Below, one piece after another: positions 1-35,842 of a stretch of 35,842 nt of DNA. This stretch comes from Candidatus Cybelea sp. (GTDB lineage Bacteria; Vulcanimicrobiota; Vulcanimicrobiia; Vulcanimicrobiales; Vulcanimicrobiaceae). The number at the start of each line of letters is the position of its first letter. Positions within the stretch are counted from its first letter, which is position 1. The stretch spans positions 1 through 35,842 of the forward strand of contig DATDIA010000203.1 in the NCBI GenBank assembly GCA_036521295.1, given 5' to 3'. The notes beneath the pieces were generated by a model. The model was not told where the DNA came from, did no database searches, and saw nothing but the letters and a program-made list of their open reading frames with translations. The position numbers and the translations under genes are program-made.

Positions 1-1056
1 CCCGGCGAGTGGGTCGTCAAAGCGCAGGTGTTGATGGGCGGCCGCGGCAAGGCCGGCAAAATCAAGATGGCGACCGGCGCGGCGCAGGGAGGCAGCGTTG
101 CCGAAGAGATCATGGCGACGCCGATGCCGCCGAACCGGCAGAATCCGCATGGCGAGCCGGTGAAATCGCTTCTCGTCGAGCAGCGGCTCGCGATCGCGCA
201 GGAAGCCTATTGCGCGATTACGATCGACCGGGCAGCCCGCAAGCCCGTGGTAATGGTCAGCCGTTTCGGCGGGATGGACATCGAAGAAGTTGCCGCGCGC
301 CATCCCGAATCGATCGCCACGTTCTACGTCGATACGACGATCGGGTATTCGCCCTTCATCGGGCGCGAGCTGGCATTTTCGGCACAGCTCGATCCAGGCT
401 ATCGCAAACAATTCCCCGCGATCGTGGGGGCGCTCTACGATCTCTTCTTTCGCTATGGCGCGAAGCTGGTCGAGATAAATCCGCTCGCACTGACGTCCGA
501 TGGACGCGTCGTCGCGTCGGACGCAAAGGTCGAGCTCGACGACGACGCGCTCTTTCGAAATCCCGAGTTTGACCAGTGGCGTGCGGCGCTGCCGCTCGAC
601 GAAGATGAGTTGCTCGCGGCGCAAGCCGGCGTCGGCATTCGCAACTTTCGGCGGTTCCCCGGCGCGGTCGGGACGATGGCGAACGGCGCGGGGCTCGCGA
701 TGGCGACGATGGATGCCGTCGCGAACGCCGGCGGCGAGGTCGCCGACTTTCTCGACGTCGGCGGCGGCGCAAATGCGCAGCGCGTTCGCAACTGTTACGA
801 GCTCGTCGTGAACAATTCGGGCGCCACCGTTTTCTTCATCAACATCTTCGGTGGAATCACGCGCGGCGACGAGGTCGCGCGCGGGATCGTCGGAGCGATG
901 GAAGAGACGGCGTCGCGCAAAATTCCGCTCGTCATCCGTTTGACCGGTACCAACGAAGAAGAAGGCCGGCGGATTCTCAAAGACGCCGGGATGACGCCGG
1001 TCGAAACGATGGACGAAGGCGCGCGCGAAGCAGTGCGCCTATCACGGGACGCGTAA
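1..1056 (+). CDS. sucC: Succinate--CoA ligase [ADP-forming] beta subunit, 5' end cut by the window edge
   Basis: Frame 1 is open from base 1 (PGEWVVKAQVLMGGRGKAGK...). Family-typical motifs are present: MGGRGKAG, LVEINPLA, NIFGGITRGDEVA. The TAA stop at 1054-1056 is followed 2 nt later by sucD. Confidence 0.93.
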   Translation, partial: PGEWVVKAQVLMGGRGKAGKIKMATGAAQGGSVAEEIMATPMPPNRQNPHGEPVKSLLVEQRLAIAQEAYCAITIDRAARKPVVMVSRFGGMDIEEVAARHPESIATFYVDTTIGYSPFIGRELAFSAQLDPGYRKQFPAIVGALYDLFFRYGAKLVEINPLALTSDGRVVASDAKVELDDDALFRNPEFDQWRAALPLDEDELLAAQAGVGIRNFRRFPGAVGTMANGAGLAMATMDAVANAGGEVADFLDVGGGANAQRVRNCYELVVNNSGATVFFINIFGGITRGDEVARGIVGAMEETASRKIPLVIRLTGTNEEEGRRILKDAGMTPVETMDEGAREAVRLSRDA

Positions 1057-1058
1057 GC

Positions 1059-1937
1059 ATGTCGATATACGTCGACAAAAACAGCAAGGTCATCGTCCAG
1101 GGCATCACGGGCGCAGAAGGTTCGTACCACGCCGACCGCATGCATAAGTACGGAACGAATCTCGTGGGCGGGGTTACGCCCGGCAAGGGCGGCCAAAAGA
1201 CTCCCCAGGGACTCCCCGTCTTCGATACCGTCCGAGAAGCCGTCGACGCAACCGGCGCGACCCATACCTGCATCTTCGTCCCGCCGCCGTTTGCCGCTGA
1301 CGCCCTGTACGAGGCCCACGACGCCGGGATGACGCTTGCCGTCTGCATCACCGAGGGTGTTCCAGTCCACGACACGCTCAAGGTCGTCGGAGCGACCGCC
1401 GGCATGCGTATCATCGGGCCCAACTGTCCCGGCCTCGCTTCGCCCGGAAAGGCGCTCGTGGGTATCATGCCCGGGCACGTCTTCAAGGAAGGCGGCGTCG
1501 GCGTCATCTCCCGGTCTGGCACGTTGACGTACGAGGTCGTCGACTTGCTCACCCGTGCCGGCCTCGGCCAATCGACCTGCATCGGCGTCGGCGGCGATCC
1601 GATCATCGGGACGACCTTCGTCGAATGCCTGCGGGAGTTTAAGAACGATCCGCAGACCCACGCGATGGTAATCTGCGGCGAGATCGGTGGCTCCGACGAG
1701 GAAGAGGCCGCGGCCTTCGTGGCCGAGCACATGCCGGAGATGCCCGTCGTGGCTTTCATCGGAGGGCGAAACGCTCCGGCCGGCAAGTCGCTCGGTCATG
1801 CCGGTGCGATCATCTCCGGCAGTTTTGGAACACCTCAGAGCAAGATCGCCGCCTTCATCGCCGCCGGGGTGCCGGTAGCGCAGCGGCCCTCAGAAATACC
1901 GGGTCTCCTCGCGGAGCGCCTCGCTGTTCGAGCCTAA
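1059..1937 (+). CDS. sucD: Succinate--CoA ligase alpha subunit
   Basis: 292 aa. MSIYVDKNSKVIVQGITG, GPNCPG, SRSGTLTYE and the phosphohistidine loop GHAGAII are present. It lies immediately downstream of sucC. Confidence 0.95.
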   Translation: MSIYVDKNSKVIVQGITGAEGSYHADRMHKYGTNLVGGVTPGKGGQKTPQGLPVFDTVREAVDATGATHTCIFVPPPFAADALYEAHDAGMTLAVCITEGVPVHDTLKVVGATAGMRIIGPNCPGLASPGKALVGIMPGHVFKEGGVGVISRSGTLTYEVVDLLTRAGLGQSTCIGVGGDPIIGTTFVECLREFKNDPQTHAMVICGEIGGSDEEEAAAFVAEHMPEMPVVAFIGGRNAPAGKSLGHAGAIISGSFGTPQSKIAAFIAAGVPVAQRPSEIPGLLAERLAVRA

Positions 1938-2143
1938 AAAGGGTCCCGTCCGAGGCTTGACTTGGCCCAGAGCAACGCGTAGGCCCCAAACCGCTCGTTC
2001 TAAGGGAGCCTAAAGGAAAGACCTCAATCCTGAGCAAACGATGAGCGCAGCGGGTCACTCTGTGTTTTCCCTGTGGCCCTTTTGGCCGGGCGGCAGGGCG
2101 ACTCGCCTTTTGACAACTTAAGACAAATACGAGGGTTAAGAAC

Positions 2144-5100
2144 ATGAGTTCACATCGAACCCTCCGTCACGCGGTCGTCGCCGCGATGATCATCGGCGCA
2201 TTCATCTGCCAGGGAACATGGGCACTGGCAGGTGTCACCGGTAACATCGCGGGTACGATCAAGGACTCGAGCGGCGCGCCAATTGCCGGCGTACAAGTGC
2301 AGGCAGTTGCAGCCTCGGAGAACCGGACCGCGACGACGGATGCGGGAGGTCATTTCGTTATCCTCTCGCTGAACCCGGATACCTACACGCTCAGCCTGAG
2401 CCGAGCGGGGTACCAGGGTATTTCCTATCCAGGCGTTGTGGTCTTTGCGGACCAAACGCAAAACGTTTCCTACACGATGACCAAGGCGCTGCGCACGATT
2501 GCGCACGTGACGTCGCAAGCCGGCACCTCGCTCGTCAAGTCGGGCGTTGGCAGCGACCTCTATAGCGTCAACAGCAGCCAGGCTGCTGCTGCAGCGGCGC
2601 TGGGCGGAGGCGGCAATCTGAACAACGCCTATTCGGCAATGGCCTCGGTGCCTGGCGTGCAGACGTCCCAAGGCGGCATCGGCTGGGACTTCAACGCCGC
2701 ATACGTCCGCGGACAAAACTCGTACTATACCGGCTTCGAATATGACGGCATTCCGATTAACCGCTCATTCGACAATTACAACGCCGGGACGGAATCGAGC
2801 CTGGGCCTGCAGGAGCTGCAAGTCTACACGGGCGGGGGTCCGTCCTCGGTCGCTTCGGCCGGCACGGCGGGCTTCATCAACCAAGTCATCAAGACCGGCA
2901 CCTTCCCGGGTTTCGCCACGGCGAACCTCGGCATCGCGACGCCGAACTACTACCATCAATCTCAGGTTGAAATCGGCGGCTCGACGCCCGACCGCACCTT
3001 TAGCTACTACATCGGGATCCTGGGCTACAACCAAACCTATCGCTTCTTCGACAACAGCAACGGCGCCGGCTATATGACGCCGGGCGGCCCGTTGTCCGGC
3101 GACGTGCTGGGGTTTGGCACCGGCTATGGTTTCGGCAGCTTCCAGTACCTTGGAATTGCGAGCACATGTACCTGGACGTGCCAGGGCGTTAAGCCGATGT
3201 GTCCTCTCCTCAGTGCCGGGCCTTCGAAGTTCACCTACCCCGCGCAGGGGTGCTGGCAGTACTACAGCGGCCTCGCCGCCACGCCGTTCGCGGTCAGCGA
3301 TCGCGAGAACGTGATCAACCTTCACATGGGCATTCCCAAGCGCAACGGGCTTCGGGACGACGTTCAGGTCATGTGGAGCGGATCCGCGCTCAACAACTAT
3401 GGTTACAACAGTCCCGACGACATGGGACCGGGCGGCAACCAGTTCATCTACTCGCAGTACAATACGCTCGCCAGGGCGCCGGTCTGCGGTCCGGACACGA
3501 TCGCACCTGGATTGACGGTCAACGGCTGCAATAACCCAGGGAACTTCGGAGGTGTGCCGTCCTGCGGCATCTCGTCTAATCCCTTCGGGAACTGCGGCCA
3601 GATCATAGCGACGCAGTCGGCCTTCAAGTGCGGCGTCTCACCGCCAAGCTTCCCGTCGCTGGGCTGTGGGTTCACCTACGTGCCGTATGCAGACAATGTC
3701 GCGTATAACGTCCCGTTCGGCACCGCAATCGCCAAGAGCATGGCCTCGATAAGACCCCCAAGCGTCTACATGGCTCCGAACACGCCAGCACATGCGTTCG
3801 GCGCCCCGCTTCCGTTTAACAGCAACGCACAAAATGTCAATCAGAACGATGCCGGGATCGCGAAGATCCAGTACACCTACGCGTTGAGCCAATCAGCGTA
3901 TCTGCGCGCCTACGCGTATAGTTTCTACTCCGACTGGTTTTTGAACTCGCCGTCCTTCGGCTCGTTCGACGAGCTCGGGCCGGCCTTCCCCAATTCCGCC
4001 CAGTATCAGCTCATCACCCACACCTCGGGCGGCGCGCTCGATTTCCAGGATCAGCTCAACGACCAAAATTTGGTCAGCCTGGATGGAAACTATACGACCG
4101 CGGGCGTGATTCGCTTCAACAACTCTTCTGCGTATTACGGATGCGCGCCGGGCTCGGCGTTCTTTCCCAATGCCTGCTCTCCGATCGGCTACATGTCGTC
4201 AGCCGGCGGCAAATTCACGTGCTACGATCCCACGACGGGGAAAGCGCAGGTCTGTCTCAACTCTAGCTATTACAACGTCGCGACGAAGAGCACGGTCTCT
4301 CCGACCTGGACCGCCGATGCGGCTTCCGGTCCCACGGCTTTCGCCGCCGCGAACACTCCGGCCGGGAGGGCTCGAGCAACCTGGGATAGCCTCTGGAGTG
4401 GAAACGCCACCGGGTCATATAACGCCGTCCGGCCGAGGTTCGTGAATGCCGCGCTGCAAGATCAGTTCCGCCCCAACGACAAACTGCTGATCAACGCCTC
4501 GATCCGGTACGACAACTTCACGTACGTTCTGCCGGACTCGGTGACCCCTGCCACGTCGTTTTACGCCAGCCAGAGCGCGAACTACACCTGCGTTCAAGCC
4601 AAGACCAATCAGGTGCTGACGCAACCGTTGCCGCCGGGCGTACCGCCTCCGGCGGGCGCCCAATATGTCGTGGGCGACTGCAACGCGGCAGCGGCCGCGC
4701 TCTTTCCGGCCGGACCGCACACCGGTTGGGTCCATCCCAACGGTAAGACCCAAGACGGCGTTGCGGCACCGAACTTCACCGCGAGCTCGCCGAGTTCGTA
4801 CACGCTCGACTACTGGGAGCCGCGTTTCTCGGCAACCTACACCGTGAGTCCGGACACCGTGATCCGGGCATCGGCGGGTCGCTACACGCAGCCTCCGATC
4901 TCCGCGTCGGTTCAATACCTCAGCTCATCGGGTGACGATCGCTCGGTTTGGAACAACACGATGAACCTCGGGTTCTATTCGCCCTTCCATCCGATTCCGG
5001 GAATCTCGTCTGGCCAGTACGATCTCTCGTTGGAACAGCACTTCCGCGGGACCGACATGAGCTTTAAGCTCACGCCGTTCTACACCTGGGTTTCGAACTG

Positions 5101-6214
5101 GCAGCAGCAGACCTTCATCGGCTCGAACTTCGTGACGCAAGTTCCGGTCGGCGTGAATCGCAACGAAGGCGTCGAGTTCCAGTTCAACAAGGGTGACTTC
5201 ACTCGCAACGGGCTCTCGGGGCTCCTGGCGTTCACCTACACCGACTCGAAGGTGATGTTCCAGAACATTCCTACCTCAGGGGGCGGCGTTATTCCGAACA
5301 CCACGACTACGCTCAATCAGGTGATTACGGCGTATAACCAGCTTACCAAGGCGGGCGGCGGCAGCCCCTGCTACCAGGACCTTCCAACGGGCTCGGTGGG
5401 CGTTCCGTGTTCGAAACACAACTCACCTTCGGGTGTCGACACGATCCTCAACCCATACTACAATCAACCCGAGCAGGGTCTGCTCAATCCGAGTGGCTGG
5501 TACAACCCGTACACGACCGCCATCGCACCGAGTCTCAGCGGTGCGCTCAACAGCTACATCTCGCCGTACGCTTCGTCCTTGGTTCTCAACTGGCGCCAAA
5601 ACAAGCTCGCAATCACGCCGAGCTTCAACTTCCAGACCGGCGGCTTTTATGGAAGCCCGCTCGACACGACCGGTCTCGATCCAAGGGCCTGCACGCAAAA
5701 CTCGAGGGCAGCCGGCATCACGAAGCTCTCGCCGAAGACCAATCCGCTTCAATGCAACTACCTCTCGGTCAATGCCCCCGGTCTGGGCCAGTTCGGCTAC
5801 CTCTACATTCCAGATCCGCAGACCGGAACGTTCTTGTTCGGAAACTACGAGCAACCGAGCTCGATCGTCGGCAACCTGCAGGTTTCCTACGATGTCAGTC
5901 CGCGGATCAGGCTGACCGTTCTTGGAGCCAACCTCTTCCACACGTGCTTCGGCGGTACGCCTGCAGCCTGGACGGCTGCGGCTCCGCCAAGTCCCGTGTT
6001 CTGTGGCTACGCTCCGGCCGGCGGCCCGCTCAACAGCACGATCTATCCGGCCAACTTCTACAACGGCACCGGCATCAACGACTTCAAAGCTAATGGAGCT
6101 CGGACGCCGGCCGCCTTCCAGCAAAGCTACACGCCCCGCGGCGCAAGCACTGGCGCGATCGGCGCTGCCGTGCAACCGATCAACGTCTACTTCAACGCAC
6201 AGATTAGGATCTAA
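2144..6214 (+). CDS. Giant TonB-dependent-receptor-like outer-membrane protein with an N-terminal carboxypeptidase-regulatory-like domain
   Basis: 1356 aa. Signal peptide: MSSHRTLRHAVVAAMIIGAFICQGTWALA. CarboxypepD_reg-like segment: GTIKDSSGAPIAGVQVQA...TDAGGHFVILSLNPDTYTLSLSRAGYQ. Plug-like segment: ASVPGVQT...AYVRGQ...YDGIPIN. A long Gly/Asn/Tyr/Ser-rich beta-barrel-like remainder follows. A GAGGG RBS sits 9 nt upstream of the ATG. Confidence 0.75.
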   Translation: MSSHRTLRHAVVAAMIIGAFICQGTWALAGVTGNIAGTIKDSSGAPIAGVQVQAVAASENRTATTDAGGHFVILSLNPDTYTLSLSRAGYQGISYPGVVVFADQTQNVSYTMTKALRTIAHVTSQAGTSLVKSGVGSDLYSVNSSQAAAAAALGGGGNLNNAYSAMASVPGVQTSQGGIGWDFNAAYVRGQNSYYTGFEYDGIPINRSFDNYNAGTESSLGLQELQVYTGGGPSSVASAGTAGFINQVIKTGTFPGFATANLGIATPNYYHQSQVEIGGSTPDRTFSYYIGILGYNQTYRFFDNSNGAGYMTPGGPLSGDVLGFGTGYGFGSFQYLGIASTCTWTCQGVKPMCPLLSAGPSKFTYPAQGCWQYYSGLAATPFAVSDRENVINLHMGIPKRNGLRDDVQVMWSGSALNNYGYNSPDDMGPGGNQFIYSQYNTLARAPVCGPDTIAPGLTVNGCNNPGNFGGVPSCGISSNPFGNCGQIIATQSAFKCGVSPPSFPSLGCGFTYVPYADNVAYNVPFGTAIAKSMASIRPPSVYMAPNTPAHAFGAPLPFNSNAQNVNQNDAGIAKIQYTYALSQSAYLRAYAYSFYSDWFLNSPSFGSFDELGPAFPNSAQYQLITHTSGGALDFQDQLNDQNLVSLDGNYTTAGVIRFNNSSAYYGCAPGSAFFPNACSPIGYMSSAGGKFTCYDPTTGKAQVCLNSSYYNVATKSTVSPTWTADAASGPTAFAAANTPAGRARATWDSLWSGNATGSYNAVRPRFVNAALQDQFRPNDKLLINASIRYDNFTYVLPDSVTPATSFYASQSANYTCVQAKTNQVLTQPLPPGVPPPAGAQYVVGDCNAAAAALFPAGPHTGWVHPNGKTQDGVAAPNFTASSPSSYTLDYWEPRFSATYTVSPDTVIRASAGRYTQPPISASVQYLSSSGDDRSVWNNTMNLGFYSPFHPIPGISSGQYDLSLEQHFRGTDMSFKLTPFYTWVSNWQQQTFIGSNFVTQVPVGVNRNEGVEFQFNKGDFTRNGLSGLLAFTYTDSKVMFQNIPTSGGGVIPNTTTTLNQVITAYNQLTKAGGGSPCYQDLPTGSVGVPCSKHNSPSGVDTILNPYYNQPEQGLLNPSGWYNPYTTAIAPSLSGALNSYISPYASSLVLNWRQNKLAITPSFNFQTGGFYGSPLDTTGLDPRACTQNSRAAGITKLSPKTNPLQCNYLSVNAPGLGQFGYLYIPDPQTGTFLFGNYEQPSSIVGNLQVSYDVSPRIRLTVLGANLFHTCFGGTPAAWTAAAPPSPVFCGYAPAGGPLNSTIYPANFYNGTGINDFKANGARTPAAFQQSYTPRGASTGAIGAAVQPINVYFNAQIRI

Positions 6215-6247
6215 TCACGTTTGATGCGCTGAGCTAGCACCAACGCA

Positions 6248-6277
6248 AGCGGGACCCTCCGGGGTCCCGCTTCTTTG
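6248..6277 (+). terminator. Rho-independent terminator after the TBDR-like gene
   Basis: A perfect 10-bp GC stem (AGCGGGACCC 6248-6257 / GGGTCCCGCT 6262-6271) has a 4-nt loop and is followed by TCTTTGT. Confidence 0.8.
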
Positions 6278-6322
6278 TACGCGGCAGGCGCGCACTCCAC
6301 GTAGCGAGAAATTTTTCTGGCG

Positions 6323-7162
6323 ATGCAAAGGTTTTTTTTGGCGATCCTATGCACGCTGGCATGCGTCAGCTTTCTGCCGGTCGCGGCCCGTCCGGACGGC
6401 ACCGCGGGCGCCTCGTCTGCGACGCCCCCACCGCAAATCTATCACGTCGTTACCACCGCGCTGTGCGCGCGTCTGCACGAGCGGGTTCGCCCCGCCGTCG
6501 CGATGATTCTGCAAAACGATCAGAAGATCGCCAAGAGCCCTCCGCTCTTCAAAAGATACCAGCGCGGCGCGCTCACCGCGCTCGATAGCGCCGATCCAAA
6601 CGGCGTGGGATCGCCGCAGGGCATGGACTCGATCTATAACCAATCTCCCGAGACCAGCATGGCGCTCCAGCAGATGTCGTATCTCGTGATTCCAATCGCG
6701 CGCAACCTCATTGCGGCGCAGACATTGCTCGACAACGTCAAGCTGGTCGAGCCGACGGGGAATGCCGCCGACGACGCGACACTCGATAAAATCAAGCAAC
6801 AGCTGCTCGATACCATCGCCTTTCAGAGCGCCTCGCTCGATCTGATCAACGGCTTTGTGACAACGCTCCAAATGGGAGAGTTGCAGCATGCCGGCGAGGA
6901 ATATCTCGGTGCAATCCAAGGCGGCGATATGACCACGCCGACGATAAGGGTAACGCCAAATCCGTGGCAAGACCCGAACACACCGGGCCTCGCGCCGAAC
7001 CCCTATGCGTTCGACGTCGCCACTATTCCGGGCTTGGCGGTGGGGTACAACCCGCTTTCACGAATTGTCGATGGATTGCAATGGCTGCGCGCGGAGACCA
7101 GCAAGCGAGAAGATACGGCCGGCAAGACCATTGCGGCGGCGCTGAGCGAATGCGGAAAATAA
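6323..7162 (+). CDS. Secreted hypothetical protein
   Basis: 279 aa. N-terminal signal-like sequence MQRFFLAILCTLACVSFLPVAARP. Amino-acid composition is balanced and unlike the antisense ORFs. I recognise no family. Confidence 0.6.
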   Translation: MQRFFLAILCTLACVSFLPVAARPDGTAGASSATPPPQIYHVVTTALCARLHERVRPAVAMILQNDQKIAKSPPLFKRYQRGALTALDSADPNGVGSPQGMDSIYNQSPETSMALQQMSYLVIPIARNLIAAQTLLDNVKLVEPTGNAADDATLDKIKQQLLDTIAFQSASLDLINGFVTTLQMGELQHAGEEYLGAIQGGDMTTPTIRVTPNPWQDPNTPGLAPNPYAFDVATIPGLAVGYNPLSRIVDGLQWLRAETSKREDTAGKTIAAALSECGK

Positions 7163-7189
7163 TTGGCGATCCCTTAGGAGAATGATAGT

Positions 7190-7942
7190 ATGCGTGCCAG
7201 ACTTACCGTCGTCGCCCTGATAGGTTCACTCTGGATGGTGCCCAGCATGAGCAGAGCCGATACCGCCGCTGGGCAACTCGTCTACAACTTTACCTACAGT
7301 GCGAATCAGAACGTTCAGTCCCGCGACTCGGTCAACAACGTCGAAGACGTCAACGAATCCGGCAGCCTCGCTGCTGGCAACAACGGAATAAGTCACTACG
7401 GCGGGTCGCTCACGGATAAGGGAACGATGACGGTCAACGTCTTGCGCCGGCAGCCCGATGGAGCGCTGGTCGTCATGATTAGCGAGCAGGGTGAGAACCT
7501 CCGACGAGCCTCGCCGGCCGAGTGCGTCGTCTACGGGAACACGCACGTCATCTGCGACCCCGACAAGACGATCTACACCGAGGAATACACCTTATTGCGT
7601 TTTCTCGGGGGGAACTTCGTCGATCCCACTGCGCTCGACGCGAATCGTCACTGGATCGTTACGCAGGACAGCGGGTTGGATAACGTACATGCGGACTATA
7701 CCATTAACAGCGACGTGAACGGAATGATGCAAATCGGCGAGAAACGCAGCGTCAAGGAGAGTGGAGCGGGGCATTTGACGACCGACGTCGAGACGAAGGT
7801 CGGCTACGACTCCAAACGCTCCGTACCAACATCGGTGGACGAGTACGCGACCCAATACACGGACGGCGGCATCAAGGGCACGTCGAGGACGATCTATCAG
7901 ACCACCCTGAGTCTCGTCTCCGACTCAGTGGCCAAGCAATAG
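7190..7942 (+). CDS. Secreted hypothetical protein
   Basis: 250 aa. Signal peptide MRARLTVVALIGSLWMVPSMSRADT. Composition is Asn/Thr/Asp-rich and beta-like. AGGAG lies upstream of the ATG. I recognise no family. Confidence 0.6.
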   Translation: MRARLTVVALIGSLWMVPSMSRADTAAGQLVYNFTYSANQNVQSRDSVNNVEDVNESGSLAAGNNGISHYGGSLTDKGTMTVNVLRRQPDGALVVMISEQGENLRRASPAECVVYGNTHVICDPDKTIYTEEYTLLRFLGGNFVDPTALDANRHWIVTQDSGLDNVHADYTINSDVNGMMQIGEKRSVKESGAGHLTTDVETKVGYDSKRSVPTSVDEYATQYTDGGIKGTSRTIYQTTLSLVSDSVAKQ

Positions 7943-8151
7943 CGCAAAACGGCTATCAGTGCGAGGATTGTGAAGTCGCGATCTTTCCGACCACGACCCG
8001 CGGCGAACTTCAGTGGCTCAAGGATAGGCTCCACGTGGCGCGCGAAGTAGCGCGCCACTCGAGCACCGGCCTCGATTCATGGATGATGGAAGGGCTTGCG
8101 TTTCTCGACGACCATCAGGGGCATAGTATTGTTCTCGTCTCCCGCCGCCGC

Positions 8152-8304
8152 TAAGAAAGAAAGCGCTGATTTAGATGCAGCTCTAGGAGCCGCGGGCCGA
8201 AGTTTACTAAGGTAATCGAGGCCTGCGGCGACAACGAGATGCGCTAAATCAGAGCTTTCTTAGGCCGCGGCGACAACGAAATGCGCTAAATCAGCGCTTT
8301 CTTA
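8152..8304. repeat. Intergenic repeat structure: a 38-bp unit duplicated in tandem (period 42) plus an inverted copy of its distal 19 bp
   Basis: Copy A (8225-8262) and copy B (8267-8304) are GCGGCGACAACGARATGCGCTAAATCAGMGCTTTCTTA and match at 36/38 positions. The left arm (8152-8174, TAAGAAAGAAAGCGCTGATTTAG) is the reverse complement of CTAAATCAGCGCTTTCTTA (8286-8304), matching at 18/19. The stop codon of the minus-strand LysM gene (8302-8304) lies inside copy B. Confidence 0.85.
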
Positions 8305-8583
8305 TTCGGGGATGCGGAGATGCTGGCCAGGCTGTAGCGCACCGGCTTTGAGACGGTTCGCGTCGCTGATGCGGTCGACGACCTCTTGAAGGTCTGAGCT
8401 CCGCTGAGCATGGGCGGCAGCGATGGACCAGAGCGTATCGCCCGGACGTACGGTCACGGAAACGTATCGCTGCGTACTAGCCGCGTACAGCCGGACGCTT
8501 GACAGCGTCGGCAGGGCTACCATGAGTCCGAGGCCGGCCAGTGCGATCGCCGGCAGCAGCGTGAAGCGTCTTCGTTTACCCAC
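8302..8583 (-). CDS. YneA-like small LysM membrane protein (candidate SOS-induced cell-division inhibitor)
   Basis: One TM segment (FTLLPAIALAGLGLMVALP) is followed by a LysM domain (YVSVTVRPGDTLWSIAAAH...VVDRISDANRLKAGALQPGQHLRIP). The gene is divergent from lexA. I chose the GTG at 8583 because GGGGAG lies 8 nt upstream. The longer track ORF (to 8691) would read through LexA box 1 and the predicted promoter. Confidence 0.7.
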   Translation of the reverse strand: MGKRRRFTLLPAIALAGLGLMVALPTLSSVRLYAASTQRYVSVTVRPGDTLWSIAAAHAQRSSDLQEVVDRISDANRLKAGALQPGQHLRIPE

Positions 8584-8608
8584 TCTCTTCACTCCCCATA
8601 TGTAGTGC

Positions 8609-8622
8609 CAAACATCTGTTCG
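8609..8622. promoter_or_regulatory. LexA operator (Cheo-type SOS box) 1, just downstream of the -10 of the YneA-like gene
   Basis: CAAACATCTGTTCG. On the minus strand this reads CGAACAGATGTTTG, fitting CGAAC-N4-GTTYG. Confidence 0.7.
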
Positions 8623-8630
8623 TCCCCCAT

Positions 8631-8661
8631 ATTTTACCATAAGCGGCCGGAGCAATGTCAA
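8631..8661 (-). promoter_or_regulatory. Candidate sigma-A-type promoter of the YneA-like gene
   Basis: On the minus strand: TTGACA (8656-8661), a 19-nt spacer ending in TGG, then TAAAAT (8631-8636). SOS box 1 starts 8 nt downstream of the -10. Confidence 0.45.
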
Positions 8662-8667
8662 GGCGCT

Positions 8668-8681
8668 CGAACGTATGTTTG
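8668..8681. promoter_or_regulatory. LexA operator (Cheo-type SOS box) 2, upstream of lexA
   Basis: CGAACGTATGTTTG fits CGAAC-N4-GTTYG. It lies 76 nt upstream of the lexA ATG. Confidence 0.7.
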
Positions 8682-8756
8682 CCTTCGTCAAGAATTTATG
8701 TTAGGGTTGTACCGGCTATGAATGCCATACAGTTGGCATTCTCGCCCTGGAGGAAC

Positions 8757-9377
8757 ATGCGCAAAGAGATAACGGAGAAGCCAGCCACGGAACGGCAGCG
8801 GCGCATTCTTGAGGTCATTCGGGCGTTCACGGCGGAGCAAGGTTATCCGCCCTCGGTGCGGGAGATTGGCGAGCGGGTTGGACTCTCCTCATCGTCGACG
8901 ATTCACGCGCACCTCAAGGCGCTCGAGCGCCACGGCATGATCTCGCGAGATCCGACCAAGCCTCGTGCGCTGCGCTCTGGCAGCACGCCGCCTGCCGCAG
9001 ACGCCCTCGTCGTGCCCGTTCTCGGCCGCGTGGCAGCCGGCGTCCCGATCACGGCACAAGAAGACGTTGAGGGCGAGTTCGTTCTCCCGACGAGCTTCGT
9101 GCCGCGCGCCTCCGGTGCGTTCATGCTAAGGGTACAGGGCGACTCCATGGTCGAGGCTGCGATCCTGGACGGCGATCTCATTCTCGTTCGGCCGCAACAC
9201 ACGGCAGAAAACGGCGAAATCGTCGTGGCTATGCTCGACGGCGAAGCGACCGTCAAGCGCTTCTACCGCGAAGCTGGGCGCGTCCGTCTGCAGCCGGAGA
9301 ATCAGGCGATGGCGCCAATCTACGCGAGCGATGTCGAGATCGTCGGTCGCGTCGAAGCCGTCGTCCGCCGCCTCTAG
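8757..9377 (+). CDS. lexA: LexA repressor (S24 peptidase)
   Basis: 206 aa from the ATG at 8757, with GGAGG at 8749-8753. Winged-helix N-terminus: RQRRILEVIRAFTAEQGYPPSVREIGERVGLSSSSTIHAHLKALERHGMI. Cleavage and catalytic region: VPVLGRVAAG...RVQGDSM...VKRF. The track ORF start at 8655 would include the operator. Confidence 0.93.
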   Translation: MRKEITEKPATERQRRILEVIRAFTAEQGYPPSVREIGERVGLSSSSTIHAHLKALERHGMISRDPTKPRALRSGSTPPAADALVVPVLGRVAAGVPITAQEDVEGEFVLPTSFVPRASGAFMLRVQGDSMVEAAILDGDLILVRPQHTAENGEIVVAMLDGEATVKRFYREAGRVRLQPENQAMAPIYASDVEIVGRVEAVVRRL

Positions 9378-9414
9378 AGTTCGCAGGGTCTTTCAGACCT
9401 TCGAGGCTCGCGCG

Positions 9415-10554
9415 GTGCCGGTGATGCGCCGTGTCGGCGAGCTGCCGTTCATCATGGCCGTGCGCGAGGCGCTGCCGTGGAGTTTTATCGGTCTTGCCGC
9501 GGCCTTCGTCGTCATCCTTGCCGCTCAATTGCGCGCCGGAACGCCGCATGAGACCTCCATCGGAATTGCACTGGCGTCGGCGCTGCTTCCGGCTTTCGGA
9601 GTGATGGCAATGGCGCTGGTCGTCGTTCTGCCGCTTCGTCTTGCTCGAGCCGCGGGCTACGGCGTCGCGCCGCTCTTGCTCGGAAGTATCGGCGGCTTCG
9701 CGCTCGCGCTGCCGCGTCCGTTCGGGCCGAACGCGATCGAATATCTGCGGACACTCGGCGCCTCGGGACTCTTCGTCGCGATTCTTTCGTGCGGTGTGGC
9801 TGGTGGGTGGATCGCGTTGACGCGCCGGCGGTTGCCACCGTCGCTTGGTGAGTACGCCGGCGCGTTGCTGGGGGTCGGCACCTTCGCCGCGCTCGCGTTG
9901 TTGCATTTCTCGCTGCCGGCGGCGATTGCGGCGGCGATGCACCCGATCGCGCGATTGGGCGACACCTACGTTGCCTTGATCGTCATCGTTGCGATCGAGA
10001 CGCTGCTGTGGACCGCGGGCGTTCATGGACCCGCGATGCTCGCCGCGATCGTGACGCCCGTCTACCTCACGATGCAGATGCAAAACACGCACGCTTTCAC
10101 GGTACATGCTCCGCTGCCGTACATCGTCGTCGTCTCGCTCTTTCTGTTCGTTTTCCCCGGGGGCGCCGGCGCGACGCTGCCGCTAGCAGGACTGCTAGCG
10201 GTCTCGCGTGTTCCACGGCTGCGCCGCGTCGGGCGCGCGACGCTCTTGCCTGCGCTCTTCAATCTCAACGAGCCGCTGCTCTTTGCCGCTCCGGTCGTAT
10301 TTAACCCGCACTTGGTTTTGCCGTTCGTCGGCGCGCCGCTCGTGCTGGCAACGGTGACGTACTTGGCGGTCGCCTCGGGACTCGTATCGCGCGCGGCCTT
10401 CTACGTTCCGTCTGCCGTGCCGACATTCGTCTCCACCTACGCCGCAACGCAGGACCTGCGCGCGATTGCGCTCGCCGCACTGAATATCGGCATGGCGACG
10501 TTGATCTGGTATCCGTTCGTACGCGCATACGAGCGTCACATCGGCGAATCATGA
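9415..10554 (+). CDS. PTS EIIC-type permease (lactose/cellobiose family), with no adjacent EIIA or EIIB
   Basis: Polytopic membrane protein. EIIC type-3 signatures are present: an N-terminus like F-x-x-x-x-x-P-x-x-x-x-[VI]G (FEARAVPVMRRVGELPFIMAVREAL), WTAGVHGPAMLAAIVTPVYL and NLNEPLLFAAPVVFNPHLVLPFVGAPLV. The start is uncertain: GTG 9415, ATG 9424, or ATG 9331 (which overlaps lexA). Confidence 0.7.
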   Translation: MPVMRRVGELPFIMAVREALPWSFIGLAAAFVVILAAQLRAGTPHETSIGIALASALLPAFGVMAMALVVVLPLRLARAAGYGVAPLLLGSIGGFALALPRPFGPNAIEYLRTLGASGLFVAILSCGVAGGWIALTRRRLPPSLGEYAGALLGVGTFAALALLHFSLPAAIAAAMHPIARLGDTYVALIVIVAIETLLWTAGVHGPAMLAAIVTPVYLTMQMQNTHAFTVHAPLPYIVVVSLFLFVFPGGAGATLPLAGLLAVSRVPRLRRVGRATLLPALFNLNEPLLFAAPVVFNPHLVLPFVGAPLVLATVTYLAVASGLVSRAAFYVPSAVPTFVSTYAATQDLRAIALAALNIGMATLIWYPFVRAYERHIGES

Positions 10555-11828
10555 TTGCGCAGCTGTGCGAGCAATTCGGCATCGGCGGGCCGGTTCGAGA
10601 GGCCGCGCTCGCGGCCTATGAGGCAACCGCTACGCTGACTTACGAGCCCCAACGGCGCGTGCACCTCAACGTGCTGCAAGCCTTCATCGACGAAGGACTC
10701 GTAGAGAGCGATTTCGCCGGCTCGACCGGGTATGGCTACGACGATCCGGCGCGGTCGCGTTATGAGTCGCTGCTGGCACGTGTGCTCGGCGCAGAGCGCG
10801 CGATCGCACGGCTCTCGATCGTGAGCGGTACGCACGCCATCATTGCCGCGCTTGCGGCGTGCACGCCGCCAGGAAGAGCTCTGCTCTCGATTTCGGGAAC
10901 TCCCTACGATACGCTGCGCAATGCGATCTGCGACGCGCCGCATGCGCTGGTCCGCCAGGGGATCTCGTACCGTGAGATCGCGCTGGATCGAAGCGGCGCA
11001 ATCGACCTGCCCGCGGTCGAGGACGCGCTTGCGCAGATCGGCGATGCGACCATTTTCATTCAACGTTCGCGCGGATACGCACCACGGCGCTCACTCTGCC
11101 TGCAAGAGTGCGAGCGGGCGATTCGCACGATCAAGAAGATCGCACCGAGCGCCGACGTGCTCGTCGATAACTGCTATGGCGAGCTCGTTGAGGAACGCGA
11201 ACCTTTACATGCCGGTGCCGATCTGGTCATGGGATCGCTCATCAAGAATCTTGGCGGATCGGTCGCGCCGGCCGGTGCGTACGTTGCAGGAAGCGCACAA
11301 CTCGTCGAACGTGTCGCGGCGCGGTTGTACGCGCCGGGGTTGGGCACATCGCTCGGGCCGTCGCTCGGGTTTGGACGCGAGCTCTGCCAAGGGCTTTTCC
11401 TGGCTCCCCTGATCGTCGAGCAATCGCTGCGGGGACTCGACTTCACCGCAGCCCTCTTTGAAGCGCTCGGTTACGTCGTCGACCCCAAGCCCGGCGAGCG
11501 GCGTACCGACATCGTTCAAGCGATTCGCCTCGGTTCGACGGAGTCGTTGGTGCGCTTTGCCGCTGGATTGCAGGCAGCGATGCCGGTGAACGCCGGTTTC
11601 CGGCCGGAGCCAGGCAGCGTGCCCGGCTATGCGCAGCCTGTCATCATGTCGTCAGGCGCATTCGTCAGCGGCGCGACGATCGAACTCTCCTGCGATGCCC
11701 CGATGCGGCCGCCCTTCGAAGTCTACGTGCAGGGCGGCGTGAGCGTCGCGCACGCGTATCTCGGCGCGCTCTTTGCCGCGCGCGCTTGCGAAGCTTCCGA
11801 TTATTCCGGTTTTTCGGAACCGAGATAG
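10551..11828 (+). CDS. YnbB-like PLP-dependent protein ('aluminium resistance' / methionine gamma-lyase family)
   Basis: 425 aa. Family-typical N-terminal region: VLQAFIDEGLVESDFAGSTGYGYDDPARSRYESLLARVLGAERAIARLSIVSGTHAI...GTPYDTL. GSLIKNLGG is the likely PLP-lysine region. The ATGA start overlaps the EIIC stop. Confidence 0.7.
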   Translation: MIAQLCEQFGIGGPVREAALAAYEATATLTYEPQRRVHLNVLQAFIDEGLVESDFAGSTGYGYDDPARSRYESLLARVLGAERAIARLSIVSGTHAIIAALAACTPPGRALLSISGTPYDTLRNAICDAPHALVRQGISYREIALDRSGAIDLPAVEDALAQIGDATIFIQRSRGYAPRRSLCLQECERAIRTIKKIAPSADVLVDNCYGELVEEREPLHAGADLVMGSLIKNLGGSVAPAGAYVAGSAQLVERVAARLYAPGLGTSLGPSLGFGRELCQGLFLAPLIVEQSLRGLDFTAALFEALGYVVDPKPGERRTDIVQAIRLGSTESLVRFAAGLQAAMPVNAGFRPEPGSVPGYAQPVIMSSGAFVSGATIELSCDAPMRPPFEVYVQGGVSVAHAYLGALFAARACEASDYSGFSEPR

Positions 11829-12019
11829 CCGTAAAAGTAATACTTGCAGCCATCTTGGGTGGTGATTGCCACGCGCGTCTCCTCGACCACCGCCGCGGCG
11901 ACAGTCTTGCCGACAACGTTCTCCAGCATGGCTTGCGTTTGAAGAAACTCGGCCGTTTGAAGCCCCTCCGGTTCTGCCTCGATAAGGTGCAAGAGCTCGT
12001 CAATGCGGTCTTTCATCAT
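11801..12019 (-). CDS. Small hypothetical protein
   Basis: 72 aa from the ATG-ATG at 12019, or 85 aa from the TTG at 12058. Composition is balanced: MMKDRIDELLHLIEAEPEGLQTAEFLQTQAMLENVVGK...GCKYYFYGYLGSEKPE. It converges on the preceding gene with a 28-nt overlap. No family recognised, and the start is uncertain. Confidence 0.4.
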   Translation of the reverse strand: MMKDRIDELLHLIEAEPEGLQTAEFLQTQAMLENVVGKTVAAAVVEETRVAITTQDGCKYYFYGYLGSEKPE

Positions 12020-12117
12020 TATCACAGTAATCGGCGCGGTCTCCAGATTTCTTAGCAAGCTCCGCCGTAGTGCGGCGCCAGGAGGCGCCCGGATCGCCTA
12101 GAGAAGGGCTGGCGGGC

Positions 12118-12411
12118 ATGTACCTGCTCGAAGTGCTAAGCGGCCCGCTCGACGGAAAGACCTGGCCCTTCGAGCTCGAGATCACGATTGGGCGCGATGA
12201 CGCGCTGGCAAACGCCTGCCTAGCGCTCGATCGGTACGTTTCGAGAAAGCACGCCCAGTTGCGGATCGAGGCCGGCGCCATACGCCTGGTCGACCTGCGC
12301 AGCCGCAACGGAACGAGACTAGCCGGCAAGCCCGTGGTCGGTGCAGTCCGGCTTCCAGTCGGAGTTCCGTTCATCGTAGGGCGTACCATTCTGCGGGTGA
12401 CGCGCGCGTAA
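12118..12411 (+). CDS. Stand-alone FHA-domain protein
   Basis: 97 aa. FHA signature: ITIGRDDALANACLALDRYVSRKHAQLRIEAGAIRLVDLRSRNGTRLAGKPV. I prefer the ATG at 12118 to the ORF-track start at 12070. Confidence 0.75.
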   Translation: MYLLEVLSGPLDGKTWPFELEITIGRDDALANACLALDRYVSRKHAQLRIEAGAIRLVDLRSRNGTRLAGKPVVGAVRLPVGVPFIVGRTILRVTRA

Positions 12412-12416
12412 GCTCT

Positions 12417-13244
12417 ATGGAAAGCGTGACGAACGTTGCGCGGGCGCGCGCGCTCTTGCGCGCGTTGCCGCGGCCGGTCGGATTCGTGCCGACGATGGGA
12501 GCGCTCCACGACGGGCACCTCGAGCTTATCGCGCGAGCACGAGATCGATCGGCGACCGTCGCCGTTTCGATCTTCGTCAATCCCTTACAGTTTGGTGCGA
12601 ACGAGGATCTCGCCACCTATCCGCGGGATCCCGTCGCGGATCGAAAAAAACTTGGCGCTGCCGGCGTCGACGTGCTCTTCGCTCCCGAAAACACCGCGAT
12701 GTACGCGCCGGGCTTCGCCACCCTCGTCGACGTTGGGCCGCTCGGCACGATCCTTGAAGGCGCGGTGCGGCCGGGTCATTTTCGCGGCGTTGCGACGGTA
12801 ATCGCAAAGCTGCTGAACATCGTGCAGCCCGACGTGCTTTTTCTTGGCCAGAAAGATGCGCAGCAAACAGTGGTGCTGCGCACGATGGTCGGCGATCTCG
12901 ATTTTCCGGTCGACGTCCAGATCGTGCCGACGGTACGGGAACGCGATGGCTTGGCAATGTCGAGCCGCAACCGCTATCTCGACGCCGCTGCACGGGAGCA
13001 GGCCTCGACTCTTTACCGCGCCTTGCTCGCCGTGCGCGATGCTCTCGAGGACGGCAGCAGCAAGGGCGATGCCATCGTTGCCGGAAAGGCGGCACTGAGC
13101 AGATCGGCGAGGCTGGAGTATCTCGAATTGGTCGACGCCAAGAACTTTGTGTCGCTCGAGCAATTGCGTCCGCCGGCATTTATCGTGGGCGCCGCACGTT
13201 TCGGTACGACGCGTTTGATCGATAATTTGTTGGTGACCTCGTGA
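12417..13244 (+). CDS. panC: Pantoate--beta-alanine ligase
   Basis: 275 aa. VPTMGALHDGHLELI, VSIFVNPLQFG and GHFRGVATVIAKLLNIVQPD...GQKDAQQ are present. Confidence 0.93.
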   Translation: MESVTNVARARALLRALPRPVGFVPTMGALHDGHLELIARARDRSATVAVSIFVNPLQFGANEDLATYPRDPVADRKKLGAAGVDVLFAPENTAMYAPGFATLVDVGPLGTILEGAVRPGHFRGVATVIAKLLNIVQPDVLFLGQKDAQQTVVLRTMVGDLDFPVDVQIVPTVRERDGLAMSSRNRYLDAAAREQASTLYRALLAVRDALEDGSSKGDAIVAGKAALSRSARLEYLELVDAKNFVSLEQLRPPAFIVGAARFGTTRLIDNLLVTS

Positions 13245-14443
13245 AGGGTGATAGACTGCGAGCGGCGCGGATATTCTTGGGCGTCAGCGGCGGTATCGCC
13301 GCGTACAAGGCCGCGGCCTTGACGAGTACGCTCGTACAGCGCGGCGCGAGCGTGGACGTCGTGATGACGGCCGAGGCCGAGCGATTCGTGACCCCACTGA
13401 CGTTTTCGTCGCTGACGGCTCGCCCGGTCTACGCTTCGCTGTGGGACTACCCCGAGCGGATTCCGCACATTCGACTCGTGCGCGAAGCGGACGTCGCGCT
13501 CGTCGCGCCCGCAACGGCGAATCTGATTGCGAAGCTTGCAGCCGGAATCGCCGACGATTTACTGAGCACCGCGCTGCTCGCTGCCCGCATCCCCCGGATC
13601 TTGGCGCCCGCTATGAACGAAGCCATGTACGAAGATCCCGCGACAAAAGCGAATTTATCGACGCTGCGCGCGCGCGGCTATGAAGTCGTGGATCCCGAAC
13701 GCGGTTTTCTCGCAGAGCGAGAGAATGGCATGGGACGCTTAGCCTCGGAAGAGCGCATCGTGGATGCATTGGAGCGTGCGCTCGCGCGTCGCCGGTCGCT
13801 ACGGGGTAAGCGCGTTGCAATCACCGGAGGCCCTACCCGCGAGGCGTTCGATCCGGTGCGCTTTTTGAGCAATGCATCGACCGGAGCGACTGCCATTGCG
13901 CTTGCGCGCGAAGCGGCGCTGCGCGGCGGGGAAGTGACGCTCATGCTCGGTCCGACGCTGCTTGAACCCCCCGCCGGCGTCGAGGTGGTGCGAGTCACGA
14001 CGGCAGCGCAACTCTATGATGCGGCGCTTGAGCGCGCGGTCGGCGCCGATCTCGTAATCGCAGCCGCTGCCGTCGCCGACTGGCGTCCCGCGAAGTTTTC
14101 GGCCTCGAAGGAGCGCAAGCGCGGTAAGGATTTGAAGGTACGGCTCTCGCCCAACTCCGACGTTCTCGCGGCACTGGGCGAACGAAAGGGCGCGACCTTC
14201 TTGGTCGGCTTCGCGGCGGAGACCGAAGAACACGAAGCACGTGCGCGCGAAAAGCTTCGCCGAAAGCATCTGGACGCTATCGCCGTCAACGACGTGCGCG
14301 GCGAGCGCGGGTTCGGCACCGGCGAGAACGCCGTCGTGCTGCTTTGGGGCAAAGACGGCCGCCGCGACCTCGGCGTCGCCCGAAAGGATGTGCTCGCTGC
14401 GCGCCTGCTCGACGCCGTGGAAGAGCTGATGTCATGCTCCTGA
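13241..14443 (+). CDS. coaBC: Bifunctional phosphopantothenoylcysteine decarboxylase / phosphopantothenate--cysteine ligase
   Basis: 400 aa. The flavoprotein N-terminus (ILGVSGGIAAYKAAALTSTLVQRGASVDVVMT, PATANLIAKLAAGIADDLL) is followed by the CoaB half (ITGGPTREAFDPVRFLSNASTG). The GTGA start overlaps the panC stop. Confidence 0.93.
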   Translation: MKGDRLRAARIFLGVSGGIAAYKAAALTSTLVQRGASVDVVMTAEAERFVTPLTFSSLTARPVYASLWDYPERIPHIRLVREADVALVAPATANLIAKLAAGIADDLLSTALLAARIPRILAPAMNEAMYEDPATKANLSTLRARGYEVVDPERGFLAERENGMGRLASEERIVDALERALARRRSLRGKRVAITGGPTREAFDPVRFLSNASTGATAIALAREAALRGGEVTLMLGPTLLEPPAGVEVVRVTTAAQLYDAALERAVGADLVIAAAAVADWRPAKFSASKERKRGKDLKVRLSPNSDVLAALGERKGATFLVGFAAETEEHEARAREKLRRKHLDAIAVNDVRGERGFGTGENAVVLLWGKDGRRDLGVARKDVLAARLLDAVEELMSCS

Positions 14444-14455
14444 AGAGGTGATGTC

Positions 14456-15217
14456 ATGCTCCTAACGATCGACGTCGGCAACACCGAGACGAAACTCGGC
14501 TGTTTTTCAAAGCACGCGCTCAAGCAGACGTGGCGTGTCACGACCGAGTTGCGACGCACGCCCGACGAATACGGCGTCTTCTTCACGCAGCTCTTCGCAA
14601 CGAGCGAGATTAAGACAAGCTCGATTCGCGCGATAGCGATTGCGAGCGTCGTTCCGCAGCTCGACCTAGTCCTCGAAAGCGCCTGCGAGCGGTTCTTCGC
14701 AACGGCGCCTCATTTCTTGAAACCCCAGACGCAGCGCCTGATGAAGGTCGTTACCGAAAACCCCTCGGAGGTTGGCGCCGATCTCATCGCGGCGGCAATC
14801 GGCGGCCGCGCGCGCTTTGGCTCACCGCTCATCGTCGTAAGCTTCGGCACCGCGACCGTTTTCATGGCGATCTCAGCGCGAGGCGAATACCTAGGCGTTG
14901 CCATTGCGCCGGGTATTGCGGTTTCGATCGAGGCGCTGATCGGCCGCACCGCGAAGCTGCCGCAAATCGCGCTCGAGGCACCGGCCCGTGCGATCGGCCG
15001 CAACACGACCGAAGCGCTGCAAAGCGGCATCGTCTACGGCTTTGCCGGGCAAACTGAGGCGATCGTCGCGCGATTGCGCGCGGAGATGGGCGTTGACGCT
15101 AAGGTCGTCGCGACCGGCGGCCTCGCCGAGATCGTCGCCAAGCAGACGCCCGTCATCGAAGCGGTCGACGCGCACCTCAGCTTGGTGGGATTGGAGCTCT
15201 TCCACCGGAAAGTCTAG
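14456..15217 (+). CDS. coaX: Type III pantothenate kinase
   Basis: 253 aa. MLLTIDVGNTETKLG, GADLIAAAIG, SFGTATVF and ATGGLA are present. Confidence 0.92.
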   Translation: MLLTIDVGNTETKLGCFSKHALKQTWRVTTELRRTPDEYGVFFTQLFATSEIKTSSIRAIAIASVVPQLDLVLESACERFFATAPHFLKPQTQRLMKVVTENPSEVGADLIAAAIGGRARFGSPLIVVSFGTATVFMAISARGEYLGVAIAPGIAVSIEALIGRTAKLPQIALEAPARAIGRNTTEALQSGIVYGFAGQTEAIVARLRAEMGVDAKVVATGGLAEIVAKQTPVIEAVDAHLSLVGLELFHRKV

Positions 15218-15221
15218 CGTC

Positions 15222-16220
15222 ATGGCTCCGGCACCTTTGCAGATTGGCCCAATCGAGGTCTGGCCGCCGCTGATTTTGGCGCCGATGTCCGGCGTGACGA
15301 ATCGCACGATGCGCGCGCTCTATCGTCCCTTTGGTCTCGGCCTCACCGTCACCGAGTTCGTTTCGTCCAACGCCTTGAGGTACGGGAGCCGCCGCACGAT
15401 GGAGATGATCGACCAGCACGGCTTGGAACGGCCCGTCTCGACGCAGCTCTGGGGCGACGACCCTGCGACGATGGCACTGGCAGCGAAGGTGGTGCGCGAG
15501 TGCGGTGCCGACATCGTCGACATTAACTTCGGCTGCCCCGCACCGAAGGTAACCAAGACCAACGGCGGATCCGCCTGTCTGCGCGACCCCAAGCGCTGCG
15601 AGGCGATTATGCGCGCCGTCGTTGCCGCCGTCGATTGCCCCGTCACCATGAAGATGCGCTTAGGCTGGAGCAACGACGCGCTCGTCTATCTTGACGTGGC
15701 TCGGCGGGCGCAGCACGCCGGCGTGCAGGCGGTGACGCTGCACGCCCGCACGGCGAAACAATTCTACAAGGGGAACGCCGATTGGGAGCACATCGCGCGC
15801 CTCAAGCGCGCCGTCGACATCCCGGTCATCGGCAACGGCGATCTCGACGATCCTCATCGTGCAATGGAGCGCATGGGTGAAAGCCGCGCCGACGCCATCA
15901 TGCTCGGGCGCGCGACGCTCGGTAATCCATGGCTCATCGCGCAAATTCGAGATCTTATGGAGGGACGCGAGGCGCGCCCGATGCCCACGCCGGCGCAACG
16001 CCTTCGCTTCGCTATCGTCCACTATCGCGCGATGCTTCAAGAGCTGGGCGAAGCGCGCGCCGTCCCGCAGATGCGCAAGCACATCGCGCTCTATCTCAAA
16101 GGCATTTCGGGCGCAGCGATCCTGCGGGAACGCATCATGCACATCGAACGAGGCGACGACGCGATCGGAGTTATCGAAGAGACGATCGCGCGGCTCGACG
16201 CGACGCCGCTTGCAGCGTAA
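15222..16220 (+). CDS. dusB: tRNA-dihydrouridine synthase
   Basis: 332 aa from the ATG at 15222. LILAPMSGVTNRTMRAL, DINFGCPAPKV and LHARTAKQFYKGNADWEHI are present. The track ORF from 14988 overlaps coaX and is Arg/Ser-rich upstream of this Met. Confidence 0.9.
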   Translation: MAPAPLQIGPIEVWPPLILAPMSGVTNRTMRALYRPFGLGLTVTEFVSSNALRYGSRRTMEMIDQHGLERPVSTQLWGDDPATMALAAKVVRECGADIVDINFGCPAPKVTKTNGGSACLRDPKRCEAIMRAVVAAVDCPVTMKMRLGWSNDALVYLDVARRAQHAGVQAVTLHARTAKQFYKGNADWEHIARLKRAVDIPVIGNGDLDDPHRAMERMGESRADAIMLGRATLGNPWLIAQIRDLMEGREARPMPTPAQRLRFAIVHYRAMLQELGEARAVPQMRKHIALYLKGISGAAILRERIMHIERGDDAIGVIEETIARLDATPLAA

Positions 16221-16267
16221 TGAATGAAGAACGAGACTAGCGCGGGTGGCCGGTCCGCCTCGAGACG

Positions 16268-17551
16268 ATGATCGAGGGGCGCGCCGATCTCTACGGCGCG
16301 AGCACGCCGCAAGAGCTCGCAGCCGAGACGTACGAAAACTACAAGGAGTTCGTCAATCCTCCGCTTGCGCGCGTGATGAAGCTTTCCGGATCCCCGGTCG
16401 AGGTCCGGGCGCGGGGCTCTACCATTTGGGACCAAACGGGGAAAGCTTATCTCGACTTCGCCGGCGGCTACGGCGTCTTTACGCTTGGACATTCGCATCC
16501 GCGCGTCGTCGACGCGGTGCGCTCGCAGCTCGAGCTGATCGCGCTCTCGGGCAAGACGATGTTCAACGTTATGCTCGGACGCGCCGCGCGCCGGCTTGCA
16601 GAACTGGCGCCGGGAGATTTGCAGATCTCGTTCTGGTGCAACAGCGGTACCGAGGCGATCGAAGGTGCGATCAAACTCGCGCGCGCGGCCACCGGCCGCG
16701 CAAAGATCGTGGGCACCTACGAAGCGTTTCACGGAAAGACGCTCGGGGCGCTCTCGGTGAGCGGACGCGAAACTTTCCAGGCCCCCTTTCGTCCGCTGCT
16801 TGCCGATTCTCTTTGCGTGCCGTACGCGCAGACCGACGGCCTCGACGAGGCGTTGCGCGACGCCGCTGCCTTCCTCGTCGAACCGGTGCAGGGCGAAGGC
16901 GGCGTCCACGTTCCGCCGGCCGGCTATCTTCGCGAGGTGCGCGCGGCCTGCAATCGAACCGGAGCGCTCTTCGTTGCCGACGAGATCCAAACCGGATTGG
17001 GGCGTTGTGGATATCGCTTTGCCTGCGACCGGGACGACGTCGTTCCCGACGTGATGACGCTGGCCAAGGGACTCTCCGGGGGCGTCGTTCCCGTCGGAGC
17101 GTTCATCGCGCGGCCGCTCGTCTGGAATCGCGCGTTTGGTAAGGCGCCGCTTTTGCATACGTCGACCTTCGGCGGAAACGAACTGGCCTGCGCCGCCGCG
17201 CTTGCCGCAATGGACGTTCTGGAAGAAGAGAGTTTGGCGGACCAGGCTCACGTGCGCGGCGTGCAGCTGCTGAGCGGCGCGCGCGAGATCGCAATGGCGT
17301 ACCCGGCGGTGATTCGAGAAGCGCGTGGGCTCGGGCTCTTGGTCGGGATCGAGCTGACCAATGAAGGATATGGCGGTTGGATCATTCCGGAGATGCTCAA
17401 ACATGGCGTTACGGCCGCCTGGACGCTCAACGCCCAGCGCGTCATCCGGCTCGAGCCGCCGTTGATCATAACGGCACCGGAGGTCGATCGGGGGCTCGAG
17501 GCATTGCGCGCCGGCGTTGCAACGGCCTACGAGAAGTTAGGCCGGCTGTAA
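16268..17551 (+). CDS. Class-III (omega) PLP aminotransferase, putrescine/acetylornithine-aminotransferase-like
   Basis: 427 aa. DFAGGYGVFTLGHSHPRVVDAV, NSGTEAIEGAIKLAR, DEIQTGLGRCG and TSTFGGNELACAAALA are present. Substrate specificity cannot be read from the sequence. Confidence 0.85.
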   Translation: MIEGRADLYGASTPQELAAETYENYKEFVNPPLARVMKLSGSPVEVRARGSTIWDQTGKAYLDFAGGYGVFTLGHSHPRVVDAVRSQLELIALSGKTMFNVMLGRAARRLAELAPGDLQISFWCNSGTEAIEGAIKLARAATGRAKIVGTYEAFHGKTLGALSVSGRETFQAPFRPLLADSLCVPYAQTDGLDEALRDAAAFLVEPVQGEGGVHVPPAGYLREVRAACNRTGALFVADEIQTGLGRCGYRFACDRDDVVPDVMTLAKGLSGGVVPVGAFIARPLVWNRAFGKAPLLHTSTFGGNELACAAALAAMDVLEEESLADQAHVRGVQLLSGAREIAMAYPAVIREARGLGLLVGIELTNEGYGGWIIPEMLKHGVTAAWTLNAQRVIRLEPPLIITAPEVDRGLEALRAGVATAYEKLGRL

Positions 17552-17561
17552 CCGTTCCGCG

Positions 17562-17999
17562 ATGCCGTATGTCGAAAGTAGGATTGCGATTGCTGCCCCG
17601 GCCCGCCGCGTCTACGAGCTTGCCAAAGACCAGGAGCGATTTCCCGAGTTCATGCCCGACGTAGAAGCCGTGACCGTTTTAGAACGCAAACCCGAGAGCG
17701 CGATCTCGCGCTGGAAGACGCTCGTCGAAGAGGCGCCGATCGAGTGGACCGAGGAAGATCGTTTCGACGATGCCGCACTGCGAATCGATTACAAACTGCT
17801 CGAAGGCGACCTTGAAAAGTTTGAAGGTGCCTGGACGTTCGAACATCGCGACGGCGTTACGCACGTCGTCCTCGGCGTCGACTACGACTTTGGCGTTCCA
17901 ACGCTGGCCGAGCTGATCGGTCCGACCCTGCAGAAGAAAGTGCGCGAGAATAGCGAGATGATGCTCGCAGCGCTCAAGCGCGAGGCCGAGGGATCGTGA
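17562..17999 (+). CDS. SRPBCC (START / polyketide-cyclase-dehydrase-like) ligand-binding protein
   Basis: 145 aa. Typical N-terminus: VESRIAIAAPARRVYELAKDQERFPEFMPDVEAVTVLE...WKT...IEWTEED. It lies 11 nt after the aminotransferase stop. Confidence 0.7.
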   Translation: MPYVESRIAIAAPARRVYELAKDQERFPEFMPDVEAVTVLERKPESAISRWKTLVEEAPIEWTEEDRFDDAALRIDYKLLEGDLEKFEGAWTFEHRDGVTHVVLGVDYDFGVPTLAELIGPTLQKKVRENSEMMLAALKREAEGS

Positions 18000-19183
18000 A
18001 CAAGTTTTGTTTCGTTATTCACCCGCTCTCTTTTGAAGACATCGCGCGCTACGAGCCCGGTGCGAAGGGGAAAGGCGAGGCGATTCTAGGCAAGATCATG
18101 GAGTGGATGCCGCCATATGCGGCAGTGCACGTCACCGGCGTACGGACGCCCGACGGGCGCGAGACGGAAGGCTGGTTCGTTGCGGCCCCCCTCTTGCCTC
18201 AACAGCTCGTCGAATTTCCACGCGAAGAAGTCTATCGTCGCGTCGTCCGCGCCATCGAGATCGGCGCCGAGCTGGGAGCGCAGGTTGCGGGCTTGGGCGC
18301 TTTTACCGCCGTGGTCGGCGATGCCGGCGTGACCATTAATGCTCGCTCGCCGATTCCCGTGACGACCGGCAACTCATTGACGATTGCGGCCGGGGTTGAG
18401 AGCTTGTTTCGCGGCGCCGGCGAGATGGGAATTGACTGGGCCCGCTCCACGGCGGTCGTGATCGGTGCGACGGGCTCGATCGGAAGCGCCTGCGCGCGAA
18501 TGATTGCGCCGAGGGTGGAACGTCTGGTATTGGTGGCACGCAATGAAACTCGCTTACGAAAGTTCCACGATGAAGTTGCCGGCACGCTGACGTGCGCGAG
18601 CGAGTACACGACCGACATTTCGAGCGCCGTACGTCGCGCGCAGCTGATCCTTACTGCGACGACGTCGACGCAAGACGTCATCGAGCCCGCAGAACTTCGC
18701 ACCGGCGCGGTTGTTTGTGAGCTCTCGCTGCCGCACGACGTCGGCCGGCGTGTCGCGCGCGAACGGCCGGACGTCTTAGTGATTGAAGGCGGAAATATGG
18801 TCGTGCCGGGAAATCCGCGCTTCGAGCGCGTGCGCGAACCCGGCACCCAGTTCGATTTGAATCTTCCTGCGCGGACCGCGCTGGCTTGCATGGCCGAAAC
18901 GATGATTCTCGCTCTCGAGGGGCGCTTCGAGCCATTCACGCTTGGGCGGGGAATCCAGCTCGAAAAAGTCATCGAGATTCAATCGCTGGCTGCTCGCTGC
19001 GGATTTACGCTCGCGGACATGCGCGCCTTCGATGCGGCGATTACTCCGCAGAGAATGGCCGCCACGCGCGAAGCGGCAGCCGCCCGCGTCGCCCTGAGCC
19101 TTTCGTCTTCCGATGGAGTCGATCCGCAGCGGAGTCGAAAGACTGCGGATGACACGCTGCGAACAGGCGTCGTCGAAGGATGA
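17996..19183 (+). CDS. Acyl-ACP-reductase-like NAD(P)-binding oxidoreductase (shikimate-DH-like fold)
   Basis: 395 aa. It is collinear with my memory of cyanobacterial acyl-ACP reductase: an N-terminal (F/L)-x-x-I-x-H-(P/L) motif (FCFVIHPLSFED); LGAFTAVVGDAG; TTGNSLT; a Rossmann motif VVIGATGSIGSACARMI; and ACMAETMILALEGRFEPFTLGRG. The GTGA start overlaps the SRPBCC stop. Confidence 0.6.
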   Translation: MNKFCFVIHPLSFEDIARYEPGAKGKGEAILGKIMEWMPPYAAVHVTGVRTPDGRETEGWFVAAPLLPQQLVEFPREEVYRRVVRAIEIGAELGAQVAGLGAFTAVVGDAGVTINARSPIPVTTGNSLTIAAGVESLFRGAGEMGIDWARSTAVVIGATGSIGSACARMIAPRVERLVLVARNETRLRKFHDEVAGTLTCASEYTTDISSAVRRAQLILTATTSTQDVIEPAELRTGAVVCELSLPHDVGRRVARERPDVLVIEGGNMVVPGNPRFERVREPGTQFDLNLPARTALACMAETMILALEGRFEPFTLGRGIQLEKVIEIQSLAARCGFTLADMRAFDAAITPQRMAATREAAAARVALSLSSSDGVDPQRSRKTADDTLRTGVVEG

Positions 19184-20082
19184 AGCGGGTTGTTTCCGTC
19201 TCGCTGGGCTCGAGTAGCCGCGACCACCGCGCGCGAGTGACGTTCATGGGCGAAGAGTTCGATATCTCGCGCGTCGGAACGGACGGCAAGCTCGGTGCCG
19301 CGATTGAGTCGGTGCGCGCGCTCGACGGCCACGTCGATGCAATTGGTTTGGGCGGCATCGACGTTTATCTGTACGCGGGCAGTCATCGCTATGCGCTGCG
19401 CGATGGCTTGCGTTTGCTCGAAGCCGCTACGCTCACACCGGTCGTCGACGGCAGCGGCTTGAAGAACACTCTCGAGCGTAAAGCCGTCCGATTCATGCAG
19501 GAGGAGCTTTCGATCGATTTACGCGGCCGGCGCGTTCTGATGGTAAGCGCCTTGGATCGGTTCGGCATGGCACAGGCGCTCGTCGATGCGGGCGCGGACG
19601 TGCTCTTCGGCGATTTCATCTTTGCGCTCGACAAGGACATGCCGGTTCGCGACCTCCATGAGTTCGAACGGATGGCCGAAAAATATCTTCCCGATGCGTG
19701 CAAGCTGCCGTTTCAATTCTTTTATCCGACCGGAAAGAAACAAGAGAAGCCCCCCGATCCCAAGTATCCGCAGTACTACGAGCAGGCCGAAATTATCGCC
19801 GGCGATTTTCACTTCATGCGGCAATTCATGCCGGAGCGCCTCGACGGCAAGATCGTCTTGACGAACACGGTAACTCAGGCGAATGTCGAAGAGCTCTCGG
19901 CGCGCGGCGTAAAGACGTTGATCACGACGACGCCCGATCTGGCCGGACGCTCGTTCGGAACGAACGTCCTCGAAGCCGCGCTCCTGGCGCTGCTCGGCAA
20001 GGCGTGGAGCGAAGTCGTGCCCGCCGATTACGAGCGCCTGTTGCGAGAGCTTCAACTCAAACCGCGCGTGGTCTCGCTCTGA
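19180..20082 (+). CDS. Conserved protein of the family usually annotated 'quinate 5-dehydrogenase' (function unproven)
   Basis: 300 aa. The N-terminus MKRVVSVSLGSSSRDHRARVTFMGEEFDISRVGTDGKLGAAIESVRALDGHVDAIGLGGIDVYLYAG matches my memory of that family. The ATGA start overlaps the preceding gene. Confidence 0.55.
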   Translation: MKRVVSVSLGSSSRDHRARVTFMGEEFDISRVGTDGKLGAAIESVRALDGHVDAIGLGGIDVYLYAGSHRYALRDGLRLLEAATLTPVVDGSGLKNTLERKAVRFMQEELSIDLRGRRVLMVSALDRFGMAQALVDAGADVLFGDFIFALDKDMPVRDLHEFERMAEKYLPDACKLPFQFFYPTGKKQEKPPDPKYPQYYEQAEIIAGDFHFMRQFMPERLDGKIVLTNTVTQANVEELSARGVKTLITTTPDLAGRSFGTNVLEAALLALLGKAWSEVVPADYERLLRELQLKPRVVSL

Positions 20083-20252
20083 CCGAGGGAATTCGAAGCG
20101 GTTGGACGCCGAAGAGCCTGGGTATACCCTTCGACCGCGGCGGCGACGAGAAGGCCTCGGAGCGGCTCTCTGCGAACAGACCGCGACCAGCGTCGGAGAA
20201 CGCCATCGAGTGCTGGGGCTCTCGCCATGAGCGCCCCGTGAGGGTCTAGTAG

Positions 20253-20762
20253 TTGAACGACAAAGAGATCGTACTAACCGCGGAAGGTTTAGCCAAGTTG
20301 GAGCAAGAGCTCGACGAGCTCAAGAGCGTCCACCGGCGCGAGGTCAACGATCGAATTCGCCAAGCCAAAGAGTACGGCGACTTGAGCGAAAACGCAGAGT
20401 ACGAAGATGCCAAGCAGGAACAAGCTTTCATCGAAGGACGCATCCTTAAACTGGAGGCGATGATCCGCAACGCGCGCATCATCGACGAATCGGAATATGC
20501 GGCGGACGAGGTCCACCTCGGGGCGGTCGTCAAGGTGAAAGACCTCAAGAACAACGACTCGTACGAGTTCTCGATCGTCGGATCCGCGGAAGCCGACCCG
20601 CCGAATCGTCGCATCTCGAACGAATCTCCGTTGGGTAGCGCCCTCATGGGACACAAGAAAGGGACGACGGTCGACGTCGCCACGCCGCGGGGCGTCGTAA
20701 AGTATAAGATCGAATCGATCAAGAGCAGCGCGCCGAAGAAGGCTGCAAAGAAGGCTTCGTAA
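20253..20762 (+). CDS. greA: Transcription elongation factor GreA
   Basis: 169 aa with a TTG start. LTAEGLAKLEQELDELK...REVNDRIRQAKEYGDLSENAEYEDAKQEQAFIEGRILKLE is present. A short Lys/Ala-rich C-terminal tail (SSAPKKAAKKAS) follows. Confidence 0.93.
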   Translation: MNDKEIVLTAEGLAKLEQELDELKSVHRREVNDRIRQAKEYGDLSENAEYEDAKQEQAFIEGRILKLEAMIRNARIIDESEYAADEVHLGAVVKVKDLKNNDSYEFSIVGSAEADPPNRRISNESPLGSALMGHKKGTTVDVATPRGVVKYKIESIKSSAPKKAAKKAS

Positions 20763-20765
20763 CTA

Positions 20766-22262
20766 TTGGACGAACTCGGAAAAACCGAAGCGGCGCTCGT
20801 GGCGGCCAGACGTGAGAATCTGGCCGCTTTGCGTTCGCGGGGGAACGATCCGTTTGCGGCGCGGCGCTTTGACGTACAGGCTACGACCGCCGAACTGCTC
20901 GAGCGTTACGGGTTTCTCGTTCCAGGCCAAGACGCAAGCGCCGAAGGCTGGAGCATCGCCGGCCGCATGCTTTCGAAACGAACGATGGGCAAGACGAGCT
21001 TTGCCGACCTTGCCGACCGCAGCGGCAAGCTGCAAATTTACTTGCGCAAGGAAGAAGTAGGAGAGCGCGCCTTCAGCGACTGGAGCGATCTCGACCGTGG
21101 CGATCTTCTCGGCGTGCGCGGCTACATGTTTCGCTCGAAGCTGGGCGAGCTGACGCTTCACGTCACGTCCTTTTCCGCGCTCGGTAAGGCGCTGATGCCG
21201 TTGCCGGACAAATGGCATGGGCTGCAGGACGTCGAGAAGCGCTATCGCCAGCGCTACGTTGATATGATCGTCAATCCCGACGTGCGCGATACCATGATCA
21301 TGCGCAGCCGCCTCATCTCCGAGATGCGCCGATTCATCGACGGCCGCGGTTTTTATGAGGTCGAAACCCCGACGCTGCTGCACGTCGCGGGTGGCGCGGC
21401 GGCGCGGCCGTTCGTCACGCATTGCAACGCGCTCGACCAGGCGATGCAACTGCGTATCGCGACCGAACTGAACTTGAAGCGCCTGATCGTCGCCGGCCTC
21501 GAGCGCGTCTACGAAATCGGGCGAATCTTCCGCAACGAGGGCATCGACACGACGCATGCTCCGGAGTTCACGATGCTCGAGCTGTATGCGGCCTATTGGG
21601 ACGTCTCGGACATGATGCAGTTCAACGAAGATTTGATCGTGCATCTCGTCTCAGTCGCAACCGACGGCGGAACGGACCTGAAGGTCGGCGATCGCAGCGT
21701 CTCGTTCGAGCGCCCCTTCGAGCGTTTGGAGTACCTCGACGCGATGGCGCGCTACAGCGGCGGGAAATACACGCGGGAGCGTTTGCTCGATCCGCGCGGC
21801 GCACAGGAAATTCTGCAAGAACTCGGCGTGCCGTCATCCCCGTCGCACGGACACGCGCTCGACAAGATCTTCGAGCGCGTTCTCGAGCCGCATCTGATCG
21901 CGCCGACGTTCGTCACGGGTTATCCAGTCGTCATTTCGCCTCTCGCGAAGCGGCGAGCCGGCGACCCGGCCTTGGCCGATCGTTACGAGCTCTTCTGCGC
22001 CGGCATGGAAATATCCAATGCCTTTACGGAGCTCAACGATCCCGACGACCAGCGCGAGCGTTTTGCGGCGCAGGTCGCCGAACGAGCGGGCGGAAATGAA
22101 GAGATTCCCGAACCCGATTGGGATTTTGTGCGCGCGCTCGAATACGGTATGCCGCCGACGGCCGGAATCGGCATCGGCCTCGACCGCCTCATTATGCTCT
22201 TAACGGGACAGCGGTCCATCCGCGACGTGATGCTCTTTCCGCTGCAGCGCCAGCACGGTTGA
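20766..22262 (+). CDS. lysS: Lysine--tRNA ligase, class II
   Basis: 498 aa with a TTG start 3 nt after the greA stop. Class II motifs are present: IFRNEGID..HAPEFTMLE, ELFCAGMEISNAFTELNDP and PPTAGIGIGLDRLIMLLTG. Confidence 0.94.
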   Translation: MDELGKTEAALVAARRENLAALRSRGNDPFAARRFDVQATTAELLERYGFLVPGQDASAEGWSIAGRMLSKRTMGKTSFADLADRSGKLQIYLRKEEVGERAFSDWSDLDRGDLLGVRGYMFRSKLGELTLHVTSFSALGKALMPLPDKWHGLQDVEKRYRQRYVDMIVNPDVRDTMIMRSRLISEMRRFIDGRGFYEVETPTLLHVAGGAAARPFVTHCNALDQAMQLRIATELNLKRLIVAGLERVYEIGRIFRNEGIDTTHAPEFTMLELYAAYWDVSDMMQFNEDLIVHLVSVATDGGTDLKVGDRSVSFERPFERLEYLDAMARYSGGKYTRERLLDPRGAQEILQELGVPSSPSHGHALDKIFERVLEPHLIAPTFVTGYPVVISPLAKRRAGDPALADRYELFCAGMEISNAFTELNDPDDQRERFAAQVAERAGGNEEIPEPDWDFVRALEYGMPPTAGIGIGLDRLIMLLTGQRSIRDVMLFPLQRQHG

Positions 22263-22930
22263 TGCCGCGCCACATTCTTGCACTCCTCATCGTTCTCATT
22301 GCGGTGCTCGCGCCGTCCGGTGCCGGCGCCGACCAGCGGTTTTACTATCTCAATCCAAATCAGCTCGATCTCACGATATTGCTCCCGCCGCCGCCGGATG
22401 CGGCTTCCGCGCAAGAGCGTTCCGACGAGCAACAGGTCGCAGCTGCCGTCGCCGCGCGCAGCCAAGCGCAGCTCTTTGAGGCGCAAGAAGAATCGACGCG
22501 CAGCGTCTTTTTCTTTGCTCCCTCCATCGGCTCCGGTTTTGAACCCGCGCGGCTTCCGGTGACGGCGCGCTTCTTTTCCCGGGTGCAATCGGACATTTCA
22601 AATCTCATCCATCGGGCGAAGGCGTACTGGGACCGTCCGCGCCCAAACGGCGTGCAAAAGGGCAGAGGCTCTTACCCAAGCGGCCACGCTGCATTCGCCG
22701 CTTCCAGCGCGATTCTGCTATCGCAGCTCATTCCGTCGAAGCGCGACCCCATCTTCGTGCAGGCGCGCGTCTTCGCCGAAAATCGAATTCTCCTGGGACT
22801 CCACTATCCCAGCGATGTCGCCTCCGGCTGGACTGCGGGGACCCTGGCCGTCTACGTCATGATGCGCGACCGCGAGTTCCAGCGCGACTTTGCCGCCGCG
22901 AAGGCGGAGATACGCCGAGCGAATTTCTGA
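22262..22930 (+). CDS. Secreted PAP2-family (class A acid) phosphatase
   Basis: 222 aa from the ATG at 22262, which overlaps the lysS stop (TGATG). Signal peptide: MPRHILALLIVLIAVLAPSGAGA. PAP2 motifs: YWDRPRP, YPSGHAAFA, NRILLGLHYPSDV. Confidence 0.8.
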   Translation: MPRHILALLIVLIAVLAPSGAGADQRFYYLNPNQLDLTILLPPPPDAASAQERSDEQQVAAAVAARSQAQLFEAQEESTRSVFFFAPSIGSGFEPARLPVTARFFSRVQSDISNLIHRAKAYWDRPRPNGVQKGRGSYPSGHAAFAASSAILLSQLIPSKRDPIFVQARVFAENRILLGLHYPSDVASGWTAGTLAVYVMMRDREFQRDFAAAKAEIRRANF

Positions 22931-22941
22931 CGAAGCTTCGC

Positions 22942-23709
22942 TTGACCGTTGCGTACGACGGTACGGATTTCCGCGGCTTTCAATGGCAGCCGGCGGGACG
23001 AACCGTCGCGGGCGTGTTGGAGGCCGCGCTTGCGCAGCTCTTTGGCGAATCCACCCGCGTCACCGGCGCCGGACGAACCGATCGCGGCGTACATGCGACC
23101 GGGCAAGTCATCTCATTTTCGACGCAGAAGGCTTTTCCGTTCGAACGGCTCACCGTCGCGCTCAACGCCGTCTTGCCGCCGGATTGCTCGATTCGCGAGA
23201 GTGCGCTGGTCGGAGGCGATTTCTCCGCCCGCTTCTCGGCGCGAGAGCGAACCTATACGTATGTGATCCTCAACCAGCCGCAACGCGACGCGCTGCTGGC
23301 GCGATATGCCTATCGCGTTACCCGCTCGCTCGACATCCCCGCGATGCGTGCCGCCGCCGCCCACCTCGTCGGCGAGCACGACTTTCGTTCGTTTGTACGG
23401 GTATTGCCGGAGGGCGCCACGACCAGGCGCGTCGCGCGGCTCGAGGTCGACCGGCGCGACGCGCTCGCTCGGATCTCGATTACGGCAGATAGTTTCCTCC
23501 ACCGCATGGTCCGCACGATCGTAGGCACCCTGATCGAGTCCGGAAGCGGTCGGCGGGATCCCTCCGCGATGCCGGCAATCTTGGCGGCCCGCGATCGCTC
23601 AGCGGCGGGCGATACGGCCCCGCCTCACGGACTCTACTTGGCGGGCGTGCGGTATGCCGACGGCTACGACTCGCTCGCCGAGCCGCCGGTCCTGCAAGGC
23701 TGGACTTGA
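22942..23709 (+). CDS. truA: tRNA pseudouridine(38-40) synthase
   Basis: 255 aa. VAYDGTDFRGFQWQ and the catalytic GAGRTDRGVHATGQV are present. TTG start at 22942. The in-frame upstream residues TKLRL suggest a possible non-canonical earlier start. Confidence 0.9.
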   Translation: MTVAYDGTDFRGFQWQPAGRTVAGVLEAALAQLFGESTRVTGAGRTDRGVHATGQVISFSTQKAFPFERLTVALNAVLPPDCSIRESALVGGDFSARFSARERTYTYVILNQPQRDALLARYAYRVTRSLDIPAMRAAAAHLVGEHDFRSFVRVLPEGATTRRVARLEVDRRDALARISITADSFLHRMVRTIVGTLIESGSGRRDPSAMPAILAARDRSAAGDTAPPHGLYLAGVRYADGYDSLAEPPVLQGWT

Positions 23710-23717
23710 GCCAATCC

Positions 23718-23746
23718 TTGACGCGGACCAGGCTTTCCCGTAGGAT
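23718..23746 (+). promoter_or_regulatory. Candidate sigma-70-type promoter upstream of rplM-rpsI
   Basis: TTGACG (23718-23723), an exact 17-nt spacer, then TAGGAT (23741-23746). The predicted TSS would be only a few nt before the rplM start codon. Confidence 0.4.
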
Positions 23747-23755
23747 ACCTTGGTT

Positions 23756-24190
23756 GTGCGCACCTATCAGCAAACGACGGCACAGACGGATCACCGTTGG
23801 TACCTCGTTGATGCGTCCGGCGAGCGTCTTGGCACGCTCGCGGTGCGCGTTGCGCGCGCGCTTTCGGGCAAGCACAAGCCGACCTGGACGCCCCATATCG
23901 ACGACGGTGATCACGTGATTGTGGTAAATGCCGAAAAGATCGAGCTCGGCGGAAAGAAGTGGACGCAAAAGCTCTACTATCGTCATAGCAACTATCCCGG
24001 CGGCCTGAAGGTGCAAACCGCCAAGGAAATTGCCGAGAAACACCCGGAGCGATTGATAGAGAGAGCCGTACGTGGAATGCTTCCGACCAACCGAATGCGC
24101 GACGTGCAGCTTCGCCGCTTGAGCGTCTATTCCGGGCCAAGTCATCCGCACGAGGCGCAGAAACCCGCGCCGCTCTCATCGCTGCGATAG
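23756..24190 (+). CDS. rplM: 50S ribosomal protein L13
   Basis: MRTYQQT...DHRWYLVDASGERLGTLAVRVARALSGKHKPTWTPH.D.GDHVIVVNAEKI...YYRHSNYPGGLK. I prefer the GTG at 23756. The track start (TTG 23750) adds two residues. Confidence 0.93.
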   Translation: MRTYQQTTAQTDHRWYLVDASGERLGTLAVRVARALSGKHKPTWTPHIDDGDHVIVVNAEKIELGGKKWTQKLYYRHSNYPGGLKVQTAKEIAEKHPERLIERAVRGMLPTNRMRDVQLRRLSVYSGPSHPHEAQKPAPLSSLR

Positions 24191-24199
24191 GGCCGGTCT

Positions 24200-24598
24200 T
24201 TGAACGAGACGAGCGACGTCATTCAATCGACTGGCCGCAGAAAGCGTGCGGTAGCGAGGGTGAAACTTTCGCTCGGTCAGGGCATTATCACGGTAAACGG
24301 TAAACCCGTCGACGAGTATTTTCCGCGTCCTCAACTGCTTCAAATCGTGCGTCAGCCGCTCGAAGCGACGCAGAGCGTCTCACGCTTCGACGTCCGCGTT
24401 AAAGCGGAAGGCGGAGGGATCACCGGTCAAGCCGGTGCGATTCGTCACGGAATCGCGCGCGCGCTGCTGGCGATCGATGAATCGTTCAAAGAGACGCTGC
24501 GTAAGAACGGCTTCCTCACCCGCGACCCGCGCGAAAAGGAATCGAAGAAGTACGGCCGCAAGCGGGCCCGCAAGCGGTTCCAGTACAGCAAACGCTAA
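24200..24598 (+). CDS. rpsI: 30S ribosomal protein S9
   Basis: 132 aa with a TTG start. STGRRKRAVARVKL..G.G.ITVNG and GGGITGQAGAIRHGIARAL are present. C-terminus: RKRARKRFQYSKR. Confidence 0.94.
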   Translation: MNETSDVIQSTGRRKRAVARVKLSLGQGIITVNGKPVDEYFPRPQLLQIVRQPLEATQSVSRFDVRVKAEGGGITGQAGAIRHGIARALLAIDESFKETLRKNGFLTRDPREKESKKYGRKRARKRFQYSKR

Positions 24599-24648
24599 AG
24601 ACACTCCTCAAGCTTACTGCGATTGCGCTGGGAGCGATCGCGTTACTC

Positions 24649-25632
24649 GTGCAGCCACGCGCGGCGTGGATCGAACGTTCTTACGCCAACGGCGCGTATC
24701 CGCATTGGGAGCGCGTTGCATTTGTCGTCACTCATCCGCTCCCGTGGTCCTTAGGCGATGTAGCCGCGTTGGCGGGCGTGGCCACGATCGCTTGGCAAAT
24801 CGTCCTTTTTGTACGCCGCCGAAAGCGTCGGGCCGCGCATCTGGCGGCGCTGTTCCTAAACTGCGCTGCGATCGCGGGAGCCTACGCGTTGTGGTTCGAG
24901 CTGAGCTGGGGCTGGAACTATGCGCGCGCGCCGCTCGAAACGCGCGTCGCGTTCGATGCCTCGCGGGTGACACCGCTGCACGCTGCGGCACTGCGCCGGC
25001 GCGCGATGGCAGAGATGAACGCGCTTGCGGCAGCGGCGCACGCTCGCGCCGCCAGTCCGCTCGATCTGACCGCACTGCAAGCGGCGTGGTTGCCTACGGT
25101 GCGGCGCGCCGGCGACGATTGGGCGCCACTCGTCGGGGCAGCGAAGCCCACCGTGGCCGATCCGTTCATGCTCGCGACGGGAACGAGCGGATTCATCAAT
25201 CCGCTCACGCTGAATGTCGCACTTGCGTCGGATCTGCTCTGGTTCGAGCGGCCGTTCGACTTGGCGCACGAGTGGAGTCATGACGCGGCCTACGCGCGCG
25301 AAGACGAAGCGAACTATCTCGCGATTCTGACGTGTCTGCGCTCACCCGACCCGGCGGTGCTTTACTCGGGGTGGTTCGAGCTTTTCCTTTACTTGCCGCA
25401 GAGAAGATATGCGCGTCGCGAATTCGGTTCGCTCGTCTGGCAAGATTTCGCGGCCATGCGCAAACGCAACGCGCGCCACATCAACGTGATGCTGGCGCAC
25501 TGGTCGTGGCGTACGTACAACGTTTACTTGAAGAGCAATCGGATCGCGTCTGGGATTGCGAATTACGACGAGGTGACGCGGTTGATGCTCGGCGTGCCGC
25601 TCGACTCACAGGCTCTTCCCGTCAGACGATAA
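24649..25632 (+). CDS. DUF3810-like membrane-associated putative zinc metallopeptidase
   Basis: 327 aa. It has a hydrophobic N-terminal region and the HExxH-like AHEWSHDAAYAREDEANYLAIL, as I recall for DUF3810. The reading frame is open and hydrophobic (KTLLKLTAIALGAIALL) for 17 codons upstream of the GTG, with no canonical start there. Confidence 0.55.
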   Translation: MQPRAAWIERSYANGAYPHWERVAFVVTHPLPWSLGDVAALAGVATIAWQIVLFVRRRKRRAAHLAALFLNCAAIAGAYALWFELSWGWNYARAPLETRVAFDASRVTPLHAAALRRRAMAEMNALAAAAHARAASPLDLTALQAAWLPTVRRAGDDWAPLVGAAKPTVADPFMLATGTSGFINPLTLNVALASDLLWFERPFDLAHEWSHDAAYAREDEANYLAILTCLRSPDPAVLYSGWFELFLYLPQRRYARREFGSLVWQDFAAMRKRNARHINVMLAHWSWRTYNVYLKSNRIASGIANYDEVTRLMLGVPLDSQALPVRR

Positions 25633-25637
25633 ACGAA

Positions 25638-25661
25638 CGGGGACCCGAAATCGGGTCCCCG
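25638..25661. terminator. Bidirectional intrinsic terminator between convergent genes
   Basis: A perfect 10-bp stem (CGGGGACCCG 25638-25647 / CGGGTCCCCG 25652-25661) has a 4-nt loop. It lies 5 nt after the + strand stop and 14 nt after the - strand stop. Confidence 0.75.
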
Positions 25662-25675
25662 CTTCCGAGGTACCG

Positions 25676-26791
25676 CTAATTCAGAGGCGGTTTTCCGCCC
25701 TTATTGCCGCCGTTGTCCGGCGCTTTCGGCGCGGCGCCTTGAGGCCGCGATTTCGATTGTGAGCTGGCGCTCCCACCTTGCGAATGTCCGCCGGATTGCC
25801 CATGCATCGCTTGCGAGTGCATCTGGTTTGGCGGAGGCGATTTGTGCTGCGGATTGGTTGCCGGCGCGTTGTGATGAGGTTGGGTAACCGGCGCCGGGTT
25901 ATGCTTCGGCTGCGACGCAGGCTTCGGTTGTGTGACCGGCTTCGCCTGAGTCGCAGGCTTCGGCTGTGCCTTGGGTTGCGTGACCGGAGCGTTATTCGCG
26001 CCGTTTGAAGTCTTGACGTTCTTCTGCGCGGCTTGCTTATCGGCCGCGGTTACCGGCGCGTAATGTGGAAGCTGCTTCGGATCGTTGTAGGCCTTCTGCG
26101 AAGCCGTAACCGGCGGTCTGCCATGGTTGACGTTCGCATAGAGGTTGCGATCCTGGGCTGCGACACGGGCTTGATTGCGTTGTGCCGTCGTCGGCGGAAT
26201 GGAGTGCTGCCGCGCTGCGATTTGTCCCGAGGTCGGCCTTGCGGATACGCCGCCGCGACCGCCGTTGTAGCTCACGTGACAGTTGTTGCCGCAGTGAACG
26301 CTCTTATTGATGACGCTCTTGTTGACGTAGACGTTGCGCACGACGTTGCGGTTGACGTTCATTACCGCTCCGTTGTACCTGAAGGCGTTGCCGGCCCAGT
26401 AGCCACCGACGAATCCGGCACCGAAGTAGCCGAAGCCGTAGTTGATGCCACCGTAGAACCCGACGCTCGGGCCCCAGTAGCCGGTGTTCCACGCGTAGGC
26501 ACCGTTATAGCCGGCGCCCCAGTAACCCGGGGTCCAATAGACGCCGACTGAGGGTGGCGCCACCCACGTCCCCGGAACCCAGTAGTAGCCGCCGGGTCCC
26601 CAGCCCCAGTATCCAGGGGTCCACTGGTAGTTGGGATAGGGGGCTACCGGCTGTGAATAGACCGGAAGCGGCGGCGGGGGCGCGCCGACGCTAAACCCGA
26701 CTCCGACGCTTAACTGCGCGGGCGCCGTTAGCGGGAGAGCTGCCATAAAAACCGTTAGGATAATTGCGGAGAGCGATCTTGTGATTCGCAC
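25676..26791 (-). CDS. Secreted YXWGXW/WxxGxW-repeat protein with a low-complexity Pro/Gln/Lys-rich tail
   Basis: 371 aa. GTG start with GGAGGA upstream. Signal peptide: MRITRSLSAIILTVFMAALPLTAPA. Aromatic-Gly repeats: YQWTPGYWGWGPGGYYWVPGTWV, VYWTPGYWGAG, NTGYWGP. The C-terminus has PVTQPK-like repeats and a His/Gln/Ser-rich end. Confidence 0.75.
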   Translation of the reverse strand: MRITRSLSAIILTVFMAALPLTAPAQLSVGVGFSVGAPPPPLPVYSQPVAPYPNYQWTPGYWGWGPGGYYWVPGTWVAPPSVGVYWTPGYWGAGYNGAYAWNTGYWGPSVGFYGGINYGFGYFGAGFVGGYWAGNAFRYNGAVMNVNRNVVRNVYVNKSVINKSVHCGNNCHVSYNGGRGGVSARPTSGQIAARQHSIPPTTAQRNQARVAAQDRNLYANVNHGRPPVTASQKAYNDPKQLPHYAPVTAADKQAAQKNVKTSNGANNAPVTQPKAQPKPATQAKPVTQPKPASQPKHNPAPVTQPHHNAPATNPQHKSPPPNQMHSQAMHGQSGGHSQGGSASSQSKSRPQGAAPKAPDNGGNKGGKPPLN

Positions 26792-26984
26792 GACTCCTCC
26801 TTCTTAGAAAGTAGTATAGGCCAAGTATAACCTACTCGGCCCTCAAGCGGGGCGTGCTGCAGCGGTTTCACGCGATTCTTACCCATTCATGAGTCCCTCC
26901 CAACTCGATCCTCATCGCGCTCACATCACACATCGTCCATTTTGGGTACGTCTCGCGTCCACCACGCCTTGATAGGATCGCCCC

Positions 26985-27203
26985 ATGTTCGATGTCGGCG
27001 AGTCTCTGCGTGATGCCTTTACCACGGCTCGCGCGCGTTTACACGACGGGCAAAGGTCGGTAGCCCTAGCCAACTCGGGCATCGGGATCGGCCGCTCCGC
27101 CGATGCGGCGATGGCCCAGACGGCGCAAGCGGCAATCTTTACCGAAGCGCTTCTCGCCGCGGAACGAGCACGCTTTGAGGAGATAAAGGCGGTCACAAAA
27201 TGA
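26985..27203 (+). CDS. Small FlgB-position protein (possible minimal proximal rod protein)
   Basis: 72 aa. It is the first gene of the operon, and its stop overlaps the flgC start (ATGA at 27200-27203). AGGA lies upstream. The MFD start is FlgB-like, but I cannot see the rod N-terminal ANN/TPG motif. The call is mainly positional. Confidence 0.4.
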   Translation: MFDVGESLRDAFTTARARLHDGQRSVALANSGIGIGRSADAAMAQTAQAAIFTEALLAAERARFEEIKAVTK

Positions 27204-27526
27204 ACATCGATATCCTCGATGCGGCCGCCAGCGGGATGGACGCGCAGCGCGCGGCCCTCGACGTGGCGGCCCGTAACGTTGCCGCCGCAGAAGCCGCGGG
27301 CCCGAACGCTGACTACGCACGGATGATTCCCATCTTTCGAATCGACGCCAACGACGATTCGCGCGTCGAATTTACCGGTACGCGCACCGAGGCCGGGACG
27401 AACGTCGACATTCTCACCGAGATGATTGCCGTGATGAATGCCTCGCGTGCGTACGAGTCTGACGCCTCGATCTTCGAGGTCGGCAAGAGACTAGCCGAAA
27501 AAACGATCGACTTGGAGCGGTTGTGA
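27200..27526 (+). CDS. flgC: Flagellar basal-body rod protein FlgC (short form)
   Basis: 108 aa. The N-terminus ILDAAASGMDAQRAALDVAARNVAAAEA resembles IFDIAGSALSAQ..RLNV.A.NLANA. The C-terminus TNVDILTEMIAVMNASRAYESDASIFEVGKRLAEKTIDL matches the rod C-terminal heptad motif. Confidence 0.8.
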   Translation: MNIDILDAAASGMDAQRAALDVAARNVAAAEAAGPNADYARMIPIFRIDANDDSRVEFTGTRTEAGTNVDILTEMIAVMNASRAYESDASIFEVGKRLAEKTIDLERL

Positions 27527-27789
27527 GGGTCGAGCCGCTTATCCCCGACGCTCCGGCGCCCCCGCCGCAACCCAGCGGTGACGCAGCGGCATTTGCGCGC
27601 GCGCTCGATGCACTCGGCGGCGTGCTTGCCGGTGCAGCGCAGGCCGAAGATAATTTCGCATACGGTAGAGGCACGTTGCAAGATGCGATCTACGAACGCG
27701 CGCAGGCGGACGTGGCACTCTCCGTGGCAACGGCGACGGCGCAGCGCATCGCGCAGGCCGCGCAATCCGTGCTTAACATGCAAGTGTAG
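27523..27789 (+). CDS. fliE: Flagellar hook-basal body complex protein FliE
   Basis: 88 aa. FARALDALGG...AEDNFAYGRGTLQDAIYERAQADVALSVATATAQRIAQAAQSVLNMQV, including the characteristic C-terminal MQV. The GTGA start overlaps the flgC stop. Confidence 0.8.
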   Translation: MRVEPLIPDAPAPPPQPSGDAAAFARALDALGGVLAGAAQAEDNFAYGRGTLQDAIYERAQADVALSVATATAQRIAQAAQSVLNMQV

Positions 27790-27791
27790 CC

Positions 27792-29264
27792 ATGAATGGC
27801 GTTGCCCCGCTGCTGACTCGGTGGAATACCTTACCGAGAGCGCCTCGCCTCGTGGTGAGCGCGGCAGTGCTCGCCTTAGTGACCATCGCAGCGGCAGCGG
27901 CAATCGTCGCGCATCCAGTTCGTACGCCGCTCTTTGCCGCTTCACTCCATCCCGAGCAGCTTGCCGAGGTCGAAGAGCGGCTTGCCGCGTGGAACGTTCC
28001 CTTCACGCCTACTGCCGAGAACGTGATCGTAGATACGAGGCGCCGCAACGATCTCTTGCTGCGCCTCTCGCTCGCCGGCGTTCCACATCTGCATCTCGTA
28101 AATAGCGCAGAGGCGCTGGAAAGCATCGGCGTCCTGACCCCGCAAGCCGTCATCGAAGCGCAGACGCGAGCGGGTCTCGGCGGCGACATCGAAGCGGGGT
28201 TGCGCAGTATCGACGGCGTGGATGACGTACGAGTTATCGTTGCGCCGGCAAAGGCACCGGAATTCGCCGACGAAACCACGCACGACGCCTCTGCCTCAGT
28301 GCGGCTGGAGCTTCGCGGCGGCGCGCGGCTTTCGCGCGAAGCGATTGCCGGCATCCGCGCATTTGTCGCGGCAAGCGTCCCCGAACTCCTGCCGGCACGG
28401 GTGACGATTCTCGACGATCGCGGTGTCGCGTTGGGCGACGACACTGCCGGTGCCGACGAGGCCGCCGACCTCCAGCGCTCGCTGCAGTCCGCACTCGATT
28501 CCGCTTTCGGTGACGAAGCGACGATCGTCCGGGTTCGCGCGGAATACGAAGTTGGGCAAACCTCCGAGCACGACGTGCGCCGCGCCCCGATCGCTGTCGC
28601 GGCGATCAGGCGCTTGCGGCGCAGCGAGAGCTACGACGGAGGCGGCAAACGCTATCGCAGAGTCGAAGAAGGCGATGATCGCGGCAGCCAAACGCACGAG
28701 TCGCTCGCGCAAACCCCGGCGGGCGCGCTCAAGCGCCTTTCGACGGCGATCTTCGTCGATCAAAGCCGCGCGCTCGATGTAGCGAAGGTTCGCGAACTCG
28801 CGGGCGCTACGCTCGGCTACGATTCGCGCCGTGGTGACACGCTCGCCGTCGAGGCCGTGGACTTTCACCGAGAGCTCCCGGTACGTAAGGACCCCTGGTG
28901 GCTGCTCTACGGCGCAATCGTGCCGCTCGCACCGGCGCTCATTTTGGCGATCGGGCTCGTCGCTTGCGTGCGGATTGCCGTACCCTCGGTCGCCGCGCTG
29001 GTGCAATCGTTCATCGAGCGCGTCGTCGTCGAGCGCGCCTCGAAAGCCGCCGCGGGTTTTCCGCCGGCGCGTGTGCGCAGTATGCTCGAGCAAGAACCGC
29101 CACATGCCGCGGCGGCAATCATCAGCGCGCTGCCGGCTGCGACCGCCGCGGCAGTCCTGGACCTCTATCCGCCACACGAACGCGAGGCGATCGTTCGCCG
29201 AATGCAGCGGTCTGTGGCACCCCTGCTCTCTGACGCGCACGAGTTGTTGCGTCGTCATGTCTGA
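27792..29264 (+). CDS. fliF: Flagellar MS-ring protein FliF with a FliG-N-like C-terminal cytoplasmic extension
   Basis: 490 aa. N-terminal TM: LVVSAAVLALVTIAAAAAIV. YscJ/FliF region: LAEVEERLAAWNVPFT...IVDTRRRNDLLLRLSLAGVP...DIEAGLRSIDGVDDVRVIVA. Second TM: WWLLYGAIVPLAPALILAIGLVACV. The roughly 105-aa cytoplasmic tail contains HAAAAIISALPAATAAAVLDLYPPHEREAIVRRM. Confidence 0.85.
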   Translation: MNGVAPLLTRWNTLPRAPRLVVSAAVLALVTIAAAAAIVAHPVRTPLFAASLHPEQLAEVEERLAAWNVPFTPTAENVIVDTRRRNDLLLRLSLAGVPHLHLVNSAEALESIGVLTPQAVIEAQTRAGLGGDIEAGLRSIDGVDDVRVIVAPAKAPEFADETTHDASASVRLELRGGARLSREAIAGIRAFVAASVPELLPARVTILDDRGVALGDDTAGADEAADLQRSLQSALDSAFGDEATIVRVRAEYEVGQTSEHDVRRAPIAVAAIRRLRRSESYDGGGKRYRRVEEGDDRGSQTHESLAQTPAGALKRLSTAIFVDQSRALDVAKVRELAGATLGYDSRRGDTLAVEAVDFHRELPVRKDPWWLLYGAIVPLAPALILAIGLVACVRIAVPSVAALVQSFIERVVVERASKAAAGFPPARVRSMLEQEPPHAAAAIISALPAATAAAVLDLYPPHEREAIVRRMQRSVAPLLSDAHELLRRHV

Positions 29265-29727
29265 CAACTTCGTTCCGCTCGCCTCATTCTTGCGTCCCGT
29301 CGCGCAGAAACCGGTGGTGGAACCGCCTCCGCCGGCAGAGGGGCCGACTGCGGACCCGTGCGATGACTATAACGAAACGCTTCGCGCTGCGCGGCGTTTT
29401 CGTGCAGGGCTCAGCGATGCACTCGAAACCGCCGTCGAGCAGATGTTGCCAAAGATCGCGAAGGAGGTGCTCGCACGCGAGCTGCAGCTCGCCGATGCCG
29501 ACGTTGCCGCGATTCTCTCGGCCGCGCTCGATCGGTTCGCCGGCGATACGGTGCTTTGCGTTCGCGCGCACCCTCGCGACTGGGCTGCACTGGCCGGTTT
29601 TGAGCTCGAACGGGTTGCCGATGCTTCGCTACAGCCGGGGGATGTTCGTCTGGACCTTCGTAGTGGCACGATCGATTTGACGCTCGCCGCGCGCCTCGAT
29701 GCAGCTCTGGCGGCGTGTTCGGCGTGA
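29257..29727 (+). CDS. fliH: FliH/SctL-like export ATPase regulator (short)
   Basis: 156 aa from the ATG at 29257, overlapping the fliF stop by 8 nt. FliH-like C-terminal half: MLPKIAKEVLARELQLADADVAAILSAALDRF...VLCVRAHPRDWAAL...VADASLQPGDVRLDLRSGTIDLTLAARLDAAL. It sits immediately upstream of fliI. Confidence 0.65.
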   Translation: MSDNFVPLASFLRPVAQKPVVEPPPPAEGPTADPCDDYNETLRAARRFRAGLSDALETAVEQMLPKIAKEVLARELQLADADVAAILSAALDRFAGDTVLCVRAHPRDWAALAGFELERVADASLQPGDVRLDLRSGTIDLTLAARLDAALAACSA

Positions 29728-30770
29728 ACGCTTCGCAGAGGCTCGCACTCGGCGCTTGCGCGCTCGGACGCGCAATCGACGCGCACGGTTCGCCACTCGA
29801 CTGTGGGCCGCTTTTGCAAGGGCGTAACGTCACATTGGACCTGCGTGCTCCCCGACCCAGCGATCGGGTGCCGATTGCGACCCCGCTGCCGACCGGAATA
29901 CGCGTCGTCGATGGGTTGCTCACCATCGGTCGCGGCGCCCGCATCGGAATTTTCGGCGCACCCGGGGCAGGCAAGACCACCCTGATCGAAGCGGTCGTCG
30001 CGGGCTGCGCTGCCGACGCAATCGTCATCGCACTCGTCGGTGAACGTGGGCGAGAAGCGCAATGCTGGATTGCGCGGCGCGACGATCGGACGACGGTCAT
30101 TTGCGCCACCAGCGATCGGCCGCCGCAGGAGCGGCTTCTCGCGGCACGAGTTGCCGTGGTGCATGCCGGTGCGCTTCGCGAACGCGGATTGCACGTGCTG
30201 CTCGTCATCGATAGCTTGGCACGCTTTGCGTACGCATCGCGCGAGATCGCCGTGGCCGCCGGCGAGAGCGTCGGGCGAGGCGGGTATCCACCGAGCGTCT
30301 TCGCTCATCTGGCTCGACTCGTCGAAGTTTCCGGGGCGCTCCAGAATGGCTCGATCACATTGATCGCGAGCGTCATAAACGATGGGGACGACCGCGATCC
30401 GGTCAGCGAGGGTGCGCGCTCGATTCTGGACGGGCACATCGCGCTTTCGACGCGCCTCGCCGAAGCAGGGCGATTTCCGGCCGTGGACGTACCGGCGAGT
30501 ACGAGCCGAACGATGGAAGCGGTCGTTAATCACTCTCATCTGAGCGCCGCGCGCAAGGTAGCGCGAGCTCTGGCCCTGCTCGACCGTATCGAAGACGCCC
30601 GCGCGCTCGGCATAGATCCGGCCGATCGCGCGGCGCGTATCGCCATTGCCGCCGAGACCCGTCTCGAAGCCTTCCTACGTCAAGGACGCAGCGCCTCCGA
30701 CTACGAGGCCACCTTGTCACAGTTGGCGCAACTCGCAATTCTCTTGGAAGGCGACGGTGGAGATCGTTAG
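29715..30770 (+). CDS. fliI: Flagellar/T3SS export ATPase FliI lacking the N-terminal domain
   Basis: 351 aa. Walker A: GAPGAGKTT. LVGERGREA is present. Walker B: HVLLVIDSLARFA. PPSVF and GSITLIASV...DDRDPVSEGARSILDGHIALS are also present. Alignment from memory to Salmonella FliI starts near residue 100. The upstream sequence is occupied by the fliH-like gene. Confidence 0.88.
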   Translation: MFGVNASQRLALGACALGRAIDAHGSPLDCGPLLQGRNVTLDLRAPRPSDRVPIATPLPTGIRVVDGLLTIGRGARIGIFGAPGAGKTTLIEAVVAGCAADAIVIALVGERGREAQCWIARRDDRTTVICATSDRPPQERLLAARVAVVHAGALRERGLHVLLVIDSLARFAYASREIAVAAGESVGRGGYPPSVFAHLARLVEVSGALQNGSITLIASVINDGDDRDPVSEGARSILDGHIALSTRLAEAGRFPAVDVPASTSRTMEAVVNHSHLSAARKVARALALLDRIEDARALGIDPADRAARIAIAAETRLEAFLRQGRSASDYEATLSQLAQLAILLEGDGGDR

Positions 30771-31326
30771 CAATCTCGGCGCGCTTATGCGGCGGATCGA
30801 ACAAATCGCGCAAGGTCCGCGACTTGACGGCCCAGAGTTCGACGACGCCGTCACGGTTGCGAGCCTCACTGCGCACTCGGCAATCGATTTGGGTTCAGCC
30901 GATTCGCGCTTGGCTATCGATCGCTACGTAAGCACAAGCGCGCAGACCCTCGGCATCGATCCTGCCCTGATCGAGGCGATCATTGCAAACGAATCGGGAT
31001 TCGATCCAAAGGCGACCTCTCGCGCCGGCGCTCGCGGTCTCATGCAACTCATGCCGCAGACGGCCGCAGAGTTCGGTGTTACCGATCCGTACGACGCCGC
31101 GCAGAACATACGAGGCGGTACCCGATACTTTCGCACGCTGCTCGATCGGTTCGGTGATGTCGAGCTGGCCGTGGCTGCATACAACGCGGGGCCGGGTGCA
31201 GTCGAACGTTTCGGCGGCGTGCCGCCCTACGCGGAGACACGCAGCTACGTACGTAAAGTCTTGGCGCATTACCGGGAACTGCGTTCGCGCGAGCGCGTAG
31301 TTCTCAACTCGGCAAACTTGCGATGA
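30757..31326 (+). CDS. SLT-domain lytic transglycosylase embedded in the flagellar operon
   Basis: 189 aa from the GTG at 30757 (GGAAGG upstream), overlapping the fliI stop. The alternative start is ATG 30787. SLT motifs: IIANESGFDPKATSRAGARGLMQLMPQTA, AAYNAGPGAV. Confidence 0.85.
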   Translation: MEIVSNLGALMRRIEQIAQGPRLDGPEFDDAVTVASLTAHSAIDLGSADSRLAIDRYVSTSAQTLGIDPALIEAIIANESGFDPKATSRAGARGLMQLMPQTAAEFGVTDPYDAAQNIRGGTRYFRTLLDRFGDVELAVAAYNAGPGAVERFGGVPPYAETRSYVRKVLAHYRELRSRERVVLNSANLR

Positions 31327-31360
31327 GTGACCGATCACACGCTTCTGCGACGATCGTGCG

Positions 31361-31918
31361 ATGATGACGCAGCAGCTCGAAGTTAGTATTCTCGCGGCGC
31401 CGTTGGCAGCGATCGACCGCCGAACACTGTCAGAGGCATGGTATTCGGCGTTGCGCCTGGTGTGCCAACCTCGCCAAACTTTAGCGATTGCACCTCTTGC
31501 GCGATCGCCAGTCGCGCAGCGCCTTCGCGCGTACACACAAAACGTCCAGGAGCGATCCTGGCGCGACCGCGTCGAGATGGGCCGTTTTCACACCTTGCCT
31601 CCCAAACCGAGCACGATGTGCGGCGACGAAGTAAGGGCAAACATCTCAGGCCGGCGCTGCGCGCTCGCGCGCCGGATCGAGCGAGCGTTCGCCCAACCAA
31701 ACTCGCATGCGAAGCGTGCGACATTTTCGATGGGACGCGGAAACGCACGCGTGCATATCATCCTTCAAACGAAAGGAGAATGCACGGCACTGCTCGCGAT
31801 ATGCCGCCCGGAGTTGCGTCTCGTCGTCGCGCGCGCTCTGGCACAAGCTCGTCTCGCGCTAGCGGCGCGCGGCATCGGCATCGAACTGCGCGGGCCGGCA
31901 GTAGCTGAATGTTCCTGA
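31361..31918 (+). CDS. Hypothetical protein with a FliK/SctP-like (hook-length / substrate-switch) C-terminal pattern
   Basis: 185 aa. The C-terminal 60 aa (ARVHIILQTKGECTALLAICRPELRLVVARALAQARLALAARGIGIEL) fit the Flg_hook pattern: beta strand, G, beta strand, then a helix ending L..L...G. It occupies the fliK position of the fla/che order. This call is inference only. Confidence 0.4.
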   Translation: MMTQQLEVSILAAPLAAIDRRTLSEAWYSALRLVCQPRQTLAIAPLARSPVAQRLRAYTQNVQERSWRDRVEMGRFHTLPPKPSTMCGDEVRANISGRRCALARRIERAFAQPNSHAKRATFSMGRGNARVHIILQTKGECTALLAICRPELRLVVARALAQARLALAARGIGIELRGPAVAECS

Positions 31919-32631
31919 GTACAAGCCTGAGCGCCGCACTCGATCGCATCGCCGAGCGAGCCGCCGACGTAAGGCGGGCGTACACACCGGCTGCGGTTCC
32001 GCAGGAAGACGACGTCGCAGCCCCCACAACGATCTCAGACTTTACCCTCGATCCGCTTGCCGTGAGCGCGCCGGACGGCGTCTACTTCGCCACGAACGAC
32101 GATCGGGGAAGAACGACGTACACGCGCGACGGCTCCTTTGCGCTTCGTGGCGGCAAGCTCGTCGATGCTGATGGCCGCCCCGTCTTGGGCGAGCGCAACC
32201 AGTCCGGGATACTCGGCGAGCTTGCCGTCGATCCGGTGGACGAAGTACTGGGACGAATCCACGACGCCGGCATCGAACGCGACGGCAGCTTCGCGTACCG
32301 TCGCGACGTTTTGGATCCACGCAGCGGAAGGCGAGAATCGCAACGAGTCGTTGTTGGACGGATTGCTCTTGCGCGTTTTCCCGCTGGGACGAGACTCGAG
32401 ACGAGTGATGGGAGTCATTGCATCGCCCCTGCGGGTGTCGTCGCGGAGAATGGTTTTGCGACGGAGCGAGGCTTTGCACCGCTGGTGCCGATGCATCGCG
32501 AGCGCAGCCGAGTCGACGTCGATGAAAGTCTCATCCGGCTCAAAGAGGCGTATCTTGCCTTTGACGCGCTGCAGGCAGCCGAGGCCGCCCGAGCGCACCT
32601 CGGCAAGACCGCGATGGATCTCTTGAAATGA
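31909..32631 (+). CDS. Flagellar rod/hook-family protein (FlgE/FlgF/FlgG-like), divergent
   Basis: 240 aa. YTRDGSFALRGGKLVDADGRPVLG matches the conserved rod/hook core (YTR.G.F......L....G..vlG). GRIALARFP is present. The C-terminus SRVDVDESLIRLKEAYLAFDALQAAEAARAHLGKTAMDL matches the SNVD...E...y.a motif. The N-terminal ANxxTxGFK motif is degenerate. Confidence 0.7.
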   Translation: MFLSTSLSAALDRIAERAADVRRAYTPAAVPQEDDVAAPTTISDFTLDPLAVSAPDGVYFATNDDRGRTTYTRDGSFALRGGKLVDADGRPVLGERNQSGILGELAVDPVDEVLGRIHDAGIERDGSFAYRRDVLDPRSGRRESQRVVVGRIALARFPAGTRLETSDGSHCIAPAGVVAENGFATERGFAPLVPMHRERSRVDVDESLIRLKEAYLAFDALQAAEAARAHLGKTAMDLLK

Positions 32632-33422
32632 AAGCACTTGGTTTCGTCTTGCCGTTCAAGGACGGCTCTGAGGCCACGGGAACAAAGCGCGTTCGGCGTG
32701 CCCTCTTTGAGGCGCGCTCCTCGCTGCCCATTAGCGCCGCTTGCGTCGTTGCAAACGGTATACGCGAGACGTTGAGTTCGTTGCTGCGCGGATCCGTTGC
32801 GGTGCGCCTCTTCGAGCCGAGGATCCCAGGGCCGCACGCGTGGTCGGCAATTCTGCGCGATGCGCGACTCTATCGGGTGCGAGGAAACGTTGCGGATGCG
32901 GCCCTTGTCCTGCGAGCGTCCGACGCGGTTGCCCTCGCCGCCGCGCTTTTCGGAGAATCGTCCGGCGCCGTCGAGCGTGCGCTTTCTCCGATTGAATGCG
33001 ACGTCTTGGATCGCATGATCAACGCAATCGCTGCGAACCTCGGTGCGGTCTGCGGAGCGCGCGAAGGCTATCCCGTCGAGCGCGTTGTGGCGGTCGACGG
33101 TCTCGTGACCTACTTCGAGCTCCTGATTGAGGAGCCGGTTTCGTTTCGAATCGGCATCGCGCTCTCGCGCGAACCTGCGTCCGAAACCCGCGGCTCTCTC
33201 GAAGCCAGGCACCTTGCGCAAGTCAGACTCACCGCTCTCGCCACCCTCAACCTAGGCAAGATAGACGCAGCGGCCGTTTCGCGACTCGTCGTTGGTGCGA
33301 CCATTCCGGTAGAGCCCGCAGAATTGCATCGATGTAGCCTTATGGCGCACGGACGCAGACTCGCTCGCGGCAGCTGCGGGGTCCGCGATGGACGCTATGC
33401 ATTCTATGCCGACGCGACGTGA
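32628..33422 (+). CDS. fliM: FliM/SctQ-like switch/sorting-platform protein (short)
   Basis: 264 aa. The middle region has LSPIECDVLDRMINAIAANL. A C-terminal SpoA-like segment is present: LTALATLNLGKIDAAAVSRLVVGATIPVEPAELHRCSLMAHGRRLARGSCGVRDGRYAF. The ATGA start overlaps the preceding gene. It lies immediately upstream of fliN. Confidence 0.6.
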   Translation: MKALGFVLPFKDGSEATGTKRVRRALFEARSSLPISAACVVANGIRETLSSLLRGSVAVRLFEPRIPGPHAWSAILRDARLYRVRGNVADAALVLRASDAVALAAALFGESSGAVERALSPIECDVLDRMINAIAANLGAVCGAREGYPVERVVAVDGLVTYFELLIEEPVSFRIGIALSREPASETRGSLEARHLAQVRLTALATLNLGKIDAAAVSRLVVGATIPVEPAELHRCSLMAHGRRLARGSCGVRDGRYAFYADAT

Positions 33423-33431
33423 ACGCCTACG

Positions 33432-33710
33432 ATGGCGATGAGCTCGAAAGAATCGGCGGAGTTCGAGAATATTGGCTTGCTCATGCACGTGCCGCTGGAT
33501 CTCACGGTCGAGTTGGGAAGCGCTCAGCTTTCGGTGGCCGAGGTATTGAAGCTCGGCACGGGTTCGATCGTCGAACTCGATCGCCCCGTAAATCATCCCG
33601 TCGACCTGCTCGTTAACCGTAGACTGATTGCGCGCGGCGAGATCGTCGCAGTTGCGGAGAGCTTTGCGTTTCGCGTTACCGAGCTGCTTCCGCTCCAGAC
33701 AAGCTCGTAA
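33432..33710 (+). CDS. fliN: Flagellar motor switch protein FliN (SpoA domain only)
   Basis: 92 aa. LLMHVPLDLTVELGSAQLSVAEVLKLGTGSIVELDRPVNHPVDLLVNRRLIARGEIVAVAESFAFRVTEL is a clear SpoA/FliN signature. Confidence 0.88.
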   Translation: MAMSSKESAEFENIGLLMHVPLDLTVELGSAQLSVAEVLKLGTGSIVELDRPVNHPVDLLVNRRLIARGEIVAVAESFAFRVTELLPLQTSS

Positions 33711-33714
33711 CTCT

Positions 33715-34374
33715 ATGCCCACCGATTTCTTCGCGGGCACGGTCGGCCGGCACGCAACGGTGCCACTCGATCTCCTCGTGGCGCTGACGATGCTCTCGGT
33801 CGTGCCGCTTCTGCTGGTCATGTGCACGTCGTTCGTACGAATCGTCGTCGTGCTCTCACTCGTGCGTTCGGCAATCGGCGCCTCAGCGCTTCCGCCCAAC
33901 GCCGTGCTCACGGGGCTCGCACTCGTACTGACTTTGGTCGTCATGGCGCCTACCGCGCAGCGAATCAGACACGACGCTATCGATCCCTATTCGCGAGGCG
34001 CAATTTCCCCTTCGCAGGCGATTCGACGAGCAATCGCGCCGCTTCGCTCGTTCATGCTCCGCCAGACGCGCGCGGCGGATGTGGCGCTATTCGAGCGAGT
34101 CGCACGGCGCGCCCCCGAGCCGGGCCAGCGCGCGCCCATTACCGTCGTGATTCCCGCTTTCGTCGTGGGTGAGCTGCGCAGCGGCTTCGCTATCGGATTT
34201 GCGCTGTATCTGCCGTTCGTCGCCATCGACTTGGCGGTTGCAGCCATGCTGATGGGGCTTGGCATGATGATGCTCAGCCCACCCGTCGTCTCGTTGCCGG
34301 TGAAGCTGCTGCTCTTCGTGATGGTCGACGGCTGGGCGATGCTTTGCGGAGGCGTTGCAGCAAGCTTCCGATAA
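33715..34374 (+). CDS. fliP: Flagellar export-gate protein FliP
   Basis: 219 aa from the ATG at 33715. TSFVRIVVVLSLVRSAIGASALPPNAVLTGLALVLTLVVMAP, AFVVGELRSGFAIGFALYLPFVAIDLAVAAMLMGLGMMMLSP and LLLFVMVDGW are present. Confidence 0.92.
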   Translation: MPTDFFAGTVGRHATVPLDLLVALTMLSVVPLLLVMCTSFVRIVVVLSLVRSAIGASALPPNAVLTGLALVLTLVVMAPTAQRIRHDAIDPYSRGAISPSQAIRRAIAPLRSFMLRQTRAADVALFERVARRAPEPGQRAPITVVIPAFVVGELRSGFAIGFALYLPFVAIDLAVAAMLMGLGMMMLSPPVVSLPVKLLLFVMVDGWAMLCGGVAASFR

Positions 34375-34383
34375 CTCAGATAT

Positions 34384-35295
34384 ATGCGCATCGGAGATGC
34401 CATCGCGACACAGCGGCCGTTTTTCTCGTTCGAGTTCTTCCCACCGAAGGACGACGAGGGTTCCCGCCGCTTGTTTGCCGCAATCGCGGCGTTGCAACCG
34501 CTGCGGCCGGCCTTCGTTTCCATCACCTACGGTGCCGGCGGCTCGACGCGCGCCCGTACGGTTGCGCTCGCTAAAGAAATTCAGCATCAGATCGGTCTGA
34601 CGGTGGTTGCGCACGTCACGTGCATCGGCGCGGATCGGGGCGAGTTGCGAGAACTCTTCGACGACTTGGCGAGGGCCGGCATCGAGAACGTGCTTGCATT
34701 GCGAGGCGACGCCCCGCCGGGTGCGTCGTTCTCACCGACGCCCGGAGGCTTTGCCCACGCCAGCGAGCTGATCGCCATGTTGCGGCGAAACTACGACTTC
34801 TGCATCGGAGCGGCGTGCTATCCCGAAAAGCATCCCGAAGCGGCGACCTTCGAAGACGACCTCCTCCATCTCAAGCTCAAAGCCGAAGCGGGCGCGGATT
34901 TTCTCGTCTCGCAGCTTTTTTTCGACAACGCACACTTCTTCGAATTCGAACGCCGCGCCCGAATCGCCGGTATCGAGCTCCCGATTCTCCCCGGCCTGAT
35001 GCCGATTACAAACTTTGCCCAGATCAAGCGGTTCGTCGCCATGTGCGGCGCGAGCATTCCACCGAAGCTCCTCGTGGAATTGGAGGCGCGCAAGGGCGAC
35101 GATAAGGCGGTCGAAGATCTCGGCGTCGCATATGCGTCGATGCAGGCTCTCGGACTGGTGCAGGGAGGCCTGCCCGGGATTCACTTTTACACGTTGAACC
35201 GCTCGCCCGCGACGCGTGCTATTGTCTCGTCGCTCTTGGCGGCAAGTGCCTGGCGTCCCGCATTGCGAACACGCAGTGCCATAACAACTCGGTAA
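34384..35295 (+). CDS. metF: 5,10-methylenetetrahydrofolate reductase
   Basis: 303 aa. FSFEFFPPK, SITYGAGGSTR, HVTCIG, VLALRGD and DFLVSQLFFD are present. It starts 9 nt after the fliP stop, on the same strand. Confidence 0.9.
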   Translation: MRIGDAIATQRPFFSFEFFPPKDDEGSRRLFAAIAALQPLRPAFVSITYGAGGSTRARTVALAKEIQHQIGLTVVAHVTCIGADRGELRELFDDLARAGIENVLALRGDAPPGASFSPTPGGFAHASELIAMLRRNYDFCIGAACYPEKHPEAATFEDDLLHLKLKAEAGADFLVSQLFFDNAHFFEFERRARIAGIELPILPGLMPITNFAQIKRFVAMCGASIPPKLLVELEARKGDDKAVEDLGVAYASMQALGLVQGGLPGIHFYTLNRSPATRAIVSSLLAASAWRPALRTRSAITTR

Positions 35296-35326
35296 CGTCG
35301 CCGTAACGGCGCGCGGGTAGCGTTGA

Positions 35327-35599
35327 GTGGTGGAGATCCTCGACGGATTGCTTCACGACGCGCTCCTTACCACCGCAACGATCGCCTTGCCGATGCTCGG
35401 CGTCGCAGCGCTTGTCGGTACTGCGATTGCCGTCGTCCAAGCGGCGACGCAGGTCCAAGAACAGACCCTGACGCTGCTTCCCAAGATCGTCGCTATTGGA
35501 TTGATGATCGCGTTGTTCGGCGGCCCCGCTATGCACTTGCTCGCTGGACTCTTCGATCGCGCGCTGGCTGCGATTCCTGCGATCGAGACGGGATGGTAA
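35327..35599 (+). CDS. fliQ: Flagellar export-gate protein FliQ
   Basis: 90 aa. IALPMLGVAALVGTAIAVVQAATQVQEQTLTLLPKIVAIGL is present. The GTG start is at 35327 or 35330. Confidence 0.9.
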   Translation: MVEILDGLLHDALLTTATIALPMLGVAALVGTAIAVVQAATQVQEQTLTLLPKIVAIGLMIALFGGPAMHLLAGLFDRALAAIPAIETGW

Positions 35600-35842
35600 C
35601 CGGTCTGCTCGCCTTTGCCCGTTGCGCCGGCTTCGTCTTTCGCGCGCCGGGATTCTCGCATCCGAGCGTGCCGTCTCCACTACGAGCCGGCCTGGCCGTC
35701 GCGCTTTCGATCGCAATGGCCCCGAACGCTACGCGGGCACCGCACAATGTCGACGTGGTGATGCTCGTCATTGCAATCCTGGGGGAATTCTTGCTCGGCA
35801 GCGCAATCGGCATGGCCGCCTCGCTGATCTACGACGCAGCCC
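35593..35842 (+). CDS. fliR: Flagellar export-gate protein FliR, 3' end cut by the window edge
   Basis: I translated this by hand, as it is not in the ORF track: MVTGLLAFARCAGFVFRAPGFSHPSVPSPLRAGLAVALSIAMAP...LGEFLLGSAIGMAASLIYDAA. The ATG at 35593 overlaps the fliQ stop (ATGGTAA). Confidence 0.8.
   Translation, partial: MVTGLLAFARCAGFVFRAPGFSHPSVPSPLRAGLAVALSIAMAPNATRAPHNVDVVMLVIAILGEFLLGSAIGMAASLIYDAA

Follow-up and report, generated by a model that had tools for sequence, protein, structure and literature searches.

Does a flagellar-type gene cluster without motor, hook or filament genes still encode a flagellum, or does it encode another kind of machine? This question is raised by 15 tightly coupled genes on the + strand, at positions 26985-35842 of a stretch of DNA of 35,842 nucleotides that was analysed as a whole (the window). 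Its host is a soil bacterium of Candidatus Eremiobacterota (Vulcanimicrobiota), near Candidatus Cybelea.

Composition and extent of the cluster

The 15 same-strand genes of the original prediction, and all start/stop overlaps claimed for them, were found in the sequence: ATGA at 27200 and at 32628, GTGA at 27523, ATGGTAA at 35593, and the ATG of fliH at 29257, 8 nt ahead of the fliF stop at 29264. Two additional overlaps link fliH to fliI (29715 vs 29727) and the gene of the 185-aa protein to the rod gene (31909 vs 31918). All reading frames of the cluster in the window are intact. The features are:

26985..27203, + strand: 72-aa protein in the flgB position (gene position and a motif in the deeper-lineage orthologue)
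27200..27526, + strand: FlgC, shortened, 108 aa (Pfam Flg_bbr_C, 27.5 bits vs cut-off 23)
27523..27789, + strand: FliE, 88 aa (Pfam FliE, 24.2 bits vs cut-off 22.4)
27792..29264, + strand: FliF MS-ring protein, 490 aa (Pfam YscJ_FliF, YscJ_FliF_C and FliG_M)
29257..29727, + strand: FliH, short, 156 aa (Pfam FliH, 35.9 bits)
29715..30770, + strand: FliI/SctN-type ATPase without N-terminal domain, 351 aa (Pfam ATP-synt_ab and T3SS_ATPase_C)
30784..31326, + strand: lytic transglycosylase with SLT domain, 180 aa (Pfam SLT, 97 bits)
31361..31918, + strand: 185-aa protein in the fliK position (gene position)
31909..32631, + strand: FlgE/FlgF/FlgG-family axial protein, D0-D1 only, 240 aa (Pfam D1 domain)
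32628..33422, + strand: FliM by predicted fold, middle and C-terminal SpoA domains, 264 aa (AF2 model and Foldseek)
33432..33710, + strand: FliN, SpoA domain only, 92 aa (Pfam FliMN_C, 83.9 bits)
33715..34374, + strand: FliP, 219 aa (Pfam FliP, 241.8 bits)
34384..35295, + strand: MetF (methylenetetrahydrofolate reductase), between fliP and fliQ (Pfam MTHFR, 296 bits)
35327..35599, + strand: FliQ, 90 aa (Pfam Bac_export_3, 71.5 bits)
35593..35842, + strand: FliR, 5' part, cut by the window end (Pfam Bac_export_1)

Among the gene families that had been proposed, 12 were recovered by Pfam and NCBIfam (FlgC, FliE, FliF, FliH, FliI, SLT, the FlgE/F/G D1-domain protein, FliN, FliP, MTHFR, FliQ and FliR) and FliM by predicted structure, while the 72-aa and 185-aa ORFs belong to no detectable family. 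The unusually short products are real, and their lengths (72, 108, 88, 490, 156, 351, 185, 240, 264 and 92 aa) recur in homologues. The gene order is colinear with flgB-flgC-fliE-fliF-fliG-fliH-fliI...fliM-fliN...fliPQR-flhBA of the canonical cluster. With its genes intact, the locus is indeed a strongly reduced flagellar-type cluster, and a literature search found no description of a flagellar-type system with such a composition, as had been supposed.

The cluster runs past the end of the window. In related genomes the rest of fliR is followed by flhB and flhA, for a total of 17 genes, and downstream of flhA by housekeeping genes, which border the cluster at either end. At the locus there is no fliG gene, stator, hook cap, junction protein, filament or L/P ring, and also no fliJ, fliL, fliO, flhF or flhG. 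No further flagellar genes were found in the 27 kb upstream (window) or the ~8 kb downstream (related loci), and the same flanks are free of them in all of the ~80 genomes.

FliF, the switch proteins and the axial proteins

The description of the cluster as FliG-less holds for a separate fliG gene at the locus, but not for FliF, whose C-terminus carries a fused segment of ~55 residues (aa ~420-475, nt ~29055-29215) resembling the FliG middle domain. This segment matches FliG_M with 29.5 bits, a weak score above the Pfam cut-off of 25. When its profile was compared with the PDB, the best four matches were FliG middle-domain chains, again weak (E ~0.1), and the invariant E..P..R of the tail was aligned to the FliG EHPQ...R motif. 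Sequence comparison suggests that the EHPQR-like FliM-binding motif of FliG is retained. The tail is conserved at 80% per column in 43 species, and FliF measures 488-491 aa in almost all homologous clusters (identity 66-93%). Neither the N-terminal domain nor the C-terminal torque domain of FliG was found in the fused remnant. The FliF of ordinary flagella ends in a short tail that binds FliG_N, whereas here FliF appears to be covalently joined to a FliG middle-domain remnant with a FliM-binding motif.

The 264-aa protein had been called fliM-like, and its predicted fold agrees with this. Its AF2 model (pLDDT 76) gave as best Foldseek matches Salmonella FliM in C-ring cryo-EM structures (E 1.5e-11), crystal structures of the FliM middle domain matched it with a TMt of ~0.6, and its C-terminal SpoA domain was found by sequence. 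By predicted fold, this is a true FliM. When the family consensus was read by eye, no N-terminal peptide motif for CheY binding was visible. The 92-aa FliN scored 86.7 bits against NCBIfam fliN (cut-off 84).

Four small proteins are counted as axial: FliE, FlgC, the 72-aa protein and the 240-aa product. The last of these was rightly taken for a rod/hook protein, as its profile matched FlgE (5e-11), FlgG (5e-6) and FlgF (5e-3) in the PDB over the C-terminal D1/D0 region. FlgC scored 52.7 bits against NCBIfam FlgC, under the cut-off, and measures 133 aa in a deeper-lineage orthologue; FliE scored 24.2 bits against NCBIfam fliE. The label FlgB-like found no statistical support and is positional: the 72-aa protein has no Pfam, NCBIfam or PDB match, and its comparison with the cluster's own FlgC profile was not significant (hhalign E 0.039, probability 1.3%). 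The protein is conserved across 47 loci (identity 51-97%, dN/dS ~0.1), and the deeper-lineage orthologue contains a rod-like 'VIANVPGGGSR' segment. Gene position and this motif suggest that it may be a FlgB remnant.

The label FliK-like is likewise positional. The 185-aa protein has no Pfam, NCBIfam or PDB match, a weak Flg_hook match was seen in one of the 58 members of its family, and its 603 homologues are all apparently 'hypothetical proteins' of Eremiobacterota. In its AF2 model the N-terminal ~34 aa are conserved, residues 33-96 form a variable, disordered linker, and residues 100-172 fold with confidence into an alpha-beta-beta-beta-alpha domain, for which Foldseek returned no match under E 0.4. 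The dN/dS values of this gene are 0.24-0.42.

The export gate and a proposed mechanism

The export gate is complete: the genes of FliP, FliQ and FliR lie in the window, those of FlhB and FlhA shortly past its end in related genomes. The most likely start of FliP is ATG 33715, for a length of 219 and not 248 aa; with 227 bits the protein exceeds the NCBIfam fliP cut-off of 217 (SctR 190). FliQ scored 61 bits as FliQ and 48 as SctS. In related loci FliR has ~238, FlhB ~337 and FlhA ~686 aa, and the NPxH autocleavage site of FlhB is invariant in all four aligned orthologues. The ATPase scored 333 bits as SctN and 313 as FliI, each under its cut-off. From residue 3 on, it aligns to Salmonella FliI starting at residue 85/103, and its divergent relatives (407-430 aa) retain the N-terminal domain. 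FliH gave weak NCBIfam matches to FliH and SctL. Motor-related features have been lost within the proteins as well, namely the FliI N-terminal domain and the visible CheY-binding peptide of FliM, and FliH is short. With neither FliJ nor the N-terminal domain that forms the ring, such an ATPase may function poorly.

The transglycosylase most likely starts at ATG 30784 (180 aa; the longest ORF has 226 aa), in agreement with orthologues of 177-188 aa. Its best NCBIfam match was the spirochaete flagellar-assembly lytic transglycosylase BB0259 (101 bits). A hydropathy scan of the window protein revealed no hydrophobic stretch that could serve as a signal peptide, and none was evident when orthologous N-termini of four further loci were read by eye. 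In this it is unlike an Asp-protease-domain protein co-located in divergent lineages, which has a signal peptide.

The cut-down flagellar gene set is conserved and the locus holds no motor, hook or filament genes; a non-rotating secretion device is therefore the most likely product. We put at about 60% the probability that the locus encodes a flagellum-derived, non-rotating type III protein-export apparatus with basal body, vertically inherited in Eremiobacterota. Given the FliG remnant fused to FliF, FliM and FliN would dock directly on the MS ring. Without a torque domain of FliG, this ring could not be driven by stators. The C-ring is proposed to act as a static sorting platform like that of injectisomes. 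The gate would export FliE, the 72-aa protein, FlgC and the FlgE/F/G-like protein, and these would assemble into a short tube resembling a rod or needle. The transglycosylase, lacking a signal peptide, could leave through the same gate, as FlgJ does, and then open the peptidoglycan. FlhB, with its NPxH site, and the 185-aa protein might together be ruler and switch, the role of the latter being a guess from position; such a function would imply a second class of substrates. The machine might deliver its substrates to the periplasm or across the outer membrane, or its role might be structural only.

This last possibility leads to an alternative that we consider unlikely: a functional MS-ring/C-ring/rod complex could form a platform across the envelope with a structural or signalling role, for instance by marking a pole, regulating motility by type IV pili or tethering the envelope, with a gate used for self-assembly only. 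Consistent with this, Pfam searches of the window and related loci found no candidate effector, chaperone, translocon or outer-membrane pore at the locus, and apart from its own axial proteins and the transglycosylase there is no clear substrate. Moreover, retained flagellar genes are reported to be linked to other traits in the non-flagellated Lysobacter enzymogenes (PMC9927559). However, a full FlhA with cytoplasmic domain, the FlhB autocleavage site and a FliH-FliI module under strong constraint seem excessive for assembling a very short rod.

Conservation and relatives

The gene order is identical, at the same chromosomal site, in ~80 species-level genomes, in agreement with the conservation that the original prediction had proposed to examine. 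These ~80 species share the same 16 machine genes, whose products are 33-99% identical in amino-acid sequence. Every gene, including the two orphan genes, is under purifying selection (dN/dS 0.03-0.42), comparable to the adjoining housekeeping genes. The nearest FliI outside the phylum lies in a canonical flgB-flgC-fliE-fliF-fliG-fliH-fliI...fliL-fliM-fliN-cheY cluster, which fits descent from a normal flagellum.

The locus might be one divergent operon of an ordinary regulon in cells with working flagella, the genes for FliG, MotAB, hook, junction, filament and rings lying elsewhere in the genome. Its canonical gene order would agree with this, flagellar genes are commonly scattered over several loci, and a member of the family, Vulcanimicrobium alpinum, is listed with the chemotaxis genes cheA, cheW, cheR and mcp (PMC9758169). 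This cultured bacterium, by taxonomy of the same family as Candidatus Cybelea and a relative of the window organism, nevertheless has no flagella by electron microscopy and no flagellin gene; it uses type IV pili for movement and possesses a fliN homologue (PMC9758169). Together with the fused end of FliF, the missing parts of FliM and FliI and the flanks free of flagellar genes, this makes an ordinary regulon improbable.

That the cluster is a functionless, decaying relic of an ancestral flagellum is very improbable in spite of its many missing or truncated components, because it is conserved across the phylum under purifying selection, with every window frame intact, from which the original prediction had concluded that it was no obvious pseudogene relic. 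Internal deletions do occur in two species representatives (1,217 bp in L059; flgC to fliP in L080) and, if real, would mean that some lineages can do without the machine. Insertions of unrelated genes also interrupt the cluster: metF and genes for a glycosyltransferase and an AraC-type regulator. The housekeeping gene metF (dN/dS 0.06-0.09) occupies the same place in every scanned locus that spans the fliP-fliQ junction. It is not part of the deeper-lineage cluster, which has the same reduced set of machine genes; the reduction is therefore older than the split of that lineage from the metF-bearing clade, which also argues against decay.

Gene content and type III core of the cluster

The cluster is chromosomal, in a window of ~63% G+C. 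As the original prediction had it, 15 same-strand ORFs run from 26985 to the end of the window, and every start/stop overlap listed earlier was present in the sequence. Upstream of the cluster, Pfam identified a set of housekeeping genes: sucC, sucD, lexA, panC, coaBC, coaX and dus, as well as a gene for a large TonB-dependent-receptor-like protein, greA, lysS, truA, rplM and rpsI. Within the cluster, genes were identified with Pfam and NCBIfam.

ORFs of the cluster (start, strand, product; identified by Pfam/NCBIfam except where no match is stated)
26985, +, 72-aa ORF, no Pfam/NCBIfam match
27200, +, FlgC
27523, +, FliE
27792, +, FliF
29257, +, FliH
29715, +, FliI
30784, +, SLT-domain transglycosylase
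31361, +, 185-aa ORF, no Pfam/NCBIfam match
31909, +, FlgE/F/G D1-domain protein
32628, +, weak SpoA-domain protein (264 aa)
33432, +, FliN
33715, +, FliP
34384, +, MetF
35327, +, FliQ
35593, +, FliR, 5' end only (the window ends inside fliR)

Because of the comparison with orthologues, the transglycosylase (SLT) and FliP probably start at the internal ATG codons 30784 and 33715, giving proteins of 180 aa and 219 aa, each shorter than the longest ORF. A promoter and terminator scan of the cluster gave counts no better than chance.

The original prediction had raised the conservation of the gene order as a point to be checked in related genomes. A genome scan with an FlhB profile, using one genome per species, yielded 80 loci, nearly all labelled Eremiobacterota or Vulcanimicrobiota. 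In tblastn synteny comparisons, the order 72aa-flgC-fliE-fliF-fliH-fliI-SLT-185aa-rod-fliM-fliN-fliP-metF-fliQ-fliR-flhB-flhA was conserved in essentially all sufficiently long loci, as was its site, flanked by rplM-rpsI and secDF. In related genomes, fliR, flhB and flhA complete the cluster and are followed by genes for a phosphoesterase and a solute symporter, secD, secF and a helicase gene. FliF has more than 1,000 homologues. Nearly all of the 120 best clusters are 488-491 aa long, with 66-93% identity, and the names on them, where given, are Candidatus Cybelea, Baltobacter, Tumulicola and Eremiobacteraeota.

The export gate consists of five proteins, of which FliP, FliQ and FliR are encoded in the window and FlhB and FlhA directly downstream in related genomes. 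Of the cytoplasmic platform and ATPase, the catalytic and C-terminal domains of FliI, FliH, FliM and FliN are present; the N-terminal domain of FliI and FliJ/SctO are absent. When the locus was inspected for the rod of a rotary flagellum, FliF, FliE, FlgC and one FlgE/F/G-family protein were present, and FlgB was not demonstrable. Neither MotA nor MotB was found in the 35.8-kb window or in the ~8 kb downstream in relatives, and FlgD, FlgK/L, FliC and FliD are absent from the locus in ~80 genomes. The locus contains no gene for the secretin SctC and no SctD-like gene, and nothing in it matched the needle SctF, the inner rod SctI, a tip protein or a translocon; its axial proteins belong to the flagellar rod/hook family.

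The placement between flagella and injectisomes was based on a comparison of NCBIfam bit scores.

NCBIfam bit scores against flagellar and injectisome models
FlhA: flagellar 587, injectisome 472
FliP: flagellar 227, injectisome 190
FliQ: flagellar 61, injectisome 48
FliR: flagellar 82, injectisome 73
FliF: flagellar 56, injectisome (SctJ) 25
FliN: flagellar 87, injectisome 64
FlhB: flagellar 190, SctU 221
FliI: flagellar 313, SctN 333

The result was mixed: six proteins favour the flagellar models and two, FlhB and FliI, slightly favour SctU and SctN, with the equivalog cut-offs reached by FliP and FliN only. A search with FliI of 1.8 billion cluster representatives returned a tight group of ~16 clusters above 280 bits, whose full-length members are mostly 407-430 aa; all clusters of this group with a checked name or gene context trace to Eremiobacterota. 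Below it the score drops to ~250 bits, with generic FliI/SctN proteins from many phyla and uninformative names on the nearest ones outside the phylum. The nearest FliI from outside the phylum is encoded in a canonical flgB-flgC-fliE-fliF-fliG-fliH-fliI...fliL-fliM-fliN-cheY cluster. Gene content (FliE, FlgC, an FlgE-family protein and full-length FliF) together with gene order suggests that the system, very divergent as it is, lies on the flagellar side.

Names in public records vary. The ATPases of three protein clusters (P0363, P0368, P0369) are called SctN, EscN/YscN/HrcN-type, FliI/YscN-type, flagellum-specific ATP synthase or hypothetical protein, and FliM is mostly recorded as 'hypothetical protein'.

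A FliG-like segment in FliF and the remaining components

The original prediction described the cluster as lacking fliG. This was correct in that the locus has no separate fliG gene, but a FliG_M-like segment was found fused to FliF: residues 422-472 of FliF match the Pfam FliG middle domain with 29.5 bits against a cut-off of 25. When a profile of the last ~96 FliF residues from 43 species was searched against the PDB, four FliG middle-domain chains headed the list, with a weak E of ~0.1. The invariant E41-P42...R76 of this tail aligns with the EHPQ...R motif of FliG, which is the FliM-binding surface of the middle domain. No match to FliG_N or FliG_C was found in the window with Pfam. We infer that a minimal FliM-docking fragment of FliG has been fused to the MS-ring protein FliF, and the N-terminal domain of FliG would be unnecessary once the two proteins are joined. 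The C-terminal domain of FliG is the torque generator that interacts with the stator, and it is absent from the locus. In full-text literature searches, no natural FliF-FliG_M fusion turned up.

The 264-aa protein had been called FliM-like, and structure prediction agreed. An AlphaFold2 model built on 80 homologues (mean pLDDT 76) matched full-length Salmonella FliM in C-ring cryo-EM structures (Foldseek E 1.5e-11, probability 1.0) and crystal structures of the FliM middle domain, some of them FliG-FliM complexes, with TM ~0.6. On this model the protein is identified as FliM. No CheY-binding N-terminal peptide motif is visible in the consensus of the family. Similarly, the profile of the 240-aa family matched FlgE (5e-11), FlgG (5e-6) and FlgF (5e-3), C-terminal D1/D0 region included, in line with the rod/hook protein predicted earlier; by these profile matches it is a D0-D1 axial protein. 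Its gene occupies the operon place of the hook gene and is the one FlgE/F/G paralogue in the locus, where a flagellum has three or more.

FliI aligns from its residue 3 onward to Salmonella FliI from residue 85/103, from which it follows that the N-terminal domain is absent; between fliH and fliI there is no room for it. As far as the alignment tells, FliI is thus without its FliH-binding, ring-stabilising domain. The best NCBIfam match of the SLT protein is the spirochaete flagellar-assembly lytic transglycosylase. A hydrophobic N-terminus was found neither in the window protein nor in orthologues from four other loci, which would fit export via the type III gate, by analogy with FlgJ. The gene flhB lies beyond the end of the window sequence; in relatives, the NPTH-type autocleavage site of FlhB was conserved, with N251, P252 and H254 invariant in four aligned orthologues.

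Two further designations of the original prediction were not upheld. The 185-aa protein had been named FliK-like, yet the single sequence had no match in Pfam or NCBIfam, there was no profile match in the PDB, and a per-member Pfam scan gave a weak Flg_hook match in one of 58 members. Its AlphaFold2 model has a conserved N-terminus of ~34 residues, a disordered variable linker and a confident alpha-beta-beta-beta-alpha C-terminal domain, for which Foldseek returned no significant structural neighbour (nothing below E 0.4). What is left of the designation is the architecture, as the modelled layout resembles that of a FliK/SctP ruler. The 72-aa protein, predicted to be FlgB-like, matched nothing in Pfam, NCBIfam or the PDB; hhalign against the FlgC and FliE profiles of the cluster was not significant, and no relatives were detectable outside the phylum. 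One of its orthologues carries a rod-like "VIANVPGGGSR" segment.

A predicted non-rotary, flagellum-derived machine

We consider it probable (about 0.6) that the cluster encodes a functional, non-rotary machine derived from the flagellum. FliPQR, FlhB and FlhA would be seated in the FliF ring, and the fused FliG_M fragments would recruit FliM and FliN to form a static cytoplasmic platform. Substrates would be delivered by FliH and FliI to the gate, which would export FliE, the 72-aa protein, FlgC, the FlgE-family protein and the transglycosylase. From the exported parts a short axial tube would be assembled that passes through the peptidoglycan; no outer-membrane component is encoded in the locus. 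A switch of export to other cargo may be brought about by autocleavage of FlhB together with the ruler-like 185-aa protein.

A more specific version, to which we give somewhat less than even odds, is that the cluster represents an independent, living Eremiobacterota lineage of flagellum-derived non-motile T3SS, with a C-ring anchored directly to the MS ring by the fused FliG_M remnant, a short, needle-like tube made of a single FlgE/F/G-type protein and export of the transglycosylase and of further cargo after the FlhB/ruler switch. Alternatively, the products could form a structural or signalling platform without external cargo, which seems unlikely to us. It is less probable still that the cluster is part of a normal flagellum. 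No flagellar genes were found near it within 27 kb upstream or ~8 kb downstream (window and ~80 genomes), and features of the rotor, the switch input and the ATPase ring have been lost from the proteins. The family of Candidatus Cybelea is Vulcanimicrobiaceae, and its sole cultured member is Vulcanimicrobium alpinum. [quoted passage not shown] This statement was the only one on flagellar genes of Eremiobacterota that we found in the literature. Finally, that the cluster is an inert relic is very improbable in view of its vertical inheritance, its maintenance and the dN/dS of 0.03-0.42 for every gene (pairwise Nei-Gojobori against five relatives), with values of ~0.1 for the 72-aa and 0.24-0.42 for the 185-aa orphan and 0.06-0.09 for the embedded metF. 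As judged by these sequence comparisons, the system is being kept and passed on vertically; it is no relic.

The machine that we favour was compared with known systems. With the bacterial flagellum the locus shares the order flgB-flgC-fliE-fliF-fliG-fliH-fliI...fliM-fliN...fliPQR-flhBA, as in the nearest outgroup cluster, and the export gate, FliF with both Pfam domains, FliE, FlgC, an FlgE/F/G-family axial protein, FliM, FliN, FliH and FliI. In contrast to the flagellum, it has no separate FliG and no MotAB, FlgD, FlgK/L, FliC/D, FlgH/I, FliJ, FliL, FliO or CheY; FlgC, FliH and FliF are shortened and FliI is without its N-terminal domain. Buchnera aphidicola, an obligate endosymbiont in genome reduction, is non-motile and carries flagellin-less hook-basal bodies with the export apparatus kept, which have been proposed to be protein exporters. 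FliG is retained in Buchnera, as are the hook, the distal rod and the L/P rings, whereas the set described here is smaller, FliG is a fused remnant, and the hosts are free-living soil bacteria with genomes of 2-3.6 Mb.

Like an injectisome, the locus would functionally combine a static platform of SpoA proteins, an ATPase, an export gate and a dedicated lytic transglycosylase, and the ruler with an SctU/FlhB switch may be a further likeness. Some of these ATPases are already named SctN by NCBI's pipeline. What sets the locus apart from injectisomes is that SctC secretin, SctD, SctK, SctF needle, tip and translocon are all missing, and that its ring protein is FliF-like, not SctJ-like. The 'Myxo' non-flagellar T3SS of Myxococcales, which is conserved among free-living bacteria, has a core without motility genes, secretin, needle or filament and has been argued to be a non-motile translocation machine (Abby and Rocha 2012, PMC3459982). 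These systems are without FlgB, FlgC, FliE and other rod proteins and have some features specific to NF-T3SS (PMC3459982). Motility parts are lost in both, but where the Myxococcales type is recognised by having no FlgB/C, FliE or FliG and by branching with the NF-T3SS, our locus has mostly higher core-protein scores against the flagellar models and keeps FliE, FlgC, an FlgE/F/G-family protein and full-length FliF, which puts it on the flagellar side.

Engineered 1:1 covalent FliF-FliG fusions in Salmonella and Vibrio still form rings (for example PMC10941966 and PMC6079021), so such a fusion is structurally tolerated. The engineered proteins are full-length with three FliG domains, whereas here the fusion is natural and contains a fragment of the middle domain only. 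The free-living Lysobacter enzymogenes, which has no flagella and uses type IV pili to move, has retained part of its flagellar genes (PMC9927559). It belongs to another phylum and has a different, less reduced gene set, and the abstract reports no FliF-FliG_M fusion. Full-text literature searches yielded no description of a system with the composition found here.

In soil bacteria that are abundant and free-living, the locus would be a conserved, naturally occurring case of a flagellar core that has shed its motility parts; of the known analogues, that of Buchnera is a relic in an endosymbiont, and those of Myxococcales already belong with the injectisomes. A stage of this kind is part of the route that has been proposed to lead from the flagellum to the injectisome (Abby and Rocha 2012, PMC3459982). 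Should the more specific version with a needle-like tube be true, it would be a natural analogue of this hypothetical first step, with motility lost and secretion kept, in free-living soil bacteria and not in pathogens or symbionts. The locus would also define a smaller working parts list for a rod-bearing type III machine, without FliJ, FliO and the N- and C-terminal domains of FliG and, in one clade, also without the N-terminal domain of the ATPase. The natural FliF-FliG_M fusion bears on the minimal FliG needed to join FliM/FliN to the MS ring. This significance depends on the absence of motor, hook and filament genes from the whole genome, an absence known for the locus only; the cultured V. 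alpinum makes experimental study feasible. The cluster could mislead genome-based predictors that infer traits from the number of flagellar genes, and annotation pipelines are already inconsistent in calling these proteins flagellar, SctN or hypothetical.

Variation of the cluster within the phylum

In a deeper lineage (GCA_040961365.1, GCA_004298665.1) the same reduced set is found at the same site without metF. FlgC has 133 aa and FliI 425 aa in this lineage, and the transglycosylase gene is followed by an additional one, whose product of ~546 aa has a signal peptide and an Asp_protease_2 domain. Since the N-terminal domain of FliI and the protease gene are kept only in divergent lineages, the window lineage has changed further: it has gained the metF insertion, lost ~75 N-terminal FliI residues and the protease gene, and shortened FlgC.

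The retropepsin-like Asp_protease_2 gene (~520-550 aa) was located in three loci of divergent Eremiobacterota lineages (L086 11792-13432, L066 3124-4770 and L067 855-2417) between fliI/SLT and the 185-aa gene. Its product has an N-terminal signal peptide and may serve the machine as a processing protease or as an accessory component in the periplasm. The housekeeping gene metF (34384-35295, methylenetetrahydrofolate reductase) is located between fliP and fliQ in every locus of the genome scan that spans this junction, and fliP and fliQ adjoin directly in the deeper lineage (L086/L087). Given this position, a gene of core metabolism may share its transcript with the distal genes of the export gate.

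The clusters of some lineages contain unrelated insertions (a glycosyltransferase, an AraC-type regulator) or are split, and parts from the interior of the cluster are missing in two species representatives. From L059 (MFD03399.bin.1.137), the closest relative at 93.8% nucleotide identity, 1,217 bp are cleanly deleted, corresponding to window 31546-32761 (L059 6414-6424); this deletion takes the C-terminal two-thirds of the 185-aa gene, the entire FlgE/F/G-like gene and the first ~45 fliM codons. This is either a real loss in the population or an assembly artefact. In the MAG palsa_1485 (L080 7682-8028) the first ~39 codons of flgC are joined to the final ~100 fliP codons; the stretch from flgC to fliP, ~6.5 kb, is missing and metF-fliQ-fliR-flhB-flhA is kept, again either as a real deletion or as an artefact. 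In one chromosome (OY969421.1, L004 13556-14839; genome shared with L054) the 185-aa and FlgE/F/G-like genes form one in-frame ORF of 427 aa, the sole such case among 55 loci. As the fliQ-fliR region of the same genome also appears frameshifted, indel errors in the long-read assembly are a likely cause of this fusion.

Directly upstream of the cluster, a divergently transcribed gene (25676-26791, - strand) encodes a 371-aa protein with an N-terminal hydrophobic segment and a weak match to WXXGXW repeats. Most Cybelea-type genomes have it in the same place (44-95% identity); the deeper lineage is without it. The ORF at 12070-12411 encodes a 113-aa FHA domain that also matches Pfam Yop-YscD_cpl, the model for the cytoplasmic part of YscD, a T3SS ring protein. 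It was rejected as an SctD remnant, being probably a generic FHA protein beside panC among pantothenate genes, at a distance of 15 kb from the cluster. No Pfam match was obtained for three ORFs of 250-300 aa (6323-7162, 7190-7942 and 19180-20082), which lie on the strand of their neighbouring genes, and the last of them has a counterpart in related loci in a ~301-aa gene upstream of greA.

Follow-up and report, generated by a model that had tools for sequence, protein, structure and literature searches.

The FliF protein of Candidatus Cybelea sp. is an MS-ring protein that carries a remnant of FliG at its C-terminus. Profile searches and structural models assign this remnant to the middle (ARM_M) domain of FliG and not to the N domain, and we consider it probable, at roughly two chances in three, that the remnant serves to dock FliM within a static, non-motile export machine. 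In canonical FliG, the N domain binds the C-terminal peptide of FliF, the middle ARM domain binds FliM through its EHPQR patch, and the C-terminal domain bears the charged torque helix facing MotA. The stretch of DNA analysed (the window) comprises 35,842 nucleotides, and its features are collected in Table 1.

Table 1. Features of the flagellar-type cluster in the window, with the basis for each assignment.
Feature	Coordinates	Strand	Basis
flgB-like	26985-27203	+	position only
flgC	27200-27526	+	Pfam Flg_bbr_C/Flg_bb_rod; NCBIfam FlgC
fliE	27523-27789	+	Pfam FliE
fliF-fliG(M) fusion gene	27792-29264	+	490-aa ORF; Pfam YscJ_FliF, YscJ_FliF_C, and FliG_M matches
FliF TM1, aa 16-45	27837-27926	+	Kyte-Doolittle peak 2.66
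FliF periplasmic ring-building domains, aa 42-358	27915-28865	+	Pfam YscJ_FliF and YscJ_FliF_C
FliF TM2, aa 368-396	28893-28979	+	Kyte-Doolittle peak 2.59
FliF juxtamembrane linker helix, aa 400-421	28989-29054	+	AlphaFold helix (model residues 2-22, pLDDT 50-57)
FliG middle-domain (ARM_M)-like core, aa 424-473	29061-29210	+	Pfam, NCBIfam, PDB, Foldseek, conservation
FliF C-terminal helix continuation, aa 474-490, and stop codon	29211-29264	+	AlphaFold model
fliH, 156 aa	29257-29727	+	Pfam FliH 35.9 bits, cut-off 24.1; same position in related locus L001
fliI/sctN-type ATPase without N-terminal domain, 348-351 aa	29715-30770	+	NCBIfam
lytic transglycosylase	30787-31326	+	NCBIfam flagellar assembly lytic transglycosylase 101 bits; Pfam SLT on L001 homologue
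conserved 185-aa protein	31361-31918	+	no family match
FlgE/F/G-family protein	31909-32631	+	Pfam LlgE_F_G_D1
fliM, 264 aa: FliM middle (CheC-like) domain and SpoA C-domain	32628-33422	+	AlphaFold and Foldseek
fliN, 92 aa	33432-33710	+	NCBIfam fliN TIGR02480, 86.7 bits, cut-off 84.05
fliP	33628-34374	+	NCBIfam fliP 226.6 bits
metF	34384-35295	+	Pfam MTHFR on L001 homologue
fliQ	35327-35599	+	NCBIfam fliQ 61 bits
fliR start	35596 to window end (35842)	+	start read in sequence

The last 65 residues of the fusion protein are exactly as quoted in the first-pass annotation. Its two ring-building domains, YscJ_FliF (aa 42-214, 83.3 bits) and YscJ_FliF_C (aa 214-358, 37.6 bits), both score above their Pfam cut-offs and lie between the two transmembrane helices, as expected of FliF. 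Against the NCBIfam FliF equivalog TIGR00206, the protein reaches 56.4 bits (cut-off 129.75) over aa 23-231 only, and by these scores it is a divergent FliF. Because the strong hydrophobic segments are aa 16-45 and aa 368-396, the cytoplasmic tail, which directly follows the second of them, is approximately 94 aa long; the two membrane segments annotated earlier are recovered by hydropathy, and the tail is shorter than the 105 or so residues then assigned to it.

The tail is entirely covered by a moderately conserved linker helix and the FliG_M-like domain. Past the ARM_M core, P477, L478, D481, L485, and L486 are conserved, and the modelled helix at model residues 62-90 has low pLDDT toward its end. 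PDB searches returned no FliF_C match to the tail. More than 100 FliF homologues of 488-491 aa share this architecture, and 106 of the 120 homologues listed are 489-490 aa long; an exact-sequence look-up of the window's own FliF found no identical record. Fusion through an assembly artefact or frameshift was rejected, since these homologues come from independent assemblies with equal length and architecture. One protein of 643 aa (P0033) is a clear frameshift fusion of FliF and FliH, unlike the FliF-FliG(M) form.

Searched alone, the tail matches Pfam FliG_M (PF14841) at 34.8 bits (cut-off 25; E-value 1.9e-8), and each of the 20 homologous tails likewise scores above the cut-off of this family. 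The alignment spans profile positions 1-48 of 76, the final third being unmatched. FliG_N (PF14842) is matched by none of the 20 tails at E<=10, and FliG_C (PF01706) by neither FliF nor the 20 tails, the protein stopping 17 aa past the ARM_M core. MgtE_N (PF03448) remains under its cut-off (22.9 versus 25.9 bits), and Pfam detects neither a CBS pair nor an MgtE channel domain in FliF. The first-pass annotation had proposed these profile comparisons, including that of the FliF C-termini of relatives, in the expectation of a FliG_N or MgtE_N module. The FliG-type similarity holds in every tail compared, with the middle domain in place of the N type and MgtE_N just short of its threshold. That fliG was cut down to one domain and fused to FliF agrees with a FliG_M match standing alone. 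However, the piece that was kept is the middle domain and not the FliF-binding N-domain, so that, of the two domains supposed lost, only the C-terminal one is absent, both from the protein and from the cluster.

The same placement is obtained with longer models. On the NCBIfam full-length fliG equivalog (TIGR00207), the tail occupies positions 115-167 of 338, with scores of 13.5-17.1 bits against a cut-off of 226.7. FliG chains in the PDB meet the tail via their middle domain (4fhr_B residues 5-52, 1lkv_X 13-60, and 3hjl_A 100-167) in weak sequence matches with E about 0.3, and A. aeolicus 3hjl_A scores 9.4 bits through its middle domain versus 0.7 bits through its N-domain. These alignments cover the columns of the EHPQ...R motif, whose counterpart in the tail is E435-P436-P437-H438...R470; E, P, and R are kept, while two positions are altered (H to P and Q to H). 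An hhalign comparison with E. coli FliG likewise aligned the middle domain only, at low probability, and is taken as supportive only.

Structure prediction of the tail, which the first-pass annotation had also suggested, gave an AlphaFold model of moderate confidence (mean pLDDT 70, core 81-86). Foldseek ranks 1-21 with this model are all FliG or MgtE-N structures, among them FliG_M-only chains of FliG-FliM complexes (4qrm_B, 4fq0_C, and 3soh_B), although the small size of the domain keeps the E-values weak (0.01-0.3). The fold is probably of the FliG/MgtE-N kind, and the PDB alignments direct it to the middle domain. A search of 1.84 billion proteins (representative) with the tail yielded nothing but fusions of the FliF type, fragments, and some long repeat proteins, with no stand-alone FliG of approximately 330 aa among the matches at E<1e-3.

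The ARM_M-like core is the most invariant stretch of FliF, and the window of highest conservation is aa 436-450 (identity 0.98). Synonymous sites are near saturation across the cluster relatives (dS 0.8-1.4), and dN/dS is about 0.02-0.13 in the tail core versus 0.12-0.21 over the whole of FliF. Even fusions with a tail identity to this one of just 38-48% retain the EHPQ...R-type motif. The tail is under strong purifying selection.

The neighbour that had been described as FliM-like is, by its predicted fold, a true FliM. Its AlphaFold model has pLDDT 85-93 over aa 40-180, and Foldseek matches it to Salmonella FliM with E 1e-11 and to the FliM_M chains of FliG-FliM complexes with E 3e-7 to 1e-5; its SpoA domain aligns with PDB FliM/FliN chains. 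By sequence, it reaches only 15.8 bits against the FliM equivalog TIGR01397 (cut-off 219.6). Conservation peaks at aa 31-45, 76-90, and 121-135, the last stretch lying just after an invariant F108-G109-E110. In hhalign against E. coli FliM, the C-terminal SpoA part alone was aligned, and an equivalence to the GGXG of FliM is therefore only presumed. The N-terminal CheY-P-binding peptide of FliM is LSQxEIDxLL; this motif is not visible by inspection in the N-terminus here (MKALGFVLPFKDGSE). We propose that the FliF tail has this 264-aa FliM as its partner.

In the canonical order, flgB-flgC-fliE-fliF-fliG-fliH-fliI, the place of fliG is where the FliG remnant lies here. No room for a fliG gene is left between fliF and fliH, because the ATG of fliH at 29257 lies ahead of the fliF stop and overlaps it by 8 nt (ATGTCTGA); both the FliH-like identity of the overlapping gene and the empty slot had been noted correctly in the first pass. 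FliI scores 333 bits with the NCBIfam SctN model and 313 bits with the FliI model, its alignment beginning at approximately model position 76, and it contains the Walker A motif GAPGAGKT. The 185-aa protein was considered as a FliK/SctP-type ruler and rejected, since neither Pfam nor PDB searches supported it. After fliQ, related genomes continue with fliR, flhB, and flhA.

About 38 Eremiobacterota genomes share the 17-gene cluster, which runs from flgB to flhA, and no fliG, motAB, hook, or flagellin genes lie within 10 kb of it in these genomes. The window contains no MotA/MotB stator, hook, or flagellin genes, no further FliG-like ARM domains occur in 0.91 Mb of loci, and neither the secretin SctC nor SctD, SctK, or a needle gene was detected in the cluster. 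SLT is missing from about 7 of the cluster genomes. Among related clusters, L043 and L045 are without fliI or fliH, and the divergent L044 and L046 still have fliJ and a sigma factor, along with additional rod genes and a fliI of full length; L046 contains a CagX/VirB9-like gene. Given the missing N-terminal domain of FliI and the gene losses in L043 and L045, the mode of action of the cytoplasmic complex may be different, or the complex may be decaying in some lineages. Eremiobacterota are abundant in soils and have a cultured member, Vulcanimicrobium alpinum. This relative, a candidate carrier of the fusion, lacks both flagella and a flagellin gene, and fliN is the sole motor gene listed in its gene table (PMC9758169). 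A literature search found no description of a T3SS or flagellum for Eremiobacterota/WPS-2/Vulcanimicrobiota and no natural FliF-FliG fusion.

It is proposed that an ancestral fliF-fliG pair fused in frame, shedding the FliF C-terminal peptide together with FliG_N, and that all beyond the FliG middle ARM domain was deleted. FliG_N would have been lost because it became redundant after covalent fusion, and FliG_C because rotation was lost. Each FliF subunit would then present one ARM_M domain just beneath the membrane, and its EHPQR-type patch (E435-P-P-H...R470) would dock the middle domain of the cluster's FliM. How FliM might dock had been left as an open question in the first-pass annotation; the present reading reverses this, the fusion retaining exactly the FliM-docking part. 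FliM_C and FliN would build a C-ring-like sorting platform that holds FliH and the FliI ATPase beneath the FliPQR/FlhBA export gate. The apparatus would build a rod-like structure at most, from FliE, FlgB, FlgC, the FlgE/F/G-like protein, and the lytic transglycosylase. Without FliG_C there is no torque helix, and therefore the ring should be unable to engage MotA-type stators; deprived of the part that generates torque, it is probably a machine for protein export that does not spin. The non-rotating export platform of the first-pass annotation is judged the most plausible outcome, and the apparatus would be a static flagellar-type III export machine, serving protein export without a motility drive.

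A direct link from FliF to FliG_M appears workable because Salmonella's fusion of FliF to FliG by deletion (fliFG d-f; Francis et al. 1992) still forms a C ring and flagella and exports flagellar proteins (PMC6445934). In both proteins, FliF and FliG are covalently joined with loss of FliG_N and, presumably so in the Eremiobacterota fusion, of the FliF C-terminal peptide, such that the FliG middle domain hangs from the MS ring. However, the Salmonella protein is a laboratory fusion in one strain that has both FliG_M and FliG_C and rotates with MotAB, whereas the Eremiobacterota fusion is natural and conserved over a phylum-level lineage. As it stops approximately 17 aa past the ARM_M core, it has no helix_MC, ARM_C, or torque helix.

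Rotation could be preserved if a full-length FliG encoded elsewhere co-assembled with the fused ARM_M, for example by ARM_C-on-ARM_M stacking, the contact between adjacent FliG subunits, leaving the fused domain as an extra anchor. The absence of fliG and motAB pertains to the cluster and the 10 kb around it, the gene content of L044 and L046 is fuller, and in a paper on the flagella of Chloroflexota, Eremiobacterota is one of the phyla named as having flagellar protein sequences that group close to those of Chloroflexota. Nevertheless, we regard this arrangement as unlikely: fliG, mot, hook, and flagellin genes are absent within 10 kb in about 38 genomes, V. alpinum has neither flagella nor a flagellin gene and only fliN among listed motor genes, FliM shows no recognisable CheY-binding N-terminus on inspection, and FliF has no evident separate C-terminal peptide past the ARM for FliG_N. 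Still less probable is that the cluster is a decaying flagellar relic in which the tail is a functionless remainder of a fliG deletion. Many flagellar genes are indeed absent, FliI is truncated, SLT is lost in about 7 genomes, more genes are gone in L043 and L045, and all core proteins fall under equivalog cut-offs; yet ORFs and gene order are intact across about 38 species at dS 0.8-1.4 and dN/dS 0.12-0.21, constraint within FliF is strongest in the tail core (0.02-0.13), and protein length is near-invariant (489-490 aa in the 106 homologues above).

Two further readings concern the tail itself. ARM_N, ARM_M, and MgtE_N are homologous helical repeats, and with MgtE_N near threshold at 22.9 bits, the tail might be a FliG_N-type, FliF-binding module that anchors an undefined platform and leaves FliM docking unexplained. 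This is very improbable given that FliG_N matches 0 of 20 tails at E<=10 and FliG_M all 20 above cut-off, that full-length FliG models and structures place the tail on the middle domain (9.4 versus 0.7 bits for 3hjl_A), and that the tail matches the EHPQ...R columns. The Ala-rich core at aa 438-459, with a Kyte-Doolittle mean of 1.8, could instead cross or re-enter the membrane as a third segment, of weak hydrophobicity, and not be a soluble ARM. Pro and Asp inside this segment, the column-by-column match to FliG_M, a model of two short ARM-repeat helices (pLDDT 81-86), and structural neighbours that are soluble FliG and MgtE-N domains make this scarcely credible.

As a putative FliM-docking remnant, the tail shares with the canonical FliG middle domain (PF14841; FliG_M-FliM_M complexes 4FHR, 3SOH, 4FQ0, and 4QRM) its fold class, a sequence that can be aligned over profile positions 1-48, three residues of EHPQ...R (E, P, and R), and a true FliM gene nearby. 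In contrast, canonical FliG is a stand-alone three-domain protein, while the domain here is fused to FliF and has P and H in place of the H and Q of the motif. Buchnera makes basal bodies without a filament. As far as is known, Buchnera and flagellum-like loci retain a separate full-length fliG, and we know of no report from them of a FliF-FliG_M fusion without FliG_N and FliG_C. The Eremiobacterota cluster resembles them in that export and basal-body genes are kept without a filament, presumably for export; the flagellum-like loci occur in bacteria thought to be without flagella (cited in PMC3459982).

Injectisomes (NF-T3SS) are characterised by the presence of SctC, SctD, and a needle and the absence of the flagellum-specific FliE, FlgB, and FlgC (PMC3459982). 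In the Eremiobacterota cluster, FliE and FlgC are present and secretin, SctD, and needle undetected, and by NCBIfam profile scores its core proteins lie between flagellar and NF-T3SS models. Abby and Rocha (2012) described the reduced 'Myxo' T3SS of Myxococcales, placed a 'loss of flagellum-specific genes' as the first step of their scenario, and argued from conservation over long divergence to function (PMC3459982), the same argument as is used here. Like the injectisome and the 'Myxo' T3SS, the cluster has a T3SS core without motility parts, which fits this gene-loss step. It differs in retaining fliE, a flgB-like gene, flgC, a FlgE/F/G-type protein, and fliM and fliN as separate genes, and in a ring link that is a FliG remnant rather than SctD-SctK. 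More tentatively, at somewhat under even odds, the Eremiobacterota cluster together with L043-L046 could represent a third, independent type III lineage, a flagellum-derived, non-rotating, rod-bearing export apparatus tethered by a FliF-fused FliG_M remnant. Additional envelope components may have been recruited in some members, the CagX/VirB9-like gene in L046 being an example.

The fusion amounts to a natural dissection of FliG: where rotation would be dispensable, FliG has lost its FliF-binding and torque domains but kept the one for FliM docking, under very strong constraint, which argues that the role of the C ring as an export platform is separable from its role in the motor. For injectisome origins, it provides a concrete model of how a flagellum could lose FliG en route to a pure secretion device and, if the third-lineage reading is true, an extant representative of the stage, postulated for that origin, at which motility genes have been lost while export is kept. 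The genes of this cluster should not be counted as evidence of motility in Eremiobacterota metagenome assemblies. The lineage is open to experiment, as it is abundant in soil and V. alpinum is cultured, making cryo-tomography, secretome analysis, and genetics feasible.

By domain content, the product of the fliF-fliG(M) reading frame is a divergent FliF, harboring the ring-building Pfam families YscJ_FliF over aa 42-214 with 83 bits and YscJ_FliF_C over aa 214-358 with 37.6 bits, yet it scores below the FliF equivalog cut-off. Public databases already list its Pfam match and name the protein simply FliF. In the hydropathy profile, two stretches, aa 16-45 and aa 368-396, stand out strongly as membrane segments; the second is followed by a cytoplasmic remainder of about 94 residues. 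The first-pass annotation had correctly placed a cytoplasmic tail after the second transmembrane helix but overestimated its length at ~105 aa; the last 65 residues that it quoted match the reading frame exactly. A fliH-like gene starts with the ATG at 29257, with an 8-nt overlap of the fliF stop (ATGTCTGA), and is followed by a FliI/SctN-type ATPase gene. In the gene order of the window there is no fliG between fliF and fliH, nor any space left for one, and the fliG slot is indeed empty, as had been claimed.

Features of the export cluster and its flanks (forward-strand coordinates)
Feature	Coordinates	Strand	Remarks
Secreted-looking protein	25676-26791	-	371 aa; directly upstream of cluster, opposite strand
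fliF-fliG(M)	27792-29264	+	490 aa
fliI/sctN ATPase	29715-30770		348-351 aa; Walker A intact
Lytic transglycosylase	30787-31326		
Conserved protein	31361-31918		185 aa
FliM-like protein	32628-33422		264 aa; only a C-terminal SpoA domain by sequence profiles
metF (methylenetetrahydrofolate reductase)	34384-35295		Between fliP and fliQ

The FliF tail resembles the middle domain of FliG (FliG_M, or ARM_M). The tail alone matches Pfam FliG_M with an E-value of 1.9e-8 (34.8 bits against a cut-off of 25; profile positions 1-48 of 76) and aligns to positions 115-167 of 338 in the NCBI full-length fliG model. FliG_M is matched by 20/20 homologous tails tested, FliG_N and FliG_C by 0/20 even at E<=10, and MgtE_N scores just below its cut-off. 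The best PDB matches to the tail profile, at a weak E of about 0.3, are FliG chains, always aligned via the middle domain (Thermotoga maritima 4fhr_B residues 5-52 and 1lkv_X residues 13-60; Aquifex aeolicus 3hjl_A residues 100-167). In these alignments, E435-P436-P437-H438 of FliF lies under the FliG "EHPQ", and the invariant R470 under the "R" of the EHPQR motif, which in FliG stands in "..KRIA". An approximate E. coli FliG query, treated as a lead only, falls in the same register (positions 114-161).

The AlphaFold model of aa 400-490 (mean pLDDT 70, core 81-86) begins with a long linker helix, continues with three short ones, and closes with another helix at the terminus. Its Foldseek matches in the PDB at ranks 1-21 are without exception either FliG or MgtE N domains, the latter homologous, and include the FliG_M-only chains of FliM co-crystals (4qrm_B, 4fq0_C, 3soh_B); the model superposes on Helicobacter pylori FliG 3usy_B at 1.4 Å over 50 columns. 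The E-values are only 0.01-0.7 because the domain comprises only about 50 residues. The protein is not a FliG, the middle domain being the only FliG-defining feature that it carries.

The densest run of invariant columns in FliF is aa 425-473, and its best conserved window is aa 436-450, at 0.98. More than 100 FliF homologues (66-93% identity) are almost all 489-490 aa long and nearly all share the same precomputed domain architecture. In pairwise comparisons with eight orthologues, dN/dS is 0.02-0.13 in the tail core and 0.12-0.21 over the gene as a whole, synonymous sites being nearly saturated. When the tail is searched against 1.84 billion representative proteins, only 62 matches emerge, none of them FliG-sized; full-length matches are mostly 460-505 aa and matched at the C-terminus, the others being fragments of smaller size or, in a few cases, long repeat proteins. 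Among these fusions, some whose tails are only 38-48% identical to this one retain "EPPH..AA....LP..TA.AVL..Y...ER..I..R".

In the fla/che operon of Bacillus and the fliF operons of enteric bacteria, the canonical order is flgB-flgC-fliE-fliF-fliG-fliH-fliI. The window reads flgB-like, flgC, fliE, fliF(-G_M), fliH, fliI, lytic transglycosylase, the conserved 185-aa protein, an FlgE/F/G-family protein, fliM, fliN, fliP, metF, fliQ, and the first part of fliR, mirroring that order; therefore, the FliG remnant sits exactly at fliG's place. Essentially the same order occurs in about 38 species-level Eremiobacterota genomes. In related contigs, fliQ is followed by fliR, flhB, and flhA, beyond which lie unrelated genes (phosphoesterase, symporter, secDF, helicase); outside the cluster, the window contains housekeeping genes. 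The core proteins score between flagellar and non-flagellar models, with FlhA, FliP, FliQ, and FliR leaning flagellar and FliI and FlhB non-flagellar.

The 264-aa protein is a genuine FliM: among cryo-EM structures of the C ring, its AlphaFold model (pLDDT 85-93 over aa 40-180) finds full-length FliM of Salmonella (Foldseek E 1e-11), and it also matches the FliM middle domains of the FliG-FliM co-crystals 4fq0_A, 4fhr_A, 4qrm_A, and 3soh_A (E 3e-7 to 3e-5). In FliG_M-FliM_M structures, FliM_M binds FliG with a face made up of its first helix together with the G-G-X-G loop. The best conserved stretches of the protein, aa 31-45, 76-90, and 121-135, the last directly following the invariant F108-G109-E110, may be the counterpart of this face. 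No CheY-binding-type motif is visible in aa 1-34 (32628-32730), and the invariant residues there (L4, F6, F27, R30, S31, L33, P34) suggest a different conserved ligand. The next gene, fliN, scores above its equivalog cut-off.

A natural FliF-FliG deletion fusion is the best-supported reading; its architecture and domain identities are direct observations. A stand-alone FliG encoded elsewhere in the genome and co-assembling with the fused domain is an unlikely alternative, disfavoured by gene context and by the cultured relative, and 0.91 Mb of fetched loci hold no second FliG-like ARM domain. The phylum's single cultured member, Vulcanimicrobium alpinum, uses type IV pili to move, shows no flagella, lacks a flagellin gene, and, in its gene table, has fliN alone of the motor/switch genes (PMC9758169). 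In one paper, Eremiobacterota are listed with other phyla whose flagellar protein sequences group near those of Chloroflexota; therefore, some lineages may be flagellated. That the cluster is a decaying relic is less probable still: some relatives have lost more genes, but the selection data contradict decay.

The first-pass annotation had read the tail as a FliG_N/MgtE_N-type domain. A FliG-like domain fused to FliF stands, but the N-domain identity is contradicted by every domain test and is now very improbable. Least credible is a third membrane segment in FliF, against which both the FliG_M alignment and the model speak.

In canonical FliI, the N-terminal domain helps to form the hexamer and to bind FliH; here it is absent, the FliI/SctN alignments beginning only near position 76 in the family models. 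The short length is common to about 30 related genomes, and the divergent loci L044 and L046 encode full-length FliI (428 and 441 aa). metF occupies the fliP-fliQ position in all ~38 syntenic genomes, and in the degenerate locus L045 it likewise comes after fliP. The 185-aa protein, without family or PDB match, has an invariant N-terminus (MMTQQLEVSILAAPLAAIDRR..LSQAWY), a variable middle, and a conserved C-terminus (RATFSMGRG.ARVHV.LQT.G...L.A.CRPE.R..VARAL.QAR.ALAARG); it is a putative ruler/T3S4 protein because its gene lies roughly at fliK's place in fla/che-type operons. By tblastn, the lytic transglycosylase is undetected at its usual place in about 7/38 relatives (L014, L017, L018, L025, L027, L034, L040). 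The 371-aa protein has a high content of Pro, Gly, Tyr, and Trp; loci L001-L003 carry a 384-392-aa gene at the same place and strand, and neither has a Pfam match. The expected FlhB autocleavage motif is NPTH; the flhB of a related genome (L004:10001-11014) has NPAH.

Among the divergent relatives, L045:5044-10469 and L043:10001-17005 retain the fusion, fliM, fliN, and fliP. L045 lacks fliH, fliI, and SLT and has RuBisCO and carboxysome genes after metF, while L043 has no fliI beside fliH and an inserted aspartic-protease-domain gene. The L046 fusion cluster additionally harbors fliJ, full-length fliI, two more rod genes, an ECF-like sigma factor, a two-component system, and, between a 185-aa-type protein gene and an FlgE/F/G-like gene, a gene for a 311-aa product that matches Pfam as CagX/VirB9-type (L046:14473-15408), which may be a recruited type IV secretion envelope part. 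L011 and L015, which share the window's cluster and synteny, carry the label Acidobacteriota (Candidatus Acidiferrales, Candidatus Acidoferrum), and Binatia and "Babelia" appear in two homologous protein names; wrong binning or labelling is the probable cause, rather than transfer.

Reduced T3SSs are the first step toward injectisomes according to Abby and Rocha (PMC3459982). The outcome in Eremiobacterota is similar, except that the cluster retains flagellum-specific rod genes and lacks secretin, SctD, and needle. The literature searched contained no description of a natural FliF-FliG_M fusion or of a T3SS in Eremiobacterota. The precedent is the deletion-derived FliF-FliG fusion of Salmonella, which has a similar N-terminal junction; the Eremiobacterota protein additionally ends some 17 residues beyond the ARM_M core and therefore lacks helix_MC, ARM_C, and the torque helix. 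It would work like the laboratory fusion minus the motor half. The MS ring would display one ARM_M per subunit, on which FliM_M would dock, and FliM_C and FliN would form a platform for FliH and FliI below the export gate. Such an apparatus would serve export, its ring not drivable by stators. If the machine is truly non-rotating, the fusion would be of greater interest.

Follow-up and report, generated by a model that had tools for sequence, protein, structure and literature searches.

Gene content of the locus

The window (the whole stretch of DNA analysed, 35,842 nucleotides of a Candidatus Cybelea sp. contig) carries a reduced type III secretion cluster of the flagellar type, conserved in Eremiobacterota (Vulcanimicrobiaceae, Candidatus Cybelea-like), in which fliI is encoded together with fliH and export-gate genes (fliN-fliP-metF-fliQ-fliR). 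The gene order is 72-aa ORF-flgC-fliE-fliF-fliH-fliI-SLT-unknown-flgF-like-fliM-like-fliN-fliP-metF-fliQ-fliR, and this synteny is kept in 14 species-level genomes. The genes of the cluster other than fliI are located as follows:

26985-27203, plus strand: 72-aa open reading frame (ORF) heading the cluster, no family match
27200-27526, plus strand: rod gene flgC (Pfam/NCBIfam FlgC)
27523-27789, plus strand: fliE (Pfam/NCBIfam FliE)
27792-29264, plus strand: fliF, 490 aa (Pfam YscJ_FliF and YscJ_FliF_C; FliG_M-like tail at aa 422-472, E 8.5e-7)
29257-29727, plus strand: fliH-like gene for a putative stator/tether protein, 156 aa (Pfam PF02108 FliH, E 8.2e-9, 35.9 bits against a cut-off of 24.1)
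32628-33422, plus strand: fliM-like gene (Pfam FliMN_C, E 1.4e-3)
33432-33710, plus strand: fliN (Pfam FliMN_C, E 7.5e-24)
33715-34374, plus strand: fliP (Pfam FliP)
34384-35295, plus strand: metF, interrupting the export-gate genes (Pfam MTHFR)
35327-35599, plus strand: fliQ (Pfam Bac_export_3)
35596 to the window end at 35842, plus strand: fliR, of which the window holds only the start (Pfam Bac_export_1)

Of 14 related loci, 12 have a conserved 72-aa ORF; L007 opens only beyond its position, and L014 gave no match. In a more distant relative, L016, the fliF orthologue has the same domains as that of the window, and flhB and flhA lie downstream of the export-gate genes. The fliM-like and fliN products presumably form the docking site of the FliH N-terminus. 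Genes for a FliG torque C-domain, MotAB, hook or flagellin were absent from the 35.8-kb window, which holds only the FliG_M-like stretch of FliF and one FlgF-like gene, and fliJ (the central stalk) is absent from the cluster. The cultured relative Vulcanimicrobium alpinus has neither flagella nor a flagellin gene (PMC9758169).

A FliI/SctN-family ATPase reduced to two domains

The product of fliI consists only of a Rossmann ATPase domain and a C-terminal helical domain, both of the FliI/SctN family. Its features are the following:

29715-30770, plus strand: fliI, FliI/SctN-family ATPase without the N-terminal beta-barrel (maximal ORF 351 aa; probable product 348 aa from 29724)
29724-29727, plus strand: GTGA overlap of fliI start and fliH stop (GTG 29724 with TGA 29725-29727)
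29742-29801, plus strand: first conserved segment LALGACALGRAIDAHGSPLD, aa 10-29 (linker and first ATPase-domain strands, which follow the barrel in canonical enzymes)
29955-29981, plus strand: Walker A/P-loop GAPGAGKTT, aa 81-89 (G81, G86 and K87 invariant)
30039-30056, plus strand: GERGRE, aa 109-114 (predicted catalytic Glu110 and Arg111, invariant among 18 homologues)
30198-30230, plus strand: Walker B LLVIDSLARFA, aa 162-172 (D166 and S167 invariant)
30498-30515, plus strand: STSRTM, aa 262-267, with Arg265 as predicted trans-acting arginine finger (S262, S264 and R265 invariant)
30525-30731, plus strand: C-terminal helical domain, aa 271-339 (Pfam T3SS_ATPase_C, borderline at 22.1 bits against a cut-off of 22.7)

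Reading of the frame leaves only two in-frame starts ahead of the conserved core, GTG 29715 and GTG 29724, and the nearest in-frame stop upstream is TAG 29661. The initial annotation had the ORF opening at GTG 29715, 13 nt before the stop of the fliH-like gene; that ORF (351 aa) is present exactly so, but GTG 29715 is merely the start of the longest possible reading frame, and homology with the relatives favours GTG 29724 (348 aa), corresponding to the start in all of them, as the likely initiation codon. The same NTGA overlap of fliH stop and fliI start was detected in 27 related loci, regardless of the length of the encoded FliI, a typical sign that translation of the two genes may be coupled.

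A phmmer search against the PDB pairs residue 3 of the short protein with residue 103 of Salmonella FliI in its full-length form (5b0o), in agreement with the initial annotation, which had placed the beginning near residue 100. The segment LALGACALGRAIDAHGSPLD aligns to Salmonella residues about 110-129 and directly follows the barrel in long relatives. Walker A, ERGRE and Walker B, previously described as intact, were all found so and in place. STSRTM aligns to ASISRAM of FliI; such an arginine finger is contributed by the adjacent subunit of the ring, across the interface. By alignment, E110, R111 and R265 are equivalent to Glu206, Arg207 and Arg366 of EscN, the last of which is the finger of that enzyme (PMC6367419).

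Pfam ATP-synt_ab (PF00006) covers aa 61-264 (E 1.4e-61), and the AF2 model (pLDDT 92.8) places C-terminal helices at 273-345. The predicted fold matches Salmonella FliI with TMq 0.91-0.92 and an rmsd of 1.5-1.8 A, and the structural alignment to FliI/EscN runs the full length (344-352 columns). Comparison with the family profiles gave the FliI/SctN models as by far the best-scoring ones, yet the protein stays under every NCBIfam cut-off among them (TIGR01026, 300.8 bits against 379.5; TIGR02546 SctN, 332.5 against 604.75; the FliI clades TIGR03496-8, 312.8 against 619.1) and matches these profiles only from position 68-96 on. An F1/V1/A1 ATPase catalytic subunit was rejected on the flagellar-type context and on a far lower score for the F1 beta family (TIGR01039 atpD, 124 bits against a cut-off of 463).

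Absence of the N-terminal domain

The initial annotation had proposed that the whole N-terminal domain is missing, and had named a frameshift, an assembly error or an upstream start as what might explain this away. Its proposal held: the protein begins at the equivalent of FliI residue 103, it has no Pfam match to the N-terminal domain, and it also lacks the extreme N-terminal segment that binds FliH/SctL, which is missing even from the long relatives (residue 4 of P0121 corresponds to EscN residue 38). No remnant of a barrel was detected in any of the three frames of 29101-29850, in which the reading frame of fliI is closed by the stop at 29661 and the other two are filled by fliH or by stops. 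An N-domain profile built from 13 relatives, together with tblastn, found nothing in a six-frame search of the window (E about 0.9 at best), and the same profile found nothing in 290 kb around 17 short genes from 17 genomes (best E 0.17), whereas it recovered 17 of 17 long loci at E <= 2e-19.

Ambiguous starts are frequent in high-GC genomes and the window comes from a metagenome-type assembly, so that a normal full-length fliI might be hidden behind a misassembly, a wrongly called start or a frameshift from sequencing. Such a hidden gene is refuted by the stop at 29661, the occupation of the remaining frames, the missing remnant and the agreement of independent data: contigs from three independent soil runs cover 29446-29875 and are free of indels at the junction, and the same architecture is shared by no fewer than 45 genomes at species level, the protein clusters that have it numbering more than 110. 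The chance that the truncation is an artefact is accordingly next to nil.

Distribution and origin of the short and long forms

The short form (about 348 aa) is common to at least 45 species-level genomes of Eremiobacterota labelled Candidatus Cybelea and relatives, and a census of the forms gave 45 short, 34 long and 12 unclassifiable. Among the best 120 homologues (66-95% identity), 119 are 338-365 aa long, the one exception being a 286-aa entry with 81% query coverage. In more distant relatives of the same family, the syntenic cluster encodes a long form of 407-430 aa that has a genuine barrel (such as P0121, L014, L016 and L019). These long proteins keep a barrel of about 70 aa (approximately EscN 38-105; aa 4-394 of P0121 align to EscN 38-436) and are 50-64% identical to the short form in the core; the cluster and the start codon overlapping the fliH stop are alike in the two forms. 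Neither form has the first 25-35 residues of canonical FliI/SctN, and both begin with M-I-A.

As the same start codon overlaps the fliH stop in both forms, the short form is the derived one and arose by an in-frame loss of about 66-72 codons. The ancestral fliI, which persists in related genera, encoded some 70 additional N-terminal residues forming the usual beta-barrel, and the barrel was removed by a clean in-frame deletion that kept the original start codon. All the deletions detected are in frame and retain the coupled start codon.

The genes of the main short clade form one monophyletic group (bootstrap 100) that nests among long forms. A second short lineage, comprising L028 and P0392/L109 (81% identical, dN/dS 0.15), has 410-aa proteins as its nearest relatives, joined the main clade in 0 of 200 bootstraps and is clearly independent of it, and of 150 bootstraps at most one (0-1) placed the other short lineages with the main clade. 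Barrel loss is therefore probably recurrent in Vulcanimicrobiaceae, having occurred at least twice. The Fitch minimum is five losses, but the neighbour-joining tree used has weak support for its backbone, so that there were possibly up to five, any number beyond two depending on that tree. Only eight fixed differences mark the short clade; they are scattered without N-terminal enrichment and gave no sign of compensating substitutions specific to that clade.

The FliH-like neighbour

The 156-aa FliH-like protein, shorter than Salmonella FliH (235 aa), scores far under the cut-offs of the NCBIfam FliH and SctL models, and a FliH profile found no match at E <= 1 among PDB sequences; only fold comparison recovered FliH and subunit E. 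The AF2 model shows a long helix (aa 34-75) and a small alpha/beta C-domain, that is, an ordinary stalk type, for which Foldseek returned FliH (5b0o_E/F) and V/A-ATPase subunit E with probabilities of 0.95-1.0 and low TM values of 0.33-0.41. One long helix followed by a C-terminal alpha/beta domain is common to this protein, subunit E and FliH/SctL. In the V/A-ATPase, the C-domain of subunit E binds the N-terminal barrel of the catalytic subunit. In the flagellar system, both FliH C-domains bind the N-domain of FliI, while FliH Trp7/Trp10 bind FliN and FlhA (PMC9751260). The N-terminal motif F5-P7-L8-F11-L12 of the FliH-like protein is conserved.

The canonical target of FliH, the FliI N-terminal domain, is thus absent from the short enzyme. 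Since both FliI regions that receive FliH lie within the missing domain (PMC9751260), canonical coupling of ATPase and stator cannot hold, in line with the altered coupling that the initial annotation had offered as one option. Its other option, compensation by the short FliH-like protein, is rejected: FliH has about 150-178 aa and the same C-terminal sequence in barrel-bearing and short relatives alike, and its predicted fold is ordinary.

Two loci, L156 and L162, go further. In these, the N-terminal peptide of FliH is fused to a barrel-less FliI (the FliH profile matches aa 1-53) and a separate fliH is absent; over 386 aa the two fusion proteins share 58% identity. Along with the barrel, the coiled coil and C-domain of FliH, its C-terminal two-thirds, have been deleted, leaving the first 50 or so residues. 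Another apparent fusion, a 514-aa ORF in L009 that joins fliH and fliI, is absent among the 120 best FliH homologues and was taken as an unreplicated single-base difference. In the clade of the window, full-length FliH is kept and constrained, which is hard to reconcile with a partnerless C-domain unless there is a new interface; FliH and the barrel-less FliI could be linked there by such an interface, by loose co-localisation or by translational coupling alone.

Selection and alternative explanations

The truncated fliI is kept by purifying selection, with dN/dS of 0.13-0.23 for pairs with dS up to 1.26; the corresponding range for fliH is 0.18-0.65. Among the long forms, evolution is fastest in the N-domain (dN 0.49-0.78, against 0.30-0.45 in the core), and because long-form pairs are too divergent, with saturated dS, the strength of selection is not comparable between long and short forms. 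The suggestion in the initial annotation that catalysis is probably retained agrees with these values and with the invariance of Walker A and B, the catalytic Glu/Arg pair and the arginine finger in 18 short and long homologues. No RNA run with the gene was found in a search for fliI transcripts.

It might be argued that the cluster is a functionless relic, in which the truncated fliI represents early pseudogenisation before stops have accumulated. The condition of V. alpinus, without flagella or flagellin gene (PMC9758169), would fit such decay, as would the ability of the flagellar export gate to work without FliH/FliI (PMC9751260) and the faster evolution of the N-domain in long forms. In the closest relative, L001, fliF is frameshifted twice and the SLT gene once, and the cluster has lost 1.2 kb; were these lesions genuine and not long-read errors, the system would be dispensable in at least one lineage. 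However, genes with no flagellar role are frameshifted too in this series of long-read MAGs (such as DUF3810 in L006), so that the lesions of L001 may be sequencing errors. Low dN/dS in both short lineages, the invariance of all catalytic residues, an intact fliI ORF in at least 45 species-level genomes, the full conservation of synteny over about 14 genes, and deletions that are always in frame with the coupled start codon kept speak against decay, which we regard as distinctly unlikely. Slightly less credit still is given to a split rather than reduced architecture, in which a separately encoded barrel protein or the FliH C-domain would form the crown in trans. Although the clade of the window keeps FliH under purifying selection and in translational coupling, and L009 reads fliH and fliI as one ORF, the latter is unreplicated, the length and C-terminal sequence of FliH are the same where the barrel is present, and the profile that finds every long form tested finds nothing barrel-like in the window or around the short genes. 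In addition, the FliH C-domain is itself deleted in L156 and L162 and hence cannot act as an essential substitute crown in these loci.

A further possibility is that the enzyme forms no ring attached to the gate, acting instead as a soluble monomer or small oligomer (e.g., a chaperone-release or unfolding factor) or as a low-turnover regulatory nucleotide-binding subunit. N-truncated EscN, Spa47, YscN and SsaN crystallise as monomers, and residues 1-102 of EscN are termed its oligomerisation domain, deletion of which abolishes oligomer-specific chaperone binding (PMC6367419); the absence of fliJ from the cluster points the same way. On the other hand, YsaN delta83, which lacks residues 1-83, is still hexameric and keeps about one third of the activity (PMC9493007). 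The arginine finger, which is active only across a subunit interface, is invariant, and the fusion of the tether peptide to the core in L156 and L162 indicates that localisation at the machine is still selected. On balance a ring-less enzyme appears unlikely, if somewhat less so than either relic decay or a crown supplied in trans.

Proposed working of the barrel-less enzyme

The reading we favour, and consider fairly probable, is a clean, derived loss of the barrel that leaves an enzyme still hydrolysing ATP at its subunit interfaces, with a dispensable barrel and a core held at the export gate. The invariance of the arginine finger and of every catalytic residue suggests that hydrolysis at the interfaces is retained. 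This system would need neither the barrel nor the canonical stator joint between FliH C-domain and FliI N-domain that depends on it. Loss of the barrel may have been tolerated for two reasons: the whole lineage had probably already dispensed with the extreme N-terminal FliH-binding segment, and the machine appears to be a non-rotary export apparatus. In the flagellar system, export can proceed without FliH/FliI (PMC9751260). The ATPase core would nevertheless have to stay at the gate, and in L156 and L162 the tether peptide sits directly on it. A wider and more doubtful proposal, though a possible one, is that the cluster encodes an undescribed non-rotary flagellum-derived export machine (FliF-FliG_M, no torque domain, no filament), whose ATPase module was pared stepwise: the FliH-binding helix went first, the barrel followed on repeated occasions, and the FliH stalk was lost last, with a tether peptide left on the ATPase core.

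Comparison with known systems and implications

The short FliI has Walker A/B, the catalytic Glu/Arg and the arginine finger in common with Salmonella FliI (2DPY, 5B0O), and in both systems fliI directly follows fliH and is clustered with fliF, fliE, flgC and fliN/P/Q/R. Unlike the Salmonella enzyme, it lacks the equivalent of residues 1-102, comprising the extreme N-terminal helix and the beta-barrel with the site for the FliH C-domain (PMC9751260), and no fliJ adjoins its gene.

The N-terminal domain of T3SS ATPases is regarded as the oligomerisation domain and the sole docking site of FliH/SctL, and it is routinely cut off to obtain monomeric crystals. The boundaries of the engineered constructs EscN(103-446), Spa47 delta1-79, YscN delta1-92, SsaN and YsaN delta83 nearly equal that of the natural protein, of which residue 7-10 aligns to residue 2-5 of the constructs (TMt 0.88-0.91), with end-to-end matches to EscN(103-446), YscN delta1-92 and Spa47 delta1-79. 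The short FliI is a natural counterpart of this laboratory deletion; whereas the constructs are artificial, it is the only copy in its cluster and is kept by selection across many species.

Reduced export systems without a filament are known from the basal bodies of Buchnera aphidicola and the partial flagellar sets of Chlamydiota, which to our knowledge keep a full-length FliI. Like these systems, including the partial gene sets of Chlamydiota (PMC12199754), the present cluster belongs to a flagellar-type export apparatus in organisms that probably do not swim; it differs from them in the FliG_M-like tail of FliF and in the minimisation of the ATPase module itself. In the papers searched, neither a natural barrel-less T3SS ATPase nor a flagellar-type cluster of Eremiobacterota is described, nor is the apparently reduced apparatus of this widespread soil phylum, the single cultured member of which lacks flagella.

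The deletion made by crystallographers has also arisen naturally, probably several times, in an otherwise conserved machine under selection. The resulting natural series leads from the long form through the barrel-less form to the tether-fused form, in which a fused tether peptide has replaced the stator in one lineage, and it bears on three long-debated questions: whether the ring needs a stable crown to form, whether the FliH spokes serve for more than tethering and how much of the ATPase complex the gate requires. Should the barrel-less enzyme indeed form an active ring at the gate, a T3SS ATPase could work without the crown and without the FliH spokes, and its minimal functional unit would be a tethered core of Rossmann domain plus C-domain.

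Anatomy of the truncated FliI

The gene encoding the export ATPase lies within a flagellar-type cluster, arranged as follows:

29715-30770, forward strand: fliI ORF, 351 codons
Order of the first part of the cluster: 72-aa ORF, flgC, fliE, fliF, fliH, fliI, SLT lytic transglycosylase, 185-aa protein
Order after the 185-aa protein: FlgF-like, FliM-like, fliN, fliP, metF, fliQ, fliR

The initial annotation had noticed that this FliI lacks the whole N-terminal oligomerisation and FliH-binding domain (the beta-barrel, or crown); this was confirmed in a stronger form than originally stated, and the motifs of the protein were located where they had been placed. Pfam analysis assigned residues 61-264 to the ATP-synt_ab nucleotide-binding domain (E 1.4e-61) and, with a borderline score, residues 271-339 to T3SS_ATPase_C, and detected no N-terminal domain. 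A phmmer search of the PDB aligned residue 3 with residue 103 of full-length Salmonella FliI (5b0o), in agreement with the earlier estimate that the protein begins near residue 100, and produced end-to-end alignments with the engineered N-terminal truncations EscN(103-446), YscN delta1-92, Spa47 delta1-79 and SsaN. The AlphaFold2 model (pLDDT 92.8, pTM 0.91) matched FliI with a TMq of 0.91-0.92 and an rmsd of 1.5-1.8 Å. The NCBIfam SctN and FliI profiles covered the protein from profile position 68-96 through to the end, with scores (301-333 bits) under all curated cut-offs. By predicted function and fold the protein is an ATPase of the FliI/SctN type; however, since it has neither the barrel nor the FliH-binding segment and falls below the family cut-offs, it is a truncated variant of this family and not an ordinary member.

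An artefact hiding a full-length fliI was considered and refuted. The frame is closed upstream by a TAG at 29661, and the remaining two frames contain the fliH-like gene (29257-29727) and a stop-riddled sequence; an N-terminal-domain profile built from 13 relatives had no match in the window, whichever frame was read (best E about 0.9), leaving neither a remnant domain nor a frameshift. The junction is also free of assembly error, as contigs of three independent soil metagenome runs span 29446-29875 with zero indels. The truncation is shared by orthologues: among the 120 top database homologues, which are 66-95% identical, 119 are 338-365 aa long, the sole exception being a 286-aa entry with 81% query coverage. 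Only two starts, GTG 29715 and GTG 29724, are available before the conserved core in this window of 60-66% G+C; because the starts of relatives overlap the fliH stop as NTGA, homology points to GTG 29724 and a 348-aa product.

Origin and repeated loss of the barrel

Among 50%-identity cluster representatives, the closest (48-60% identical) have lengths of 407-430 aa, and residue 8-15 of the query corresponds to their residue 71-82. The extra N-terminal residues of these long forms make up a genuine domain of the pattern MIARG.V..V.GG..........G..V...., and residues 4-394 of the homologous protein P0121 align with residues 38-436 of EscN, including its N-terminal oligomerisation domain, although the first 25-35 residues of canonical FliI/SctN are missing even from the long forms. 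The N-domain profile matched all 17 long-form loci (E <= 2e-19), 4 of which had been left out of its building, and gave no match at 17 short-form loci amounting to 290 kb. Long and short genes occupy the same cluster. Because both overlap the fliH stop as NTGA, and many short proteins retain the M-I-A start of the long forms directly followed by the linker (LALG/PLGTCALGRA), the short gene derives from the long one by in-frame loss of about 66-72 internal codons, with the ancestral, translationally coupled start left in place.

The first tree placed 14 short forms in a monophyletic group (bootstrap 100) lying within the long forms, its sister being a Tumulicola long form. Scanning the genome collection for a motif yielded 91 further species-level Eremiobacterota loci (45 short, 34 long and 12 unclassifiable). 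A second tree, built from 80 classified sequences plus outgroups, had a long-form root, a main clade of short forms (36 species) and four additional short lineages, which joined the main clade 0, 0, 1 and 1 times in 150 bootstraps; Fitch parsimony required five losses. Since the backbone of this tree is weakly supported, the sequences argue firmly for at least two losses of the barrel and only tentatively for up to five. The second, independent short lineage comprises loci L028 (5959-7014) and P0392/L109 (259-1320 of L109), which come from different sources, encode proteins of 351-353 aa, and are 81% identical with a dN/dS of 0.15. Its junction, VIVSGRGSPSAPAAR-LPLGT, differs from that of the Cybelea clade, its nearest relatives are 410-aa long forms, and it grouped with the Cybelea clade in 0 of 200 bootstraps.

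The homologues come from metagenome-assembled genomes labelled Candidatus Cybelea, Eremiobacteraeota or Vulcanimicrobiota (NCBI taxonomy places Cybelea in the family Vulcanimicrobiaceae). Loci L162, L163 and L118 are titled 'Candidatus Acidiferrales' and L181 'Verrucomicrobiia', and all carry an Eremiobacterota-type fliI, so that these labels probably reflect mis-binning or mislabelling; in L162 the cluster is seen from the fliF 3' end downstream to fliP.

FliH and the FliH-FliI fusion

The 156-aa protein encoded upstream contains a FliH domain (Pfam) and a conserved N-terminal motif (F5, P7, L8, F11, L12). Its predicted structure, one long helix and a small C-terminal alpha/beta domain, best matched the V/A-ATPase peripheral-stalk subunit E and the FliH of 5b0o; the canonical partner domain of this FliH is gone from the FliI of the window. 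While the loss of the N-domain and the intact catalytic set proposed initially both stood, the suggestion that a short FliH compensates found no support, because FliH is neither longer nor different in the short clade (150-178 aa and the same C-terminal pattern in both clades).

Loci L156 and L162, from different projects and another short lineage, have no separate fliH and carry a fusion:

L156, 3518-4666: FliH-FliI fusion ORF directly after fliF, 382 aa
L162, oriented 397-1569, reverse strand: FliH-FliI fusion ORF directly after fliF, 390 aa

The first ~50 residues are a FliH N-terminus (DGFVSLADLL / DFTPLAVWL; FliH family profile at residues 1-53, i-E 7e-5 and 1e-5) and the remainder is an ATPase core without the barrel; over 386 aa the two proteins share 58% identity. 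As L174, which belongs to this group, still has FliH as a separate protein next to a short FliI, both the FliH coiled coil with its C-domain and the FliI barrel can be lost, and the ATPase core and the tether peptide are kept together when both halves of the canonical joint are gone. This arrangement fits selection for keeping a catalytic core at the machine, and indirectly supports the idea that the ancestor had a single functional module made up of the FliH C-domain and the FliI barrel.

At another locus, L009 (3167-4687), fliH and fliI form a single 514-aa ORF because the NTGA junction differs by one base, an arrangement found in none of the 120 best FliH homologues.

The surrounding gene cluster

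Synteny of the fliI cluster is kept in 14 species-level genomes, and housekeeping genes occupy the window outside it. The 72-aa ORF heading the cluster matched no family; flhB and flhA lie downstream of fliR in the related locus L016. The C-terminal tail of FliF (gene at 27792-29264) contains, at residues 422-472, a FliG_M-like armadillo stretch (PF14841, E 8.5e-7) whose LEQEPPHAAAAIISAL resembles the FliG EHPQ motif; the FliF of L016 (905-2371) has such a stretch too. Because of this tail, and since no separate fliG, FliG torque domain, fliJ or motAB was detected in the window, the gene content suggests a non-rotary machine with FliM/FliN docking directly on FliF.

The metF gene (methylenetetrahydrofolate reductase, 34384-35295) lies between fliP and fliQ within the export-gate operon, as in all long- and short-form relatives examined. 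The cluster-conserved 185-aa protein (31361-31918) had no Pfam or NCBIfam match, and on visual inspection its C-terminal half looks similar to the substrate-switch domain at the FliK C-terminus. Between the SLT gene and this gene, the long-form relatives L015 (2183-3709) and L016 (4742-6220) have an extra ~500-aa gene with aspartic-protease domains (Asp_protease_2, gag-asp_proteas), which the window lacks. A protein of 1356 aa encoded at 2144-6214, similar to TonB-dependent receptors and with a carboxypeptidase-regulatory domain at its N-terminus, is consistent with a diderm envelope.

Catalysis, selection and alternative explanations

The P-loop Gly/Lys, Glu110 and Arg111 (GERGRE), the Walker B Asp-Ser and Arg265 of the S-x-S-R motif are invariant in 18 short and long homologues. 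The arginine finger of EscN works from the neighbouring subunit (PMC6367419), and Arg265 corresponds to it; mainly because this residue is conserved, the enzyme may be expected to work still as an oligomer. A soluble, non-ring role is a possible alternative, given that N-truncated homologues crystallise as monomers (PMC6367419), but is hard to reconcile with the invariant arginine finger. It is quite improbable that a barrel is supplied in trans or that FliH serves as the crown, as no candidate was found nearby (in the frames of the window or the 290 kb around 17 short loci) and the fusion loci have lost the FliH C-domain as well.

It also seems unlikely that the cluster and its truncated fliI are relics on the way to loss, although the cultured Vulcanimicrobium alpinus has neither flagella nor flagellin (PMC9758169) and in the closest relative, L001 (94% nucleotide identity), fliF has gained 1 nt at two places, the SLT gene has lost 2 nt and a 1.2-kb stretch is deleted (28257, 28783, 30987 and 31546-32761 of the window), the last taking out the FlgF-like gene together with the adjoining end of the unknown gene and start of the FliM-like gene. 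These lesions represent either real decay or long-read assembly error, and frameshifted non-flagellar genes also turn up in the same long-read MAG series. Moreover, the truncated form is conserved over dozens of species, and pairwise dN/dS within the short clade (0.13-0.23 for fliI at dS of 0.14 to 1.26; 0.18-0.65 for fliH) indicates purifying selection.

In the favoured reading of a functional, barrel-less enzyme, the core would form nucleotide-dependent rings through ATPase and C-domain contacts, as YsaN delta83 does with a third of wild-type activity (PMC9493007). The crown and the canonical stator joint would be dispensable in a reduced and probably non-rotary apparatus, and localisation would rely on the FliH N-terminal peptide.

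Implications

Neither a natural type III secretion ATPase without the N-terminal domain nor this Eremiobacterota flagellar-type cluster was found described in open-access papers and preprints, and the closest analogues of this FliI are laboratory constructs, not natural proteins. What is new is a natural variant of a well-known enzyme, and its natural reduction series makes the roles of the crown and the stator testable.
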